Below are positions 1-64,000 of a DNA stretch of 64,000 nt, piece after piece. Each line of letters opens with the position of its first letter. Within the stretch, counting starts at the first letter, position 1. Below the pieces are notes generated by a model. The model had not been told where the DNA came from, did not search any database, and saw only the letters and a list, made by a program, of their open reading frames with translations. The DNA is from Phallusia mammillata (Eukaryota): the NCBI GenBank assembly GCA_965637545.1, contig OZ281497.1, forward strand, positions 14,012,001 to 14,076,000, read 5' to 3'. Both the position numbers and the translations under genes were made by a program.

Positions 1-899
1 TCATGGGAGCTCCAGAATAGGCGACTCGCACAGATTTTCTGTTTCTGAAGATCCCGAAGAGAAATATTCAATGGTATGTGTGTAGCATACATGTTCTAAC
101 ACTAACATCCATGTATAACTTTTCAATACCGCCAAGTTGGCCGAGTGGTTAGCGCAACCGCCTTGTGATCACAAGGTCGTTGGTTCTAATCCCATCTCGG
201 TCGCTTGTGTTTCCCTGAGCAAGAAACTTAAGCGGCATTGCTCCAACCCAGTGGTTTCCAATGGGTTGAACTAAATTGAAGTCACCAACTGCCTAAAATC
301 GAAAAAAATCAAAAAAAAAATGATCATCGGACTTGCAATAAAACAGGCAGCTCGACGGCGGACTCATTGTGAGCATAACGCATTCAGGCGTTGCCCGCCC
401 ACCGAGGATAAAAATGAAACAAACAAACAAACAAACAAACAATAGCTTTCTTTGCATTTAACGCGTAGAAGCGGGCCACTTTAAACACGCGGACTTTATT
501 TATTTAGGAACACATTCGAGCGTTATATAACGAACTCGGTGCTGAAGATCAAGACGCGGTACCCATTCAAACTCTTATGCGCCACCCAGTGTTTGAGGAT
601 GCTGTGTGTGAAACGAAGCGACATGGATGTCCTGTAAGTGTAAATTGTACATGATTTTAATAAAACAAACATATCAGATATTAAAATGCGATAACCACTG
701 AGAATATGGTCAGTTTTCATAAGCCTTGTACGGTTATTTGTGGCATCCATGAAATGTTTGCCCAACGCTAACACAATTGATTTTGATATTGTAATAAAAC
801 GTTAATGCAACTTTTTCAATGCAGGATATTCGATCGATCTTCACTCGTCAAACACTTCAAGCACTTGATGCTGACGACGCACAATCGGATCAAACTTGA
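1..899 (+). CDS. SPEF2: 3' end (last three coding exons: <1-73, 508-633, 825-899) of a sperm flagellar protein 2-like gene
   Basis: GT-AG phase-0 junctions join to give HGSSRIGDSHRFSVSEDPEEKYSM|EHIRALYNELGAEDQDAVPIQTLMRHPVFEDAVCETKRHGCP|DIRSIFTRQTLQALDADDAQSDQT*. The spacing of DSxRF...(E/D)LGA...HP...PDI matches my recollection of the SPEF2 C-terminus. Only about 90 aa are visible. Confidence 0.7.
131..442 (+). mobile_element. tRNA-derived SINE in the SPEF2-like intron
   Basis: Pol III A-box TGGCCGAGTGG (138-148) and B-box GGTTCTAATCC (182-192). These are followed by a TTGTGTTTCCCTGAGCAAGAAACTT segment resembling the conserved GTGTCCTTGRGCAAGACACTT SINE core, and by a terminal (AAAC)n tail at about 417-442. 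Confidence 0.8.
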
Positions 900-1172
900 T
901 TTTTGCATTGACTGTTTTAATGTTTTTTTACCGTTTTATGCTTCGTAAAGGATTTGTTTTGCGTTTATTGCACAAATATATAATTTTTATTGGCTTATTT
1001 CATGTATCCTTTTTCTACTTATTTCAACAAATACGTTTCTGAAAATATTAAAAGGAACTTTTACGTCGGTAAATCGTTTTCTTGACACAACGACTGCAAC
1101 CTGTGCATCAGCACGTCTTAGGTTTCATCTGACTTCTGAGAACAAAGTAAGAACCAAAATAGAAAACACCAC

Positions 1173-1178
1173 TTTATT
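1173..1178 (-). terminator. Putative polyadenylation signal (AATAAA) of the lipid transfer protein gene
   Basis: TTTATT on the + strand, about 625 nt past the TAA at 1804-1806 and just before the convergent SPEF2-like 3' end. Confidence 0.5.
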
Positions 1179-1803
1179 GAAACAACCTCATTTGTGGCAC
1201 ACACAATAGTAGTACAAACAGTATCAAAAGAGTCCATTACATGATTGAAGTTTTTTGACACAGTCGATAATTTTCAACCATGCTACGCACCAGGAAAACG
1301 ACAAACAGTTTGCTCAAATCGACTTTCAACATTTTAAGACAGTATTTTTTTCACCGCATTAGTCCGCAGTTAGCAAAGACGTGCAATGTAATGGAGTACG
1401 TATGTAAGGGCATTGCAAGGCTATATACAGTGTTAACACTTCTGGGTAAGTATGTGGCACCCTCTAGACTACGCTGGTTTATGTACAGATTTTGAGGTAG
1501 TTTGTCGGTTAGAACGTTGTTGGAAGGCTGCCGAAGTCGGTCAGAAAACTGTCCGTCTTAACGGTGTCTTGGTTACATGGGCATTACTTACAAAATTTGG
1601 TACAAAAAATGTTATGTACAGCGGCACAAAAAAACATACAAATCACGAAATATGCATTGATAACGAAATGTAATAGTTTGAACACTTTAACTTGTAAAAA
1701 AAGGATGGCTAAAAAAGTAAGAAACCGGCTTGTATAAAAAAGTTAAGGCAATGTTCCGCTCTGTGTGCATTTCATGCAATGTTGAATTGTTGCTGGCAAG
1801 AAT

Positions 1804-4800
1804 TTAGCATGCGGTGCAAATTTGGCGTGTGATGCCGCTGGGAAAGCTAACGCATCTGCAGTTGGCACAGTTACTTGCTGGTGTGACACCTAAATAAAAA
1901 AAGACATTGTTAGAATAAAACAATATCAAATGGAATCGTATCTATATGTGCTTTATTTTATTTTGTTTTTTTTGATACCGTTCTTCGAATTTTAACCAAG
2001 TTGTTTTTGTTAAATGTTGAACCCCCAGAATGGAAAGGTGTCTCAATTTTTTTACCTGCAAGACGCTTGGCAACAGCCGCTGTCACTGGTTTTCCGGCAG
2101 TTCGTGTTCTTGTAGCCAGCTGTGGCGCGCTCCACACAGAACCATCGTTTACAGATGACAGCATGTTTGAGCAGATGTCCGTTTGCGAAACCAGCACCTT
2201 TAAAGCAAGATTATCATAGTTTCACAGAGTATTTTGACAACAATATAATTTACGGAATATTCCTATTGAGGACTTATACCGCATGTGAGTTGTGTAATTA
2301 CCTGATTAAGTTGATCAGCAATTGCAGTTGGATTTTCGCCTCGGATCGATTTTTTAGTGAAGGCGCCGATTTTGTCATAACCGACAACATAGTTTTTGCT
2401 ATTGACCGGTTTGTTGGTGCGAGACGCTTTGGTTTCAATTTCCTGGTTTCGAATCAGATGGAAGTTGATTTCAAAATTGTTAAACATATCAACAACTTCC
2501 GACTGGTCGATCTGCAAAAATTTAGAAAAAATATATTAATGAAACAGCGTAAATTTAGTGGGCATATTTCGATGGGAGAAATTGAAACAAAAAAGTGCAT
2601 TATATTTCTGTGATCAACTAAGCTTCGGACAAAACAACTTTAACATGTTAGAATTGATTACCTTTGGTGATGTCTGGCAATCACTGCAAGTCAGCATCAC
2701 AATGTTTCGTTTTGATGCAGCCTTGAATGGATACATTGCCGCTTGCTTCAAGGCTTCAACGGCAAAAGCACCAGAGTTTGTAGAGGAAGTCGATGGTTCC
2801 ACAAACCGTTTCAACATCTTCTCCAAGCTGTGTGCAGTTCCCATCAGCTGACCGTCAATCGTCACAGTATGCATGTTCACACCGGTTGAATCATACACCA
2901 CCAATCCGTAGCGAGAGTTCTCGTCACCAGCTCCAAGCAGACGGAGAAGACGTGGAAGAGTTGCACGCAAGATGGTGATACATGAGCCACCTTCCATCAC
3001 GAAAACTGTTTCCATAGCAACTGCGGGTTCGTCCACTTCTGTTTGGCACGTAACGCATGATTGCGGTGCTTCAATCTTCGCTCCTAGTTTTTCACACTTT
3101 ATTCTGTGGAAAAAAGAGGTCTCGTAAATTTAGAAATGTACATTTTATATTTTTAAACAACGCTCTCTCATTTAAATTCTACATCACAATAGTCGCATTT
3201 CATTTTCTTACCTGTACGCTGTGGCCAAATCACAAGCCTGTTCTTGATCACAGAGTTGACGTCTGCATGCGTCCAAGTACGGTTGAGGATCAACAACAGC
3301 GAAGCATGCTCTCAAATCCGAATCCGATGATTCAAACATGGTGGCACAAACCTACATAAAGGTAAAACAACATTAAAATAAAAACACACACACACACAAT
3401 CAATATGTCACTAAGAATAATACTTACATCATTTTCACTGGCACAAGACGATGTAGATGTGGTTACGGTCGGACATGTAAGAAGGTTGGAGTCGGAAACA
3501 ACAGCCCAGCTATCTTGTTCTTCCATTGCGTCGTTACGTTTGTTGCCATTTACGTCAACGATGTCGTTCTCAGGTTCGTTGTCCATGCTTCCCATCAGAC
3601 CCGAAACGCGACCGTGGTAGAACGGACCAAGTTGAAGTTGGCAAACTATGTTGTTGGTCATTGAGCAAGTTAGAGTGACGTCTCGGTGTTTGGCCACAGC
3701 AACAATTGTTGAATGTGTTCGGGTGATGGCCACTGTGTCATCTTCGTATGGAAGATGGACTGCTTGAGAATTGACGCTCACCTGTAATCAATGGAAATTG
3801 TTTAACTTAGTGAGGTTTAATGGAGCAGCAAATTTTCATATTTACATGCAACTAGAAGAGTGGCTTTCTGATATACTTCCATTTTATATATTCTATACGA
3901 TATTTACCAATTTACTATACACACCATTTGATCTACACATATGATTGTTTTTGTAAACAAAAACTAATGGGTCCCCACACACGCGTTTGTGCGGATTTAC
4001 AGTAACAAATGTTGTGGTGATTTTTACATTCTTAAGGGCAAATTTTTAGAAAGCATTAACCCAACAATACAAAAAATTGTTCGTATTCTTTTTGCACTAT
4101 TATTGTCATGTAATTACAAAATTATAAAAACGTAACAAAGACTTAAATCTAATCTCTTGCTTTGACCCAGATATAGTCCTCCAAGGTCGGGTTTTGAACA
4201 CAATTTTTTTTAGAAAGCTGTAACAGTTGTGTTACAGACACTTTAAATTTAAAAGCAATTTGCTACAAGTGTATACATAACAAATTGTTTTTCATTTAAC
4301 TTTGTTTCGCAAAACGAGTACCATTGACCTGTAGTAACCTCTCAGGGTGCACACGCCAAACGACTGTTTGACCTTTTGACACCGTTTTCAATAGCACGCT
4401 GTCATTCGTGTTCAACAATACTGTTAAGCCTAATTTATACATGCCTTGAGTATTGACTCCTAAATTGATTGTCAAAAAAATGCTACGTTATGAAGAAAGT
4501 TCTGAGCTGTGTTTGTAATACCGACTAGTTGACCTTAAGTAACCCGTGATCATGCGGCGGCCAACCTGACAGCGAGCATTTAAAAAAACACTTATTTGGC
4601 AAAAAAGTCAAGGTAATTTTTTCATCTTAACTTTTATTAACAAAGTTTTTCTTGACATATACAAAACCGAAGCACGGTTATTAGGCTTAAATTACGTCAT
4701 AGGTGTAAAACCTTCGCCAAAACTAAAAATGTGAGTGATAACTTAATAAAACGACATAGCATTGCTGTGCAAAACAGCTGATTTCTAATTACTGAAACGA

Positions 4801-7800
4801 CGTCTCGTAAAACGTCTGTCCGACGTCAAGCTGAGCCCTCCCGCTATCGTAAACCATTGAGTTACTCTCTTGGTACTTCTGCCTACAGTGTCTTTCTTGA
4901 CCAAACGAGCGTTAGACACATTTACGTTTCGGGGGCCTGTGGGTGAACCTCTGGGTCATACGGGGTCAAAATTCACATGGACCATCTTTAGACCAATACC
5001 TATAATGTGTGTAAATTTGAAAAAGTTTAACCCATTCTTTCTTGACCAAAACGTGGAAACAATAGCCGCGCTAAAAATTTCACGTTTTGGGGTGCTGTGG
5101 GTGAACCGAGGGATCAAAGGGGGTCAAAAGTCACATGGACCATCTTTAGACCAATACCTATAATGTGTGTAAATTTGAAAAAGTTTGAACCATTCTTTCT
5201 TGACCAAAACGTGGGAACAAATCCGCGCTAAAAATTTCACGTTTTGGGGGGCTGTGGGTGAACCGAGGGATCAAACGGGGTCAAAATTCACATGGACCAT
5301 CTTTAGACCAATATCTGTAATGTGTGTAAATTTGAAAAAGATTGAACCATTCTTTGTTGACCAAAACGTGGGAACAAATCTGCGTTAGAAAGAAAAAAAG
5401 AAAAAAAGAAAAAAGAAAAAAGAAAAAAAGAAAAAAAAAATATAGACAAAAACAATATGTGTCCCCTTCAGGGAAGGGGACCCATAATGAAAACGACAAG
5501 GACTCATTCGTTGTAAATTTACTACATTATATCAGTTGGGGAAAAAGCTTTGTGTGTGTGATTTCACTACTCACCAAGTTGTTGGAATGAATTTGAAGTG
5601 TTTTCGAACTTCCATCGGCGTTCTTGGTTTTGAGAAGATACGAACTGGCACCCTCTGGTGTTCTCTGCATTACCAGTGAGAAATTGCCGTCCAAGTAGTC
5701 TTGAGATAGAAGATGAGCGCAGCGAAGTGCTTCCACGTCATAAACCTTTCCATCGAAAGTTACTATTTGCTTATTGTTGATCACTGATGCATAAGCCGGG
5801 AAGGGAGGAACACTAGTTTCCGCATTCCACTCTGCCATCCACCTGTTGAGTTGTTGTCAGTTAGCGATAGTTGTTTTGATTCAACTAATTTGAAGATTGA
5901 TATGAATACCTGTAGTAACGATTGCGCATGTTGAATCCAAGCATTTCCCGGATGACTTTGGTAGCTACAGTTCCAGCAAGCCAATCTCGCACAACGTTCG
6001 CAGCAGGGGTAACACCTAAAGACATGATTGTGTAAGATGGACTTAACAACATTTTGGGTGTTCATATGTTACTCAATCACTTACCGAAGCTTTGTGTAGA
6101 ATACACGGTTGGGAAGTTGATCAGAAGCTGCTCAGTGCCGAAATAAACAAGTCTGCTGGTTGGTGGAGTTGATCCTGTCACAAGCTGGTATAACTTGCGA
6201 TCAAGTGTGTCGATCTTGTGGTTAACAATCTGTACAAAGTTTGTGTTTTAGTGTTATCGAAACCTTGACCACGATATATATTGTTAGCTTTCGTATCGAA
6301 TAGTTTTTTCACCCACCTCATTTGCATACTTGACAACCATCCAACCCAACTTGGTCTGCCCTGTTGTTCCGAACAAGGATGTGGCTGTTCGTTCCACTTC
6401 TTCCTTCAATATTGTGATGAGGCTATCATAATACGCAGTTCGTAGTTGATCCAGAGGCATACCTTTATTAAAAAACATTCTGTCACAAAAATCACGATTG
6501 CGTTAAAGTCAACAATCAGACAAATTGCTTACCGATTTTGGAAAGCAATTGTTGGATTTGTTGGTTCTGATCTAAATAACTGCTTTGAAGGTTAGATGTC
6601 TGAATGTTTCTGACAGAAAGTTTCATCCAAGTAAAAGCTTGAGTCATTTTGTTTTGAATAGTATTCATGTAAGGTGTCTAAACAGATGTTTTGTTATTCA
6701 TCTTGCACCAATGAAAATATGTTTCAGTCTCGGTGGGCATGTTATACTTACCAATGCGTTTGTCGGTACATTTTCACTAAAAAGGTTTACAATTTGCGTG
6801 AAAGCTTCTTCAACGGTGTCCAAATCCAACACGACTTTAGACAAGGATTCGCGTCTTGACCTAAAAATATATAGTTGGTATTAGTGGTGAATTTGGCATT
6901 CGGTTTGCCAGAACATTGGATTGATTCACACCTCAATTTAAGTTGCATCCAGCCTTCTGCAGGTCGCGTCAATGAAGCAAGTGCGAGATCGGTGTCTTGG
7001 GGTGCCTGAGTTCCAACTGGTTCTTCCAGGAAGCATCGCACAAACAACGTTTCGCTGTTGCTTCTACCCATGATCGAAATATCTCCAGCATCGTGTTCTG
7101 TTTTAAACAACATCTTTCATTAGATATTTAACTAAGCAAAAATTTCATTTGAGGGAAAACATTAACAAGCATTTACACACAAGCCCTAAAACTAGTGATG
7201 TACCGAATCGGCGAAATTTCGATTCGGCCGAAACCGAATATTCGGTGGTTTTGCCGAATAAATTCGGCCGAATCAACCGAATCATTTATGACGTCACGCG
7301 AAGTCGTAAGCTACGCGTTTGACATGAAAATATAAGTTTATCTTCCAGGCAATTAGTGCAGAATGGTTGTGTTTCGTCCCTATTTTAGTTCTGTGGGGTT
7401 TAACATTGGCTCAAGCATGATTGCCAACCTGACAATGAATTACTGATTAGTTGTCTGCAGTGGTAAAAGCGATAATGTGTTAAAAAAGATAATGATTGGC
7501 GCGATTTTCGTTGGTACTATGCAGAAAAGACACGTTTAACGCTTTAAATATGTGTTCGTAAAAGATTCGGTTTCGGCCGAATCGCAACAAATTATTCGGC
7601 CGAAACCGAATCTTTGCAAAAGTGGCCGATTCGGCCGAATAAATTCGGCAAACCGAATATTCGGTACATCTCTACCTAAAACATCTTTTCCTAGATAGGC
7701 TGAGACCAATTTATGTGATGCGATTTACGTAGGTCTTACTTGTTGAATATCCCGAACTGAGAGTCACAGAATCTGAACCGACAAGTACAGTTTGTCGCAG

Positions 7801-10800
7801 ATGTATAGCAGCAGCTAAATCAGTGGAAGACACATAACGCGTTCCATAAACGTCAACGCTTCTTTCGAAAACAGTCTTGACCGGTTCGAAGTACGGCGAC
7901 AGAACCTGAAAACAAATAAATCAATAACTTAAATCATAAAAACTTCGGTGCTTAAGTTGATTTGCAAATCGAGTTTTCAACATACTGTCAGTTCATTTCG
8001 GTCCATTACGACGTTGTCGTTCCACTTCAATCCAAATTCTTCTGGTTTAAAACCGTACTTCGCAATTACGTACATAGCACGGGATCCGCTCGACTTGGCG
8101 TATGACGCAAGCAAAGCATATGACAAGTTTTTACCGACGCATTCCATAGAAACCTCAGCGGTGTAATTTAGTTCTACAGAAACACAAACATAAAAAAGTC
8201 AGATATAATAGTTATACATATTTGTCTTGCTGTCTTACCGTTTTCATATGTGCCATTTTGAAGAACGAAAGACAGTGTTTTGTCGTTGTCAGTGTTGTCT
8301 CCACGCCTTAACATGCCGCTTACTCCATACAGAGTTGTATCATAATCCTTCATGGCTGACATTGTTACCAACAAACCCTAAAATACAAAAACGGTTAACT
8401 TGAATACCATGGCAAAGTTGCAATGCAACGACAGAACACATTATACGAACCTCTACCATCATATCCCCATTTAACGTGAAAGTCGTATCAAGACGTCCAG
8501 TTTCTGTTTTATCGACAACCAAACTCATGCGAGAGTTTTGACTGACTGGCATATTTGCAACAAACAAGTCCTGCAAAAAAAATTCAAATTGTAAAATCGG
8601 TTACCAACGAGGCATAAAAATGATAAATATTTTTATTACTAATTTATGCTTACCGCAAATGGTTGCTGTGTGCTCATTTCGATGGTGTGGTAGTTCTCCC
8701 TCCTTGCCGACCCTTCAGCAGTAAATGCAAAAGTGTTTGCACCACTGGTTGCATTTGCAGATATTGTTGCTGTATCGGCCGTCTTCTTTGCAGTCATGTC
8801 CAAGTAAGCGGGCTGCATAGAAAATAATTTTAAGTTATTTACTAAATCTGAAACTTCGAAAATGAAAATTTTCGTATTTACCTGGTTAAGTTGTGGAAAG
8901 ATTTCTGCGAGTTTCACTGGCTCAACAGTAAACTTCAAATTGTAACCTTGACGAGAGTCGAGTTCGTTGTCAAGGGACACAAATCGTCCTAAATGGGATT
9001 AAAAATGTTAAATATTCAATTCAAACGTTTCGCAAAATAAAAAAATAAATCCGGCAACGCACCAGATATGGAATCAGGATCAGCTTCATTAATCGCAGTT
9101 TTTGCCCTAAAAGAAGTGGTTTTGTCTTGACTGGTTACCGAGCAAGAGATATCCAGTGAACGCAAGTCAATGCCTTCGAATGGTTGTTTGAGCATAATGT
9201 CAGCCTGGGAAAATGCAAAATAAATTTATACACCTTGAACACCTACAGGCCGAAGAAAGGATTAAGTGCGACTTACCTGCAACACTCCTGGTTGAGATGC
9301 TGCAAAACGTTGTTGGGCAATGATCTGATTTTGATCGTTGTAGCGAACTCGCCAGTCATTGCTCACATGGGTACTAGACAGTTCCAAGTCGCCGTTAACA
9401 GCTAACTTCGATGGGAGTTTGGTAGTAAACGGATGGTTCAACTCAGCAACGAGGCTGTGTGCACCATAAACGCGAGCTGGGAAACCACCGTCGTACTGTA
9501 CACTGGCGTTGACAAGTTTCATCTCACCACTTGCATCACTCCACTCAACGGAGGTGTCAACTTTGGCACTATCGGCGTATGTTACTGCTGATGTCTTCAT
9601 GCTCACTTGTTTCGACACTCCGGCCGCTGACAATTCTTCGATGTTGTGATCAAGACTGAAGTCGAAAATTGTGGTGCTAAACTCGCTGTCAGTTTCACGT
9701 CGCTCCACGGCAAACTGGGATTGGCCATTTCGGTCTCCAACGACACCCAACATTTTCAAGCTTCTTCGTGCTGTAAGCGAAGTGTCTAGTTGGGATGTGA
9801 GATCGACGAACTCAAATTGAGCTTCGAGCATGTTGTTCTGGTCGTTTGTTGGGAAATTGTTGTTTAGCAATTCGATGTTTTGATGCGTTAGAAGTGCACC
9901 AAACTTAGTGCCAACCGCTCCCAGGCCGCAGAAAGTTGTGAAGTTCATCAGTTGGTCGCCTGTTGCTTCGTATGTTGCGTTAAGTTTCATTGTTCTGCCG
10001 AAAACATCATCATTCTCAGCGTTGATCGCAAGCACGCCTACCGCATTTTGTGGAATAATATTATTTAGTGATTCCAAACTCTGTCGATATTTGAAAGTCG
10101 TTTGATGGCTGAAGTCCGATTGTACGTCTTTTTCGATTTCAAACAACAGCGATAGCTTCTCTTCTTCGTTTGAACGCACATCAAGCTGATAGCTGAGAAG
10201 TTGCTTGAGTTCTGTGTCAACGACCGTACGCTCTTGCATCCAATAGTTGTTCGGCAAACCAAACCTATCAGTCATTAACGTGACATTGTGTTGAAGAGTG
10301 AGGACATAGGTAACGGACCATTTGTCGACATTTTCGTATTGAATGTCAATGTCACGGACAGAGATGGTGATTTCTTCATCTCCCATTTGAGCATTGAGTT
10401 CAGCTTTCAGTTCTCCAGATTCTGTTTCATCAATCATTACAGAAATCATTATCGGACCCGATATGTAGTCTTCTGGGATAAATGACGGCATGTCAAGTCT
10501 CATTGTGACGTCAATAATAGGATCAGGATTGGATCGGAAGCCAATGACCGATTTGTTTCCTTGAGCTTCACCAAATTCGACTTCCAAGTCAAGTCCGCTT
10601 TTTTCCATCGACGCGCTATCCCTAACATTGATAACATAACTGGAACCGAAGTCAAGCGACAACTGCAGGGCAGATCCTTCTTCCTTGTCAAATGCCAGGT
10701 TGAAAACTTGAGCCCCGTTAAAATCAACTTGAGCTTTGCCAGTTAGTTGTCTAATAGCAGTCCTTTCCATCGAAGTAGCGACGGTCATGCTACTTGGCAC

Positions 10801-13800
10801 TCCAGCTTCAACGAACATTGGAATATTGTTTGTGAAAGAAATTGTGGTTTCTAGATTTCCGCGGTTTGGCCAGTCCTGGAATTCGAAGTTGCCAGTGTGT
10901 CGCACAACAGCTGTTTCGCTCTCGCCGAGAGAAAGAGTTAGCGCTGCATTGACCATTGGTTCTTCACTGATAGATATTTCTCCCCTCAGGGATGTATCTT
11001 TGGGATATGGAAGCTCCAAATTGTGTTTGGTAGAAATGTCCATTCGGTACACTTGTGGAGACTTTTCCTTCATCATGACAACTGATGTGGAGAAGGTATT
11101 TTCATCAAAGAAAAGCGTCATATTTCCATCAACGCTATTTTCCTCAGTTGTCAGTCCAACGCTCAGTCGGTTTCGCATTGGAAGACCAAGTATTTTCCAA
11201 GTTTTCATGTTGTGAACAAGACCGGATGCAAATGCGTAAGCTCCTTCACCACGCTTTGAAACATCCATTGTCGCTTCCAGTCTGCGAAGATCTCCGACAT
11301 AAGTCAGGTTATAACTTTTGTAAGGGAAACTTCCTGAGATTTTGCCGTTGATCTGAGAAGCGTACGGTAGGCCTGTGATCAAAGTAAGGGTCACCCAATC
11401 GTGGTCGGATGTAAGATCAAATGAATCTGGAGTTAGCGTCAAAGTGCATGTGTTGCTTATACCGGCGGCGGTAAGATCGTACGAGTAAACAGTAACCGTG
11501 TTGTCATCACTTGAAATCTCCTTGTAGGCGTTTAACTCGAAATGCGCGGGTACGTACATACTGCGCAAAGCATCCGAGTCGTGACTGAAAGTCAAAGTAA
11601 ATTCGTCTCTGTTGGTCGCGGCGTTAAATCGTTGTTGTACAAGCATTTGTCCCAACTTTGTGTTTTTCTTTTCGGCGTTCGAGAAGATAGAGAAACTGAA
11701 TCCACCGTCAACTTTTGTACCACTAGCGCTGACTTGGATATCACGGGGAATGCTGTCAAGTTCTTGTAGGTTATGGTTCAAAGTAAACTGCACTTCGATT
11801 GAGTTGGCCTTGTCGCCGCTTCGTGCGTTGCTTAATGACACACCAAACATCTTCTCGCCTTCGTTTACATCCAAAGACAGCGAAGAATCGAAAATGTAGT
11901 TTCCGATTCGGGTAACGTTGAATTGAACATCAATTGTTTTTGGAAGAACACTCCACATCGTGAACAAATTGTTTGTAAACAGGTATGAAATATCCATCCT
12001 ACCAAGTGGATACTTGTCACTTCCAATACTGTACACATTCATATCTAAGACGCTCTTGGCCGTCCAGGTTTGTTCATCCATCGACAATGCACCTTCAATT
12101 CCGAATATGAGATCAGCGTTAGATGGAAGAACAAGTTCCATTGTAGCACAAACAATACGCGGAATTTCGATGTCCTTGAAATTGTGATTAAACTTTGCAG
12201 TGATGTTTGTCACAGGCACAGCGGCTGTGTACGAGATATCGGTGTTGATTTCATTTTCCATATCATCTCTTGTTAAACTCAACCTGGCGCTGATTGCAGA
12301 GGTGTATTTCTTGCCATTGATTGAAAGTGAGCAAGCCAATTTTCGTGAAAGGCTTTCAGTGACTTCTTGCAGACTGGCAAAGTGCAAACTTAACACACGC
12401 AAGTCTTCATCGACAATGTATCCTGTGTTAAAAGAGGCCATTTCTGCATCGTTGATCATAAGGTTTCCACCCAGTGAAGAGTTGTAAACATTGATCGTGT
12501 CGACAGTTACTTTGGCTCTCAGAGATCTTGATACACTCAACCAATCCATGTTTACATTGTGATCAGCACTAAATGTAAGATGGAATTGATTTTGAGGAGA
12601 ATCCGTTTCCAAAGTTTTGCCCCATGTCGCATGAAGGTTAACTTCCATAGGACTTTCAGGAGAGGCATCTTGGATCAATGTGGTCTGAAGACGGGCATTA
12701 TTGGAAATTGTCGAAGCCATAATGGTAATTTTGCCACCATCAAACATGATTCCAATGTTGTTATGCAACTCGCCTTTAACAGTGATGCTTCTATCTGTTG
12801 ACAAACTGTACGAAGCCAGAGCGTTTGCATTCTTCTCACCAAAACTTCCGTTAAAGCCTGCAGAACCTTGTTGGGAATTCACGTTGAAAAACAACCGAAG
12901 GTGGCTAACTGGTGCCAGATTAAGTTGCTCTGTCAGTTGTTTGCAATTGTGATTCAATGAAATCACAAACTCGCTGTCGCTATTTTGAGCATTTTTCCCA
13001 ACTGTGGTTGCAAAGTTAAAGTTTGAATCAGATTTGCTCATTTTTAGGGTAAGTGTTGTACGTTCTTCCTCCACACTCTGAATGTTCCAGCTCAAGTCGC
13101 CATTTCTTATCACTTGATCCAACACGAAGTTATACCCGATCATGCCAACCATCTTTGATTGTGAGTGCACGTAAACGCTCATCTGTGTTTTCATTGGAAG
13201 TTTAATCATCTCCATATCATGGGTAAGCTCAGCTGATGCTCTTGCGCAAGTCTCATTTTTCAAGAATTGCAGAACAAGTGTCATCATCTTTGACTCTTCT
13301 GATTCAGTTTGTTGCATTGTTGAGTTCATTTTCAGGCTCGATTCTTCGTCTCCAACATTCAAAACAATGTTGCTTCTGTACGCTACAGGAATATTGTACT
13401 GAGACAAAAAGTCGATGTTGTGTTGCATGTTGGTCGCTGTGAAGTACAAGAAACCCTCATCATTTTCGGTGATCTTTCCATTGCTAACCAAAGAAATACT
13501 GTTCTTACCAAAGCGGCAAGCAATGTTTGACGACGGACTCTGCCAGTTGTCCATTGAAGCATCAACAGTGAGTTCCATGCTCTGAGCAACGTCACGCGAC
13601 AAATCATGCGTGAGGTTCATCTGAAGATTTACGCCGGATGTTGATAATCGTGGAATGGCGACGTTCATTTCGAACAGTTGTCGTGAAACCCCGTTCATTG
13701 TAGATCGAGCCATAACCCTGCCACTCATTGGTTCCTCAGTCATCTGTGCACTCATCTCGAACTTTCCAACTCGACTGATGCCCCAGTTCTCGGTGATCCA

Positions 13801-16800
13801 TGGCACGCTGTGTCGTCCGCGCACAGTAAGCGTCAACATGGAAGGTTGCAGTTTAACGTTGACGGTGGTTTGAAGAGATTTTTCGTCCAGATCCATTTCA
13901 ATACCGCCAGTCCATGATTGGGGTTTTGTTTCGCCACAGAATATGGTAAGCACATTTTCTCGCGGTACGTTGGTCAATTCGCGAATATTGTGGCTAAATG
14001 AAAGTTGTAGCTCGTTTCGTACGTTGGTGGGATCACGGGTCCAAGTAACAGTAACATCAGCGCGGTTGTTTTCAGCAGGTTGAATTGAATATTCCAACGC
14101 GGTTGATAATGACTCATCGCTCCAAAGAAAGTTCACAGAGCCTTGGACTGAACGCGGAACACCCAAGTGCACAACTACTGTTTGCTCACTTTCCATTGAA
14201 ATGCGAACGTTTCTTGCTGCATTCTGTAGAGTAAACGAAACTCTAGCGAGCTTTTCGCCCAGAGTGACATCGGTGCTGATAGTGTATCGTTCGTCCTGTT
14301 TTCTGTATGCCAAGGCAATGCGCACTTCTTGTGGAACGCCCATTTGAGTGAGTGTTTCGAAAGTCTGCGCCAATGACAGCGTCATTTCCAGACGTACTTG
14401 CTCGGTGAAAACTGTTGAAAAGCCACAGGTGGCTTCGATTCTGCTTGTTTCTGAATTTAAAGTTTGGTCGTATGAAACGGTAGCAGAGTAGTCTTCCAGC
14501 CGAACCTCAAAGTTTGTTTCCAAAGTTGAGGGAACGTACGCTTCGAGCAGAGGTGAGTTTCGGATCTCCTGCTCGAATTCTACTCGAAGTGACGTTGTGG
14601 TTAAGGTGTATGAAGTGGCTGAGCGGAAAGAGCAGTCATCTCCAGTTACTGAAATGCTCGCTCTGATTTCATTCCATTTATTTGGTGCTGCGATTGATAC
14701 TTGTAATTGTGTGACACGTGGAATCGCGTAGTCTTGCTTTAAGTTATCCATGTCGTGACTGAACTGTATCGTGAGGACTGCGCTTTGTTCAGCTTCGTTC
14801 CACTCAGCAGCTATGGAGCCAGACAAACTGTTTTCCGTGTCGTCTTGAGTGACACGCGTTTGGAAAGTCATTCCGTTTGTGGTTGGCGTTGTTTCCACAG
14901 AAACCTGTTGAGTGCGCAAGAAACCGTACTGTTCAAGCAAGGCTCCCATGTCATGACCTGCATTGACTGACAGTCGCAAAGATGGCCGAACTTCTGAGTC
15001 AGAAACAACGACATCTTGGATCGAGGTTTGCAATGTTGCGTGGATCTGTTTGTCGCCAAGTTGAACCAAAACCCCGGTATTTAGGCTTCTAGAGTTATCG
15101 GTTTGGGCATTGTTGTAAAACAACGTCGCTTGAAGATGTCTAGGAACTTGGTACTCATCAGCCCAACGTGCAACGTCATGGTTACTACGAACAACGAGCT
15201 CATTGCGTCGTGTGTCCCTGTTAAACCCGTATGTGCCCTCAACCTGAACGTTTTCGGTTAAGCTGCCGTACTGCAATTGCAAGTCGCCGCGATATCCATT
15301 GGCAATTTGCGAAACGTCGCCAGTGATGGCAATGCTGGCGGGAAACTCTGGCCACGTGGTTTGCAAGAGTTCTAAAGATTGGACGACTGATCCAGTCACC
15401 ATCCACTCTGCGTCACTTCTACGTTCTTGTTGATAGTTCAATTCCAACGACTGATCGCCGACAGAACACCGCATTGTCAGTTCCGAAGTTTCACTGTTTA
15501 AGTTTGCATTAAGATTGACATCTACGGATGAAGCAAGCTGGTACCAAACAGAGCTTTCGTCGAGTTCCGAGGTCATGTCTTGTCGCAGTGTCGCAGTAAA
15601 ACTGTTGGCATTGTTACCGGTTGTAGATTTTCTGGTAGTAATTCTCGCTGTGTTTTGCTTGCGTCCGCGCTGTGTACGAAGTTCACCTTCATAACCGGAG
15701 TTGCTGTTTGAGCCTCCAGTAATTGTAATTGTTAACTGGTCGGACATAGGAAGATTTGGAACGTTGTGGTTGTTGTCCATGCGAACCTCGTATAATCCGG
15801 TACTTGGTTTGTTAAGCGTAAACGTTGTGTTCACCACAAACCTGTTTAACTCGGTTTGTAAATTGACTTTCTGCCTGTCACCAGTCTTTTGATAAGAACC
15901 GCTGATTCGCAAATGTTCTGGAACTTGCATTGATGTCAACCAATCGAAGTTATGGCTTTCGTACAAAGTAAAATCAGCGTATTCGCCATTCTCACTGCTG
16001 GTTGAAACAATTTGAGTGTTGAGCACCTTAGTACCGAGCTTGTAGTTTCCAACCATGTCGCACCGTTCGTTGTTTGTCCTCTTTACAGAGAACGCCATCG
16101 CAAAGTCTCGAGGTATACTGTAGATCAGTTCCAGGTCACGCCAAGTGTGGGAAAGTTCCGTACGTGTTGACCATTCACCTGTCAGGAGGGTGACGTTAAG
16201 TCCGCTGTAGACATTGAAAGTGTTTTCTCCGAACACAGAGGAAAGTGATGCATGAAGGCCGGTCGGAGCTAGATTTCCTGTAACTTTGTTATCTATTACA
16301 ACAGGTACGTTGTACGATGAAAGTTCGGGAAAGTTATGATTGACTTTGAATGATGCAGTTGCTCCGTTTCGAGCCCGGTCGTAGATGTAGAATGCTGTGG
16401 TGTCCAAACATTTTGATTCATAGCATACTTCCATTGACATCTGTTGTACGTTTGAAACACCTTGGTAGAAAAGCGAAATTTGGATATTTCTTGGAAAACC
16501 TCGGTTTATCAGTTCAGGAACGTCTTGTACCAAGCTAACATTCAAAGCGTGTTTCTTGGTCACAGTAACGGTAACAGTGTTCACTTTTCCGCCGTTGCGG
16601 TTGACAGTAATTTGGAGACTGCCACCCTGCACTTCAGTGGTTGGTTGCAAAGAAACAATTGCATCAAGCGTTTCTGGAACTCCAAGCTTTATTAGCTGCC
16701 TGAAGTCCTGATTTATGCCAAAGCGAAGCGCATATCCCTTCACATCTTCTGTGCCCTCAATTTCGTTTAATTCTGTAGTTATGTCAAATTTTGAGTGGCC

Positions 16801-19800
16801 AAACCAGACGGTGGATCCGACTTGGAAAGCAGGCAAGACCTTTCTCACCATGTAACGAGCTGTAATCTTCATAGAGTTTGGAATAATTGCTTCCAAAGAC
16901 TGAATTCGGTGGTTAATGCTGAAGCTTAATTCGCGTTGGGCGCGTTTTGATCCTTCTGAGATAATTTGGTTGGTTGTCCTGAACACGACACTCTGCTCAA
17001 CCACATCTTGCGACCATTCGATTTCCAGCATCTGGTTGTCCACTTCAACTTGAAGTTGTGCACTCATTCTGTTCGTACGCATCACCCCGAAACTTGTAAG
17101 TGAGTCACAATCATGTTGTAGATTCATTGATAACTCAACATCCATGTTGGTTCTTCTAAGCACCACCGACGTTTCGATTACTGCTACTTGGTCGACGTTG
17201 ACTGTCAGTGAAGGGCGAATCTCTTGTACTGCTTGAAGCCATGAGTCCTCCTCAGGATCTTGTTTAACGAAAAAGTTAAATATCACTTCTGAGTCTCTGG
17301 GAATGCCAAGCTGGTCCAGGAGAAGCGGAATGTCGTGAGAAAACTGCAATGTCCTAGAAAGCTGAGTTCTATCCGACAAAGGAGCTTCGCTGGGATAATG
17401 GATCATGATTTGTGCAAAATGAGATTGTTGTTCCAGCATAAGTCGCGCCCGGGCGGTCATTTGATCACTGGCGGTTGTCAAACGGGTCGATGCCTGAAGT
17501 TCCATTGGATATCCAAGGTCCTGTGACAAATACTGGAAGTTTTGCGAGGTGATGTAACTAATCTCATAACGATTTTGTGATTGCTGTCGAATATTGAGAT
17601 CGATGTCGATGTGCTTTCCGTCACTCGTTCTAAAATTGGCAGAGTACATGTTTCGGTTAGTTTCGCCAGTTTCCGTGCGCATGTTGGCAGTTCCGTGTAC
17701 GGCGTCTGGAATGCCATTTGATCTAAGAACAGGAGCGTTGTTTGTCATTTCCAAAGCAACATCCATTTCTTCCTCGCCGGCGCGAGTTTGTCCTGCTCCC
17801 AACGAAAAGTGAAATTCGTTGCTTGCAGGGAAAATCAAACCAATGCTTCCATCCATACGCTTTCTGTCACGCGGTTTGGATACAGAAATCCTTCCTGAAA
17901 TCGGGATGCTTTCCAAATCTTCCGGGGCAGCAAAAAGGTTAAAGTTCACTGGATCACGATTTAGATCTATGACGTAACGCCATTGGTTTTGATAAGATGA
18001 TGGGTCGATCATAAGCGAGATATCAAAGTTGGTTTTCGAATCGTCAGATTTGGAGAAAAATTCAAATGTCTTCTTGCTTGCTCCCTCTCTCGTAAGAGTT
18101 GCCTTAGAGAGGAAGTTTTGAGGAACAACTGTAAGTTTCGGAAAGTTGTGACTGGTTCCAAACTCCAATTCTAGAATTTCGGTCTCGTCGCCTGGTTGAT
18201 ACATCACAGTTGCTTTGAGACCTATTTGCCGACGTCTGAACTCAACGTTAATATCAGTACCAAAAGTGTTGTTGTTGCCTGCAAGCAACGAAGCCTGAAC
18301 CTCTACTGCTTTAGGTATTCCCATCTTATCAAGTGTTGTGAAGGTGTGGCGAACATTGTAAATGAAGCCGTAAGTTAACGGATCGGCGTTGACGCCAATC
18401 TTACCCTTGAACCGTTCTTGGAATATAGCAAAGTCCCACCAAATACAGTAACCGCTTTGCATTTTTAATCCAAAGCTGATTTTAGTTGGAGGAGTATCGG
18501 TATCGTCAGTTTTGCTTGTGAAGTCCAAATTGTGTCGCATGGAATAATCAAATTTGTAATCATTGGTTTCCGGATTGAATCTGTACCCGGTGTTGAAACG
18601 GAAGAACTTGTAGGTATCGTCGATCCGAATTTCCATGTTACCCTTGGCGTAGTTCCACGGACTTATCTTACCAGTAAAGGTTCCCGACACATTGAAAGGA
18701 ATGTTGAAAAGCGTGTTTAGCGTCTCAAATGTATGCTGGAGACTGACTTGGTAGCTGTCTTGCACATTTTCAATTGGTGGAATAGAAAAATGAATGCTGA
18801 AATCATCACTGTTATCGTCTAGTGATACACCTCCTATGAGTCCAGCTTCTTGGTCCCCATCCTTTGCGTAAACCTCAACGTGTGTCTCAAAAGTTTCTGG
18901 CATTCCGTAGGACGCCACAAAAAAACCGCTGATGTCAGAGTTGCCGGCAAAGGTAAGTGACGTACCATTGCAGTTTAGTGATGCTGTTGCCCTTAAGGAA
19001 TTCTCAGCGCCGAAATTCAGTTCTCCGTTGGCCCAGAACCCGACATTGCAATCCAATTCCTCAATTTGAATGGAAGCTGACGAACGCTCAGGGATGCCAA
19101 GTTCGTTTTGCAAATACTGATAGTTGTGAGAAAACTGCACCACGAGCTTAGTTCCTTTGAATTGTCCGTTCATAATATCACGCTGGAAAATCGTCGCTTC
19201 AACGTGTTTGCGGTCGTCGTCAAACAGCTGGGACATCCTAACTGTGAATCCATTATTTACCTTGTGGATGTTAAACCGAATGTCGCTTTCCTCTGGCAAA
19301 CCTGCCTCGGTAAACTTGGGCAAGTTCTGATTAGCGGTCATAGTAAGTTCCAAACTAACCGGACTTCCATTTTCATTTTGCCTCACAGCGTTTAGGTTGG
19401 TGCGGATATACTTGTCACCCAAATCAACGTTTACAGACAAAGATGAGGACACGCTTGGAAGATCGCTACCAGATGCTCCCTCCATTGTCAAACTCATGCG
19501 AGTTTTCTTTGGGACCGACCATGTGGTTGTAAGCCACTTTGAATTGTGAGTTACAGCAAGGGTCATTTCATTGCGAATGGTGCCATCAGACTGACGGTCA
19601 GTATTGGTGCTGCCTGTGATCTTACCATGAATGGAGTCGACGCGATAAGTCAGTTGAACATTTCCATCATCAGGTGAACGCACAAAGACAATGCTCGAAG
19701 TTTGCGGAACGCTGAGATCGTTTAATGCAGCAAAACCTTGTCGGTGGTTGATGTCTAGTCTAAATCCTTCGGCGAGATCGAGGGAAATTTCTGCGTCACC

Positions 19801-22800
19801 TTCTTGTGCTCCTAGAGCCATGCGCAGGCCGAGGCCGTACTTGATCTCAGGATTCCAGTGTGCAGTAAGTACAGCTTCTGATAGAGATGGTAGTTGAAGG
19901 TCAGTATTGTGTTGAAACACAACTCTCAGAGAGTAGGGATCGACCGTTGGGTTTTCTGGTTTTGTTACAGCAACGCGTCCTGTCATTAGAATTTCGCTTT
20001 GACTGCTGATTTCCAGAACTGTTGAGGTTTCTTGTGTATCGCGGTTGATCATTCTTAGGTTTAACTGAACCGGTGATGGAACTTGCAAGTCATCCGTGAG
20101 GTAGGGTAAATTTTGTTGCATACGCATTACAATTTGAGGTTGCTCGGTATTTACGGATGCGGAGAGGTTGCAACGATATTGGTCATCCTCTCCCACTACC
20201 ACGTTGCCGCTGACAGAGTACTGAGGTTCTGCGTATTCTGCTGCATACTCAAAAACAACATTTTCTGGAAGAGCACGGAAAAACATTCGGGAAAGGTTTT
20301 GTCTCCATTTCGCGTTACCGGAACAGCGACTTGCTTCATTGGAGTCAACATTTACTTCCATTAGAAGATGTTCGTTATCGTCGACAGTCATGTTAAACAT
20401 CAAGCCTGACGATTCAGCAGAACGAGAATGTACACGAGCATGAGACACAAAGTTTTGTGGAAGCCCGATGGTCCATGGAATATTATACCGCATTGAACGT
20501 GATACATCAAAGTTGCTGAAATCGGTAAAACCAACTTGCATGTCGTTGAAGAAAAACACAGAATTATCTTCGAAAGTGGAAGGGCTGGCGACATTAAGTC
20601 TTGCTCCGAATTCGTGGTGCACGTCGAATGATTGGCTGATTGGACGGGCGTACACGTTGGCATCGATGTTCAGGTCAGTGGGAATGTACTTCACCAAGGT
20701 GTTTTCGTTATGATTGCATGATAACGAAAGATCTAACCTATTTTCCGCGCTGTACCATTCGCCATCAGCAGGAACGTGTCGGTTTCCCATTCCACTTATT
20801 TCAATGTACTTCTGGCCCTGCGTTGAGTCAATCCACTCCATTCTACAGATATTTTTTAAAATTAATACTTGAGACAACTAACAGCGCTTGAAATTGGTGT
20901 TAACAACATGATAACCGAAGTCTTACCTGGTAGTGAAGTTTCGACCAAACAAATGAGTATTTTCAAATGCATTGTTCGAAGTAGACTTCTCGTTCACCGT
21001 TTCACCGAAAAATCGCATTTCTTTCGCAGGATGCAGAAGAGTGAAATTGAACCTAAACAATATAAAACGTTTAAACCTGGAAAAGGAACATTATTTTTCA
21101 TTTGCATACCTTTTGACAAGCAGTATGTCTGGCATTACTCCTGTGGTCTGTTGGTTGATTGTAGTAGTCACATCCAATTGATCGTTCCATAAGCTCTTTA
21201 AAGTCGTTACTCCTATTTGGAAAGGCAGATTTATAGCGGGTGTAATCATAATTTATAGAACTATTTAAGAAACAGGCGTACTTAAACTCAACTTCAAAAA
21301 AGGATAACTTTGATAGAATACCTGTTACAGTAAAATCGTTTTCTGGGACCCATTCGGAGTCGGTTGTCCAGTCCGACGAAAAGAGGAAGAGGTCTTCAGC
21401 AGCTGGCAGAGGTTGAATAAAACTCAAATCGTACTTTAAAGTCCTTTCACGAGACACTTCCACAACAGCCTGAGGGCGGTAGAGATGCATAGAAAATCCA
21501 CGTTGGCGATCCATTGTGGTGATGTTGCTCACCATTTGAATCTAAACAGTAACAAATATTCAAACAACTTTAAATACACGATTATAATGATTAAATATTT
21601 ACAAAGTTTTTATCATAGCACACAATTATACTTTTTTATTTAAACAAGCGCAACAAAAAGGCATATACCTGTAGTCCACTGGCTTGACCAATAGCGTAAT
21701 TTCCAAACGACATGAGTTTTCCGGATTGGACGGTATTCAGTCGCTGCAAAGCAGACAGTGTACCCCATGGAGTTGTGACTTTAACTTGACCTTCCAGTTT
21801 TGTCTTACGCTGAGTGGATTCGTCCGAAGCAAAAAGGTCAAACAGAAGCGGATTCGAGTTTTCCGAATTGCTACATAACAAATGATATGAATGAAATTGA
21901 AAATAAACGTTTTGCAGAAGTATAAAAAACGCTTTGTTTACCTAAAAGAACCACTAAGAGCGGCCATCTTGTTTTGGTCAGTTGTCCAGTCGAACAGGTG
22001 ACGCAGTGTCGCCCTGTAGGAAACGTCATATTCCGGAATCGACAAACTCCACAATCCTTCTAAGTTGGCTTTTACCTCATCGGAAAGATTGGTCAAGACC
22101 TGTGCAAAGTTTAAGTAGGTTTAAGCCGACATGACAATTTTAGGAACCGCTGGTGAAGACCTAATACAAAGGTTGCAAGCTACTTGTAAATCACAAACTA
22201 CAAACACAGAAGAACTTGCTTAAAATTAGATAATAGAGCAGCATGCACCCACCTGTTTGATAGCCAACTTTCTGGTGTTTGACTTTTTGTCGTATTGTGC
22301 ACCGTAGTTAATTGCCAGTGATGAATCTAGTTGTTCACCCGATGAGCTGTGTTCAAGTTGGATCTTATGGTTAAGGGAAGGAAATTGCGAGAAGGCAGCA
22401 TCTGTTGATACGCTCCACTGACTTTCATCCTCGCTTGACTGATCAGTGAACTGCATCAAGATGAGATGCCAATTTAGTTTGATTGAATAAATTGAGAAAA
22501 TCAGATGTGAGTAAAAAATATTTTGTAAATCTGCCCTGAAAAGCTCTTAAACGTTACCTTGTGAGAAAGGGTTACTGTTTGTTGTTCCAGCCCAAACAGG
22601 GAGTAGTTTATTGTTAAGTGTGTGCGATCTCGACCATTCCTTCGTGAGCTTCGTACTTGTCCATCCATGTTACCAAAACCAGGCAGTTGGACCAGACCGT
22701 TTCCGTTGTAGGAAACGCGGTCGTTTTCCACAGTTTTCTCCGCGTCAGCTGCATAACGTTGTAACGTTAGACATGAAATGTAGTAATTAATACAAACTTT

Positions 22801-25800
22801 TTCAACAACTATGGTTAATGACAATTCCGAATTTTGATATTTGGCTTACCTTGTAATACAATAGGTTGTGTAAGAACATTCGTTACTTCCATACGACCTT
22901 CCATTTGTCTTCCCTCTGAGTAGGCAAACGAACCACTTGCTGTGGGTGGAGCATCTCTCAACAATGGTGTGATAACTTTCGCATTTCTGTTTTAACAAAA
23001 ATATATTGTAAATTTATCTTTATGCACAATATCTACCGTTTCTTATGCACAATTTCCTACCCATTCCAAATGTGTCCACCAGTTCTGGATGTCTCATACA
23101 AAAGACTTGCGTCGGCTGAATACGTCTGCATTTCATCAATAGTCACAACGATGCCAGCCCTCTTCTCTGTTTCTTGATTGTGTTTGTTGGCTAAAATTTC
23201 AAATCGGGTTAGCTAATAGAAGAACAGAACAAATTCAGACGGACATTTTAAAATTTACAAACCTTGCAGTTGCAAAGAACGATCTACTGTCGATAGTCTG
23301 ATATTAAAATCGTCCGCAGTAGAAGTAAATGCGAGATTTAATTCTCTGCTCCTATCAACTTGGGACCCGGGAGTGCCGATGAAGAACCGAGCAGTTACCT
23401 GCATGGATCAGATGTAATAAAACCAGTTGGAAGTTTACACACAGCAAAATATATGAATGTGTGTTTTACCTCATCAGGTATGGACGAAGGGCCTGCAGAT
23501 TGCCAGTTGTATCTTGTTTCCAGCAGGTAATAGCTTAAAGTCGGATCAGTTTTGCGGATTTCGAATTTGTAGTCGACAGGTCCAGCAAGAGGAAAGAACG
23601 GTCGCTCATCATCGGCGTTATTCGAGTAGCTTGGACTCGAAGACTCGGTGCAAACCTGCAGAGTTGGTACATTTTATGACTTAAATACTCGCTGTATGTG
23701 TTTAAATTTCATAAACAGAAAACAGCAAATTTGGGATTCAAATGCGAAAAATTATTTGTACCTGTATTCCTAATAGCTGACTTCCCGTCTCTGTGCACCA
23801 GTTGGCTGTGTTAATTGTTGTGGTTGGAACCAACGATGTGCGATCCTGGTCTTGTATTATAAAGATCTGGGATCTAAACAAGAACAAAATCTTGACGTGT
23901 TTGCCTACTTTTTAATTTTGCTCACAACAAACCTAAAGTTTACAACGTCCATGCGTTCTTGCGGGACGTCAATTTTTACGCGGAAGTTCTCTCCGTCGGT
24001 TAGTGACACAGTTCCGTTGACGTCCATTGAGGTGGTAAGTGTAGTTTGTAGGTCAATACCTGATCTAGAAGCCACTCCGATGTCGGTTGACATACTTGCC
24101 TTTATCTCTACAGTACCTCTGTAATTTAGAAGAAACCCCGTTTCACGTGAAGTGGAGTAACGATCAACTGTTGTTTAGGAAATACCTACCTCGGTTGGAC
24201 GTAGCCACCAACGTGGAAGCCTTGAAACAAAATCTTGTTCAAGTCAATCTGCCCTCCAAATGCAACGTCCATTGTCGATGCCCCAGATACTTTAAGTGTT
24301 AGTGGAAAACCAGCGACAGTTGGGACCGTTACACTGCTATCCAACAACATACGACTATGTTGCATTGAGTATTCAGCGCCTGAAAATAATCAAGCGTTGA
24401 AAACAAGAGTTGGAGTAATTCGTAAATGGACGATGTTTACTTACCAGTGGCGAGATTGAATAAAGTTTTCAGGCCACCGAACCAAGAACCAGCATCGGCC
24501 TGTTCAGTGATTTCTTCACCAAACTGTTCAAATACCATTTCATTGCCGAACATGCGCATGAAAATCGATGCTGAAGGATCATCCTCCTGAAAACACAAAA
24601 ATCACGTTAAAATTGAAACCATAACGATTTAATGATCCAAGCTGAAACGTCTACACACCTTAGTCAAATCATTTTGTCTGGTTTTTATTTCCTCTAATTT
24701 TCCGTCGTATTTTGTGACAGCTTCACGTTTCTTTCGTGAATTGGTTTTGTCGATTCCAAGAACTGTTGCCAAGAAGGAATTTTCTAAAGCAAAAAAGGTT
24801 CAGTCAACACTTGAACCGATCTATGTTTGCAATTTAAGATAAAAGGTGTTTAATGCAGTCAAAATGAGTCTGTACGAGAAAGGAAAAAATATTCTTATCA
24901 TGTGTAATTTAAGTCAGCTTTATTTAAATCACATCAAACTTGTTTTTCTGAACACTTATGACCATTTAAATACCAACATGACATTTACCTTGAGCGGCTG
25001 GTCCGATAACTTTTTCTAAAGCACGTTCGACTCCCTGCACTCTGCCTCCGACTTCCAACAAGTTGAAAGCTCCGCCAAACAAATCAACAGTTAGATTGAG
25101 TCTTGCACTTCTGGGGATGAACGATTTTGTTGACCACACCAGATCCCCATCAAGTGCAGCACCGATATTCAATGTTTCTAATCATCAAAACAAAGTTAGA
25201 GGTATGTTTTTTGTGTTTACCACAAAGACTCAAGTCAAAAATACCTGAGAAAAGCGAATTCTCGTAAAAGGACGAATACTTCCGTTTGTCCTTACTGAAC
25301 TTGTCCGTCAAATTGCTGTTCATGAACAACGCACGCAAGTATCCTTTCAGTGGGTCAGAGGACGACTTTACTTCCATCACGTGATTCCATATGTACGAGC
25401 CAACCTGAAAGTTAGTTCAACATATTTTAACAAATAGAATACATTGGTCAGTATTTTTTACGAAAAACTTTATTTTAAGCAATTGCCTATTTCTAATTAT
25501 ACTGTTGGAATTTTTAAAATGTTCTTGTTTCAACCAACCTGATTGACTTCTTCATTTTGCATCAATAGGAAGACATAACGAATGAAATCTGCTGATGGGC
25601 ATCTCATCATAGCGCTGTACGCCGCAATTCGTATTTCCGAGTCTTCCTGAGAATCTCCTAATACTTGTTTCATCGCAGATCGCTGCCGACATATTTTTTG
25701 TTAACTTTTTCCATTATTTTTGTGTTGGCGATGTTCAATTCAACTTACGTCTGCCTGGCAGGTGAGGCGTCGGAAAGCATTCATGGCTGCTAAGCGAATG

Positions 25801-28800
25801 GCCGGTGAGTTTCTCAATTCCAGAATGCAAGCATGGAGAGTTGGAACTGCTGTGCTGAAACCCGCATTTCCCAAAGCCCGAAGAGACAAGATAATTTTGC
25901 GTTTTTCCATCTCGTTCGTTGTGTGACAGTTGGTTCCCAAAGGTTGCTAGAAAAGACATGTGGCGGTAAAGAATGTTTTTTCTCAAATTTAGCAAGCGAA
26001 GACTGCTTTATCTCATATAAACGGTGCATTTTGAGAAAAGTAATCAGGGGATACCGAAATCGATTGCAGTACAAAAACAACCATGTAGTGCAATTTTACA
26101 TCAACTGGCAAGATAAGTATGTTTTTAAAAGAGTTGTTGTAAAGAAATTTAATCCGGAATTAAACCCAAGTCTCCTGCTGCGCCCTTTGTCCCATCACAA
26201 CGTGTTTTTGACGTCGCACTCAAGGTGATTAACAGAGCAGCTCTGTTCGTGCCCCGGAGACAAGGTAGATCCGTTTGAATCTAATCACCGCTGTTCCGTG
26301 ATTGACGTGCCGCACAATAGAACAGCAGAAACCCGAGATATACAACTGTCGCCAACGCAAGGTAAACAGTCCGCTATTACAACATAAACAAAACTCACCT
26401 GCAGGGCGGCGATCGCTTCTTGCACAGCTCCTGTACGTTCGCATCGCGGGTTGTTCTTACAGAATCGATAAACAAGAGATCCCAAGGTAAGGTACGGCTC
26501 TGGTTTAGACTGCTCCGCCCCTTGGATCAACGGCTGCAATAATAGAATAGTTCAATATACATTTCGAAGCTTAATTGGGGCACAAAAATGGCGTGTTTTG
26601 TTCCCGTTTCAGTACTACCGGTATATTTTTTAAGAACACTTTGCTTGGAAAACGGATTTTCTAAATTGGCTGATTATCGCCGAATTAAAACTCATAATCA
26701 CAAAATATGAAAAAAGCTCACGATCATAGCGGTTATCATTTCATGTGTTGGTTGGGCAATAAAAGACATCGAACTCATCCAAGATGATTTCTGCGCTTCG
26801 TCGACATTGTGGGAGGAGATCAACTCGACAATCAACTGCACACAAGATTCCTTGTCGCACATCGAAAGCGAATCCACGAACAGTTGTCTGCAATGATAAC
26901 CAAACGATTAGTAACTGTTAATGCAAGGCAAGCATATCGTTTTTTGTAGAAGAAAGCAAATGGGTCAATTATTGAAATACTGATTTAAATCGGCATTTCT
27001 ATTGAAGTCAAAAAGAGGTGGTTACATATATTGTCAAGTCAAGGAGCTAAACGGGTTTTGTTGTGTTTCAAATAATATTTCCGTAATGATGGGTATTTAC
27101 AATTGGACATATAATTTAGATAGCGCAAAGATCTTTATCATTCATTACCGCCCTATAAACCAAATTGCCTGATGACCCACCGCAGTGCAGATGCCACACT
27201 ACACCACGACCTGGGGCGGGTCATAAAAATCGTAATTAGTCGCGTCGAAACAATAACGTGTTCGCGCAGATGAGACACGACAAGTACTTGTAAGTGAGTA
27301 AATAACTGGGATCAGCACAAGCAAATCTTGCACTTACCTAATCTTGTCTTGGTAAGAAGAACAAACAGAGCCGGCGACGACCGCGTCCCAAACGTTGCGA
27401 AGTCCTGATTGGGTTAGACCCTTCATCGCTGCAACAACTTTGATGTATCCCGCTGGCATTAAGTCTGGTAAAAGTAGAAAACATTTTAATTTGTCTGTGT
27501 TTGAAAATTACCACTTGTTGCTGAAAATAAATGTACCAGATGGAGAATTTGGAGAGATCAAGTCACACATCTCTTCAAGGGCATTGGTCAAAATGTCGGT
27601 ATTTTCAGATATCTGATCTTCGCTTGCAACTTCTTCAAAACTTAGTGTTGTACGACGGACATCATCCTCGTTTAACACTGGAAGAGAAATCAAACCCAAT
27701 AATCTCAAACTAAATATGTATTGAAATAAAATGCACGCAAACCTAATGGAAAATATTACTGACCTTTAGTAGTAACTTCGCTTTCACGAACGTTTAACAA
27801 TTCGAGATTCTGTGTCACCACGCTTTCAGCTCCCTTCGATCGATATGAAAAGGGTCTAAATACATGTTTCTCCGTACAGTCAGAACGGGAAAGTACACCT
27901 TCCTGTGTCCATGTTTGGTTGCAGTCTTGCGTGGACTTGAGGAGTGATTTTCTTTGCTACAAAACGTAACGAGTTGCTCCTTACAAGCGGCTTTGCATTA
28001 GGCATCTAACTAAATCTTACCGAATCTGCCTGGTATTTGGCGAAGAGCATTGACGTGTGGTATCTGGTCCTTTCGCCGGTGCACATATTTAAATCTCTGA
28101 TTTTTCTCACAGTGTTAGCAGCACCGGGTCCAGATTCCATCGTGTAGCTCGTCAGACAATTACCAGTGACATCAGTCTGAAATATTGGAAAATATGTTAA
28201 ATACAAAACTGTCTACATGTGGCTCATTGTTATCAAACTTGCTTACTTCGTACGATTCTGTAGCAGCTGGATTGTTTTTAATCGTGTTTTGCATCGCCGA
28301 CAAAAATCCACGTTTAATGTTTAAGGTGGCGGCATCTTCATTGTCATGTGAGCAAAGTTCTTCTATTTTCCCATCTTGCCAACTCAGGTGTAGGGGATAT
28401 TTCGTCAAAGATTCACTGTCAATAAAACATAACGTTAAATTCCATCAAAATGATAAGTATAGTTTATAAAGGATTTATACAACTTTGAATGACTTGGATT
28501 TATTTGTGTTCGAGCCTATTTGCATGTTGGGTGAAATAATCCCAAGCAGGTCTTGGCTTTGTCTGGCACAGCGTGAGTGGCCTAGTTGGGAAATGGAAAC
28601 GACAAGCAGAGACCGGACATAACAGCGCCATGTTACAAGCAGCCATTGTGTTGGGAGCGAAGTCCGACTTGCCCGGTCTAAAGGTCACACCCGGACATCT
28701 GCCGGTCATTAGAGTCGAAGGCGAAAACAACACGCCCATTTCTTCACCGCCAGAAAAGACGTTAATCAAAAAGACTTTTAACAGTTAAACATGTCAAGAG

Positions 28801-30005
28801 GTGTTTTTTTGTGTGAGTTGTTTTCGGTCAGAATGTGTTTACCTGACCAACTGGACCCAAAGTGGACCATTTCATTTAGTACAAACCAGGGGTACACCTC
28901 TTGCAAAACAACCTATTTGCGGAAAACATGTTTTCGTATTGAAATCCCGGTCCTCCAAACCGGGTTAAACGGGTTCGTTTTTCGGAGCCTCGAAAAATGG
29001 GAACGACCAATCAACAAAAAGTATTTACCTCAACATTTCGGTGCTTCCAGTGGATAGGGATGAACTTTGGATGTTTTCGAAATTAACCACGAAGTGACAT
29101 GTTCCCAGCACCTGGACAGCGACATGTGAGCTGAATCCGGCGTTGCCAGTTTGTTGATCCGCGGTTCCACTCACTCTGCTTATTGCAAGGGCTTCATACT
29201 GGTACATGTAGGTTTTACCAGTAGAATATCCCAACACACCAGGGCCTGGGAATAAACATGACATTTTTAGCGAAACATTCGTTACGAGACATTGCGCCTT
29301 TTTATGGAAATGAGTTTCGAAGAGTCTATTATTATTAATAATGTTTAACCTCGAGTAAAAAACACAAACTTGGTTGCATGAAAAGACCGACTTACTATAA
29401 TAATTTTATGCACTTCGTTTGTTGTCGGTTTACCGTACATTTTTTATTTTACAACTTTTGACGAAATTTATGTAGACACAGATTGTTTTAAACTTCTTAC
29501 CTGAACAAGTGAGAGGGCATGTCACTGAATCTTTGTCGATTCTCCCTGAAACAAATTTTACTGAAACTTTAAACGGGTCGCTTATTGTTTTCGCAACTTT
29601 GTGGATAGTACAGTTTTCTCGATTTATGTTTTTAGTCGGTGCATATTCTACAATGCACACAAATAGTCAGTTACCTTAACTCGTTTATTTTTGTTTATAC
29701 GATACATTGTTAAATCTAAATAGTTTACAAAACAACTCTAGATTCTGACAACGATTGGTACGAAATCAATCCTTGTGCCACGGATTTAACCTCATGTTTC
29801 CGAACAATAATAAATTGTCTGCACCAAAGTCATTTTTCTTCGCATCTGCAATCTTAGTAAACACAACAAACATCTGCACAAAAGTAATTGCCTATTCTGA
29901 TAAGATAAGACAAAACTGCTAAATCACGAACTGGGACTAAAATCACGACTTACTTGAAAATCCATTCGCCACTAGCGAAAATAGGACCAACGTCCAGAAT
30001 TCCAT
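1804..30005 (-). CDS. Giant large lipid transfer protein, apolipophorin/apolipoprotein-B-like (LLT/vitellogenin_N domain, furin site, long beta-rich region, VWD, C8-like and VWA-like C-terminus); about 50 coding exons, roughly 6,500 aa
   Basis: ATG at 30005 opens a signal peptide MEFWTLVLFSLVANGFS. LLT motifs follow: CPLTCS..YSTGKTYMYQYE, WQDGKIEELC...LNIKRGFLSAMQN, TDVTGNCLTSY, LRALGNAG, EVNQVGSYIWNH, SFIPRSARLNLTVDLFGGAFNLLEVGGR. RKKR lies at 24725-24736. VWD motifs: IVTFDGKVY..RCAHLLSQD and YHGRVSGLMGSMDNEPEND. C-terminal region has YPFKAASKRNIVMLTCSDC. The last exon ends CANCRC...ICTAC-TAA (1804-1806). Length is an estimate from summed exon sizes. Confidence 0.93.
3944..5488 (-). mobile_element. 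Non-autonomous Helentron-associated (DINE-1/HINE-like) element in the intron that splits the VWD domain
   Basis: Subterminal inverted repeats ATGGGTCCCC (3967-3976) and GGGGACCCAT (5476-5485). Hairpin GTCCCCTTC-agg-GAAGGGGAC (5461-5481) at one end and hairpin GTTTTTGT-aa-ACAAAAAC (3947-3964) at the other. A/G-rich simple repeat at 5387-5440 and internal tandem repeats. Confidence 0.75.
4891..5384. repeat. About 3 tandem copies of a ~157-bp unit inside the Helentron-type element
   Basis: CATGGACCATCTTTAGACCAATA recurs at 4976, 5134 and 5291 (periods 158 and 157). Confidence 0.9.
7193..7674. mobile_element. hAT-type MITE in an intron of the lipid transfer protein gene
   Basis: TIRs TAGTGATGTACCGAAT and ATTCGGTACATCTCTA. 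Exact 8-bp TSD CCTAAAAC (7185-7192, 7675-7682). Dense subterminal TTCGG/CCGAA motifs. Confidence 0.88.
9277..20842 (-). other. Single 11,566-nt internal coding exon (about 3,855 codons) of the lipid transfer protein
   Basis: Stop-free 3871-aa ORF (9262-20877) bounded by a phase-2 acceptor (ctgtag|A at 20842) and a phase-0 donor (CAG|gtaagt at 9277). Both phases fit the neighbouring exons. Confidence 0.9.
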
Positions 30006-30156
30006 GTTTGTGACTTCAGTTGTTTGTTCCCTTGGGGAAATTGCTTGCTTCACAGTATACTTTTTATCATTGAAGAATAATTCAACATTCAACGGTCATC
30101 CAATATCTTGGTAAATCAAGTTTGTACATCGACATCCAGTGAAAACGTTCCACTAC

Positions 30157-30240
30157 CTTATCAGACAATTACGCAGAGCGTCTTGTCGTCTCACAATGCT
30201 CCTTTGCTCCTTGCAACCAATCGACGGCTTTATAAAGGCG
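30157..30240 (-). promoter_or_regulatory. TATA-box promoter and non-coding first exon of the lipid transfer protein gene
   Basis: TTTATAAA at 30229-30236 in a GC-richer context. Donor AAG|gtagtg at 30157 and acceptor ccaag|G at 30030, 25 nt before the ATG. TGATAAG GATA-type sites at about 30158 and 29898-29910. Confidence 0.6.
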
Positions 30241-31210
30241 GGATGGAGGAGAAAAAATGCGAGCTTGTAAAATAAAGAAAGGTGGTGAAAACAGGCCTCG
30301 CACGCGGCGCATAATAAAACAAAGAAACGTTCCTATGTGACCTGTATTTGTAGTCACTGCACAACAAAAAATTTCCACTTGCTAGTCCCGTATTTTTTGG
30401 CAATTTTAGTTGACATTTATGTATTTTATGTGTTGTTTTTTATGCGAACAGTAAGTCTATTTTTAGGCAATATTTGCGAACAGAGTCGACTCGTTTTCTG
30501 AACATTTAAATTAAGCAAGTAAATATACCGTTTTGTAACTACAATTGTATTTGCATAAATATAAACCTACTTCTTTACCACGTTGACACAAAAAGGTTAA
30601 AACACACTGTTTTTTGTATTGGTACATTTTTTAGGTTGTTTTCACATAAGTAAAGCAGGCCAACAGGATTGTTTATCAACAAAAATGTGTTTTTCAAGTC
30701 CAATCACATTAAAAATATTAGGATGGCCTAACACAGTGGTTCCCAACCTTTTTTTAACGCGACACAAATACTTACCAAAATTTAGTTTTGTGGTTTCTCG
30801 CGACCCATGCACATGCTATTTTAGTTGTATGTTTGTCTGTAAGATAGGAAAGTTTTTTGAAAATTACTACGCCAGTTTAGCAAATCAATAACCTTACAAC
30901 GAACAAACGCTGTTGTTTTTTACGACCAAACATTTCCATTTATTCCGAACTTGGAGCTGAATCGAGGCATTATTTGTCAGACAACGCTCTACTGTGAGCT
31001 AACACATCACTTTATGACGTCACAAACAGTTTTAACCACACAACGAAAAGTTGTGATGAAGTTATTATTGGGCAACAATTTAAAGCCCTGGGTAATATAA
31101 AAGTAACGCTACGAGGCGTCAAAAAGTAGATGCTGTAGTTGTCACTAAAACAAGCGACCCAACAGAATGTTCAGGCGACCCAACTTTGGGAGACGGGCAT
31201 GCGAGCGTTT

Positions 31211-31481
31211 TTTGCACAATGTGCTCGAAAATGTGCAGGTCGAAATGTGCGCACATTTTTCGAAAATGTGCAGGTGCCAAAATGTGCAGGTCAAAATGTG
31301 CGCACATTTTTTGAAAATGTGCAGGTGCCAAAATGTGCAGGTCAAAATGTGCGCACATTTTTTGAAAATGTGCAGGTGCCAAAATGTGCAGGTCAAAATG
31401 TGCAGGTGCCAAAATGTGCAGGTGAAAATGTGCAGGTGCCGAAATGTGCAAGTCATAATGTGCAGGTGCCAAAATGTGCAG
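31211..31481 (+). repeat. Left arm minisatellite: AAAATGTGCAGGTC / AAAATGTGCAGGTGCC / AAAATGTGCGCACATTTT units
   Basis: Directly visible 14-, 16- and ~21-nt units. They account for the repetitive ORFs at 31119-31514. Confidence 0.95.
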
Positions 31482-32004
31482 TCGCTCAAATGAAGTATTG
31501 ATATTTAACGTCAAACTATTGTTGTGGTCATAAATTGTGCCAAAAATATTAGTTATAAGTTATGACCTATAAATTAAAATCGGATTTAAGAGAAACTTGT
31601 AAAAATGCATGTTGTGTTTGTTAGATATGGCAAAGCGTGAAATTATCTAGCATTCAGGAAATAGGAAACACTGTTTTTCAGACTAGATATGTACACGATC
31701 GTCACCTCAATCGGTTTGACTTTATTGTTTTTAATTTAAGGCCTGTTAGCTTGTAGCCTGCCCAGCTTCTATAGATTTTACAATTAGACAATAGTATACT
31801 CATATGACAGTCCAGCTATTGTTTCCGTCACGCTTGATTAACACTACACGCTTGTCGGATGCTTGCATTGAGTTTGGTGCTTTAAGAGCAAGCAAATGAC
31901 AAAGCTGGGCTTGTATGGTCAGATTTATGCATCTACCCTGTATAATGTTACTACGTGGTTGTGATTGTGCTGTTGGAGAGTATTTAATGTACGTTTTATC
32001 TTTT

Positions 32005-32780
32005 TAGTACTTCTTTAAACGCTTTGAAGTGATTTTACCTAACATATTAAAGGGTGCATAAAGTTTATTACTAATTGATTTAAAGTCTGGTAAAAATAGA
32101 ACTTTCCTAACTGGCTGTATCTTTGAACTGATGTTCAACGACTTTGGCCTCGACCAGGAACTCTGGACAGACGAAAGGTCAAGCTTGAACAAAGATCATG
32201 TTTTTTTCCAAAGTTACTCATTTTAAACTGTCAACAAAGGGTAAATTTTGTGAATAAAAAATTAAGTTTATTTGAAGAAAAATTCAAGGCACCAAAACAA
32301 TTGCTAGACATCATAACCACCAAGGAAACTGGTGCAGAAAACACAAGTCAAATTGCTATGATAAGTAACAAAGAGTTAGACACAACAGAGTATTTATGAG
32401 GATATGTTTTTTCAAGGCAAAAAACTAGTTTACGGAAGTTATCAAAATTGTCAGCATGTTGTCAACCATGCGACCACAGGGCCAGCTGATTTCTTTAGTG
32501 GAGCCAAAGTCTGGAGGTCTCGCTTATCCTTTTATGAGTTACTGCAACTTTTACAAAGTGCGTAAATGCCTGACAGGATGTTTACGGCCAGCCAACAAGC
32601 TAGATTTTTACTGCATTGCAAAAGTTACACTGATCCTCACAGAGTTTCCAAAAAAGACATATGTGAAATTCTAGAAGTTGCTGGACTACCATATGAGTAT
32701 ACTGTTATTAAACTCAAAACCAAGTCAAAGACCCAGCTGTCCAGTGATTTTTATTCAATGAAACAAATGAATTATTAGAA
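32005..32780 (+). pseudogene. Decayed transposase-like remnant (P-element/THAP9-type C-terminal motifs)
   Basis: EYL*GYV (32388-32408), then CCQPC, then after a frameshift LISLVEPKSGGLAYP. This resembles the YIAGYV..CxxC..GGLxxP pattern I recall from invertebrate P-like transposases. In-frame stops and frameshifts are present. Confidence 0.45.
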
Positions 32781-33733
32781 AGTTTTCCATCCTTTGGGTT
32801 ATACTGCACAATTGACAAAAGGACTATATATGTGTCTTTGGAAGAAACTCAAATGACAACATTCAAAAAGAAAAGGACAACCACACAGTTGCCCAACTTA
32901 ATGTTTGACATTTTTTATTTGTTTGAGGCTCATTTACATGACATAACTTGGTATATGGGTATTTAATTAGGTTAGTTTTGAAACCCACACAAATACTTGA
33001 TGTGATGCCCTAATTTTAAGTTTGCTAAAACATTCATGTTATTGCTTCTGACTTGCTATTGTGTGGACCAGATGGCTAAAAAGACCTACTGTAGGAATAT
33101 CATAATACACCAAAATATCATTAGATGCTTTTGCAAAATTTGTAATTGTTTCCTGACTAATATACAGAAACTAGATGATTGCCATTATGAACGAAAAAGG
33201 TGTATGTTTCATGTGGGATTGCAAATAAATAAACAAACTAAATCTGGCGTGAACAATTAGAGAGATAAAGAGACTGAAACAGCCAGAAAGAATATTAGGA
33301 TAGGGAAAATATTTTTTTGAGACCGCTGTGGGCATTCTGTATTATATTTTTGGTAAAAAATATGTACAATGGTAACAAAACGGGTTTAGAAAAGGATAAT
33401 ACTGAGATGTCATGAAAAAAATGATGGATGTGCAATGCAAAAGTATAAGTTCTCACCATTTATATAGGCATCAGTTATTTACCACTGCATTTGTTTGAAA
33501 CCACATTGTATTTTCAGTTATTTTTGCCCTGAAGGGTCATATTCTGTTCAGTTAAAAAACTTAATCCACTGCATTTAACAAGAAAAATAACATACCTATA
33601 TAAGTTAATTGATTTGCACAGAACACTATTTAAAATAAAAATGCAGGGAAAGATATATAATAATTATGTAATTGGGACAAAAAATTGTTTGTGTGAAAGG
33701 GACAGAAAGACTTTTTTAGTATGAAAGGGAGAA

Positions 33734-34144
33734 ATTTTGGCACCTGCACATTTTGACCTGCACATTTTGACCTGCACATTTTGACCTGCACATTTTGACC
33801 TGCACATTTTGGCACCTGCACATTTTGACCTGCACATTTTGGCACCTGCACATTTTTACCTGCACATTTTGACCTGCACATTTTGGCACCTGCACATTTT
33901 GACCTGCACATTTTGGCACCTGCACATTTTGACCTGCACATTTTGGCACCTGCACATTTTCGAAAAATGTGCGCATATTTTAACCTGCACATTTTGGCAC
34001 CTGCACATTTTGACCTGCACATTTTGGCACCTGCACATTTTCGAAAAATGTGCGCACATTTTAACCTGCACATTTTGGCACCTGCACATTTTCGAAAAAT
34101 GTGCGCACATTTCGACCTGCACATTTTGGCGCACATTGTGCAAA
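33734..34144 (-). repeat. Right arm minisatellite, reverse complement of the left arm with more units
   Basis: GACCTGCACATTTT, GGCACCTGCACATTTT and AAAATGTGCGCACATTT units. Confidence 0.95.
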
Positions 34145-35246
34145 TTCTTGCCGTAAGCCCTGTTGAACTTTGGGTCGCGACCCATAGGTTGGGAACCACT
34201 GGCCTAACAAGTGCTGTCAATAACACACCGATACATTAGTTTGATCAATGACGGCAGACTTGTTATTGCCAGTATTTCATTGATTGTGCGTCAAACCTTA
34301 CACAAGGCTGTAAAATCAATAGAGTTATAAAATTATTATCTCGTAAACCCCGACACTAGCAGAGATCAATAAATTATAAACGAAGGCCATGACAAAAGCT
34401 GGTTGGAACAACAACTTTACTTTCGTTGTTTTGTTCGCTTCTTAAAACCTGCGCAACTACTGGAGATGAAGAAATGTGCTTTCATTACAATCGAAGCGGA
34501 ATCTCACGCAGTTTACCCTGGACAGAAAAGTGTGTAAATCCAACATCAAGGCCCGAGTTGACCTCATTAGACATGTGAAACGTACACACAGGTTTCTGCA
34601 AACCAGCTTATCAACTAAAAGTACTGGTCGTTCGGGGGTCAACGTAGGAACAGTCAAAAGCGATTAAGCGCTGTCGGCCTGACACATGCGGTTTATAAAA
34701 TGTCCGACAATACGCATAAGTTGAAAACCACACGGTTGCCGCATGGATAAACAGCAGTTTTACCCTCCATAAAACTTAAGCGAACACGTTCTTACATTAT
34801 AGTTTCTAAACTAATCCCTGGAAATGTCTGGAAATGTATATACCCCATGAATTCAATTTTTAGAGGATTTTTTACGCGATCTTCGCACGAAAAGTTGAAT
34901 TTTCTAAAGCCATCTTGATATTCTTAGTTTTGGGGTAAAATATCAAGTATTTTTCATGGGCTAGCAACAGTTTGAGGTAGGGGCTTGGAAAATCACAAGT
35001 AAGTTTGGTGCAGTCGACCAAACGAGTGGTTTCGAATCTTTACAAACATCCCGAACCTGTTTTTGTGTAAACTGTATCTAAACTGTAACTTGCATCTAGT
35101 TGTTGCATTGCAGAAGTTTGTTTTGTTGTGTTCTTTTTTTGTGTTCTTTAAATCAAAAACAAACTACAGCGTTCTCATAAACAATGCAGTCAAAAATTTT
35201 TGTTGAACACAAAAAAATTTCTTCCACGTACACGTTTATACGCACA

Positions 35247-35500
35247 GAGTAGTAAGTCGGACCGGGCTTTTTCGGCCAGGTTTCTTAAAAAAACGGGCCT
35301 GATTCGGGCACGACTTCTCACTCTGTGTTGGTATTTTTTTGAATAAATCTAACTGTTTTTGGTGTCTTGGTCTTTTTTGAGGCTTTAATGTATAGGCCTG
35401 TCAATCAAACTTTCTGACCTAACGTTCTTCTCAAAAACGATTCAGGCTCGGGCCGGGTTTCGGGCTTGTACTTTCGGGTTCGGGCTCAAATTTACACATA
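35247..35500. mobile_element. Degenerate MITE remnant with CGGGC/GCCCG subterminal motifs
   Basis: Clusters of TCGGGC/CCGGGC at both ends of an AT-rich core. No clean TIR or TSD pair found. Confidence 0.4.
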
Positions 35501-36634
35501 CCATAAGCAAAAAGCGTCGATTTAACTGACAACCCTGCGTCCTTCCCTGCACAACTAGATGACGGATTATCAAAATCGCATTACGTACATTGCGGGATAC
35601 CGGCAATAACCGTTCCAGTCTTGCAACTTCTCCATTGTCCGGTTTGCGTTTGACCTAAACCAGTTTTATGCTCTGTCACACTTCGCACTTTGCTTTTAAT
35701 TACTTAAATTTTATTGCCAGCTTTGGCTGTGCTAAAAGCGTATTAATTAAATAGATGGGCAGTCAAAGTTGAATTGCACATTTACTTGGTTGGTAACTGC
35801 AAAAATGTCTCTCATAAAATCCTGATTATATGCAAAGGTGTCCAAATCTGTTAATTAAAATGTTTTGTCAAGGGCCAAGCATTACAGGTCATTTGCAAAA
35901 CCCCGGTTTTTGTTTTTGAAAACCGACTTATTTCTGATTTTGATCTTACATTATTTAATTCCCTGGTCGCATACACGAGTGGTCAAAATGTCGTTGTTCG
36001 ATGCTGAACACTTGTTGCTCCCGTAACTATAGATTAGTTGATTAGTCTAAGTTGAATATCTGACTTGTGCTATAACTCATCCATCTCAGATTTAACACTT
36101 CATTAGGATTTATTTTATTTTGTGAACATCTAAGTAAAAGCATTAATAATTTTCATTTTGTACAGTCAAGATGTGCTTTACAGTGCAACAAAGCATTTGA
36201 AGAAGAGAATAAAGGAAACTACTAAATTTACATCAAACTAAATAACCACAATGGCGACACAATGTTACTATGGCACTTAATTACTCTAAGCGAACTTGTT
36301 ATGTGGCCACATATTTAGTTCCAAATTCACACATCACCAAAGACAAAATACTGTCACAACATACAAGACGTTGTTGCTACATAATAGGCAAGTTATTCAA
36401 ACACACATAATTTTCTATGTGAGGTTTCAGAGGCCATGAGGTTTTGAAAAGCAAATAAAAATGTTTGTTAAAATATTGAAAATAAATTTTAGATTGATAG
36501 TTAGTGAATAGTTAGAACTTTTTGGGGCAGATTAAGTGGTATTTGTGAAAAGTTTGAAAAAAGAGTTCAAATGTTCATCAAATTTGGTGACATAGATTTG
36601 CTACAAGAAACACCACAACTCAAACAGCAATTAA

Positions 36635-39600
36635 CTACTTTGCCAGAGTTTCCTCGGACAAGTTTCTTCCGTTTACGTACACACTGCTTATGTTTCGGTC
36701 GTCTCCACAAAAAATGAACTTCTCCACAAGCTCCTACAAACCAAAACACAGTAGCGTTTTTAGCGTATTAAGTTAAGTTTTAAACCTTTTAAAAATTTGG
36801 TGTTTTTTTATATGTTTGTTTACTGCACTAATTAAAGAATGGATCATAAGAATTTATATATCATCAGAAAAACAGTATCAGTTTGGTGTTGTATATATAG
36901 TGTAAATAATATTGGAATTCTTTCATTCCCTGCTAATTTTACTAAACTTCAATTTGACCCTATAAAATGTCAGTGCTCCCGTGGCCACAAACCTTTGTTG
37001 GAGTTTCTGAGTCGTATTGAATATGCGATCCAGTGGCACCAACATCGACTATGAGGGCATCAAAACTTTTTCCGACCTCAAAATTACCGATCTCATCTCC
37101 AAGACCCAGTGCACGAGCGCCATCTAGTGTCGCCAGGCGAAAGGCGTCCTTGTAGGTGATTACTCTAAGCAACAAATTCCAATGGACTAACACAAACTAC
37201 CATTTAACATAACAGCAATTACCTGTAACTCTCGCCTCTGAATATGCGAAGAGTGTTGGAAACATGTAAAGCACGTCGAATCGCGTCCAAAATGGACACA
37301 GAATAGCCTCCGGCTACATCTGAATGCAATTTAATTATAGGTTCTTTGTGTTTTTAAGCGATTTTTTACTGGACTTACCTGTTCCGAGGCAAACTTTGAC
37401 ATTTTTGTCCAACAGGTTTCTGACGTCCAAAAGTCCGCTAAAGATTCTACAGCCATATTGATGTGTGTTAAATATATGTTGACACATTATTAACAAGCGC
37501 TATGTAAAACCTGCTTACGATAGATTTGAGTTTGGACAATGGATAATTGATGATCCCCGCTTTTTCACAACCTCCAACTCGTCGTCCGACAAATATATTC
37601 CATGGGCAAGAAAAGTCTGGGAAACAAATATATTTCATAAACTTAAGCAACAGTTTACGTGTCGAATATATTTTATGTCGGAAACGTTGATAGTACTGTT
37701 TATTCAAAGAGTGTTAAAGATTGGTGATTTTCTAAAGCAGGGGTCCGCAAATAGTGGGTGGTGACTCAAGTTTGGATTTTGATACCATTTACTTTCGGTC
37801 GCAAAACATCTAAATATGTTTATGTAACCATGAATTTTGGCCATTAAATCCGATTTGCAGAAGTACGAAAAACTCAAGGATAGCATCACTTTCGTTTATT
37901 GTTTTTTGTCTTCACATACTCTTTGTCAATTTTCGTTTTTTGCAGAAGTACGAAAAACTCAAGGATAGCATCACTTTCGTTTATTGTTTTTTGTCTTCAC
38001 ATACTCTTTGTCAATTTTCGTTTTTTTGCGTCACACAATTCACGTGATTTTCGTTTCTTACGTCACACTTGAAAAGCTGTTAATACGTTGTAATAAGCGC
38101 TTTCCTTGCAGCGAAGCAGAGGTTTGATATTGTAGCTTGTGGTAATTGGGGCGAGGTGTTTTATTGCGCTGATAGTTTTTTTATGTTTCTGTAATTCGCG
38201 ATGTAACTTTGTGGGTTGTTTAACATTTATTTGCAGGCCTCTAATCGGAGTCACGTAAGATTTATGTTATTATCCTACATGGGCTCTATTTCAATGTAAA
38301 ATTAAGGCACCAGACCCAGGTTACAGTTTTCAAAGAAATCGAACTCGTTTCCATGAATGTACATTTTAATTTAAATTTAACTGAATAAGAGTCATATGAC
38401 GAACAATAACAAAAGAACCGTGACGGATCTAAATTTCCATAGACCTAGCAGTGTAACGCCAAAGAAAACCAATTTGGAGGCCACACTGATATCGTAACAA
38501 AGTCCTTGAAATAAAACATTTTCAAACTCGGCGATACAGGTTATTGAGCATTTCACATACTTCGCCGGATTTAGCACATCCATGTTCACTATTTTTCAAA
38601 GATTGCTGTTCACTAAAATATTGTACAGTATTTGAAATCCTAATATTGGATTGCCAAATGTTGCATCTGACAAAATATATTAAGCACCGAGCGCCAGATC
38701 AAACTACAGACTATTAGCTTTACTAGCTGAATTCAATACATTGTATGACCGACACAATTAAACGCTTAAGAACAGAGGTTCCTGTATTTTATATCAATAG
38801 GTAATATCTAATGGGGCGCTTAACGGAGAGATTTGGGAGCAAAAATGAACTGAAACGCAGTAAGATTACCTGGTTTGTAAGAAGGCCATTATCATCGTAA
38901 ATGGCGGTGTACGTTTCATATTCAGGAAAGTGTTGCATTACTGCTCTTACTTCCTCGTGATTTTCTTGTATGTGAGTCTAAAGATGTAAAACTTCAATAG
39001 TAAACCTTTTCAATGCTAAATTATAGTGCAGATGTTTACCTGCACAGCCACGTTATAACGTTTTGCGAGGTCCCCAAGTTCCTTCATGAGATCACGAGTA
39101 GTGGAAAGAGCAAACCTCGGTGTTATGATCGGTTTTACCAGTTGATACTATTAAACCGAAAAGTGCAATATAATGGAACAAGTTTTATTGCCAAAATTTG
39201 CTTGTAATTGTGTGCTACTAGAATCATTTTAAAGTCGTCTTTGGGATGCTGGAATGGTAAGTTTTATCATTTGAAACTAAGGCTACGTAGACGTACAGCA
39301 GACAGTTTCAACCTACATTTTTATTTATCGCCGTTAAAACCGGGCAAAAATGTACGATACCTTTCGACTTCCCAGTTCTTTCAAAAATCTGCAAAGATAC
39401 GAAACTTTAGTGTAGCACAGTGTAACATTAAAACCTCCCACAACATACCTTTTTGTTTCTTTCAATGATTCTTCAGTAGTTTCTTTGTATGTTTCATGTA
39501 ATGCAGTGTCCATGTTCACCTTGCCAACAAACACACGTTGCCCAATGGAATCTACAAACCAAGTTGTTTGAAATAGCGCGTGGTTTTCAGCTACTTTTTA

Positions 39601-41088
39601 CATTGTGTGATATATAATTATAACCTGCTATCCGACAAAGCTCAAGGCTTGCGTCAGTGTGAATTGTTGCAAAGTAAGCAGCGGTAGTTGTTCCATTTTT
39701 CAGCGTTTGACGCACGACCTGTCAACAAAATAAATCTTGTATTTAAATACTTGTCGTAAAAATATCAAACAGCATTTTGAGTTAATGCTCAAACATCAAA
39801 TAGAAAATTGGTAATCTGTGAAATTACTGTACAAAGTAAACAATTCTACATTCGGTTTTATTGATGTTGTATTATTATGGAGAGTCTGAAATGTACAGCA
39901 TTGTGTTATGCTACTATAGTTTCGAAGTACATGTTGCATTGATTTAGTTATTTTTCGAGCATACGTAATGAGAAAAGATGCGGTCAGGGCGCCGCACCTT
40001 GAGTACAAGTATGATTTGTTGGATTGTAATTTATTTCATGTGAAATATCCTGTTTACATGTGTTATGTAGTTTTATTAAATTTCATTTGTTTTTGTTTTT
40101 TCTTTAAATATGCAAAGCAATTTATACGACAGCCGCTAACGCCATGCCATTATTCTCCTTTTTTCTGACTGTTTTGTTGCTGTTGAGATTTGTTATTAAA
40201 TGACCAAGACACTTACTGGATATATTCTGTTTACATGTAGCCTTTTTCTCCATGTTCAATATTATTATGTGTCGTGTCGAAACGACAGATTTATGAAAGG
40301 ACATTGTTGTTAACTTTTATTATGCAGTATTGCCACTATTACAACTATAATATGTTATGATATTCGGTATATATAACATAAAATGATACGTTTTTAAGTG
40401 TTCGTGCAATTTGAAAGTAACCATTTTAACATATACGAACCCTGGTATAGTAGTCTGTGGCATACGTGAGAGCTTCGTATTTCATTTCAGCTGGAAATGT
40501 ATATTCCTGCAGCCAATCCAATAGCGGCAAGTCGGATCCAGTTCCAATGTAAGCATATTGTGAAGCGTGAATATGGCCATCTATCATTCCTGGCATAAGA
40601 AATTGACTACAAGCAGAAAATGTAAATGTCTGAAAACACGTTCCAGAACAAGAGTATGGGTTTACCGGCCAAAAGTCATGTCATGGTAGATTTGTTAATA
40701 TTACATGAATTCTTACCCGTGCGTCAGCTTTCTAACTGCGGATTCTTCAAAACGGTGTCTTGTGAGCATTTCATCAATTTTTGACCCTTCCGATACGAAA
40801 GCAATCTAATATTTTTGAATTGAATAAATATCGCAATATAAATGTCGTATATATGTTTCGTCTATGCTTGTTTTTTAAAAGTAGCCAACAACACAATAAT
40901 GGCTTTGGCAATGATCAATCTTGCAGCAAATTGTATTAGCAACCACTTTACGACAACAAACTTCGATTTACCTTTCCTTGCGAGTCAATCCCGATTAAAC
41001 CGTCTTCGACAACCAATAGTGAATCATCGTCAGTTGAGTGCACAAAAGGGCCGTGAAACACGGACCGAATTTTAGACATTATTTCCAT
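36635..41088 (-). CDS. GDA: Guanine deaminase (amidohydrolase superfamily), multi-exon
   Basis: Spliced translation gives VFHGPFVHS...GK, FLMPGMIDGHIHASQY..GTGSDLPLLDWLQEYTFPAE, LKNGTTTAAYFATIH, GQRVFVGKVNMD, KPIITPRFA, THIQEN, FLAHG...IIHCPNSN, CLGTDVAGG, AFRLATLDGARALG..IGNFEVGKSFDAL and GDDRNISSVYVNG. Zn ligands HxH, H and D are present. Stop TAG at 36635-36637. In-frame ATGs at 41088 and 41079. Confidence 0.96.
37854..38026. repeat. Near-perfect 85-bp tandem duplication in a GDA intron
   Basis: GCAGAAGTACGAAAAACTCAAGGATAGC... starts at 37857 and again at 37942. Confidence 0.92.
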
Positions 41089-41379
41089 ATTATATCACAT
41101 AGGACAGAACAGAAGAAAATTAAAACAAAATTTTCAAAAAGAAGTACCAGAGATCTTATCTGCACATAATGTAGGATATTTTTGGTTTAAATTTGACTTT
41201 TGGCCATTCCAAGAACTCCAGAGATGTTAAATGCACGCTCTCAAAAAGTGTGACCTACTTTACACCACACGCCGCAGCACTAAAATCACAGGCCACTCTC
41301 GTTCACATACACGTAGCGTGATGTGGTAGAAACCAGACACTTTCTAGATATTAATCTTATCGATGAGTTTACATCTAGG

Positions 41380-41480
41380 TTGGGTTTGCCAGACACCCGG
41401 AATTTCCGGACAAATTCGGAATTGCGGCGTAAAATCTGTGTTCGTAAATAATTTTCAGACACACTTTTAATGTGCGCAAT
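41380..41480. mobile_element. Old DNA-transposon remnant; related inverted copy at about 61465-61566
   Basis: CCGGAATTTCCG...AATT..GGCGTAAA..TGTGT...AAATAATTTT is shared with the reverse complement of 61500-61565. A GGGTTTGCCAGA end resembles hAT termini. Confidence 0.45.
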
Positions 41481-44026
41481 TTTAGTGTCTGACGAGCAAA
41501 CATACAGTAGTTCTCAAAATTATTTTCCTTTGGGACTTAAAGGTTTACGATTTAACTGTTTTCTGTGCGATTTTTGATGCACGATCAATCCACGTGATGA
41601 GAAACAACTAATCAGCATGAATTGAAAGACAATTAGGGTATTTTTGCGTAGAAACCTAATATAACGCTGTTTAAAGGACCGGATCGTCTTAAAAGTATGT
41701 CCATCACAATAAAGCATGTCGCTTTTTACGTCTATTTGGGCCGTTATTTTCACCATTAAACTTATGAACAGATCCGTATATAGTGTTCCTACGTCCATCA
41801 GTTATGAAAAATCACAAAAAATGCCAAATATGGGGTTATTTGGGCTGTTAACTTGTAACAACATGCCATACAACGAATGTTTGACGTCATCAAAGATTAA
41901 AGCCTTCAGGAATTTTGCGCACGCACATACGGAAGCTCCAATGTAACTTGTGTCATCACGTTTTCAACACATCACGTTTTGTTTGTTTCGTTTGGCATCA
42001 TTCATTATTATTATTCGGTCACTGCATTTTGAAAACCCTTACTCCTTCAAGACAAACGTACGACGTAAGTACTTATTTCAGTAAAACACGGGTATTCAGT
42101 AAAACACGTGACATAATAGATGACTATATTTACAAGCGGTAAACGTTTCATCCATGTAAATACGCATGTCTTGCCAATAATGAATGGACCGAATGCAAGG
42201 CACATAAAAAAAAGGAAGCAGATTATCACAGTAATTCTTGAAATTATTGAAGTGGCTTTAAAGGTGCAGGTACATTTGCATTCGACCATGTTAGGCCAAC
42301 ATTTACGCATGCCTGAACATGGCATATTTACCTACTGTTTACGTGTGCGTGCCAAGTGTTTGAATACAATGCCAGACATGAAGTAAGAGCATTACAACCA
42401 ACTTTTTAGGAAATAAGACCGGCCACAGAATGTTAGCATTTAATTGTTTCAATTGGCCTTATACTGCAGAGGATTAAAAGCAAAAAAATCCACGCACAAG
42501 AATATGGATTACAGTTGCAATTATATGCCATTAGTTGTTAGTTTAAACATTACAAAGTAAATACATAAAGTATGAAGAGATACGGTAATCTGAAACTTCT
42601 TGGATGATGCACCCAGAAAAAAATGTTTTGCAAAAATTTATTTGTAAAAACTTGAGGTAATGTAGGCAATTAACGAATTTCGGTTACTCTCGTAAGATTA
42701 TATCTGTGGCGAGATGAAACGTCATTACGTTTGTTCATGCTGAGAATAAACGTAGGTGTGCGTCAAACAGAGATTTCCCGAAATTACATTTTTCTCTCCA
42801 GCTTTTTTCCGCCTAAATCTGATAGTTTCTCTCTAAACATAATTTTAAATTCGTGGCATATACTACCATGAAGACCTACTCAATAACCTGATTTCTTTCT
42901 CTGTCCTGTAAGTTTTTTAGTGTTTGATAAACGTAAACATTAATAATACTTGACCACCATTATACGTTGAAATTTTTGCTCGGAAATACCACCCTGGTTT
43001 ACAAACCTTGAGAAACTTTTACTGCACAGCGTCTCATTATCTTCGTATTTCAACCAAAATAGACTTGTTTTGATCTGTAACGCCCACTTGTACTTGCACG
43101 CCTGAATTAGTCCGTCTCGTACCACCTTTTCAACCTTTCTTTATTTCGTACGTTTTATAAAATGCAAACACTTTGTGACCTTACACATTCATGCGCTAGT
43201 TCGAACAACTGCGAGTGAAATGCTGTTTGCATTTAACGTAATATATGCGCCAAAAGAAAAGTACCAGTTGTGTGCCATAAAAGGTGGTAAACGGGAGCTT
43301 TGAACACATAGCATTGTGCGGAAGAAGGTTACCGAAACACGGACTAAAAGCACGAAATATTAGATCAGACTGTACAAAGGTCTTTTCACACAACTTTAAT
43401 TCGTTTTGTCTTAGTTATATGCCATATTTCTCAAAAACCGAACATTTTTGACAAAATACTTCACGTAAGAGCTGTTCTCAACTTATGTTTAAACCAAAAA
43501 CTTACGTAACACACGGCAGCAGAAAATTAATGTAAACACTATGAGCGCATTGTGATTTTCCGGTACGTGATATAGTTGAGTCATATATGACTACGTAAAT
43601 TGGTTTCAGGACTCGCTGTCGCGTAATGCAACACTTGGTCACATTACAAATTTGGTCAAACCATAAAATATTCAGCCTGCCAATACAGAAACAAGTATAA
43701 CTTGAACAATAAAAGCAGTCATTGGCAAAACGATGCCATTTTTTAAACACATGTTTTATTTTTGTTAAAAAAAACACATAACTTATATCATTTTCTTTCA
43801 ATACACCATTACTTGATCATAAACTTGGGAGACACAAGGCCCTTTTAGCACACTATGAAAATGCAGTGGTGCAGCCGGCGGATGCGGTTGCAAAAGCCAA
43901 TTTATGCGGCCGTGAACATGTGTATTTAAATACGACCTGACGACAGTAAATTGGTTGATAACTTTTTGGTACACATTTGGCATAAATCTGGTCTGTATGG
44001 ATTTATCGGGTTTGGAAGATATAAAT

Positions 44027-44322
44027 ATTGATGCACCGAAGTTTCGGTTGACCTAAACTTTTCGGCCGAACATGATTTTTTGTCGATGTTTTGGTTTCGG
44101 CCCAAACTTTGTTCAAAATTGTTAAGTAAACGTCTAAAACTTTCAATTTTGCCACTTCAAAAAACTTGAGTAAACTAATCTAGTGTCTAGAAACAAGTTT
44201 TATTTAGCTTATGTGTAAAAGTTATTTTTGAGTGTCATAAATGAGTTTATCTGCATCAACAAGGCCGAAATTATATGTCAGGTTTAGGTCGGAACATTTT
44301 AGGGCCGGTTCGGTGAATCACC
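44027..44322. mobile_element. Degenerate relative of the TTCGG-rich hAT MITE at 7193-7674
   Basis: Ends TTGATGCACCGAA and TTCGGTGAATCA with internal TTCGG(CC)GAA motifs. No exact TSD. Confidence 0.5.
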
Positions 44323-44345
44323 AGTATATAGTACTGGCCCAGTGG

Positions 44346-44525
44346 CAGTGATGGGATGCAAATTTTTTGTCAGACGGTTCTATCACAAAAGTCATATATT
44401 TTAGCCGGTTCTGTTGTAAAAAGTCCACTGACAGTAACCAGTAATGCTAACCGGTTCGGTGATCTCATAAAATTTTGTGAGACGGTTCTATAGAATCGGT
44501 GCAAACCAGCTGAATCCCACCACTG
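44346..44525. mobile_element. Short hAT-type MITE
   Basis: TIRs CAGTGATGGGATGCA and TGAATCCCACCACTG. Exact 8-bp TSD CCCAGTGG (44338-44345, 44526-44533). Internal CGGTTC repeats. Confidence 0.85.
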
Positions 44526-45583
44526 CCCAGTGGCCATACGCGTCAGACTTTTGGAACACCCATATTATGTGGAAACAATGAATTAATATAGGCAACATTT
44601 CGTAGCAATAGGCCCATAGATGAAGATTTCTTAAACAGAATATCTCGAAATAGGAATAAAGCAAAAAATATTCTGAGAGATATAATGAGACAAATCAGAT
44701 TTCATTTTATCATGAATTCATAAACAAAAGCATAGACGTACTTGGCGGCCGTTGGTGCAATAACAACCTTTGATTGTGAAAAGGTTTTGCACTTCTGCTA
44801 TAAAGCTCAGATTTTAGTAGGTAGTAGCCTTGCGGACAAATAGTTTTCATAAACAGTTTAAAATAGCATTCAAATTAAAATTGGTAATCAGTTATATTCA
44901 AAGTACTAATTAACCTACCATACTGTGAAGACTGAGTGTGATCAGGTGACATGAACGAAGATTGATCCAATTGTTGTAAACTCACCACACACTAATTGAA
45001 GCACAGGGGCAAACGTAGGAAAAGTAGGTTGGTAAACACTTATGGATAACGCTGTCTTTGGTTTATTTCTCACCGAATGTCAAAGGATAAAACCCTAGTA
45101 CCCTGTCTAAGGTCTAAAACAGCTCTTTTAAATATGAGAGAATTAGCGGGAGTTGTACTTGTCAGACCAACAGGTCACACTTAGGGAGATTAACTTGAAT
45201 GTCATGTTCTAGATTTGTATTTGTATTTGCTGAAACAGGTTTTATTTGCTTTTCAATGTCAACAATCTGAGACGCGACAGGCGTTGCAGTTATGCACGAA
45301 TTGCGTAAAAACGTTGTAACTGGAATATTCAGCAGCAAGCAGGCTGTTACTATTTTCGTACCTTGCCCGATTAAAAATCTACACAGTGCAGTGTTAAAAT
45401 TGTGTTTGACATAAACAATTCAAAGACAAGTACGTAGTTATGTCCACAAAAGCATCAGGTAAACAAAAAAAGATCGACGAAATTTAAACAAAACAATAAA
45501 AGAATGAAAAAGGAATACTTTGTTCCAGCCAACCACCAAACCGTGCTGACCATGTTGTCCCATTTGTCCGAGTACGACTAGAC

Positions 45584-46078
45584 CAGGGGTGCACAACCTG
45601 CGGCCGAAGAGACGAGTTTGTGCGGCCGTGAACATGTTCATTAAAATATGTAGATTGGCGGCCGTGACGTAAATAAAAACTCTTTTGCCAACGTTTTTGA
45701 TCTTTAAACTGCTCTGAACAGATTTTGTAGAACTAAGAAGAGTATTACCAGCCAAGTAGCCATATGCGTCAGCCTTTTTGTGCCTATTGTGTGCAAACAA
45801 TACAAAAAAACAGATACCGCAAGCATCACAGTATAGATTATGACGTCATAAACAATTAAGACTGATCGTCAGACTGTTCAGCTCAGTCTGTGCATCAAGT
45901 TATAGAAATTAATGTAGGCATTTAAGGCGTCATTAAATGGTATATATATATATATGTATAATATAAGTATTTCTTTACATCGGTAATTTTAAAACACAAG
46001 CAAGCAGGCAATTGGCGACCGTTGGTGAAATAAATATCTGCGATGCGGCCGTCATAGCGAAAAGGTTGTGCACCCCTG
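45584..46078. mobile_element. hAT (Charlie-like) MITE
   Basis: TIRs CAGGGGTGCACAACCT and AGGTTGTGCACCCCTG. Exact 8-bp TSD GACTAGAC (45576-45583, 46079-46086). GCGGCCG subterminal motifs. Fragments of the same family at about 44742-44797, 61132-61170 and 62051-62100. Confidence 0.9.
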
Positions 46079-47493
46079 GACTAGACGCACAAAAAGTGAG
46101 CCAACTTTAATAAGCTATTATCTAACGTTACATTTACAAACGACCAGTCTGTGTGCACAGTATTGTATGATCGACTCAAGTGTGATGTTAACAATATTGT
46201 TAGCGACATGAAAAAACGAAATTAGCAAATATCCCAGAACAAAAAATGTCGTTCAGTCTCGTTCTGTTCCAATATGAAACCAAGGGCGGGTATTGTTTCT
46301 AGGGGGAGGGCGATCGCCCCATTAACCCGGGGTCGGAGCCTAGCTTACTACACATAATGGGAATGTGTCTTCGTTAAATCAAAGAGAATAAACTAGCATT
46401 CCAAGGCAAAGTTAATGTTTTCAATTTAAATTAATCAAGATGCTTACTTCCACACAAATATATTCTACTTTTGTTTGCGCTCAAATAGTATTGCGACGAC
46501 AACGTGTGCTGCGGCATACAGCTTAACCTCAAGTAGCGGAGTAAACTAAAGATGTAGTAAAATAACGATGCTAGCTGCATTTGTGTCTATATTACGGTAA
46601 ATTGCTCGATCTTTCGTACACTAACACAAAAATAAAATTGCTTGTTTCTATTAATTTACATGATAACGATGCCACCTGTTTTTAATGCATTTCACCTGAG
46701 TTTTACAGTTAGCACGTACCCAAACCATCTTCTCATAACGCAAGACACTATAAACTTTTGCGTCATAAGGCACTTTGTGCACAATACTGTTTCATTGTGG
46801 CAATAATAATATCTACTGATAATTTATTTTTACATAAAAATCGATACAAGAAAATTATAGACCACTTACAAAAGTACTAACCCTACTATACAGTGAATGA
46901 TGGATGTGATCAATTAACAAAATAGAAAGTAACCAAAAAAGTATTGTGTAGAGTGAATCAATACCAAACACTTTGTGGAACATAGTTTCCGACCAAACAA
47001 AAATCTGTGCAACGGCCAGAGTGTGTAATACTTGCATAGCCCACCTTGCTGCAAACGCAAAACATACACAGTATGAAGAGAAGGTCGGTAAACACTTGTG
47101 GTAAACAGTATTTTCCTTTTCTCTCTGAGAAACATTATGTTTATACCCCAACAAAGATAAAAGGTACCCTTCGAAAACAAAGAAGGTCCGTGAGGGCTTA
47201 AACACTGGTCCAGAAAACTTAGTCACGGTACAATGTAAACAACCAGGTTTGGAAGACACGAAAAATTTGCATGATAAAAAAATAATTGTAAAAAGACGAT
47301 GAACGAGTGAGTAATCATGTGTACAAGGGCATAAAGTAAACAAATCCTCTAACACTTTAACATAATCGAAAAGTAACGTTTTTTCAAAAAAAATTGCTAT
47401 CTTCACCAAAGGGATCAAAACATTTCTGACTGCGTTGAACACCATGCACCGGAGGACGGGAACATGGATAAAAAAGAGCCAAATCGGCAGCTG

Positions 47494-50400
47494 TCAGGCT
47501 CGAACGGAAAAACCGTTTCCCCGAATCGCTTCTCTGTAGGCAACGTGAGCTCGAATCTTTTTCGTCAAGAGTTCCCGCCTCACGATTTTTACATCTTCCT
47601 CCGCTTGGTGGCGCAGCTAAAATGCAAAGTTATATTTAAGCGACATTTTACAATCTCTTTCAAATATCCATAGAAAGACAATTTTCTTGTTTGATAGATG
47701 ACAATACATATAGTTCAGGTAGAGCGCAAGGGTCACATCAAAAGTTTTACCGAATTTCTGTCAAAAAAATCTTTTGTCAGCGTTGCACAACATTAGGCAA
47801 GAATGCAAAAGTGTCAAACCATATGTCTAAAAGTTAATTCCAGCTTATGTAAACTTAATAAACGCTATTGCATTATTTGCGGACAATATTGCAATATTTG
47901 CGCATAATTGCCCAACAAAAAAACGTTAGCACTGACTTTAAACAAAACAAAAATCGTTTTTGTAACCGCCAGTAAAGGTAACATTTTTTCCGGTAATGAT
48001 TACCTTGATTTCACCAGTTAACTTGATCTTTGCATCTTCAATCTTTCGCCTCAGTCCGTCTATGTCGTGTTGCAACCGCGTTACTTGTATTTTGCTGTTG
48101 CTCTGAAGCAGTAACGCCATTGCAATACAAAAATAACATGTCAAGTTCAAAACAAAACTTACTCAAATTTGGAATGTCAGACACAGCCTACAATTGTTTT
48201 TCAAAATACAAATTCGTTTATTTGGACCAACGTGTTTCAATCAAGAAATCTTTTACGGCAAATTCGTTTTAAAACTGTTTGACTTTCAAAAACTTGTGTT
48301 CAGGATTACACATTCTAACAAATCTTACTCCGTCGATTGGAGGCATGCTGTTTCACTACTGCTAGTTGAAAATCAATATGCAACAGATCTTGTCGCGTTT
48401 CAAGCGCATTAAAACGACTGTATGATTTAATCTAAAAATGGGGCAAAGTATTGCAATGATTAAAGCGCGGTTAGTAAGTTATGTTAAGAATGATGCGGGT
48501 TGGGTCGAAACAGAAGGCAAAATATGCATGTCAGTTGTTTGCAAAATCCGCTTAAAATTATAATTGCAAATCATACGACTTTGGGTTACGATTAGTACTG
48601 GTAACCATTTTAAAACAACCTCCATAATCAGACAGATTATAGAGCTAAATACCCTTCTGTGGGCATTGTTTGGTTGAACAAGTTTGTATACCTCTAGTTA
48701 CCTCGCGAAGGTGTTTTCTTTTGATCTTATATAATCGATAAACAGTAAAACGTATGTCAGATGAACGTGTATGATATGTGCCTAACCTACCTTTACTGAA
48801 GGTCTGCTTGTGACTGAAGGCAGGAACGTTGGATATCTTCGTTTCTCGCTGATTTTTTCGCCCTCTAACGCAGACACCAAGCGTCTGTGCGATCTAAAAC
48901 GCAATTTAGAAGGTATGTACGTGGGAAGGACTAATAAAAACCTTTTTTGAGCTCACGGCACAGCAACACGTTAATTTTTTGTTTACAACACTTGGATAAA
49001 AAGCTTTTCAAAACAGTAGCCTAGGGCCCTAGCCTATATCTCTAAGGTAGCCTAATAGGTGAATCAGGTTTGATAACAAATAAAATCTAAAATAGTACCG
49101 TTATCATTTACAATAGGCTACATTATCCTAAAATCAGATGACTCTGCAATCCAGAATAATTCAGAGATGTCTTTTACGGCAAAGTAGGTTGGTTTTAATA
49201 AATAGGAAATAACTACACAAAAATATCAAAGGGTCCAACTTGCTGTATAAAAAGCGCAATTGGAGAGTGTGAAGTTGAATCAAGCGAAATTCTTGTTAGT
49301 TACTTACGTGTCTAGCTCGCTTTGAAGTCTACGGCAGATGTCTTCAAGTGGCATCGTCCGCTTCTTTTCTTCAAAAAACTTTTTCTTCCACATATCACGA
49401 ACTGCGTGAAGGCCAATTAAACAAGAGAACGTTAAACACACAAAATGCAAAACAAATATAAATCCTGAATTAAACAAAGGTCAAGAACCGATACCACTCT
49501 ATTTGTGTAATGTCTAACGGTCGCGCGTGTACTAAATAGGACCAACTAAGCTTTCATTCTCAAAATGTAACAAGTGGTTATGGAGTGTGGTTGCTTCATG
49601 CTACATTTAGAACTGAACAATAATAAATAATTTAACAAAAACCTCCTTGGGCTGGATATTCAAGAACTTGATTACAAATCGTTATCGCTTTTCTAAATGA
49701 TAAAACCTGTCCTGTAACTAGTTTCCATTTATTTGTCCTAATACAAAGCAACGTTCAAAGTAAGTTGTGATAAGTGGAGGCTGTACAATGCCACATTTCA
49801 TGGTTGCTATCACAAAATCGAAGTCTGTTGTGTTCTTTCTGTGTAAAGGCATTTTTGTTTCCAAAAGAAGGGCAGAATGATGACTGGTCAGGGAAAGATG
49901 GAGTCAATGACCACTCTTCGTCAAACTGAAGGCCGAGTGACGGTGGAGGCACTCCAGCGCCACCATGCGTCATTGTAAAGCGAACTTTTTTGCCCACCGA
50001 AGAGTTGACTTGGGGCAAGATTGGAGCAAACGAGGATTTTCTGCGATGAGAGCTCACTTTTCTAACTCTTTTTGTATGCAAGTCTTCTTGTGACAAGACG
50101 CTTTGCTTCCACTTATCTGTGCTGTCGTCCGAGATGCTACCTGATTGCAGGAAACGAGATGGTTTCAAATTAAAGTAAGGGAGTCGCTGTATATGGTGAG
50201 GTGATCAGTTTTAACTAAACAGTTACCTAAATAAAAAATACATCAATCAAATTGGTATGACATCGTCACATATCTGACCATTGTTAGGATACATGAGAAA
50301 TGACCTGAATTGTGACCAGGCTTCGTTTAAATTTTGCACCCGAGCAAAGTCGCAAAACAACGAAGTAGCAGCAATCATTAGCGGGACTTAAGTATCGCAA

Positions 50401-53400
50401 AGGACATAATGGTTCGGAGGTTGCTGGTAATTGAACAATGCGCAGTGCGTGGACAATAGCATAAGAGCGATCGCTTTACACTTTTTTCGTGTAGCAGCAT
50501 CGCCTTTCAGTCTCGCGCGTGCGCCTGACACCACTGACGCAGCCGGGGCCGCTAACAGTGAATCTTTCTGTCCTTGTCGAACAAGCTGACGCGCGCCTGG
50601 AATCGCAGAGTACATTGAGATTCGGTGACACGCGGTTGAGTGCAGTGATCGATAAAGCCGGCAAAGCTACGTCGCCACACTCACCTGTGATTTGTTGTCA
50701 GTAAATAGGACGCTACATTACACAGCGTCGCAAAGGGTTGTAAATCGACAGATTTACGCAACGCTTTGGGAGAAATTTTAACCTTGTTCTATTTTGGTAT
50801 GAAGCAACTAATCCCGGGTGTCGGTTGCAAACTGATATTACCCGTTTCTCTATCACGTATCAACAACAACCTTTTCTTTAATTTGCTGCAAATTTTAATT
50901 CGTGCGTTTTATTTGCTTAAGCGTAGTACAACTTGTTGCATAACCAATATTGATGAAAACATGGCCTATGATGAAAGGGGCGGGGACCTGCGATTGCACA
51001 GTTTTAAACAGTTATACAAAGTATCTGTGACAACGCACTATGTTTACAGTTTGTTTTGGTTCCCATACAGCTTTAACAACCATGCTTGACTGCATAAAAT
51101 GACCGATACATGACAAGCTGATGTAACCTTTGGCCCGGACGACAAGCGAAAGAGGATCCGCACTGAGATAAGCACCAACTCATGTATAGCCTACCTATCG
51201 GTTTTCCGCGATGAATTAAGCCAAAATGTCTCTTTTTGTCCATCTCGGTGTGGAAGACGTAATAGCATCCAGGTACGTGGCATTTTTCACCGCCGCTCTG
51301 CTTTTTCTTCGCGCTCTTTATGCGAGGAAATTGTTTCTCAAAATCGGCGCCAGCTGAAACTCAAAAGCTTTACCCCACGTATTCTGCGTAATCCTTGCAA
51401 CAATGCCCACTCCAATCTCGCAGACGTGCTCACTACCGCTGTGCTGGTTTAAAGCCAAAATATATTAGGTCTCCCAATGCTGTCTGTATCCCTTCCTTAC
51501 AGTTTCCGCTGTTTACTAATAACTTTGGAACTTGACTTAGGCAATAACTCCCAAGTTTGTTACTGGCGCTGACAGCAAAATGTTTTGTCTGGCATAACTG
51601 AGTCTTTTGGTGAGAGTGCCGAACCTTTGTCATTCAAGTGAATAAAAAACATGTAACATACCTGATGTTCTTTTTTGGTTGAGTTTGGATGTGGTTACTT
51701 TGGCTTGTTTAACCAAGTCTTGTCGCTCTTTTTCAGCAAGCCGTCTGCTGTTTCTGGCGTTCTGAAGCTGTGACCATAGTTTGGCACCTAAAAATGTATG
51801 TTACGTCAACGATCGTAGGCTCCCCAACGGGCAAAGAAATTGATACCACGCAGCACATTAAACGTTTCATAAAGTATTTTATCCAGTTGGTGAAACAATG
51901 TTCGCTTTAAACATAATCTTCTAAGTTACTTTCGGGCAGCACTAAACTTCTGTTACCCGTAAACAAATTTCGTGGTTGTGGGTAAACTGTTGGGACAACT
52001 GAAGTTAGTTGGGTCATATGTTTAAATCGGAAAGAACTTTTATCACTCGATCCAACCAAAACCATTTAACAATGTTGCGTTTTGACAGAAAAAAATAAAC
52101 ATAGAAATGGTAGTCATGGCATTTACTGCATGGTGAAAAAGACAACTGAAATATAGAAATATTACGTGATGACAGCTATTACTAGTTTGGAATCAATGTA
52201 TTATTAACCGTTTAGTTGGGGACGAAAAAAACGTCATATGAAATATGCGTGTTTGAGTCCCTGACATTATTATGTAAATAAGCATGAAAATGATGTTCTC
52301 ACGGTCTGAACTGCCAAGACGCTTTTCGGTTTCATTTTCTTGTTTAACAGTTGATACTTGGGGAGGAGGTTCATGTTTGGCGGAAGACGACTAAAACAGA
52401 AAACATGCTGTTGCATTAAACATACTGACCGAGAGAGAAATTCGCTTAAATATACAATACACACACCTTGCTTTCATTGGGTCTGGGCGACGACGCTGGT
52501 GTTGTAACCACCTCTTGTTGTTCAACAGCGGGTTTGTGAAACTTTGGAATGCGGATAGGAGACGGAGACGCTTGGTGAGTGATTTCTTTCTGCACCTGTC
52601 AAAACATCCCCATCACCACGCACTCGAAAAAACGTGCCAACCCGAGCTAGTAAGCCTAAATCTTTGGCCATGATTGAGCTACAACAGATACATGTCGTGT
52701 TATGATAAGAAAACGCATGACGTCAAGCAATAAGCAACATCATTGAGCCGTCACTCACCAAGTGGGTTTGGCTGAGAGCAAAGAAAATATTTGTGTTATA
52801 GTGAAGTTGTTTTTGAACAATGCATTGAACGAAGATTTGGTGTTTAGAAGCATAAACATGAATGTCATGATTAGACAATCTTTACCTTGACAAAATGAAA
52901 GCCATGGGTGTATGGTAAAAATGTTACAATGTGTCAAGGCGATGTAATGAAATTTAAAACTTTACTGTACACGAAAACAGAACAAAGACATTTTAGTTCT
53001 GTATGCTATATATTAAATGAGCTACATTAAAAGTACATATACCTGTAATTATGGTTGCATGATTTGTAATTGCACATTAATATTTACTACCACCACAAAA
53101 CACACACACACATTACAAGGACTAAAATAAGGAAAATCAGTGCACTGCAAATAATTTAAGAAATCGTGTTTCATGCATTTATGATTGTTATTTTGCAAAG
53201 AAAGTTAGTAAAGAGAAATCACACAAAAATGTAAGTTCTCTACAACACCACTCAAATAAAGTCTTACATCAGTTTGCTTAACGTTGTCCTCTCTGTCATT
53301 TTCAGGTTTGGTGGGAATTTTCTCGACAGGTTTCTCGATCAACTTTGATTTTGAAACTTCAACATCTTCATGTTTAACAGTTTTCACTTGTGTAACAACA

Positions 53401-56400
53401 TCAGTATCAGACTCATTAGAAGTCAGTTGATTTTTTTGATGGAATGGTGCTTCATTGTCACGTTTTTGTTTAGCATGATTAGATATGATGTTTGCTTTGG
53501 CTGACAATTTATCACTACCACCAGTATTTACTTTTCTCTGGGTCGGCATTCCATCTGGATCACCTCTGGACATGACTTTTTCAGGTTCGTCAGTATCTTT
53601 TTGATCAATCACAGTTTCATCATGGATTCCCAGGAACTGCTTAGCAACTGCCATGTCATTGTTTCCAACACGAGTGGCTGTTGTCACAAAAGCAATAACA
53701 GCAGTGGTACCAGAAGGGGGTATAATAGGAGAATTGTGCTCCGATAAACCGGAAATGGACTCTCTTTTCATCATCTGGTCTTTTTCAACTACACCGTCCT
53801 CTTTAGACTCTTCAAACTTCTTCACATCAACATTTTTTTGTTCAGCAGATTTAACAGACTTCACTTTTGTCTTTTCTGTATCAGAACCAGTAAAGACATC
53901 AAATTGAATAGAAGGCTGATGATCACTTTCACCACCAGATGATTCTCCTGTTTGCTCCTTTTCCATGTTTTGTTGGTGTTGGATTGTCATAAAGTTCAAT
54001 TCCTTTTGAAACTCATCTTCTGAGCTTTCATAACCATCTTCATCATCTTCTTCTTCATTATCGGCATCTGATCCTACTACTTCATTTCGAGGAAACATAT
54101 ATTTGGGCTGCAATAAAGACCAGCCATCTGAATAGGGCATTTTGTTTTGTGGTGGTGTAACACTCAATGTGACATTATCTTCATGTGATGTCTCAGTACC
54201 ATGTTGTATTTGTTTAAAATCTGCAGTTTTTCCATGGTTATATCCACCAGACATTTGCCTTTTCTCCATGTCATTTTCAGAATGTGGTGAAGTTGGATTG
54301 TTGGCCTGTTGATAGTTCCCCATCTCTGAGAAATGATTGGAGAAGCCTGATGCAAATTCCTCACCTTTAGCAAGTTCATTTTGTGTTTTTAATGTTTCCT
54401 GTTCATTGCCATTTTGTCCGCTTTCTGTCGACAATTTTGAGCCAGAATGTTCAACAAAATCATTCTGATGAGATTCTTCTTGTGAAAATGATCTTTCTGT
54501 TTCCCTAATCAGATTTTCATGGGAAATCTGTTTTGTTATTGCACTTGGCAGTGGTACATCATTATTACTTGATATATCACCAAGTCTGGCATTATCAGTG
54601 GCAGGCGGTAAAGTTCTTTGAGGTTTGTTGACTGTAGCACTTTTATCTTCAAGTGGTAAAGTGTGCTGATTTTTAAAGGAATGTTGTCTTTCTAAAACTG
54701 TGCTTTTAGTAAGCAGTGCCCTATTGTTGTCCCATACCATTGATGAAGATTCAAAGACTTCTGATTGAGGCTGTTTCTGTGCTTCTTGTTTGTGATCACT
54801 GGTGGACCCAGACAATAATCTACAAAAGCCAAAAAATCAAGATTCTTGATTTGTGCAAACATAGTTGCTTGGTAACTTACAGAAACAATACACTACCACT
54901 AATTTCAGTAGCAATTTTGAACAATGGGTTAAAAGTCTGGTGGCAAACACAAGTGCTGTGGAGAGGCAATTGTGTGAGAAGTGTTACTTGTTTTCGGGAC
55001 TGAGCACACATGCCTCTAATAAAGGGCCCTGTTTGCACAAAAGCTAAAACCACTTGATGTAAAGAGCAAAGCCAGTTATGTGATCTAACCGCTACAATAG
55101 GACTTCAGGCTTTTTCATGGTTGTGTCAATGGGGCTTAAAAGTTTCTCGATACGTAGAACAAATTGTGGCTTACTTTATTGTTGCAAATTTATCATAAAA
55201 ATAATCATGGCATAAAAATACAGCTTCCAGTAAAACAAAAGTATATTTATATTAGACATGGATGAAGAAGTTTGATGAAAGAAGCAAACATTTAAAATAA
55301 TAGCCAACCAATTTCAATCAACAATGAAAGGAATTGCTAAAAATATATACATCCGACCCATGGTATACCTCATTTTCATTTTGTTTATGGTGGAGTCATC
55401 AGAATCACTCTGGTCCTGTTCCATATAGCCTGAATCATTATTAGTACTGTTGGTCGGTGGTTTTTCCTCCATGACAATGGAAGATTGAGAAATGCCTCTG
55501 CTTTCTAAACCTGTAGTTAGGGTTTGGGGATCAAATGGCAAGGTGGGAAGGTTCCCACCGTATACAGGGGAACCATGAGAAACACTAATCTGGTATGATG
55601 CATTACTACTTGTGCCAGATATTGGGCGATCATGCAAGCTGTACTCTTTTGATTTGCGCATTGGGTTATTTGAATGATGGGTGGATAAATAAACAGCATG
55701 CTTGGGGTGAGTGGGGTTAGTAGGTAACTGGGGAGAGGTGTTAATAAATTGTCGTCTCCTTTTTGTACTGCTGGTTATACTTGGATTAGAATAAATGTGG
55801 TTGTGATTGCCAAGGGAATCGTGCATTTTGTAGTCATGCAAATGGGGTAAATTAAAGAGGTTAGGTTCACAGCTTTCAAGTGGATCAACATTGCTATAGG
55901 CTGGGGGTAAAATGGGTGGGAAAAAACAAACAAAAGTTTTGCAACAAAACTTTTGGACAAACTAAGCAGGCATAACTTGCTATAAAAGCAGAAATAATTA
56001 GACGCTCAACAAGTAAGTGCCATAGCTCTATCAACTGCTACTACATGCTTACCAAACACCAAATTTAGTTTTTGCAGTTCATATTTTAAGAACATGCACT
56101 AAAACTGATCCCATTGCAAATTATTTTAAGTACACAAACATTCAGTGCACAAAAGAAGACAATTTTTTTAAAAAATTGTCCTATTCAAATGTTTGCTTCA
56201 GTAATCAAACAAGTTATACTTCTGATAAAAAGCAACACAAAACAGACATTTTTGTGGTGAATATTGTTGATTAAAAACATAATTCCTGAGTTAGTAAAAT
56301 TTTTCTAAACACAAACATAGACAACGCATAGATTTTTACCAAAGTTTTTGTGTACTTGAGTCAAGTATAAGCACCTTCACTGACCTTGCGAAGAATTTGT

Positions 56401-57691
56401 AGATGAACGATTTGGCATGTTGTAATGAACCTTACGCTTTTGAGGTCCCTCATGCAAGACTGATTTTGCCTGACTGGGTTGACTTCGTTCAACAAGCACA
56501 TGATCTTCTGGGTGCTTGAAAGGAGACATAGCATCAGATGCTTGACCAGGGGTTGTTCGGCCACGCTGGCCACGTGGAAAGATCGGCTTGTTTGGGTTTT
56601 CACCAGTCAAACTGCTTTTTCCACTTATGTGTCGCTTCTGCCGTTTGATGTCCTTGCTTGCAGGTGGACTGGCAGCTTGACTTCTGTAAACACTTTTATT
56701 GCTGTCATGCCTGTCATTTTCCATTGACCGCCTTAATTGGTCAACTATTGCCTTCTGCTTGTGTGACCCGTGTCTGACCAGCTGTTGTGATTCATGGCTT
56801 TCAGACACAGGATCACTATCTTCAAAACGCTGCTGTGTTGGTGTATGTTGTTTATAAATTGTTTCTGGTACCAGTTCTGGTGAAATGCTTTCTGGTTCAG
56901 AGAAAGGTTTATGCAAATCTTGCATCTTGGGGGTAATGGGAGGCAGAACAGAATAGTTGTACATATTGGGTTGCCCAGGCAAAACAAATATTTCTGGCAT
57001 GATGCTCTGAAAAATGATTTAAGGTTTATAAATGCTAATAAAAGATTTATGTACAAGAAAAATATACAACATGAATATACTTACCTGAGGGGGAAGAAAA
57101 GTTTTCACTTTTAACTGTTTCTCTTGACTTTTGCGCACCTACATAAGTTTAGTTCAGTCACTTGATTGTCAGTATATTTCAATTTTAAAAGGCATTTCAA
57201 AGTCTGTCATTTTAACACATATATTTTATTTTGCAATGTCTTTACCAAAGCCAAACAGCGTCCAATATGTTTCAAAAATACATAGCTCTTGGGAAAAAAG
57301 TTTTCCCCCAACTGGAGCCGCATGTCGTTCCGAAGTTTGGCGAGTGGAGTGTCTGGCAAAACTCTACAAACATACAAATCAAACTGCAAATTATGACCAG
57401 TGTTCAAAAGAATGTTGTACAACTGAGCTACCAAACCTGATAAATCCAACAGAGAATGTGTCAGCAATGACTTTATGACTGGCATAATTCAGTCTCTCTA
57501 CCCAGTGCTCCATTGGAACAATGGAAATGTGTAGATCCACCAACTGAATAAATACATTTTTACAACAAACAATTACCAGCAATGCTTTCAATATGGTGTA
57601 CATTGTACAAACAAGATGGTACAAATGCAAAACGTTGGCTTACATTATCAGATGGTGGTCTATAGTCCACAGAATCTCCTCCATCACTCAT
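47494..57691 (-). CDS. SPATA1: Spermatogenesis-associated protein 1-like, with a long low-complexity central insertion; 14 coding exons in my model
   Basis: N-terminus RPPSDN|LVDLHISIVP..W...LN...FSVGFIR|VLPD..L..LR..L...YVFLKHIGRCLAL|VRKSQEKQLKVKTFLPP..PEIFVLP. C-terminal coiled coil ERQDLVKQAK...RDMWKKKFFEEKK...LE...IQVTRLQHDIDGLRRKIEDAKIKLTGEIK|LRHQAEED. Both match my recollection of SPATA1. GT-AG phases are consistent. ATG at 57691, TGA at 47494-47496. Confidence 0.88.
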
Positions 57692-58020
57692 TTTGAAGAT
57701 TTTAACGAGGTAAACCTTACTGTTAAATGTTGTCCATGTTTCTCCTAATCCAGCATACCTGCACTTGTTCAAGTAAACCCAACACTTATAATGACATGCT
57801 AAAAAACCCTGAAAATGCGTGAACGAAGTAATAAATAATATACTAAAACAGAAAAAACAACAACACTACGTTTACATTTAACCGGTCATTATGCAACCAC
57901 TGCATGCCAATTTTCAACACAATTGTTGCATTAGACTTCGGTTGCATAAATCAAACTTGTCCCGTTAAAAAAATAGTTAATGAGAAAAACTGTACGCGTT
58001 GCAGCAAGGAGTTTGCAGCT

Positions 58021-58035
58021 GTTGCTAGTCGCAAC
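58021..58035. promoter_or_regulatory. X-box (RFX)-like imperfect palindrome upstream of the SPATA1-like gene
   Basis: GTTGCTAGTCGCAAC about 330 nt upstream of the ATG, with further GTTGC half-sites nearby. RFX is known to regulate ciliary and flagellar genes. Confidence 0.35.
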
Positions 58036-58543
58036 CATGCACGTTACACATAGAAATATATTACGAATTACGTATTCCACTACTTTCAAATCAAATCAAA
58101 CTTTAAAAAAACGCTGTTCACGCTGCCAATTAAAAACTAAACTAGAAGACATTGGTGATAACAGCGCGTACATGTTTCAAAAAAGTATTTTTTACGTTTT
58201 GCCTTGTACTGACGTCTAGCGGATAAAAATTCTGACAGACCAAAAACCCAAACTTATCTTGTTTTACTTGTACGAACACTCCTAACCACCATTTACTAAT
58301 TTGGGAAGTTTAGTAGTAACATACGCATACCTAAATCTGTGTTAGTAAAGCCTGTATTTATCCAGGACCATGTACCACGAAAACATAACTCAGTTACAGG
58401 GAACTCAAAACCGACAAACAAACACTTGCGTCCATATAAAACAAAACTTTGGAACTTTAAACAAAATAATGCTACACAGGAAAGTTCGCGTTTTGGCGTC
58501 TTCGAAAGCGGCCGAAACAGGGCAAAATTGTTAAACCTGTTAT

Positions 58544-60636
58544 CTATCTGCAACCACAGTTTGTTGCAATCATGTGCGGAAACATCTTGGTGACGAGTTC
58601 CCCCTCTTCTTGTGTGATGTAATGCTGAGTTTCAAACGAAGTTGGAACACAGCACACACGGTTAGTCGCTTCCTACAGAGAAAATAAAAAGAGTCGTGCG
58701 ATTGAAGCCGGTATGACAAACGTCCAGTCAAAAACATACGTACGTAGCTTATCAATATCGCGTGATTTGTGGCGTCGACGTGATCAGGAATAGGAAGAGC
58801 GCAGCTTCCAACACATTCCGAGATGTCCCAGAACTGTTTGCCTTGCTCCGGCCAAGACACTTTAAATCTCTAAAGGTCGATTAGTTCGTGAAATATAGGT
58901 TTAGAGAAGTTGGACATAAGAAACTGTGCTTACCTTTGTTGTATTTGAATTTACTACGAAGGAAATGAGGTGACAAGGTTGTCGATGTTTCAAGTATCTC
59001 GGAGTGTTTATGACTGTTGCTCGGCTCCCCCTGTTTTTATGCAAACGCCGAACTGATGTGTCTGCTGATCTGGTCCGTCTCCGGAGTTGACTCTTACGAT
59101 AATAATGAATTACTGGTGGTTGTCGTCGCGTGTAGCCTGTAAAGTCAACACAACGTTACACTAAGTAGTGAACGCTGACTACAACGACCCACTGGCGTCC
59201 ATGTAACCACTAGCAAATATATTTGGTGACTCTCAAAAACACAAGCGTCACCTGTGTCTCCGCGACGTAACTTTGCTTGTAGCCGCTTCCTTACCAATCG
59301 GTTTCTGCGTGGCGAGGAATGTCGAAAATGCAATACCAACCCAAGAACTTTGTCCACGACGGGAGCCGTAGACCTACTTCTTACCCCTACAAAAGTAAAA
59401 CTTATTGGTGTTTAAAATGTAAGTATAAAACACTTCATGAGAACTAAATGCCAGCGCTACAAAACCTACACTGTTGTCACGCTTTTGATAGATACTATCA
59501 AATAACTTACACTCGTGAAAAAACCGTTGCCGTGGTTGAATGTTTACAAAAATTGTCAAATTATGTGATTGCGATCGATGCCAAGTTGTCAGAAAAGTAG
59601 TTTTCAAGTCCAGGACAAGAAAACGACCGTCTCCAAAGGAACATGTCGGCTACAAAATACACTTAGTTTGACATTTGACACAAAGTTTTCGTAAATGGAA
59701 CATACCTGTAAACTCGTGTGCAAAGTACGAAGTGATGTTCCTTCCCCGACCGACGCCATTGTACTATACGTGCCAAACGCTTCTCCAATGTCCAACGGTT
59801 TTTGTCGTAAAACAACCACTTCTGCTGCCACCAGTTGCTGTCGGTCAAAACTGAAACAAATTGTATAAACATGTATTCCAACTAAACAAATGCAATTATC
59901 CAACTTTTGCCGGGAAGGTCGAATAGTTATTGTGCCGTTATGAATTTTCCAGTTGCTTTCATGCACCAGTGGCACAACGGTTGATGTCCTTTGACGAATA
60001 GAGAAAAAATGTTTCCATTGTTTGGTTATCTTTTTTGAGGATGTGTAACATGGTGAAACATAATTCAACAATAGGTTTTCAATGCTTCCTTCTCTGTTTC
60101 TCCAATTGGATATGGCTAAAAGTAAAGTGTCATAAATAGTCTATTCACCTCATCCGGCTTTTAACTAAAAAAGCCTATAGAATAAATTATTACCGGATAT
60201 ATAGCTAAATATAGTAGTGTTCAGATCGTGACTTGCAATTCGTACATCATTGTTTGTCGTGGACGTTGGTGCTAAAGAAAAACATGAGCGGGAATTGCAA
60301 GGCCAACTACGCATGCATACATGAGGCAAACATATCTTACATGTGCGGCCCACTTTGGTTGCATTTCGAATGTGATCCAGAAAACGCATACATCGTGATT
60401 TCAAATCTGTCCCAGGCAAATCGTTCAACCACCGATTGCTGAGGAAAAAAGAACAAGCAAAAATAACACAAACTTATTAACTTAATTTTAACTTACTCAT
60501 TTCGGTGAATCAAGCAGTCAACCAAGAAATCATCTTTGTGTCTGGATCTTCCATCAGACGTTGTTAAAAATCTCCCGATCATAAACTGAATGAAAAGACA
60601 GTACAAAACCAACTTCTGAGACAGATGCATGGCCAT
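58544..60636 (-). CDS. Divergent TGF-beta/BMP superfamily ligand precursor (~467 aa, ~10 exons)
   Basis: Exons: 60636-60497, 60438-60341, 60271-60194, 60115-59905 (this donor is uncertain), 59850-59706, 59649-59511, 59386-59252, 59136-58934, 58869-58744, 58672-58544. Signal peptide MAMHLSQKLVLYCLFIQFMIGRFLTTSDG. Prodomain-like NTTIFSY and LVAAEVVVLR. Furin site RRRTR|S. Seven-Cys knot C...CVGSC...PDHVDATNHAI...CCVPT...MIATNCGCR*. Confidence 0.92.
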
Positions 60637-61648
60637 TGAACAAAACTGCTGGCAAGGTGTGCTTCGTCAACTGCAACTCATCAAGCAGCTTGCTGGGGGC
60701 AATCAACCGCCTATTTGCGGAACACGTGCCTTGTCGCGACAATTGATTATTTACATTAATTCGGCCAGACATACAAGCAGTGAATCAGAGTTCGGAGTGC
60801 TAATGAGATTGCAAGATTTGCTTTAGCTTTAAGAAAAATCTAACAAACATGTTAGCGACACGAAAGAATATAGTTTTAACACCAAAGTTTGTTGGGACGA
60901 CTCGATCGCAAGCAAGATTTCCCTCATTGAAATAGTCTGTATTGACTTTTGTTCCACACACCAAACTGCGATGAAAAAAAATTGAAAAAAATTAGTCTAA
61001 CAAATTATCTAGCAAGTTACAAATAAGACTAACAGGCTTCTTGTGTTGTAAATAAATCTGCTATTTAAATTGGTCGCGATTCATTGTATCAAAATCTATG
61101 AGAGGTATACAACCCGCAGATTTATTTAGGCAGACGTGCACACCAAATGTATATGGCGGCCGTGCAAAAACTTCTATGGAAAGGTAAAGTTGTGTATGTA
61201 TATTACAAGCTAAATCTAGACACAAGTCATACTTTTAGTCGTTAACAGATTATTGTCCTTTTGACAGATTATTGTCCTTTGACATAGCTTTCAAGACGCA
61301 AAAATCACTAAAATAGCCTTCAATTCATTTTGATAAAGTTGTTTCGCAAGAATGTGTGAGTAACATCGTGTACCCCAAAACAGCACAGACAACACTTAAC
61401 GAAAACTTTTGAGTCATCCCTGAAAAGAATTGTGAGAACTTCTGTGTATAGGTTAGGCTACTATAGGCGCCAAAATTCTGGACGTAAATGTGTTTTCAAA
61501 AATTATTTCCTGACACAAAGTTTACGCCTAAATTGCAGACATGCCTCGGAAATTCCGGACGTCTGATTTCCCCATTGTAGGCTCATTAATTGCGATACAA
61601 CATAAACCGTTAAAACAAAGTATAATAATATAAATGAAAACGTCAGAG

Positions 61649-61925
61649 CAGCGGTTCCCAACCTTTTTGGTGCCATGGCCCCTTGATAACATTTGCTAAG
61701 TTGCGGTGACCCCTAGGATTAAATTAGTAGGCTAAATTTAAATTGAAAATATAAATTGACTGTATTTTTTGTCAACAGTAAAGTGGTCTATAAGTTTATT
61801 TTAATGGCGCTAGTGGTCCTTGGCCTAAAACAAGTTTATGGGAACCATATGCCTTGTAGGCGACCCCAAGCAAATTGCCAGGCGACCTCATGTTGGGATT
61901 GTGACCTACAGGTTGGGAACCGTTG
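61649..61925. mobile_element. Older hAT (Charlie-like) MITE
   Basis: Ends CAGCGGTTCCCAACCT and AGGTTGGGAACCGTTG, the same TIR type as 30734-34201. Flanking 8-mers match only partly. Confidence 0.7.
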
Positions 61926-62775
61926 TCTTCGAGTGATCAACCAATTTTCTGTTCAATCCATGGATAAAGAAATAAAATTTGAATTTTAGGCATACGAAAA
62001 CCATGTTTTTCTTGTCTACTGAAATTTGTAAACAAAAAGCAATGAACACACTGGCGACCGTTGGTTAAAACCGGCCGTCTAATCGGAAAGGTTGTGCACC
62101 ACACCTAATCTAGGGGGAAATGATATATTTACGTGGTTGAAATGAAATAACGGTAAGGACAAAAAATAACGTAAGTCAAAAATGGGTCATTAAAAACTAG
62201 AACGAACATATTTTCAAGGAAGTCGTTTTTTGTAGAAATCAACAGTTGTTTGTACATGTTACTTTGCAACAAAATCATGGCGGCAGCATCTGTATATATG
62301 AGACCCTTGCCCCTGTTGTATAAAAATATATAAAACTAAACTCATTCATGCGTATCAAAAGGCTGGCGGGGTGACGAACTTTGGCTTCGACAAAGAGAAA
62401 AATATCTACGCAGTGCAACGCTTCGTTTTTTTTCTCGCGGTTTGACCACGTGTGTGTAATGTATAAACCTGACAGTGGTGTTGTTATCTGTGTTAAGATA
62501 AAAGTTATATAATTGTATTAACATTGTAGTGTAGCTTGGACTGTGATTTTGCCTCGCCTGGCGAAAAATGATTGACCAAAAAGTCCACAATCGCCAATTT
62601 GTTGCAAAGGTCCCCGTTTGGTTGCATCTTGCAATCACTCAACATTCTGGTCACATATATTTGTTTGATTTTCATTTAAAAGCAATAAAAATGAATCATT
62701 GTTTAAATTTTTGCTTACAGGTTTTCTAACAATATCTCGGATGCATATTTGTTGCAAAAAATCTATTGTAAAACC

Positions 62776-64000
62776 ATGACCAGAAAAAATAAACTTTCCT
62801 GTGGTTTGGATTTGGACTTTGATTCTAACATTGAAAATGCCTTGGAATGTAGCAGTGGTGAAGGATATGACTTTGTTTGTCTTGATATAGTGAATCCAGA
62901 AAAGAAAACACATTTTCTTAAAGCAGCAAGTGGTGATAAATTGGGTGACAAAACTAAACCCGAGTTTATGCTAATTGGCCAAGAATGGTGTTCTCTGGTC
63001 GTGGGAAAAGTTTCTAAATGGCTTACACTAAACTCTGGTTTAGATGGCCAGAAAGCCTGTGCCGAAAATGCTGTGACCCAGGAATTGAATTTTGCAGCAT
63101 ACCTTAGTCTTCCTGCAGTTTTAGTATATTTACAAACACAAGATTGTGCAAGTCTTGCTAAAACTATTTATACACACTTGCTTACTAGTCATCATGGAAT
63201 GACAGTGTGGGTAAATGTTCCACTGACTGTGGGCCCTGGGAAAATCAATGGAGTTGAAGAGGCAGATGAAGAAAACACAAGTCACGAAAAACAGGATAGT
63301 TGGCATTGGTGGAACAAGTTCCGCTGTTTGTGTGGTCAACATAATAGGATTGGACTGGCTTTGGAAATTACAGCAGATTTACCAGATGAGCTGGTTTTGA
63401 AGCAATGGCTTGGGGAACCTATAAGATCAGTTGTTCTCCCAACAAGTGTGTTTCTTACAAACAAAAAGGGATTCCCAGTCCTTTCAAGAGCTCATCAATT
63501 TTTAATGATGCAGTTGCTTCGACTTAATTGTCAAATTGTGGTTACTGGGGGCAATGAACATGATTCTGGGCTAAGGGTTTACCAGCAATATGTAAACCAT
63601 TTGTTTAGCAGTCATCCACCTCTTGGCCAATACGAAGCATTTGCACAAGGGTATGAAGATTATCTTCAAGCACCTTTACAGCCACTTATGGATAATCTTG
63701 AGTCTGCTACTTATGAAACATTTGAAAAAGATCCCATTAAATATCAGATGTATGAAGAAGCCATATACAAGTGCCTATCCAAAAAGTCCAAAGATAACAA
63801 GAGTGATTCTCATCTTGTGCTTATGGTTCTAGGAGCAGGTCGGGGACCATTGGTGCGGGCTTCTTTGAGAGCAGCTAGACAAGCAAAGGTCAAAGTAAAA
63901 TGTTATGCTGTTGAAAAAAATGCCAATGCAGCTGTTACATTGGAGTTGCTCAGGCAACATGAGTGGATGAATGACGATGTCACTATCATTTCAAGTGACA
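62776..64000 (+). CDS. PRMT5: Protein arginine N-methyltransferase 5, 5' part (runs off the window); absent from the ORF track because it has no stop in the window
   Basis: 408 uninterrupted codons: MTRKNKLSCGLD...GYDF...WCSLVVGKVSKW...QELNFAAYLSLPA...DSWHWWNKFR...WLGEPI...FLTNKKGFPVLSRAHQ...GYEDYLQAPLQPLMDNLESATYETFEKDPIKY...MVLGAGRGPLV...YAVEKN...VTIISSD. Confidence 0.97.
   Translation, partial: MTRKNKLSCGLDLDFDSNIENALECSSGEGYDFVCLDIVNPEKKTHFLKAASGDKLGDKTKPEFMLIGQEWCSLVVGKVSKWLTLNSGLDGQKACAENAVTQELNFAAYLSLPAVLVYLQTQDCASLAKTIYTHLLTSHHGMTVWVNVPLTVGPGKINGVEEADEENTSHEKQDSWHWWNKFRCLCGQHNRIGLALEITADLPDELVLKQWLGEPIRSVVLPTSVFLTNKKGFPVLSRAHQFLMMQLLRLNCQIVVTGGNEHDSGLRVYQQYVNHLFSSHPPLGQYEAFAQGYEDYLQAPLQPLMDNLESATYETFEKDPIKYQMYEEAIYKCLSKKSKDNKSDSHLVLMVLGAGRGPLVRASLRAARQAKVKVKCYAVEKNANAAVTLELLRQHEWMNDDVTIISSD

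Follow-up and report, generated by a model that had tools for sequence, protein, structure and literature searches.

The window analyzed, a 64,000-nucleotide stretch of the Phallusia mammillata genome, harbors on its minus strand a gene of many small exons and one giant exon (Table 1). Its product corresponds to P0001, a Phallusia mammillata database protein, of which residues 9-6559 were mapped on the window by tblastn as colinear pieces. Whole-protein analyses were carried out with P0001, and statements at the exon level use window coordinates. The giant exon is contained in a minus-strand ORF of 3,871 codons (9262-20877) in the ORF listing of the window and is flanked by AG on its acceptor side and GTAAGT on its donor side. 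Its translation is identical to the matching part of P0001 at 3,828 of 3,857 positions (99%), and its size agrees with the 3,855 aa given in an earlier note on this DNA. RNA contigs from runs X1, X3, and X12 were unbroken from 17600 to 20842 and spliced thereafter, crossing the 5′ boundary of the giant exon, and the introns seen in spliced contigs measured 57-153 nt with GT..AG ends. Run X1 also contained a contig of 20,620 nt, as long as would be expected of the full mRNA if the giant exon is uninterrupted. Three studies contained spliced contigs; run X11 represented the unspliced genomic form. The giant exon is a genuine one; it is transcribed, and its splicing agrees with the prediction. 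A word-indexed homology search with the whole giant exon as query recovered only P0001 itself.

Table 1. Features of the locus, in coordinates of the 64,000-nucleotide window.
Feature	Position	Strand	P0001 residues	Remarks
Whole LLTP gene, many small exons and one giant exon	1807..29573	minus		encodes the 6,559-aa P0001
N-terminal lipid-transfer module exons	23060..29573	minus		Pfam matches and tblastn mapping
PF21013 (LOC400499 family) region exons	21263..22991	minus	1115-1419	Pfam match and mapping
Giant exon	9277-20842	minus	1545-5401	11,566 nt, ~3,855 codons
Array of ~65-aa four-strand unit	9568..20406	minus	1691-5303	37-42 units detected in ~56 slots; unit alignment A1
Example motif HNYQYLQNELGIP, turn between strands 3 and 4	19090..19128	minus		regex match at ORF residue 584
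Tile 2, includes slots without a profile-detected unit	16657..18267	minus	2404-2940	AlphaFold2 pLDDT 67.4
Tile 1, five consecutive units	15490..16449	minus	3010-3329	AlphaFold2 pLDDT 81.2, pTM 0.68
C-terminal VWD and C8 exons	2284..5844	minus	6032-6181 (VWD), 6222-6286 (C8)	Pfam matches and mapping

Pfam analysis of P0001 revealed an N-terminal module consisting of Vitellogenin_N (PF01347, residues 39-590, E 1.7e-80), an open β-sheet domain (PF09172, 623-909, E 2.8e-54), and DUF1081 (PF06448, 943-1035, 37.2 bits against a cutoff of 25). This module matched the apoB-100 chain 9bd1_A (E 1.2e-43) in a search of PDB sequences, as well as lipovitellin and MTP. It is followed by a PF21013 match (108.2 bits against a cutoff of 27, covering model positions 30-336 of 527) and, beyond the giant exon, by VWD (PF00094, 58.6 bits) and C8 (24 bits). 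At its N-terminus, a hydrophobic stretch of 17 residues resembles a signal peptide. Furin-like motifs occur at residue 714 (RKKR), within the N-terminal module, and upstream of VWD/C8 (RSRR5796). The position of DUF1081 after the open β-sheet, the C-terminal VWD, and the grouping with apolipophorins in the tree described below are features of the apolipophorin II/I type. P0001 is hence one of the large lipid transfer proteins (LLTPs) of the apolipophorin/apoB kind, as the earlier note had held, and belongs to a little-studied chordate family already flagged by Pfam as PF21013. The further suggestion of an undescribed system did not hold, the protein being part of a known one, the LLTP lipoprotein scaffold.

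Units of ~65 aa follow one another in ~59 tandem slots along the giant exon, and 37-42 of them can still be recognized. A regex form of the H/Q-N/D-φ-x-x-L...G-φ-P motif had 25 matches in the exon, where 2,000 shuffles gave 0.24 on average and never more than 3. An iterated HMM identified 37 units that outscored the top decoy in a set of 20 shuffles and one reversal of the protein, and iterated profiles overall placed 37-42 units higher than any shuffled or reversed decoy. The start-to-start spacing of the units was 56-77 aa, or approximately two, three, or four times that. The repeat described earlier is confirmed against shuffled controls, the count of about 40 made by eye was accurate, and all twelve motifs quoted as examples were present in the exon translation. 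Autocorrelation of single dipeptides (HN-type or φ-P) peaked at lags of 62-64 but stayed below the shuffle maxima because the unit length varies, and profile-based tests were used for periodicity in its place.

Examined column by column, the unit alignment A1 showed four segments in which hydrophobic and polar residues strictly alternate, with a short helix-Pro turn that links strands 3 and 4. The motif element occupies 17 columns (51-67), with H/Q in 37/37 units, N/D/T in 34/37, L in 26/35, and P in 31/37. The alternating segments separated by G/D/N turns that had been described by eye are visible in A1, and the proposed module, with its roughly four amphipathic strands and short helix-Pro insert, is seen both there and in the tile 1 model. 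The copies are old, as had been proposed: the mean pairwise identity among units is 14%, however far apart they stand in the array. In line with the earlier observation, there is no DNA-level repeat; TRF gave three rows, all trivial, and a single family of two 49-nt copies at 71% identity was present.

The same divergence would suit a belt that is real but whose periodic motif is convergent, long amphipathic meanders drifting to similar strand-turn patterns, instead of being an inherited duplicated module. Neighboring units are no more alike than distant ones, no DNA repeat is left, and the belts of apoB and insects share the general fold without the motif. However, a specific element of 17 columns sits in the same place of the four-strand register in every unit, and profiles trained on either half of the exon detected 12 and 16 units in the opposite half that scored higher than any of 51 decoys. 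With Phallusia units as its only input, a profile also detected units in other tunicates and in vertebrates, and the belts scanned outside this clade do not converge on the motif. Convergence is therefore considered unlikely. About one third of the slots are recognized only by spacing, amphipathicity, and the tile 2 model.

The unit matches no Pfam family, in agreement with its earlier description as possibly unannotated. A Pfam scan of the whole exon gave nothing better than E 0.15, and among the 37 single units no family was matched by more than one unit (best E 0.03). The unit profile found only chance-level matches among PDB sequences, nothing below E 0.5, and did not match apoB. The literature on LOC400499, on tunicate and Ciona LLTPs, and on internal repeats in apolipophorins yielded no description of the unit. 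Three proteins with weak profile matches were rejected as relatives, having no LLTP context and 0 regex matches: P0024 (Elusimicrobiota, E 7.7e-4) and the exactly periodic P0017 and P0019.

β-amphipathic windows cover 47% of the exon residues against 18% in the shuffle, and α-amphipathic windows cover 15% against 24% in the shuffle and 37% in bovine apoB. AlphaFold2 modeled both tiles as an up-and-down antiparallel β-meander forming a continuous sheet. The tile 1 model contains 20 strands, with short helices after the third strand of three units and one near the C-terminal end. In tile 2, the strand-strand-strand-helix pattern runs on through tile residues 66-206, which correspond to undetected slots. 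The input alignments (A3 and A4) consisted of non-overlapping, non-orthologous repeat blocks and may favor a repetitive solution. The authors of the apoB structure regard AlphaFold2 curvature in the absence of lipid as unreliable (PMC11839476). From the hydrophobic/polar alternation in the sequence, the hydrophobic face is expected on one side of the sheet.

Among solved structures, the best Foldseek matches of tile 1 were apoB100 9ea7 and 9e9r (probability 1.00), and that of tile 2 was the middle region of apoB100, 9bde_A (E 3.2e-4, probability 1.00), followed by 9e9r and 9ea7 (probability 1.00); the E-values are marginal (7e-3 and 3e-4) and the TM score is only 0.36. VIA-align placed the apoB fragment 9coo_A at Z 12.9, with outer-membrane β-barrels as top matches (Z 14-16.5, rmsd 16-19 Å), which indicates that the matched feature is a generic long meander sheet. 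The first row of an ESM Atlas search was a chordate PF21013 cluster, and its rows also include LptD-like curved sheets. Such sheets, together with long repeated β units carrying a short helix each, would speak for a repeating-β-groove (RBG) lipid conduit of the VPS13/ATG2 type, a reading that the earlier note had also mentioned. No VPS13, ATG2, or other RBG protein occurred among the best 50 rows of either Foldseek PDB search, the apoB belt being at the top for both tiles. A hydrophobic, signal-peptide-like start, a secreted LLT module, and a VWD/C8 tail fit a conduit poorly, and P0001 is unlikely to combine an RBG fold with the setting of a cytosolic bridge. A conduit in place of a particle belt is thus highly improbable, and the models favor the continuous, apoB-100-like sheet that had been anticipated.

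The apoB-100 belt, whose structure was resolved only in 2024, is encoded for the most part by one giant exon, as in Phallusia. ApoB-100 (9bd1, 9bde, 9e9r, 9ea7; PMC11839476) shares the N-terminal LLT module with P0001, and its continuous amphipathic antiparallel sheet with strands of ~10 residues is predicted likewise for the Phallusia belt. Its belt comprises 120 strands in 1,774 residues and spans ~61 nm (PMC11839476), against ~235 strands predicted in the Phallusia exon. The two belts have no detectable sequence similarity. The large amphipathic-helix inserts of apoB are lacking from the Phallusia belt (see the α-amphipathic fractions above), whereas the periodic conserved H-N...φ-P element and the VWD/C8 tail belong to the Phallusia protein and are absent from apoB. 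P0001 also branches outside the apoB clade. The match in belt fold is a resemblance in how the belt works and not a sign of family membership.

In a tree of the LLT module, the PF21013 proteins of tunicates and vertebrates formed one clade (SH-aLRT 97), sister to the apolipophorin-like proteins of protostomes and hemichordates plus apoLTP (SH-aLRT 96), with apoB outside; the tree was obtained by a quick search under LG+G4 and rooted on a single long-branch outgroup. The vertebrate members (turtle, opossum, eagle, shark, and teleost; 3,300-4,000 aa; the comparison set left out the human member) have the architecture of P0001 and align with it at both ends, at ~27% identity over the N-terminal ~1,400 aa and 22-30% over the VWD/C8 end. 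They carry the ~65-aa unit in 8-15 detectable copies. The stretch between the aligned ends measures ~2,000 aa in turtle against ~4,400 aa in Phallusia, so the tunicate belt is roughly twice as long. No functional literature on this vertebrate family was found. An uncharacterized apolipophorin-like lipoprotein scaffold is thus common to tunicates and vertebrates.

Among tunicates, Clavelina lepadiformis P0034 aligns colinearly with Phallusia residues 2-4309 (33.5% identity), and 19-28 units can be detected in it; its model has no equivalent of Phallusia 4310-5081 or of the VWD end. Styela clava P0035 (5,041 aa) has 6-9 detectable units and a belt ~1,350 aa shorter than that of Phallusia. Insect apolipophorin II/I and the protostome apolipophorin-like proteins, including apoLTP, share Vitellogenin_N, the open β-sheet, DUF1081, and VWD with P0001, but the protostome proteins showed neither a PF21013 match nor units at two profile sensitivities. 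The unit was undetectable in 51 LLTPs outside the PF21013 clade (insect, mollusc, annelid, tick, and hemichordate apolipophorin-like proteins, apoLTP, and apoB). Insect apolipophorin II/I in the panel measured 3,383-3,391 aa, about half of P0001, and the mollusc, annelid, and apoLTP proteins reached 3,600-5,000 aa.

The giant exon is best read as encoding the lipid-binding belt of a secreted apolipophorin-type LLTP of this ascidian, a reading to which a probability of roughly 0.78 is given. The belt, built of ~59 very diverged units, is predicted to wrap lipid and to have about double the length of the human apoB-100 belt. By analogy with apoB, the N-terminal module would nucleate lipid in the ER, and the amphipathic sheet would then lie with its hydrophobic side against the neutral-lipid core, wrapping the particle. 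As the mini-helices follow every fourth strand, all of them would line a single edge of the belt and there contact the phospholipid surface. Insect apoLp-II/I is cleaved near the position of the furin-like site at residue 714, and cleavage at RKKR714 would yield an apoLp-II-like and an apoLp-I-like chain.

A mainly structural or adhesive role, in the egg coat or in clotting, with self-association as beads or a sheet and with lipid carriage as a secondary task, would accord with the VWD and C8 domains and the furin-like RSRR5796 site upstream of them. In Ciona, an 'ApoB-like/vitellogenin-like' protein is reported as the most abundant vitelline-coat protein, and C-terminal vWF-D and CT fragments of the Halocynthia 'vitellogenin' are reported to be bound to the coat (PMC9265791). 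These reports concern C-terminal fragments and not the belt, and the coat proteins are at most candidate orthologues of P0001. The belt itself has the amphipathic signature and the fold match of a lipid-facing sheet, and a primarily structural role is very unlikely.

For the lipid-wrapping belt, ~16.4 residues per strand gives the ~235 strands of the exon, and the apoB value of 0.51 nm per strand would extend them to ~120 nm. Being twice the apoB-100 belt, this would mean a larger particle or a belt that winds round a smaller one more than once. The unusually large particle that had been suggested earlier follows only from this strand count and was overstated, particle size and function being inferred. 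Tentatively, and with considerable doubt, the ~65-aa unit may be a countable block that determines how long the belt is, and with it the circumference of the lipoprotein, in chordate apolipophorin-like proteins, with ~30 slots in vertebrates, ~45 in Styela, and ~59 in Phallusia, as reckoned by length between the conserved ends. Tunicates would then possess single-scaffold particles with a ~120 nm belt, VLDL-sized or double-wrapped. The regular edge row of ~40-59 His/Gln-Asn-capped mini-helices could form a skirt that seals the phospholipid, or could serve in yolk or endosomal compartments as a pH-sensitive switch for release.

The Phallusia protein represents a repeat-built belt of about double length in an apolipophorin-type lipoprotein and not a new kind of system. 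Its modular construction is still legible in the sequence, the conserved turn element giving the register, and chordates offer a natural series of belt lengths over a ~twofold range. The simpler, insert-free belt makes structural work and experiments on unit number versus particle size directly feasible. The finding also ties a tunicate protein to the uncharacterized vertebrate LLTP family PF21013, and it bears on how belts evolved and how belt length relates to particle size.

The longest open reading frame of the window, which contains 0 N, comprises 3,871 codons. The giant exon within it lies between ...TGTAG and GTAAGT, which sets its length at 11,566 nt, in agreement with the length given in an earlier note on this DNA. 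The exon encodes residues 1545–5401 of a 6,559-aa Phallusia mammillata database protein (P0001, 'Uncharacterized protein LOC100186072') with 3,828 of 3,857 residues identical, and tblastn placed all of P0001 colinearly on the minus strand; whole-protein analyses were based on this database protein and not on exons joined from the window. The 29 amino-acid differences over 3,857 residues between the window and P0001, and several single-base differences among sequencing runs (X3, X11, and X12), are consistent with ordinary polymorphism of the species. Elsewhere in the window, Pfam gave no hits for the second longest ORF (536 aa) or for five further ORFs of 155–207 aa located within 33.6–60 kb.

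Coordinates of the features of the window, of P0001, and of the related metagenome ORFs
Feature	Location	Basis
Longest ORF	window 9262-20877 (-)
Giant exon	window 20842 to 9277 (-)
P0001, entire	about window 1807-29573 (-)	tblastn
VWD exons	window 2284-5844 (-)
P0001 4310-5081, skipped in Clavelina	about window 10237-12552 (-)
Second longest ORF	window 53205-54815 (-)
Vitellogenin_N	P0001 39-590	Pfam
Vit_open_b-sht	P0001 623-909	Pfam
DUF1081	P0001 943-1035	Pfam
PF21013 'LOC400499 family'	P0001 1115-1419	Pfam
VWD	P0001 6032-6181	Pfam
C8	P0001 6222-6286	Pfam
P0006, giant single-exon ORF, 3,714 aa	L002:10001-21145
P0007, giant single-exon ORF, 3,566 aa	L001:10001-20701

The exon was found to be built of a degenerate unit of about 65 aa. 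The twelve example motifs listed in the earlier note were all located in the sequence, and the pattern [HQ][NDTS]-phi-x-x-[LMW]-x(2-6)-phi-P returned 25 hits, compared with an average of 0.24 and never more than 3 in 2,000 shuffles. An HMM seeded on these hits and then iterated, with a cut-off above the best score of 20 shuffled and one reversed P0001, converged on 37 units between P0001 residues 1691 and 5303, with a start-to-start spacing of 56–77 aa or near two, three, or four times that value. As the seeds had been picked by motif, cross-validation was carried out: a profile from the units before residue 3400 recovered 12 of the later units, and a profile from the later units recovered 16 of the earlier ones, each scoring above the best of 51 decoys. 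Shuffled decoys lose the local strand periodicity; the reversed decoy, which keeps it, scored at most 2.6 bits. A profile rebuilt with the units of other species identified 38–42 units in Phallusia. At 65 aa per slot, the 3,613-aa array has room for about 56 slots and the entire exon for about 59. Identity between units was low (mean 14%, maximum 33%) and showed no dependence on distance along the array, and a search of the exon for a DNA-level repeat found none left, which argues for an old amplification of the unit.

In the columns of the 37-unit alignment, the unit begins with an alternating segment of strict hydrophobic/polar pattern, followed by a D/G/N-rich tight turn, a second alternating segment, a variable polar loop, and a third alternating segment that closes on H/Q (37/37) and N/D/T (34/37). 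These residues are followed by phi-x-x-L (L in 26/35) and G/N-phi-P (P in 31/37), after which a fourth alternating segment and a polar turn complete the unit. Beta-amphipathic windows covered 47% of the exon residues vs 18% in the shuffle, and the signal was equally strong in stretches without a profile-detected unit. Alpha-amphipathic windows were rarer in the exon (15%) than in the shuffle (24%) or in bovine apoB (37%), the belt of which carries long helical inserts.

No Pfam family matched the entire exon or single units, and the exon gave no PDB sequence hits. Structure prediction of five consecutive units (tile 1, P0001 3010–3329), for which 54 five-unit blocks without overlap, taken from P0001 and its relatives, were aligned, showed 20 strands of about 10 residues (pLDDT 81.2, pTM 0.68), with short helices following the third strand in three units and one more near the C-terminal end. 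A second tile spanning undetected slots (tile 2, P0001 2404–2940) was modeled at pLDDT 67.4, with the first 385 residues mostly >70, and its succession of three or four strands and then a short helix was unbroken across the undetected slots. Foldseek searches of the PDB, the statistics of which are marginal, returned the apoB100-on-LDL models 9ea7 and 9e9r as the best matches of tile 1 (probability 1.00, E 7e-3, TM 0.36), with single-layer-sheet OspA variants ranking next; tile 2 best matched the middle region of apoB100 (9bde_A, E 3.2e-4), followed by 9e9r, 9ea7, and 9coo_A (probability 0.97–1.00). VIA-align placed outer-membrane barrels on top (Z 14–16.5, rmsd 16–19 Å) and the apoB fragment 9coo_A at Z 12.9; full apoB chains exceed its alignable length. 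In the ESM Atlas, the first row was a chordate PF21013 cluster. For the exon, a long amphipathic meander that runs up and down, of the same type as the apoB belt, is established. We infer in addition a belt curvature and a one-sided hydrophobic face; AF2 geometry without lipid is unreliable for apoB (PMC11839476), and the AF2 input alignments were composed of paralogous blocks.

Analysis of the remainder of P0001 revealed a hydrophobic, signal-peptide-like N-terminus, and the first 1,000 residues matched apoB-100 (PDB 9bd1_A, E 1.2e-43), lipovitellin, and MTP. Furin-like motifs are present at 714 (RKKR) and at 5796 (RSRR), the latter upstream of the VWD/C8/C-terminal region. In Ciona, an 'ApoB-like/vitellogenin-like' protein is abundant in the vitelline coat, and in Halocynthia a 'vitellogenin' is described as being processed into C-terminal vWF-D and CT fragments, which are located on the egg coat and bind sperm proteases (PMC9265791). 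P0001, with RSRR5796 before its VWD domain, may belong to the same gene family as the ascidian egg-coat 'vitellogenin'.

A search of 1.84 billion representative proteins with the Phallusia-only unit profile gave 23 hits. These included vertebrate proteins of 3,300–3,900 aa (turtle, eel, opossum, frogfish, and killifish), which carry Vitellogenin_N, the open beta-sheet, and PF21013 and whose two ends both align with P0001, as well as ORFs of 3,500–3,700 aa on eukaryotic metagenome contigs, fragments, and a small number of repeat proteins that are unrelated. At least two of the metagenome ORFs, P0006 (contig L002, JGI metagenome 3300027611) and P0007 (contig L001, ENA ERZ25067590), are giant exons in their own right, and they contain 8–20 copies of the unit. 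In P0006, small exons on either side of the giant exon encode Vitellogenin_N or open-sheet and VWD pieces, and the profile matched 13 stretches although BLASTP at E 1e-5 gave no match between P0006 and P0001. In P0007, a PF21013 match opens the ORF, and only a weak VWD piece was called in the flanks, downstream. Three of these hits were weak and lacked the motif: P0017 and P0019, with exact periods of 84 and 168 aa, and P0024, a 4,693-aa Elusimicrobiota protein; they are probably unrelated beta-rich repeat proteins rather than relatives.

The distribution of the unit was evaluated in a panel of 58 large lipid transfer proteins (LLTPs) retrieved by the N-terminal half of P0001 and scanned with the Phallusia and clade-wide profiles. 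Detectable units numbered 19–28 in Clavelina, 6–9 in Styela, and 8–15 in the vertebrate PF21013 proteins. Nearly all of the 51 LLTPs outside this tunicate and vertebrate clade (insect apolipophorins, apoLTP, mollusc, annelid, tick, and hemichordate proteins, and apoB-100) showed none at the sequence level, and the others at most two, each near threshold, with the same result for both profiles. A tree built on the first 1,100 residues (quick LG+G4 search, one long-branch outgroup) united the three tunicates with the vertebrate PF21013 proteins in a clade (SH-aLRT 97). The sister group of this clade was formed by the apolipophorin-like proteins of protostomes and hemichordates, and apoB fell outside. 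The Clavelina orthologue P0034 is colinear with Phallusia residues 2–4309 at 33.5% identity, far above that between units, which indicates by sequence comparison that the array is older than the split of these two ascidians. The P0034 model passes directly from the equivalent of Phallusia residue 4309 to that of 5082 and lacks about 770 aa or about 12 units in between; either these were gained in the Phallusia lineage, or their absence from Clavelina reflects an annotation gap or an isoform.

One 5-kb stretch of the exon was complete in several small runs resembling transcriptome assemblies. Contigs of X1, X3, and X12 (three studies), compared with 17600–23500, were unbroken over 17600–20842 and upstream of the exon (20843–23465 (-)) skipped eleven very small introns of 57–153 nt, which belong to the gene's 5' part and are all GT..AG (CT..AC on the plus strand); the unspliced genomic form is present in X11. 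The X1 contig measures 20,620 nt, of which 12,455 nt lie 3' of position 17600. This accommodates the 8,323 nt by which the exon should continue, the 3,474 nt of coding sequence downstream of it, and a UTR, and hence fits an uninterrupted giant exon, by arithmetic rather than by direct observation of 9277–17599. Runs X9, X10, and X16–X19, guessed to be RNA and bearing the same species label, contained little or none of the exon, which was complete at high word depth in other runs. Such uneven presence suggests stage- or tissue-restricted expression.

The apoB-100 belt consists of 120 strands in 1,774 residues and measures about 61 nm by 4 nm (PMC11839476). At the 16–16.7 residues per strand of both tile models, the Phallusia exon would comprise about 235 strands, extrapolated to about 120 nm at the 0.51 nm per strand of apoB. 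Between the N-terminal and C-terminal stretches that align, Phallusia has about 4,400 aa, Styela about 3,100, and the turtle protein about 2,000, which indicates, as judged from these lengths, that the belt varies about twofold within the tunicate/vertebrate clade. The sheet would lie on a neutral-lipid core and encircle the particle, as apoB does. Because a conserved element comes after every fourth strand, all of them should lie, by the geometry of the meander, on one edge of the sheet, and they may serve to seat this edge in the phospholipid layer. Although this working is likened to that of the apoB belt, the protein belongs to the PF21013 family of the apolipophorin branch and differs from apoB in helical inserts, VWD tail, and tree position. 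No description of the unit was found in the literature searched on tunicate LLTPs, LOC400499, and apolipophorin repeats. The protein sequence, which is public, and the belt fold are already known; what is new is a belt that is legibly modular, free of inserts, and roughly double in length.
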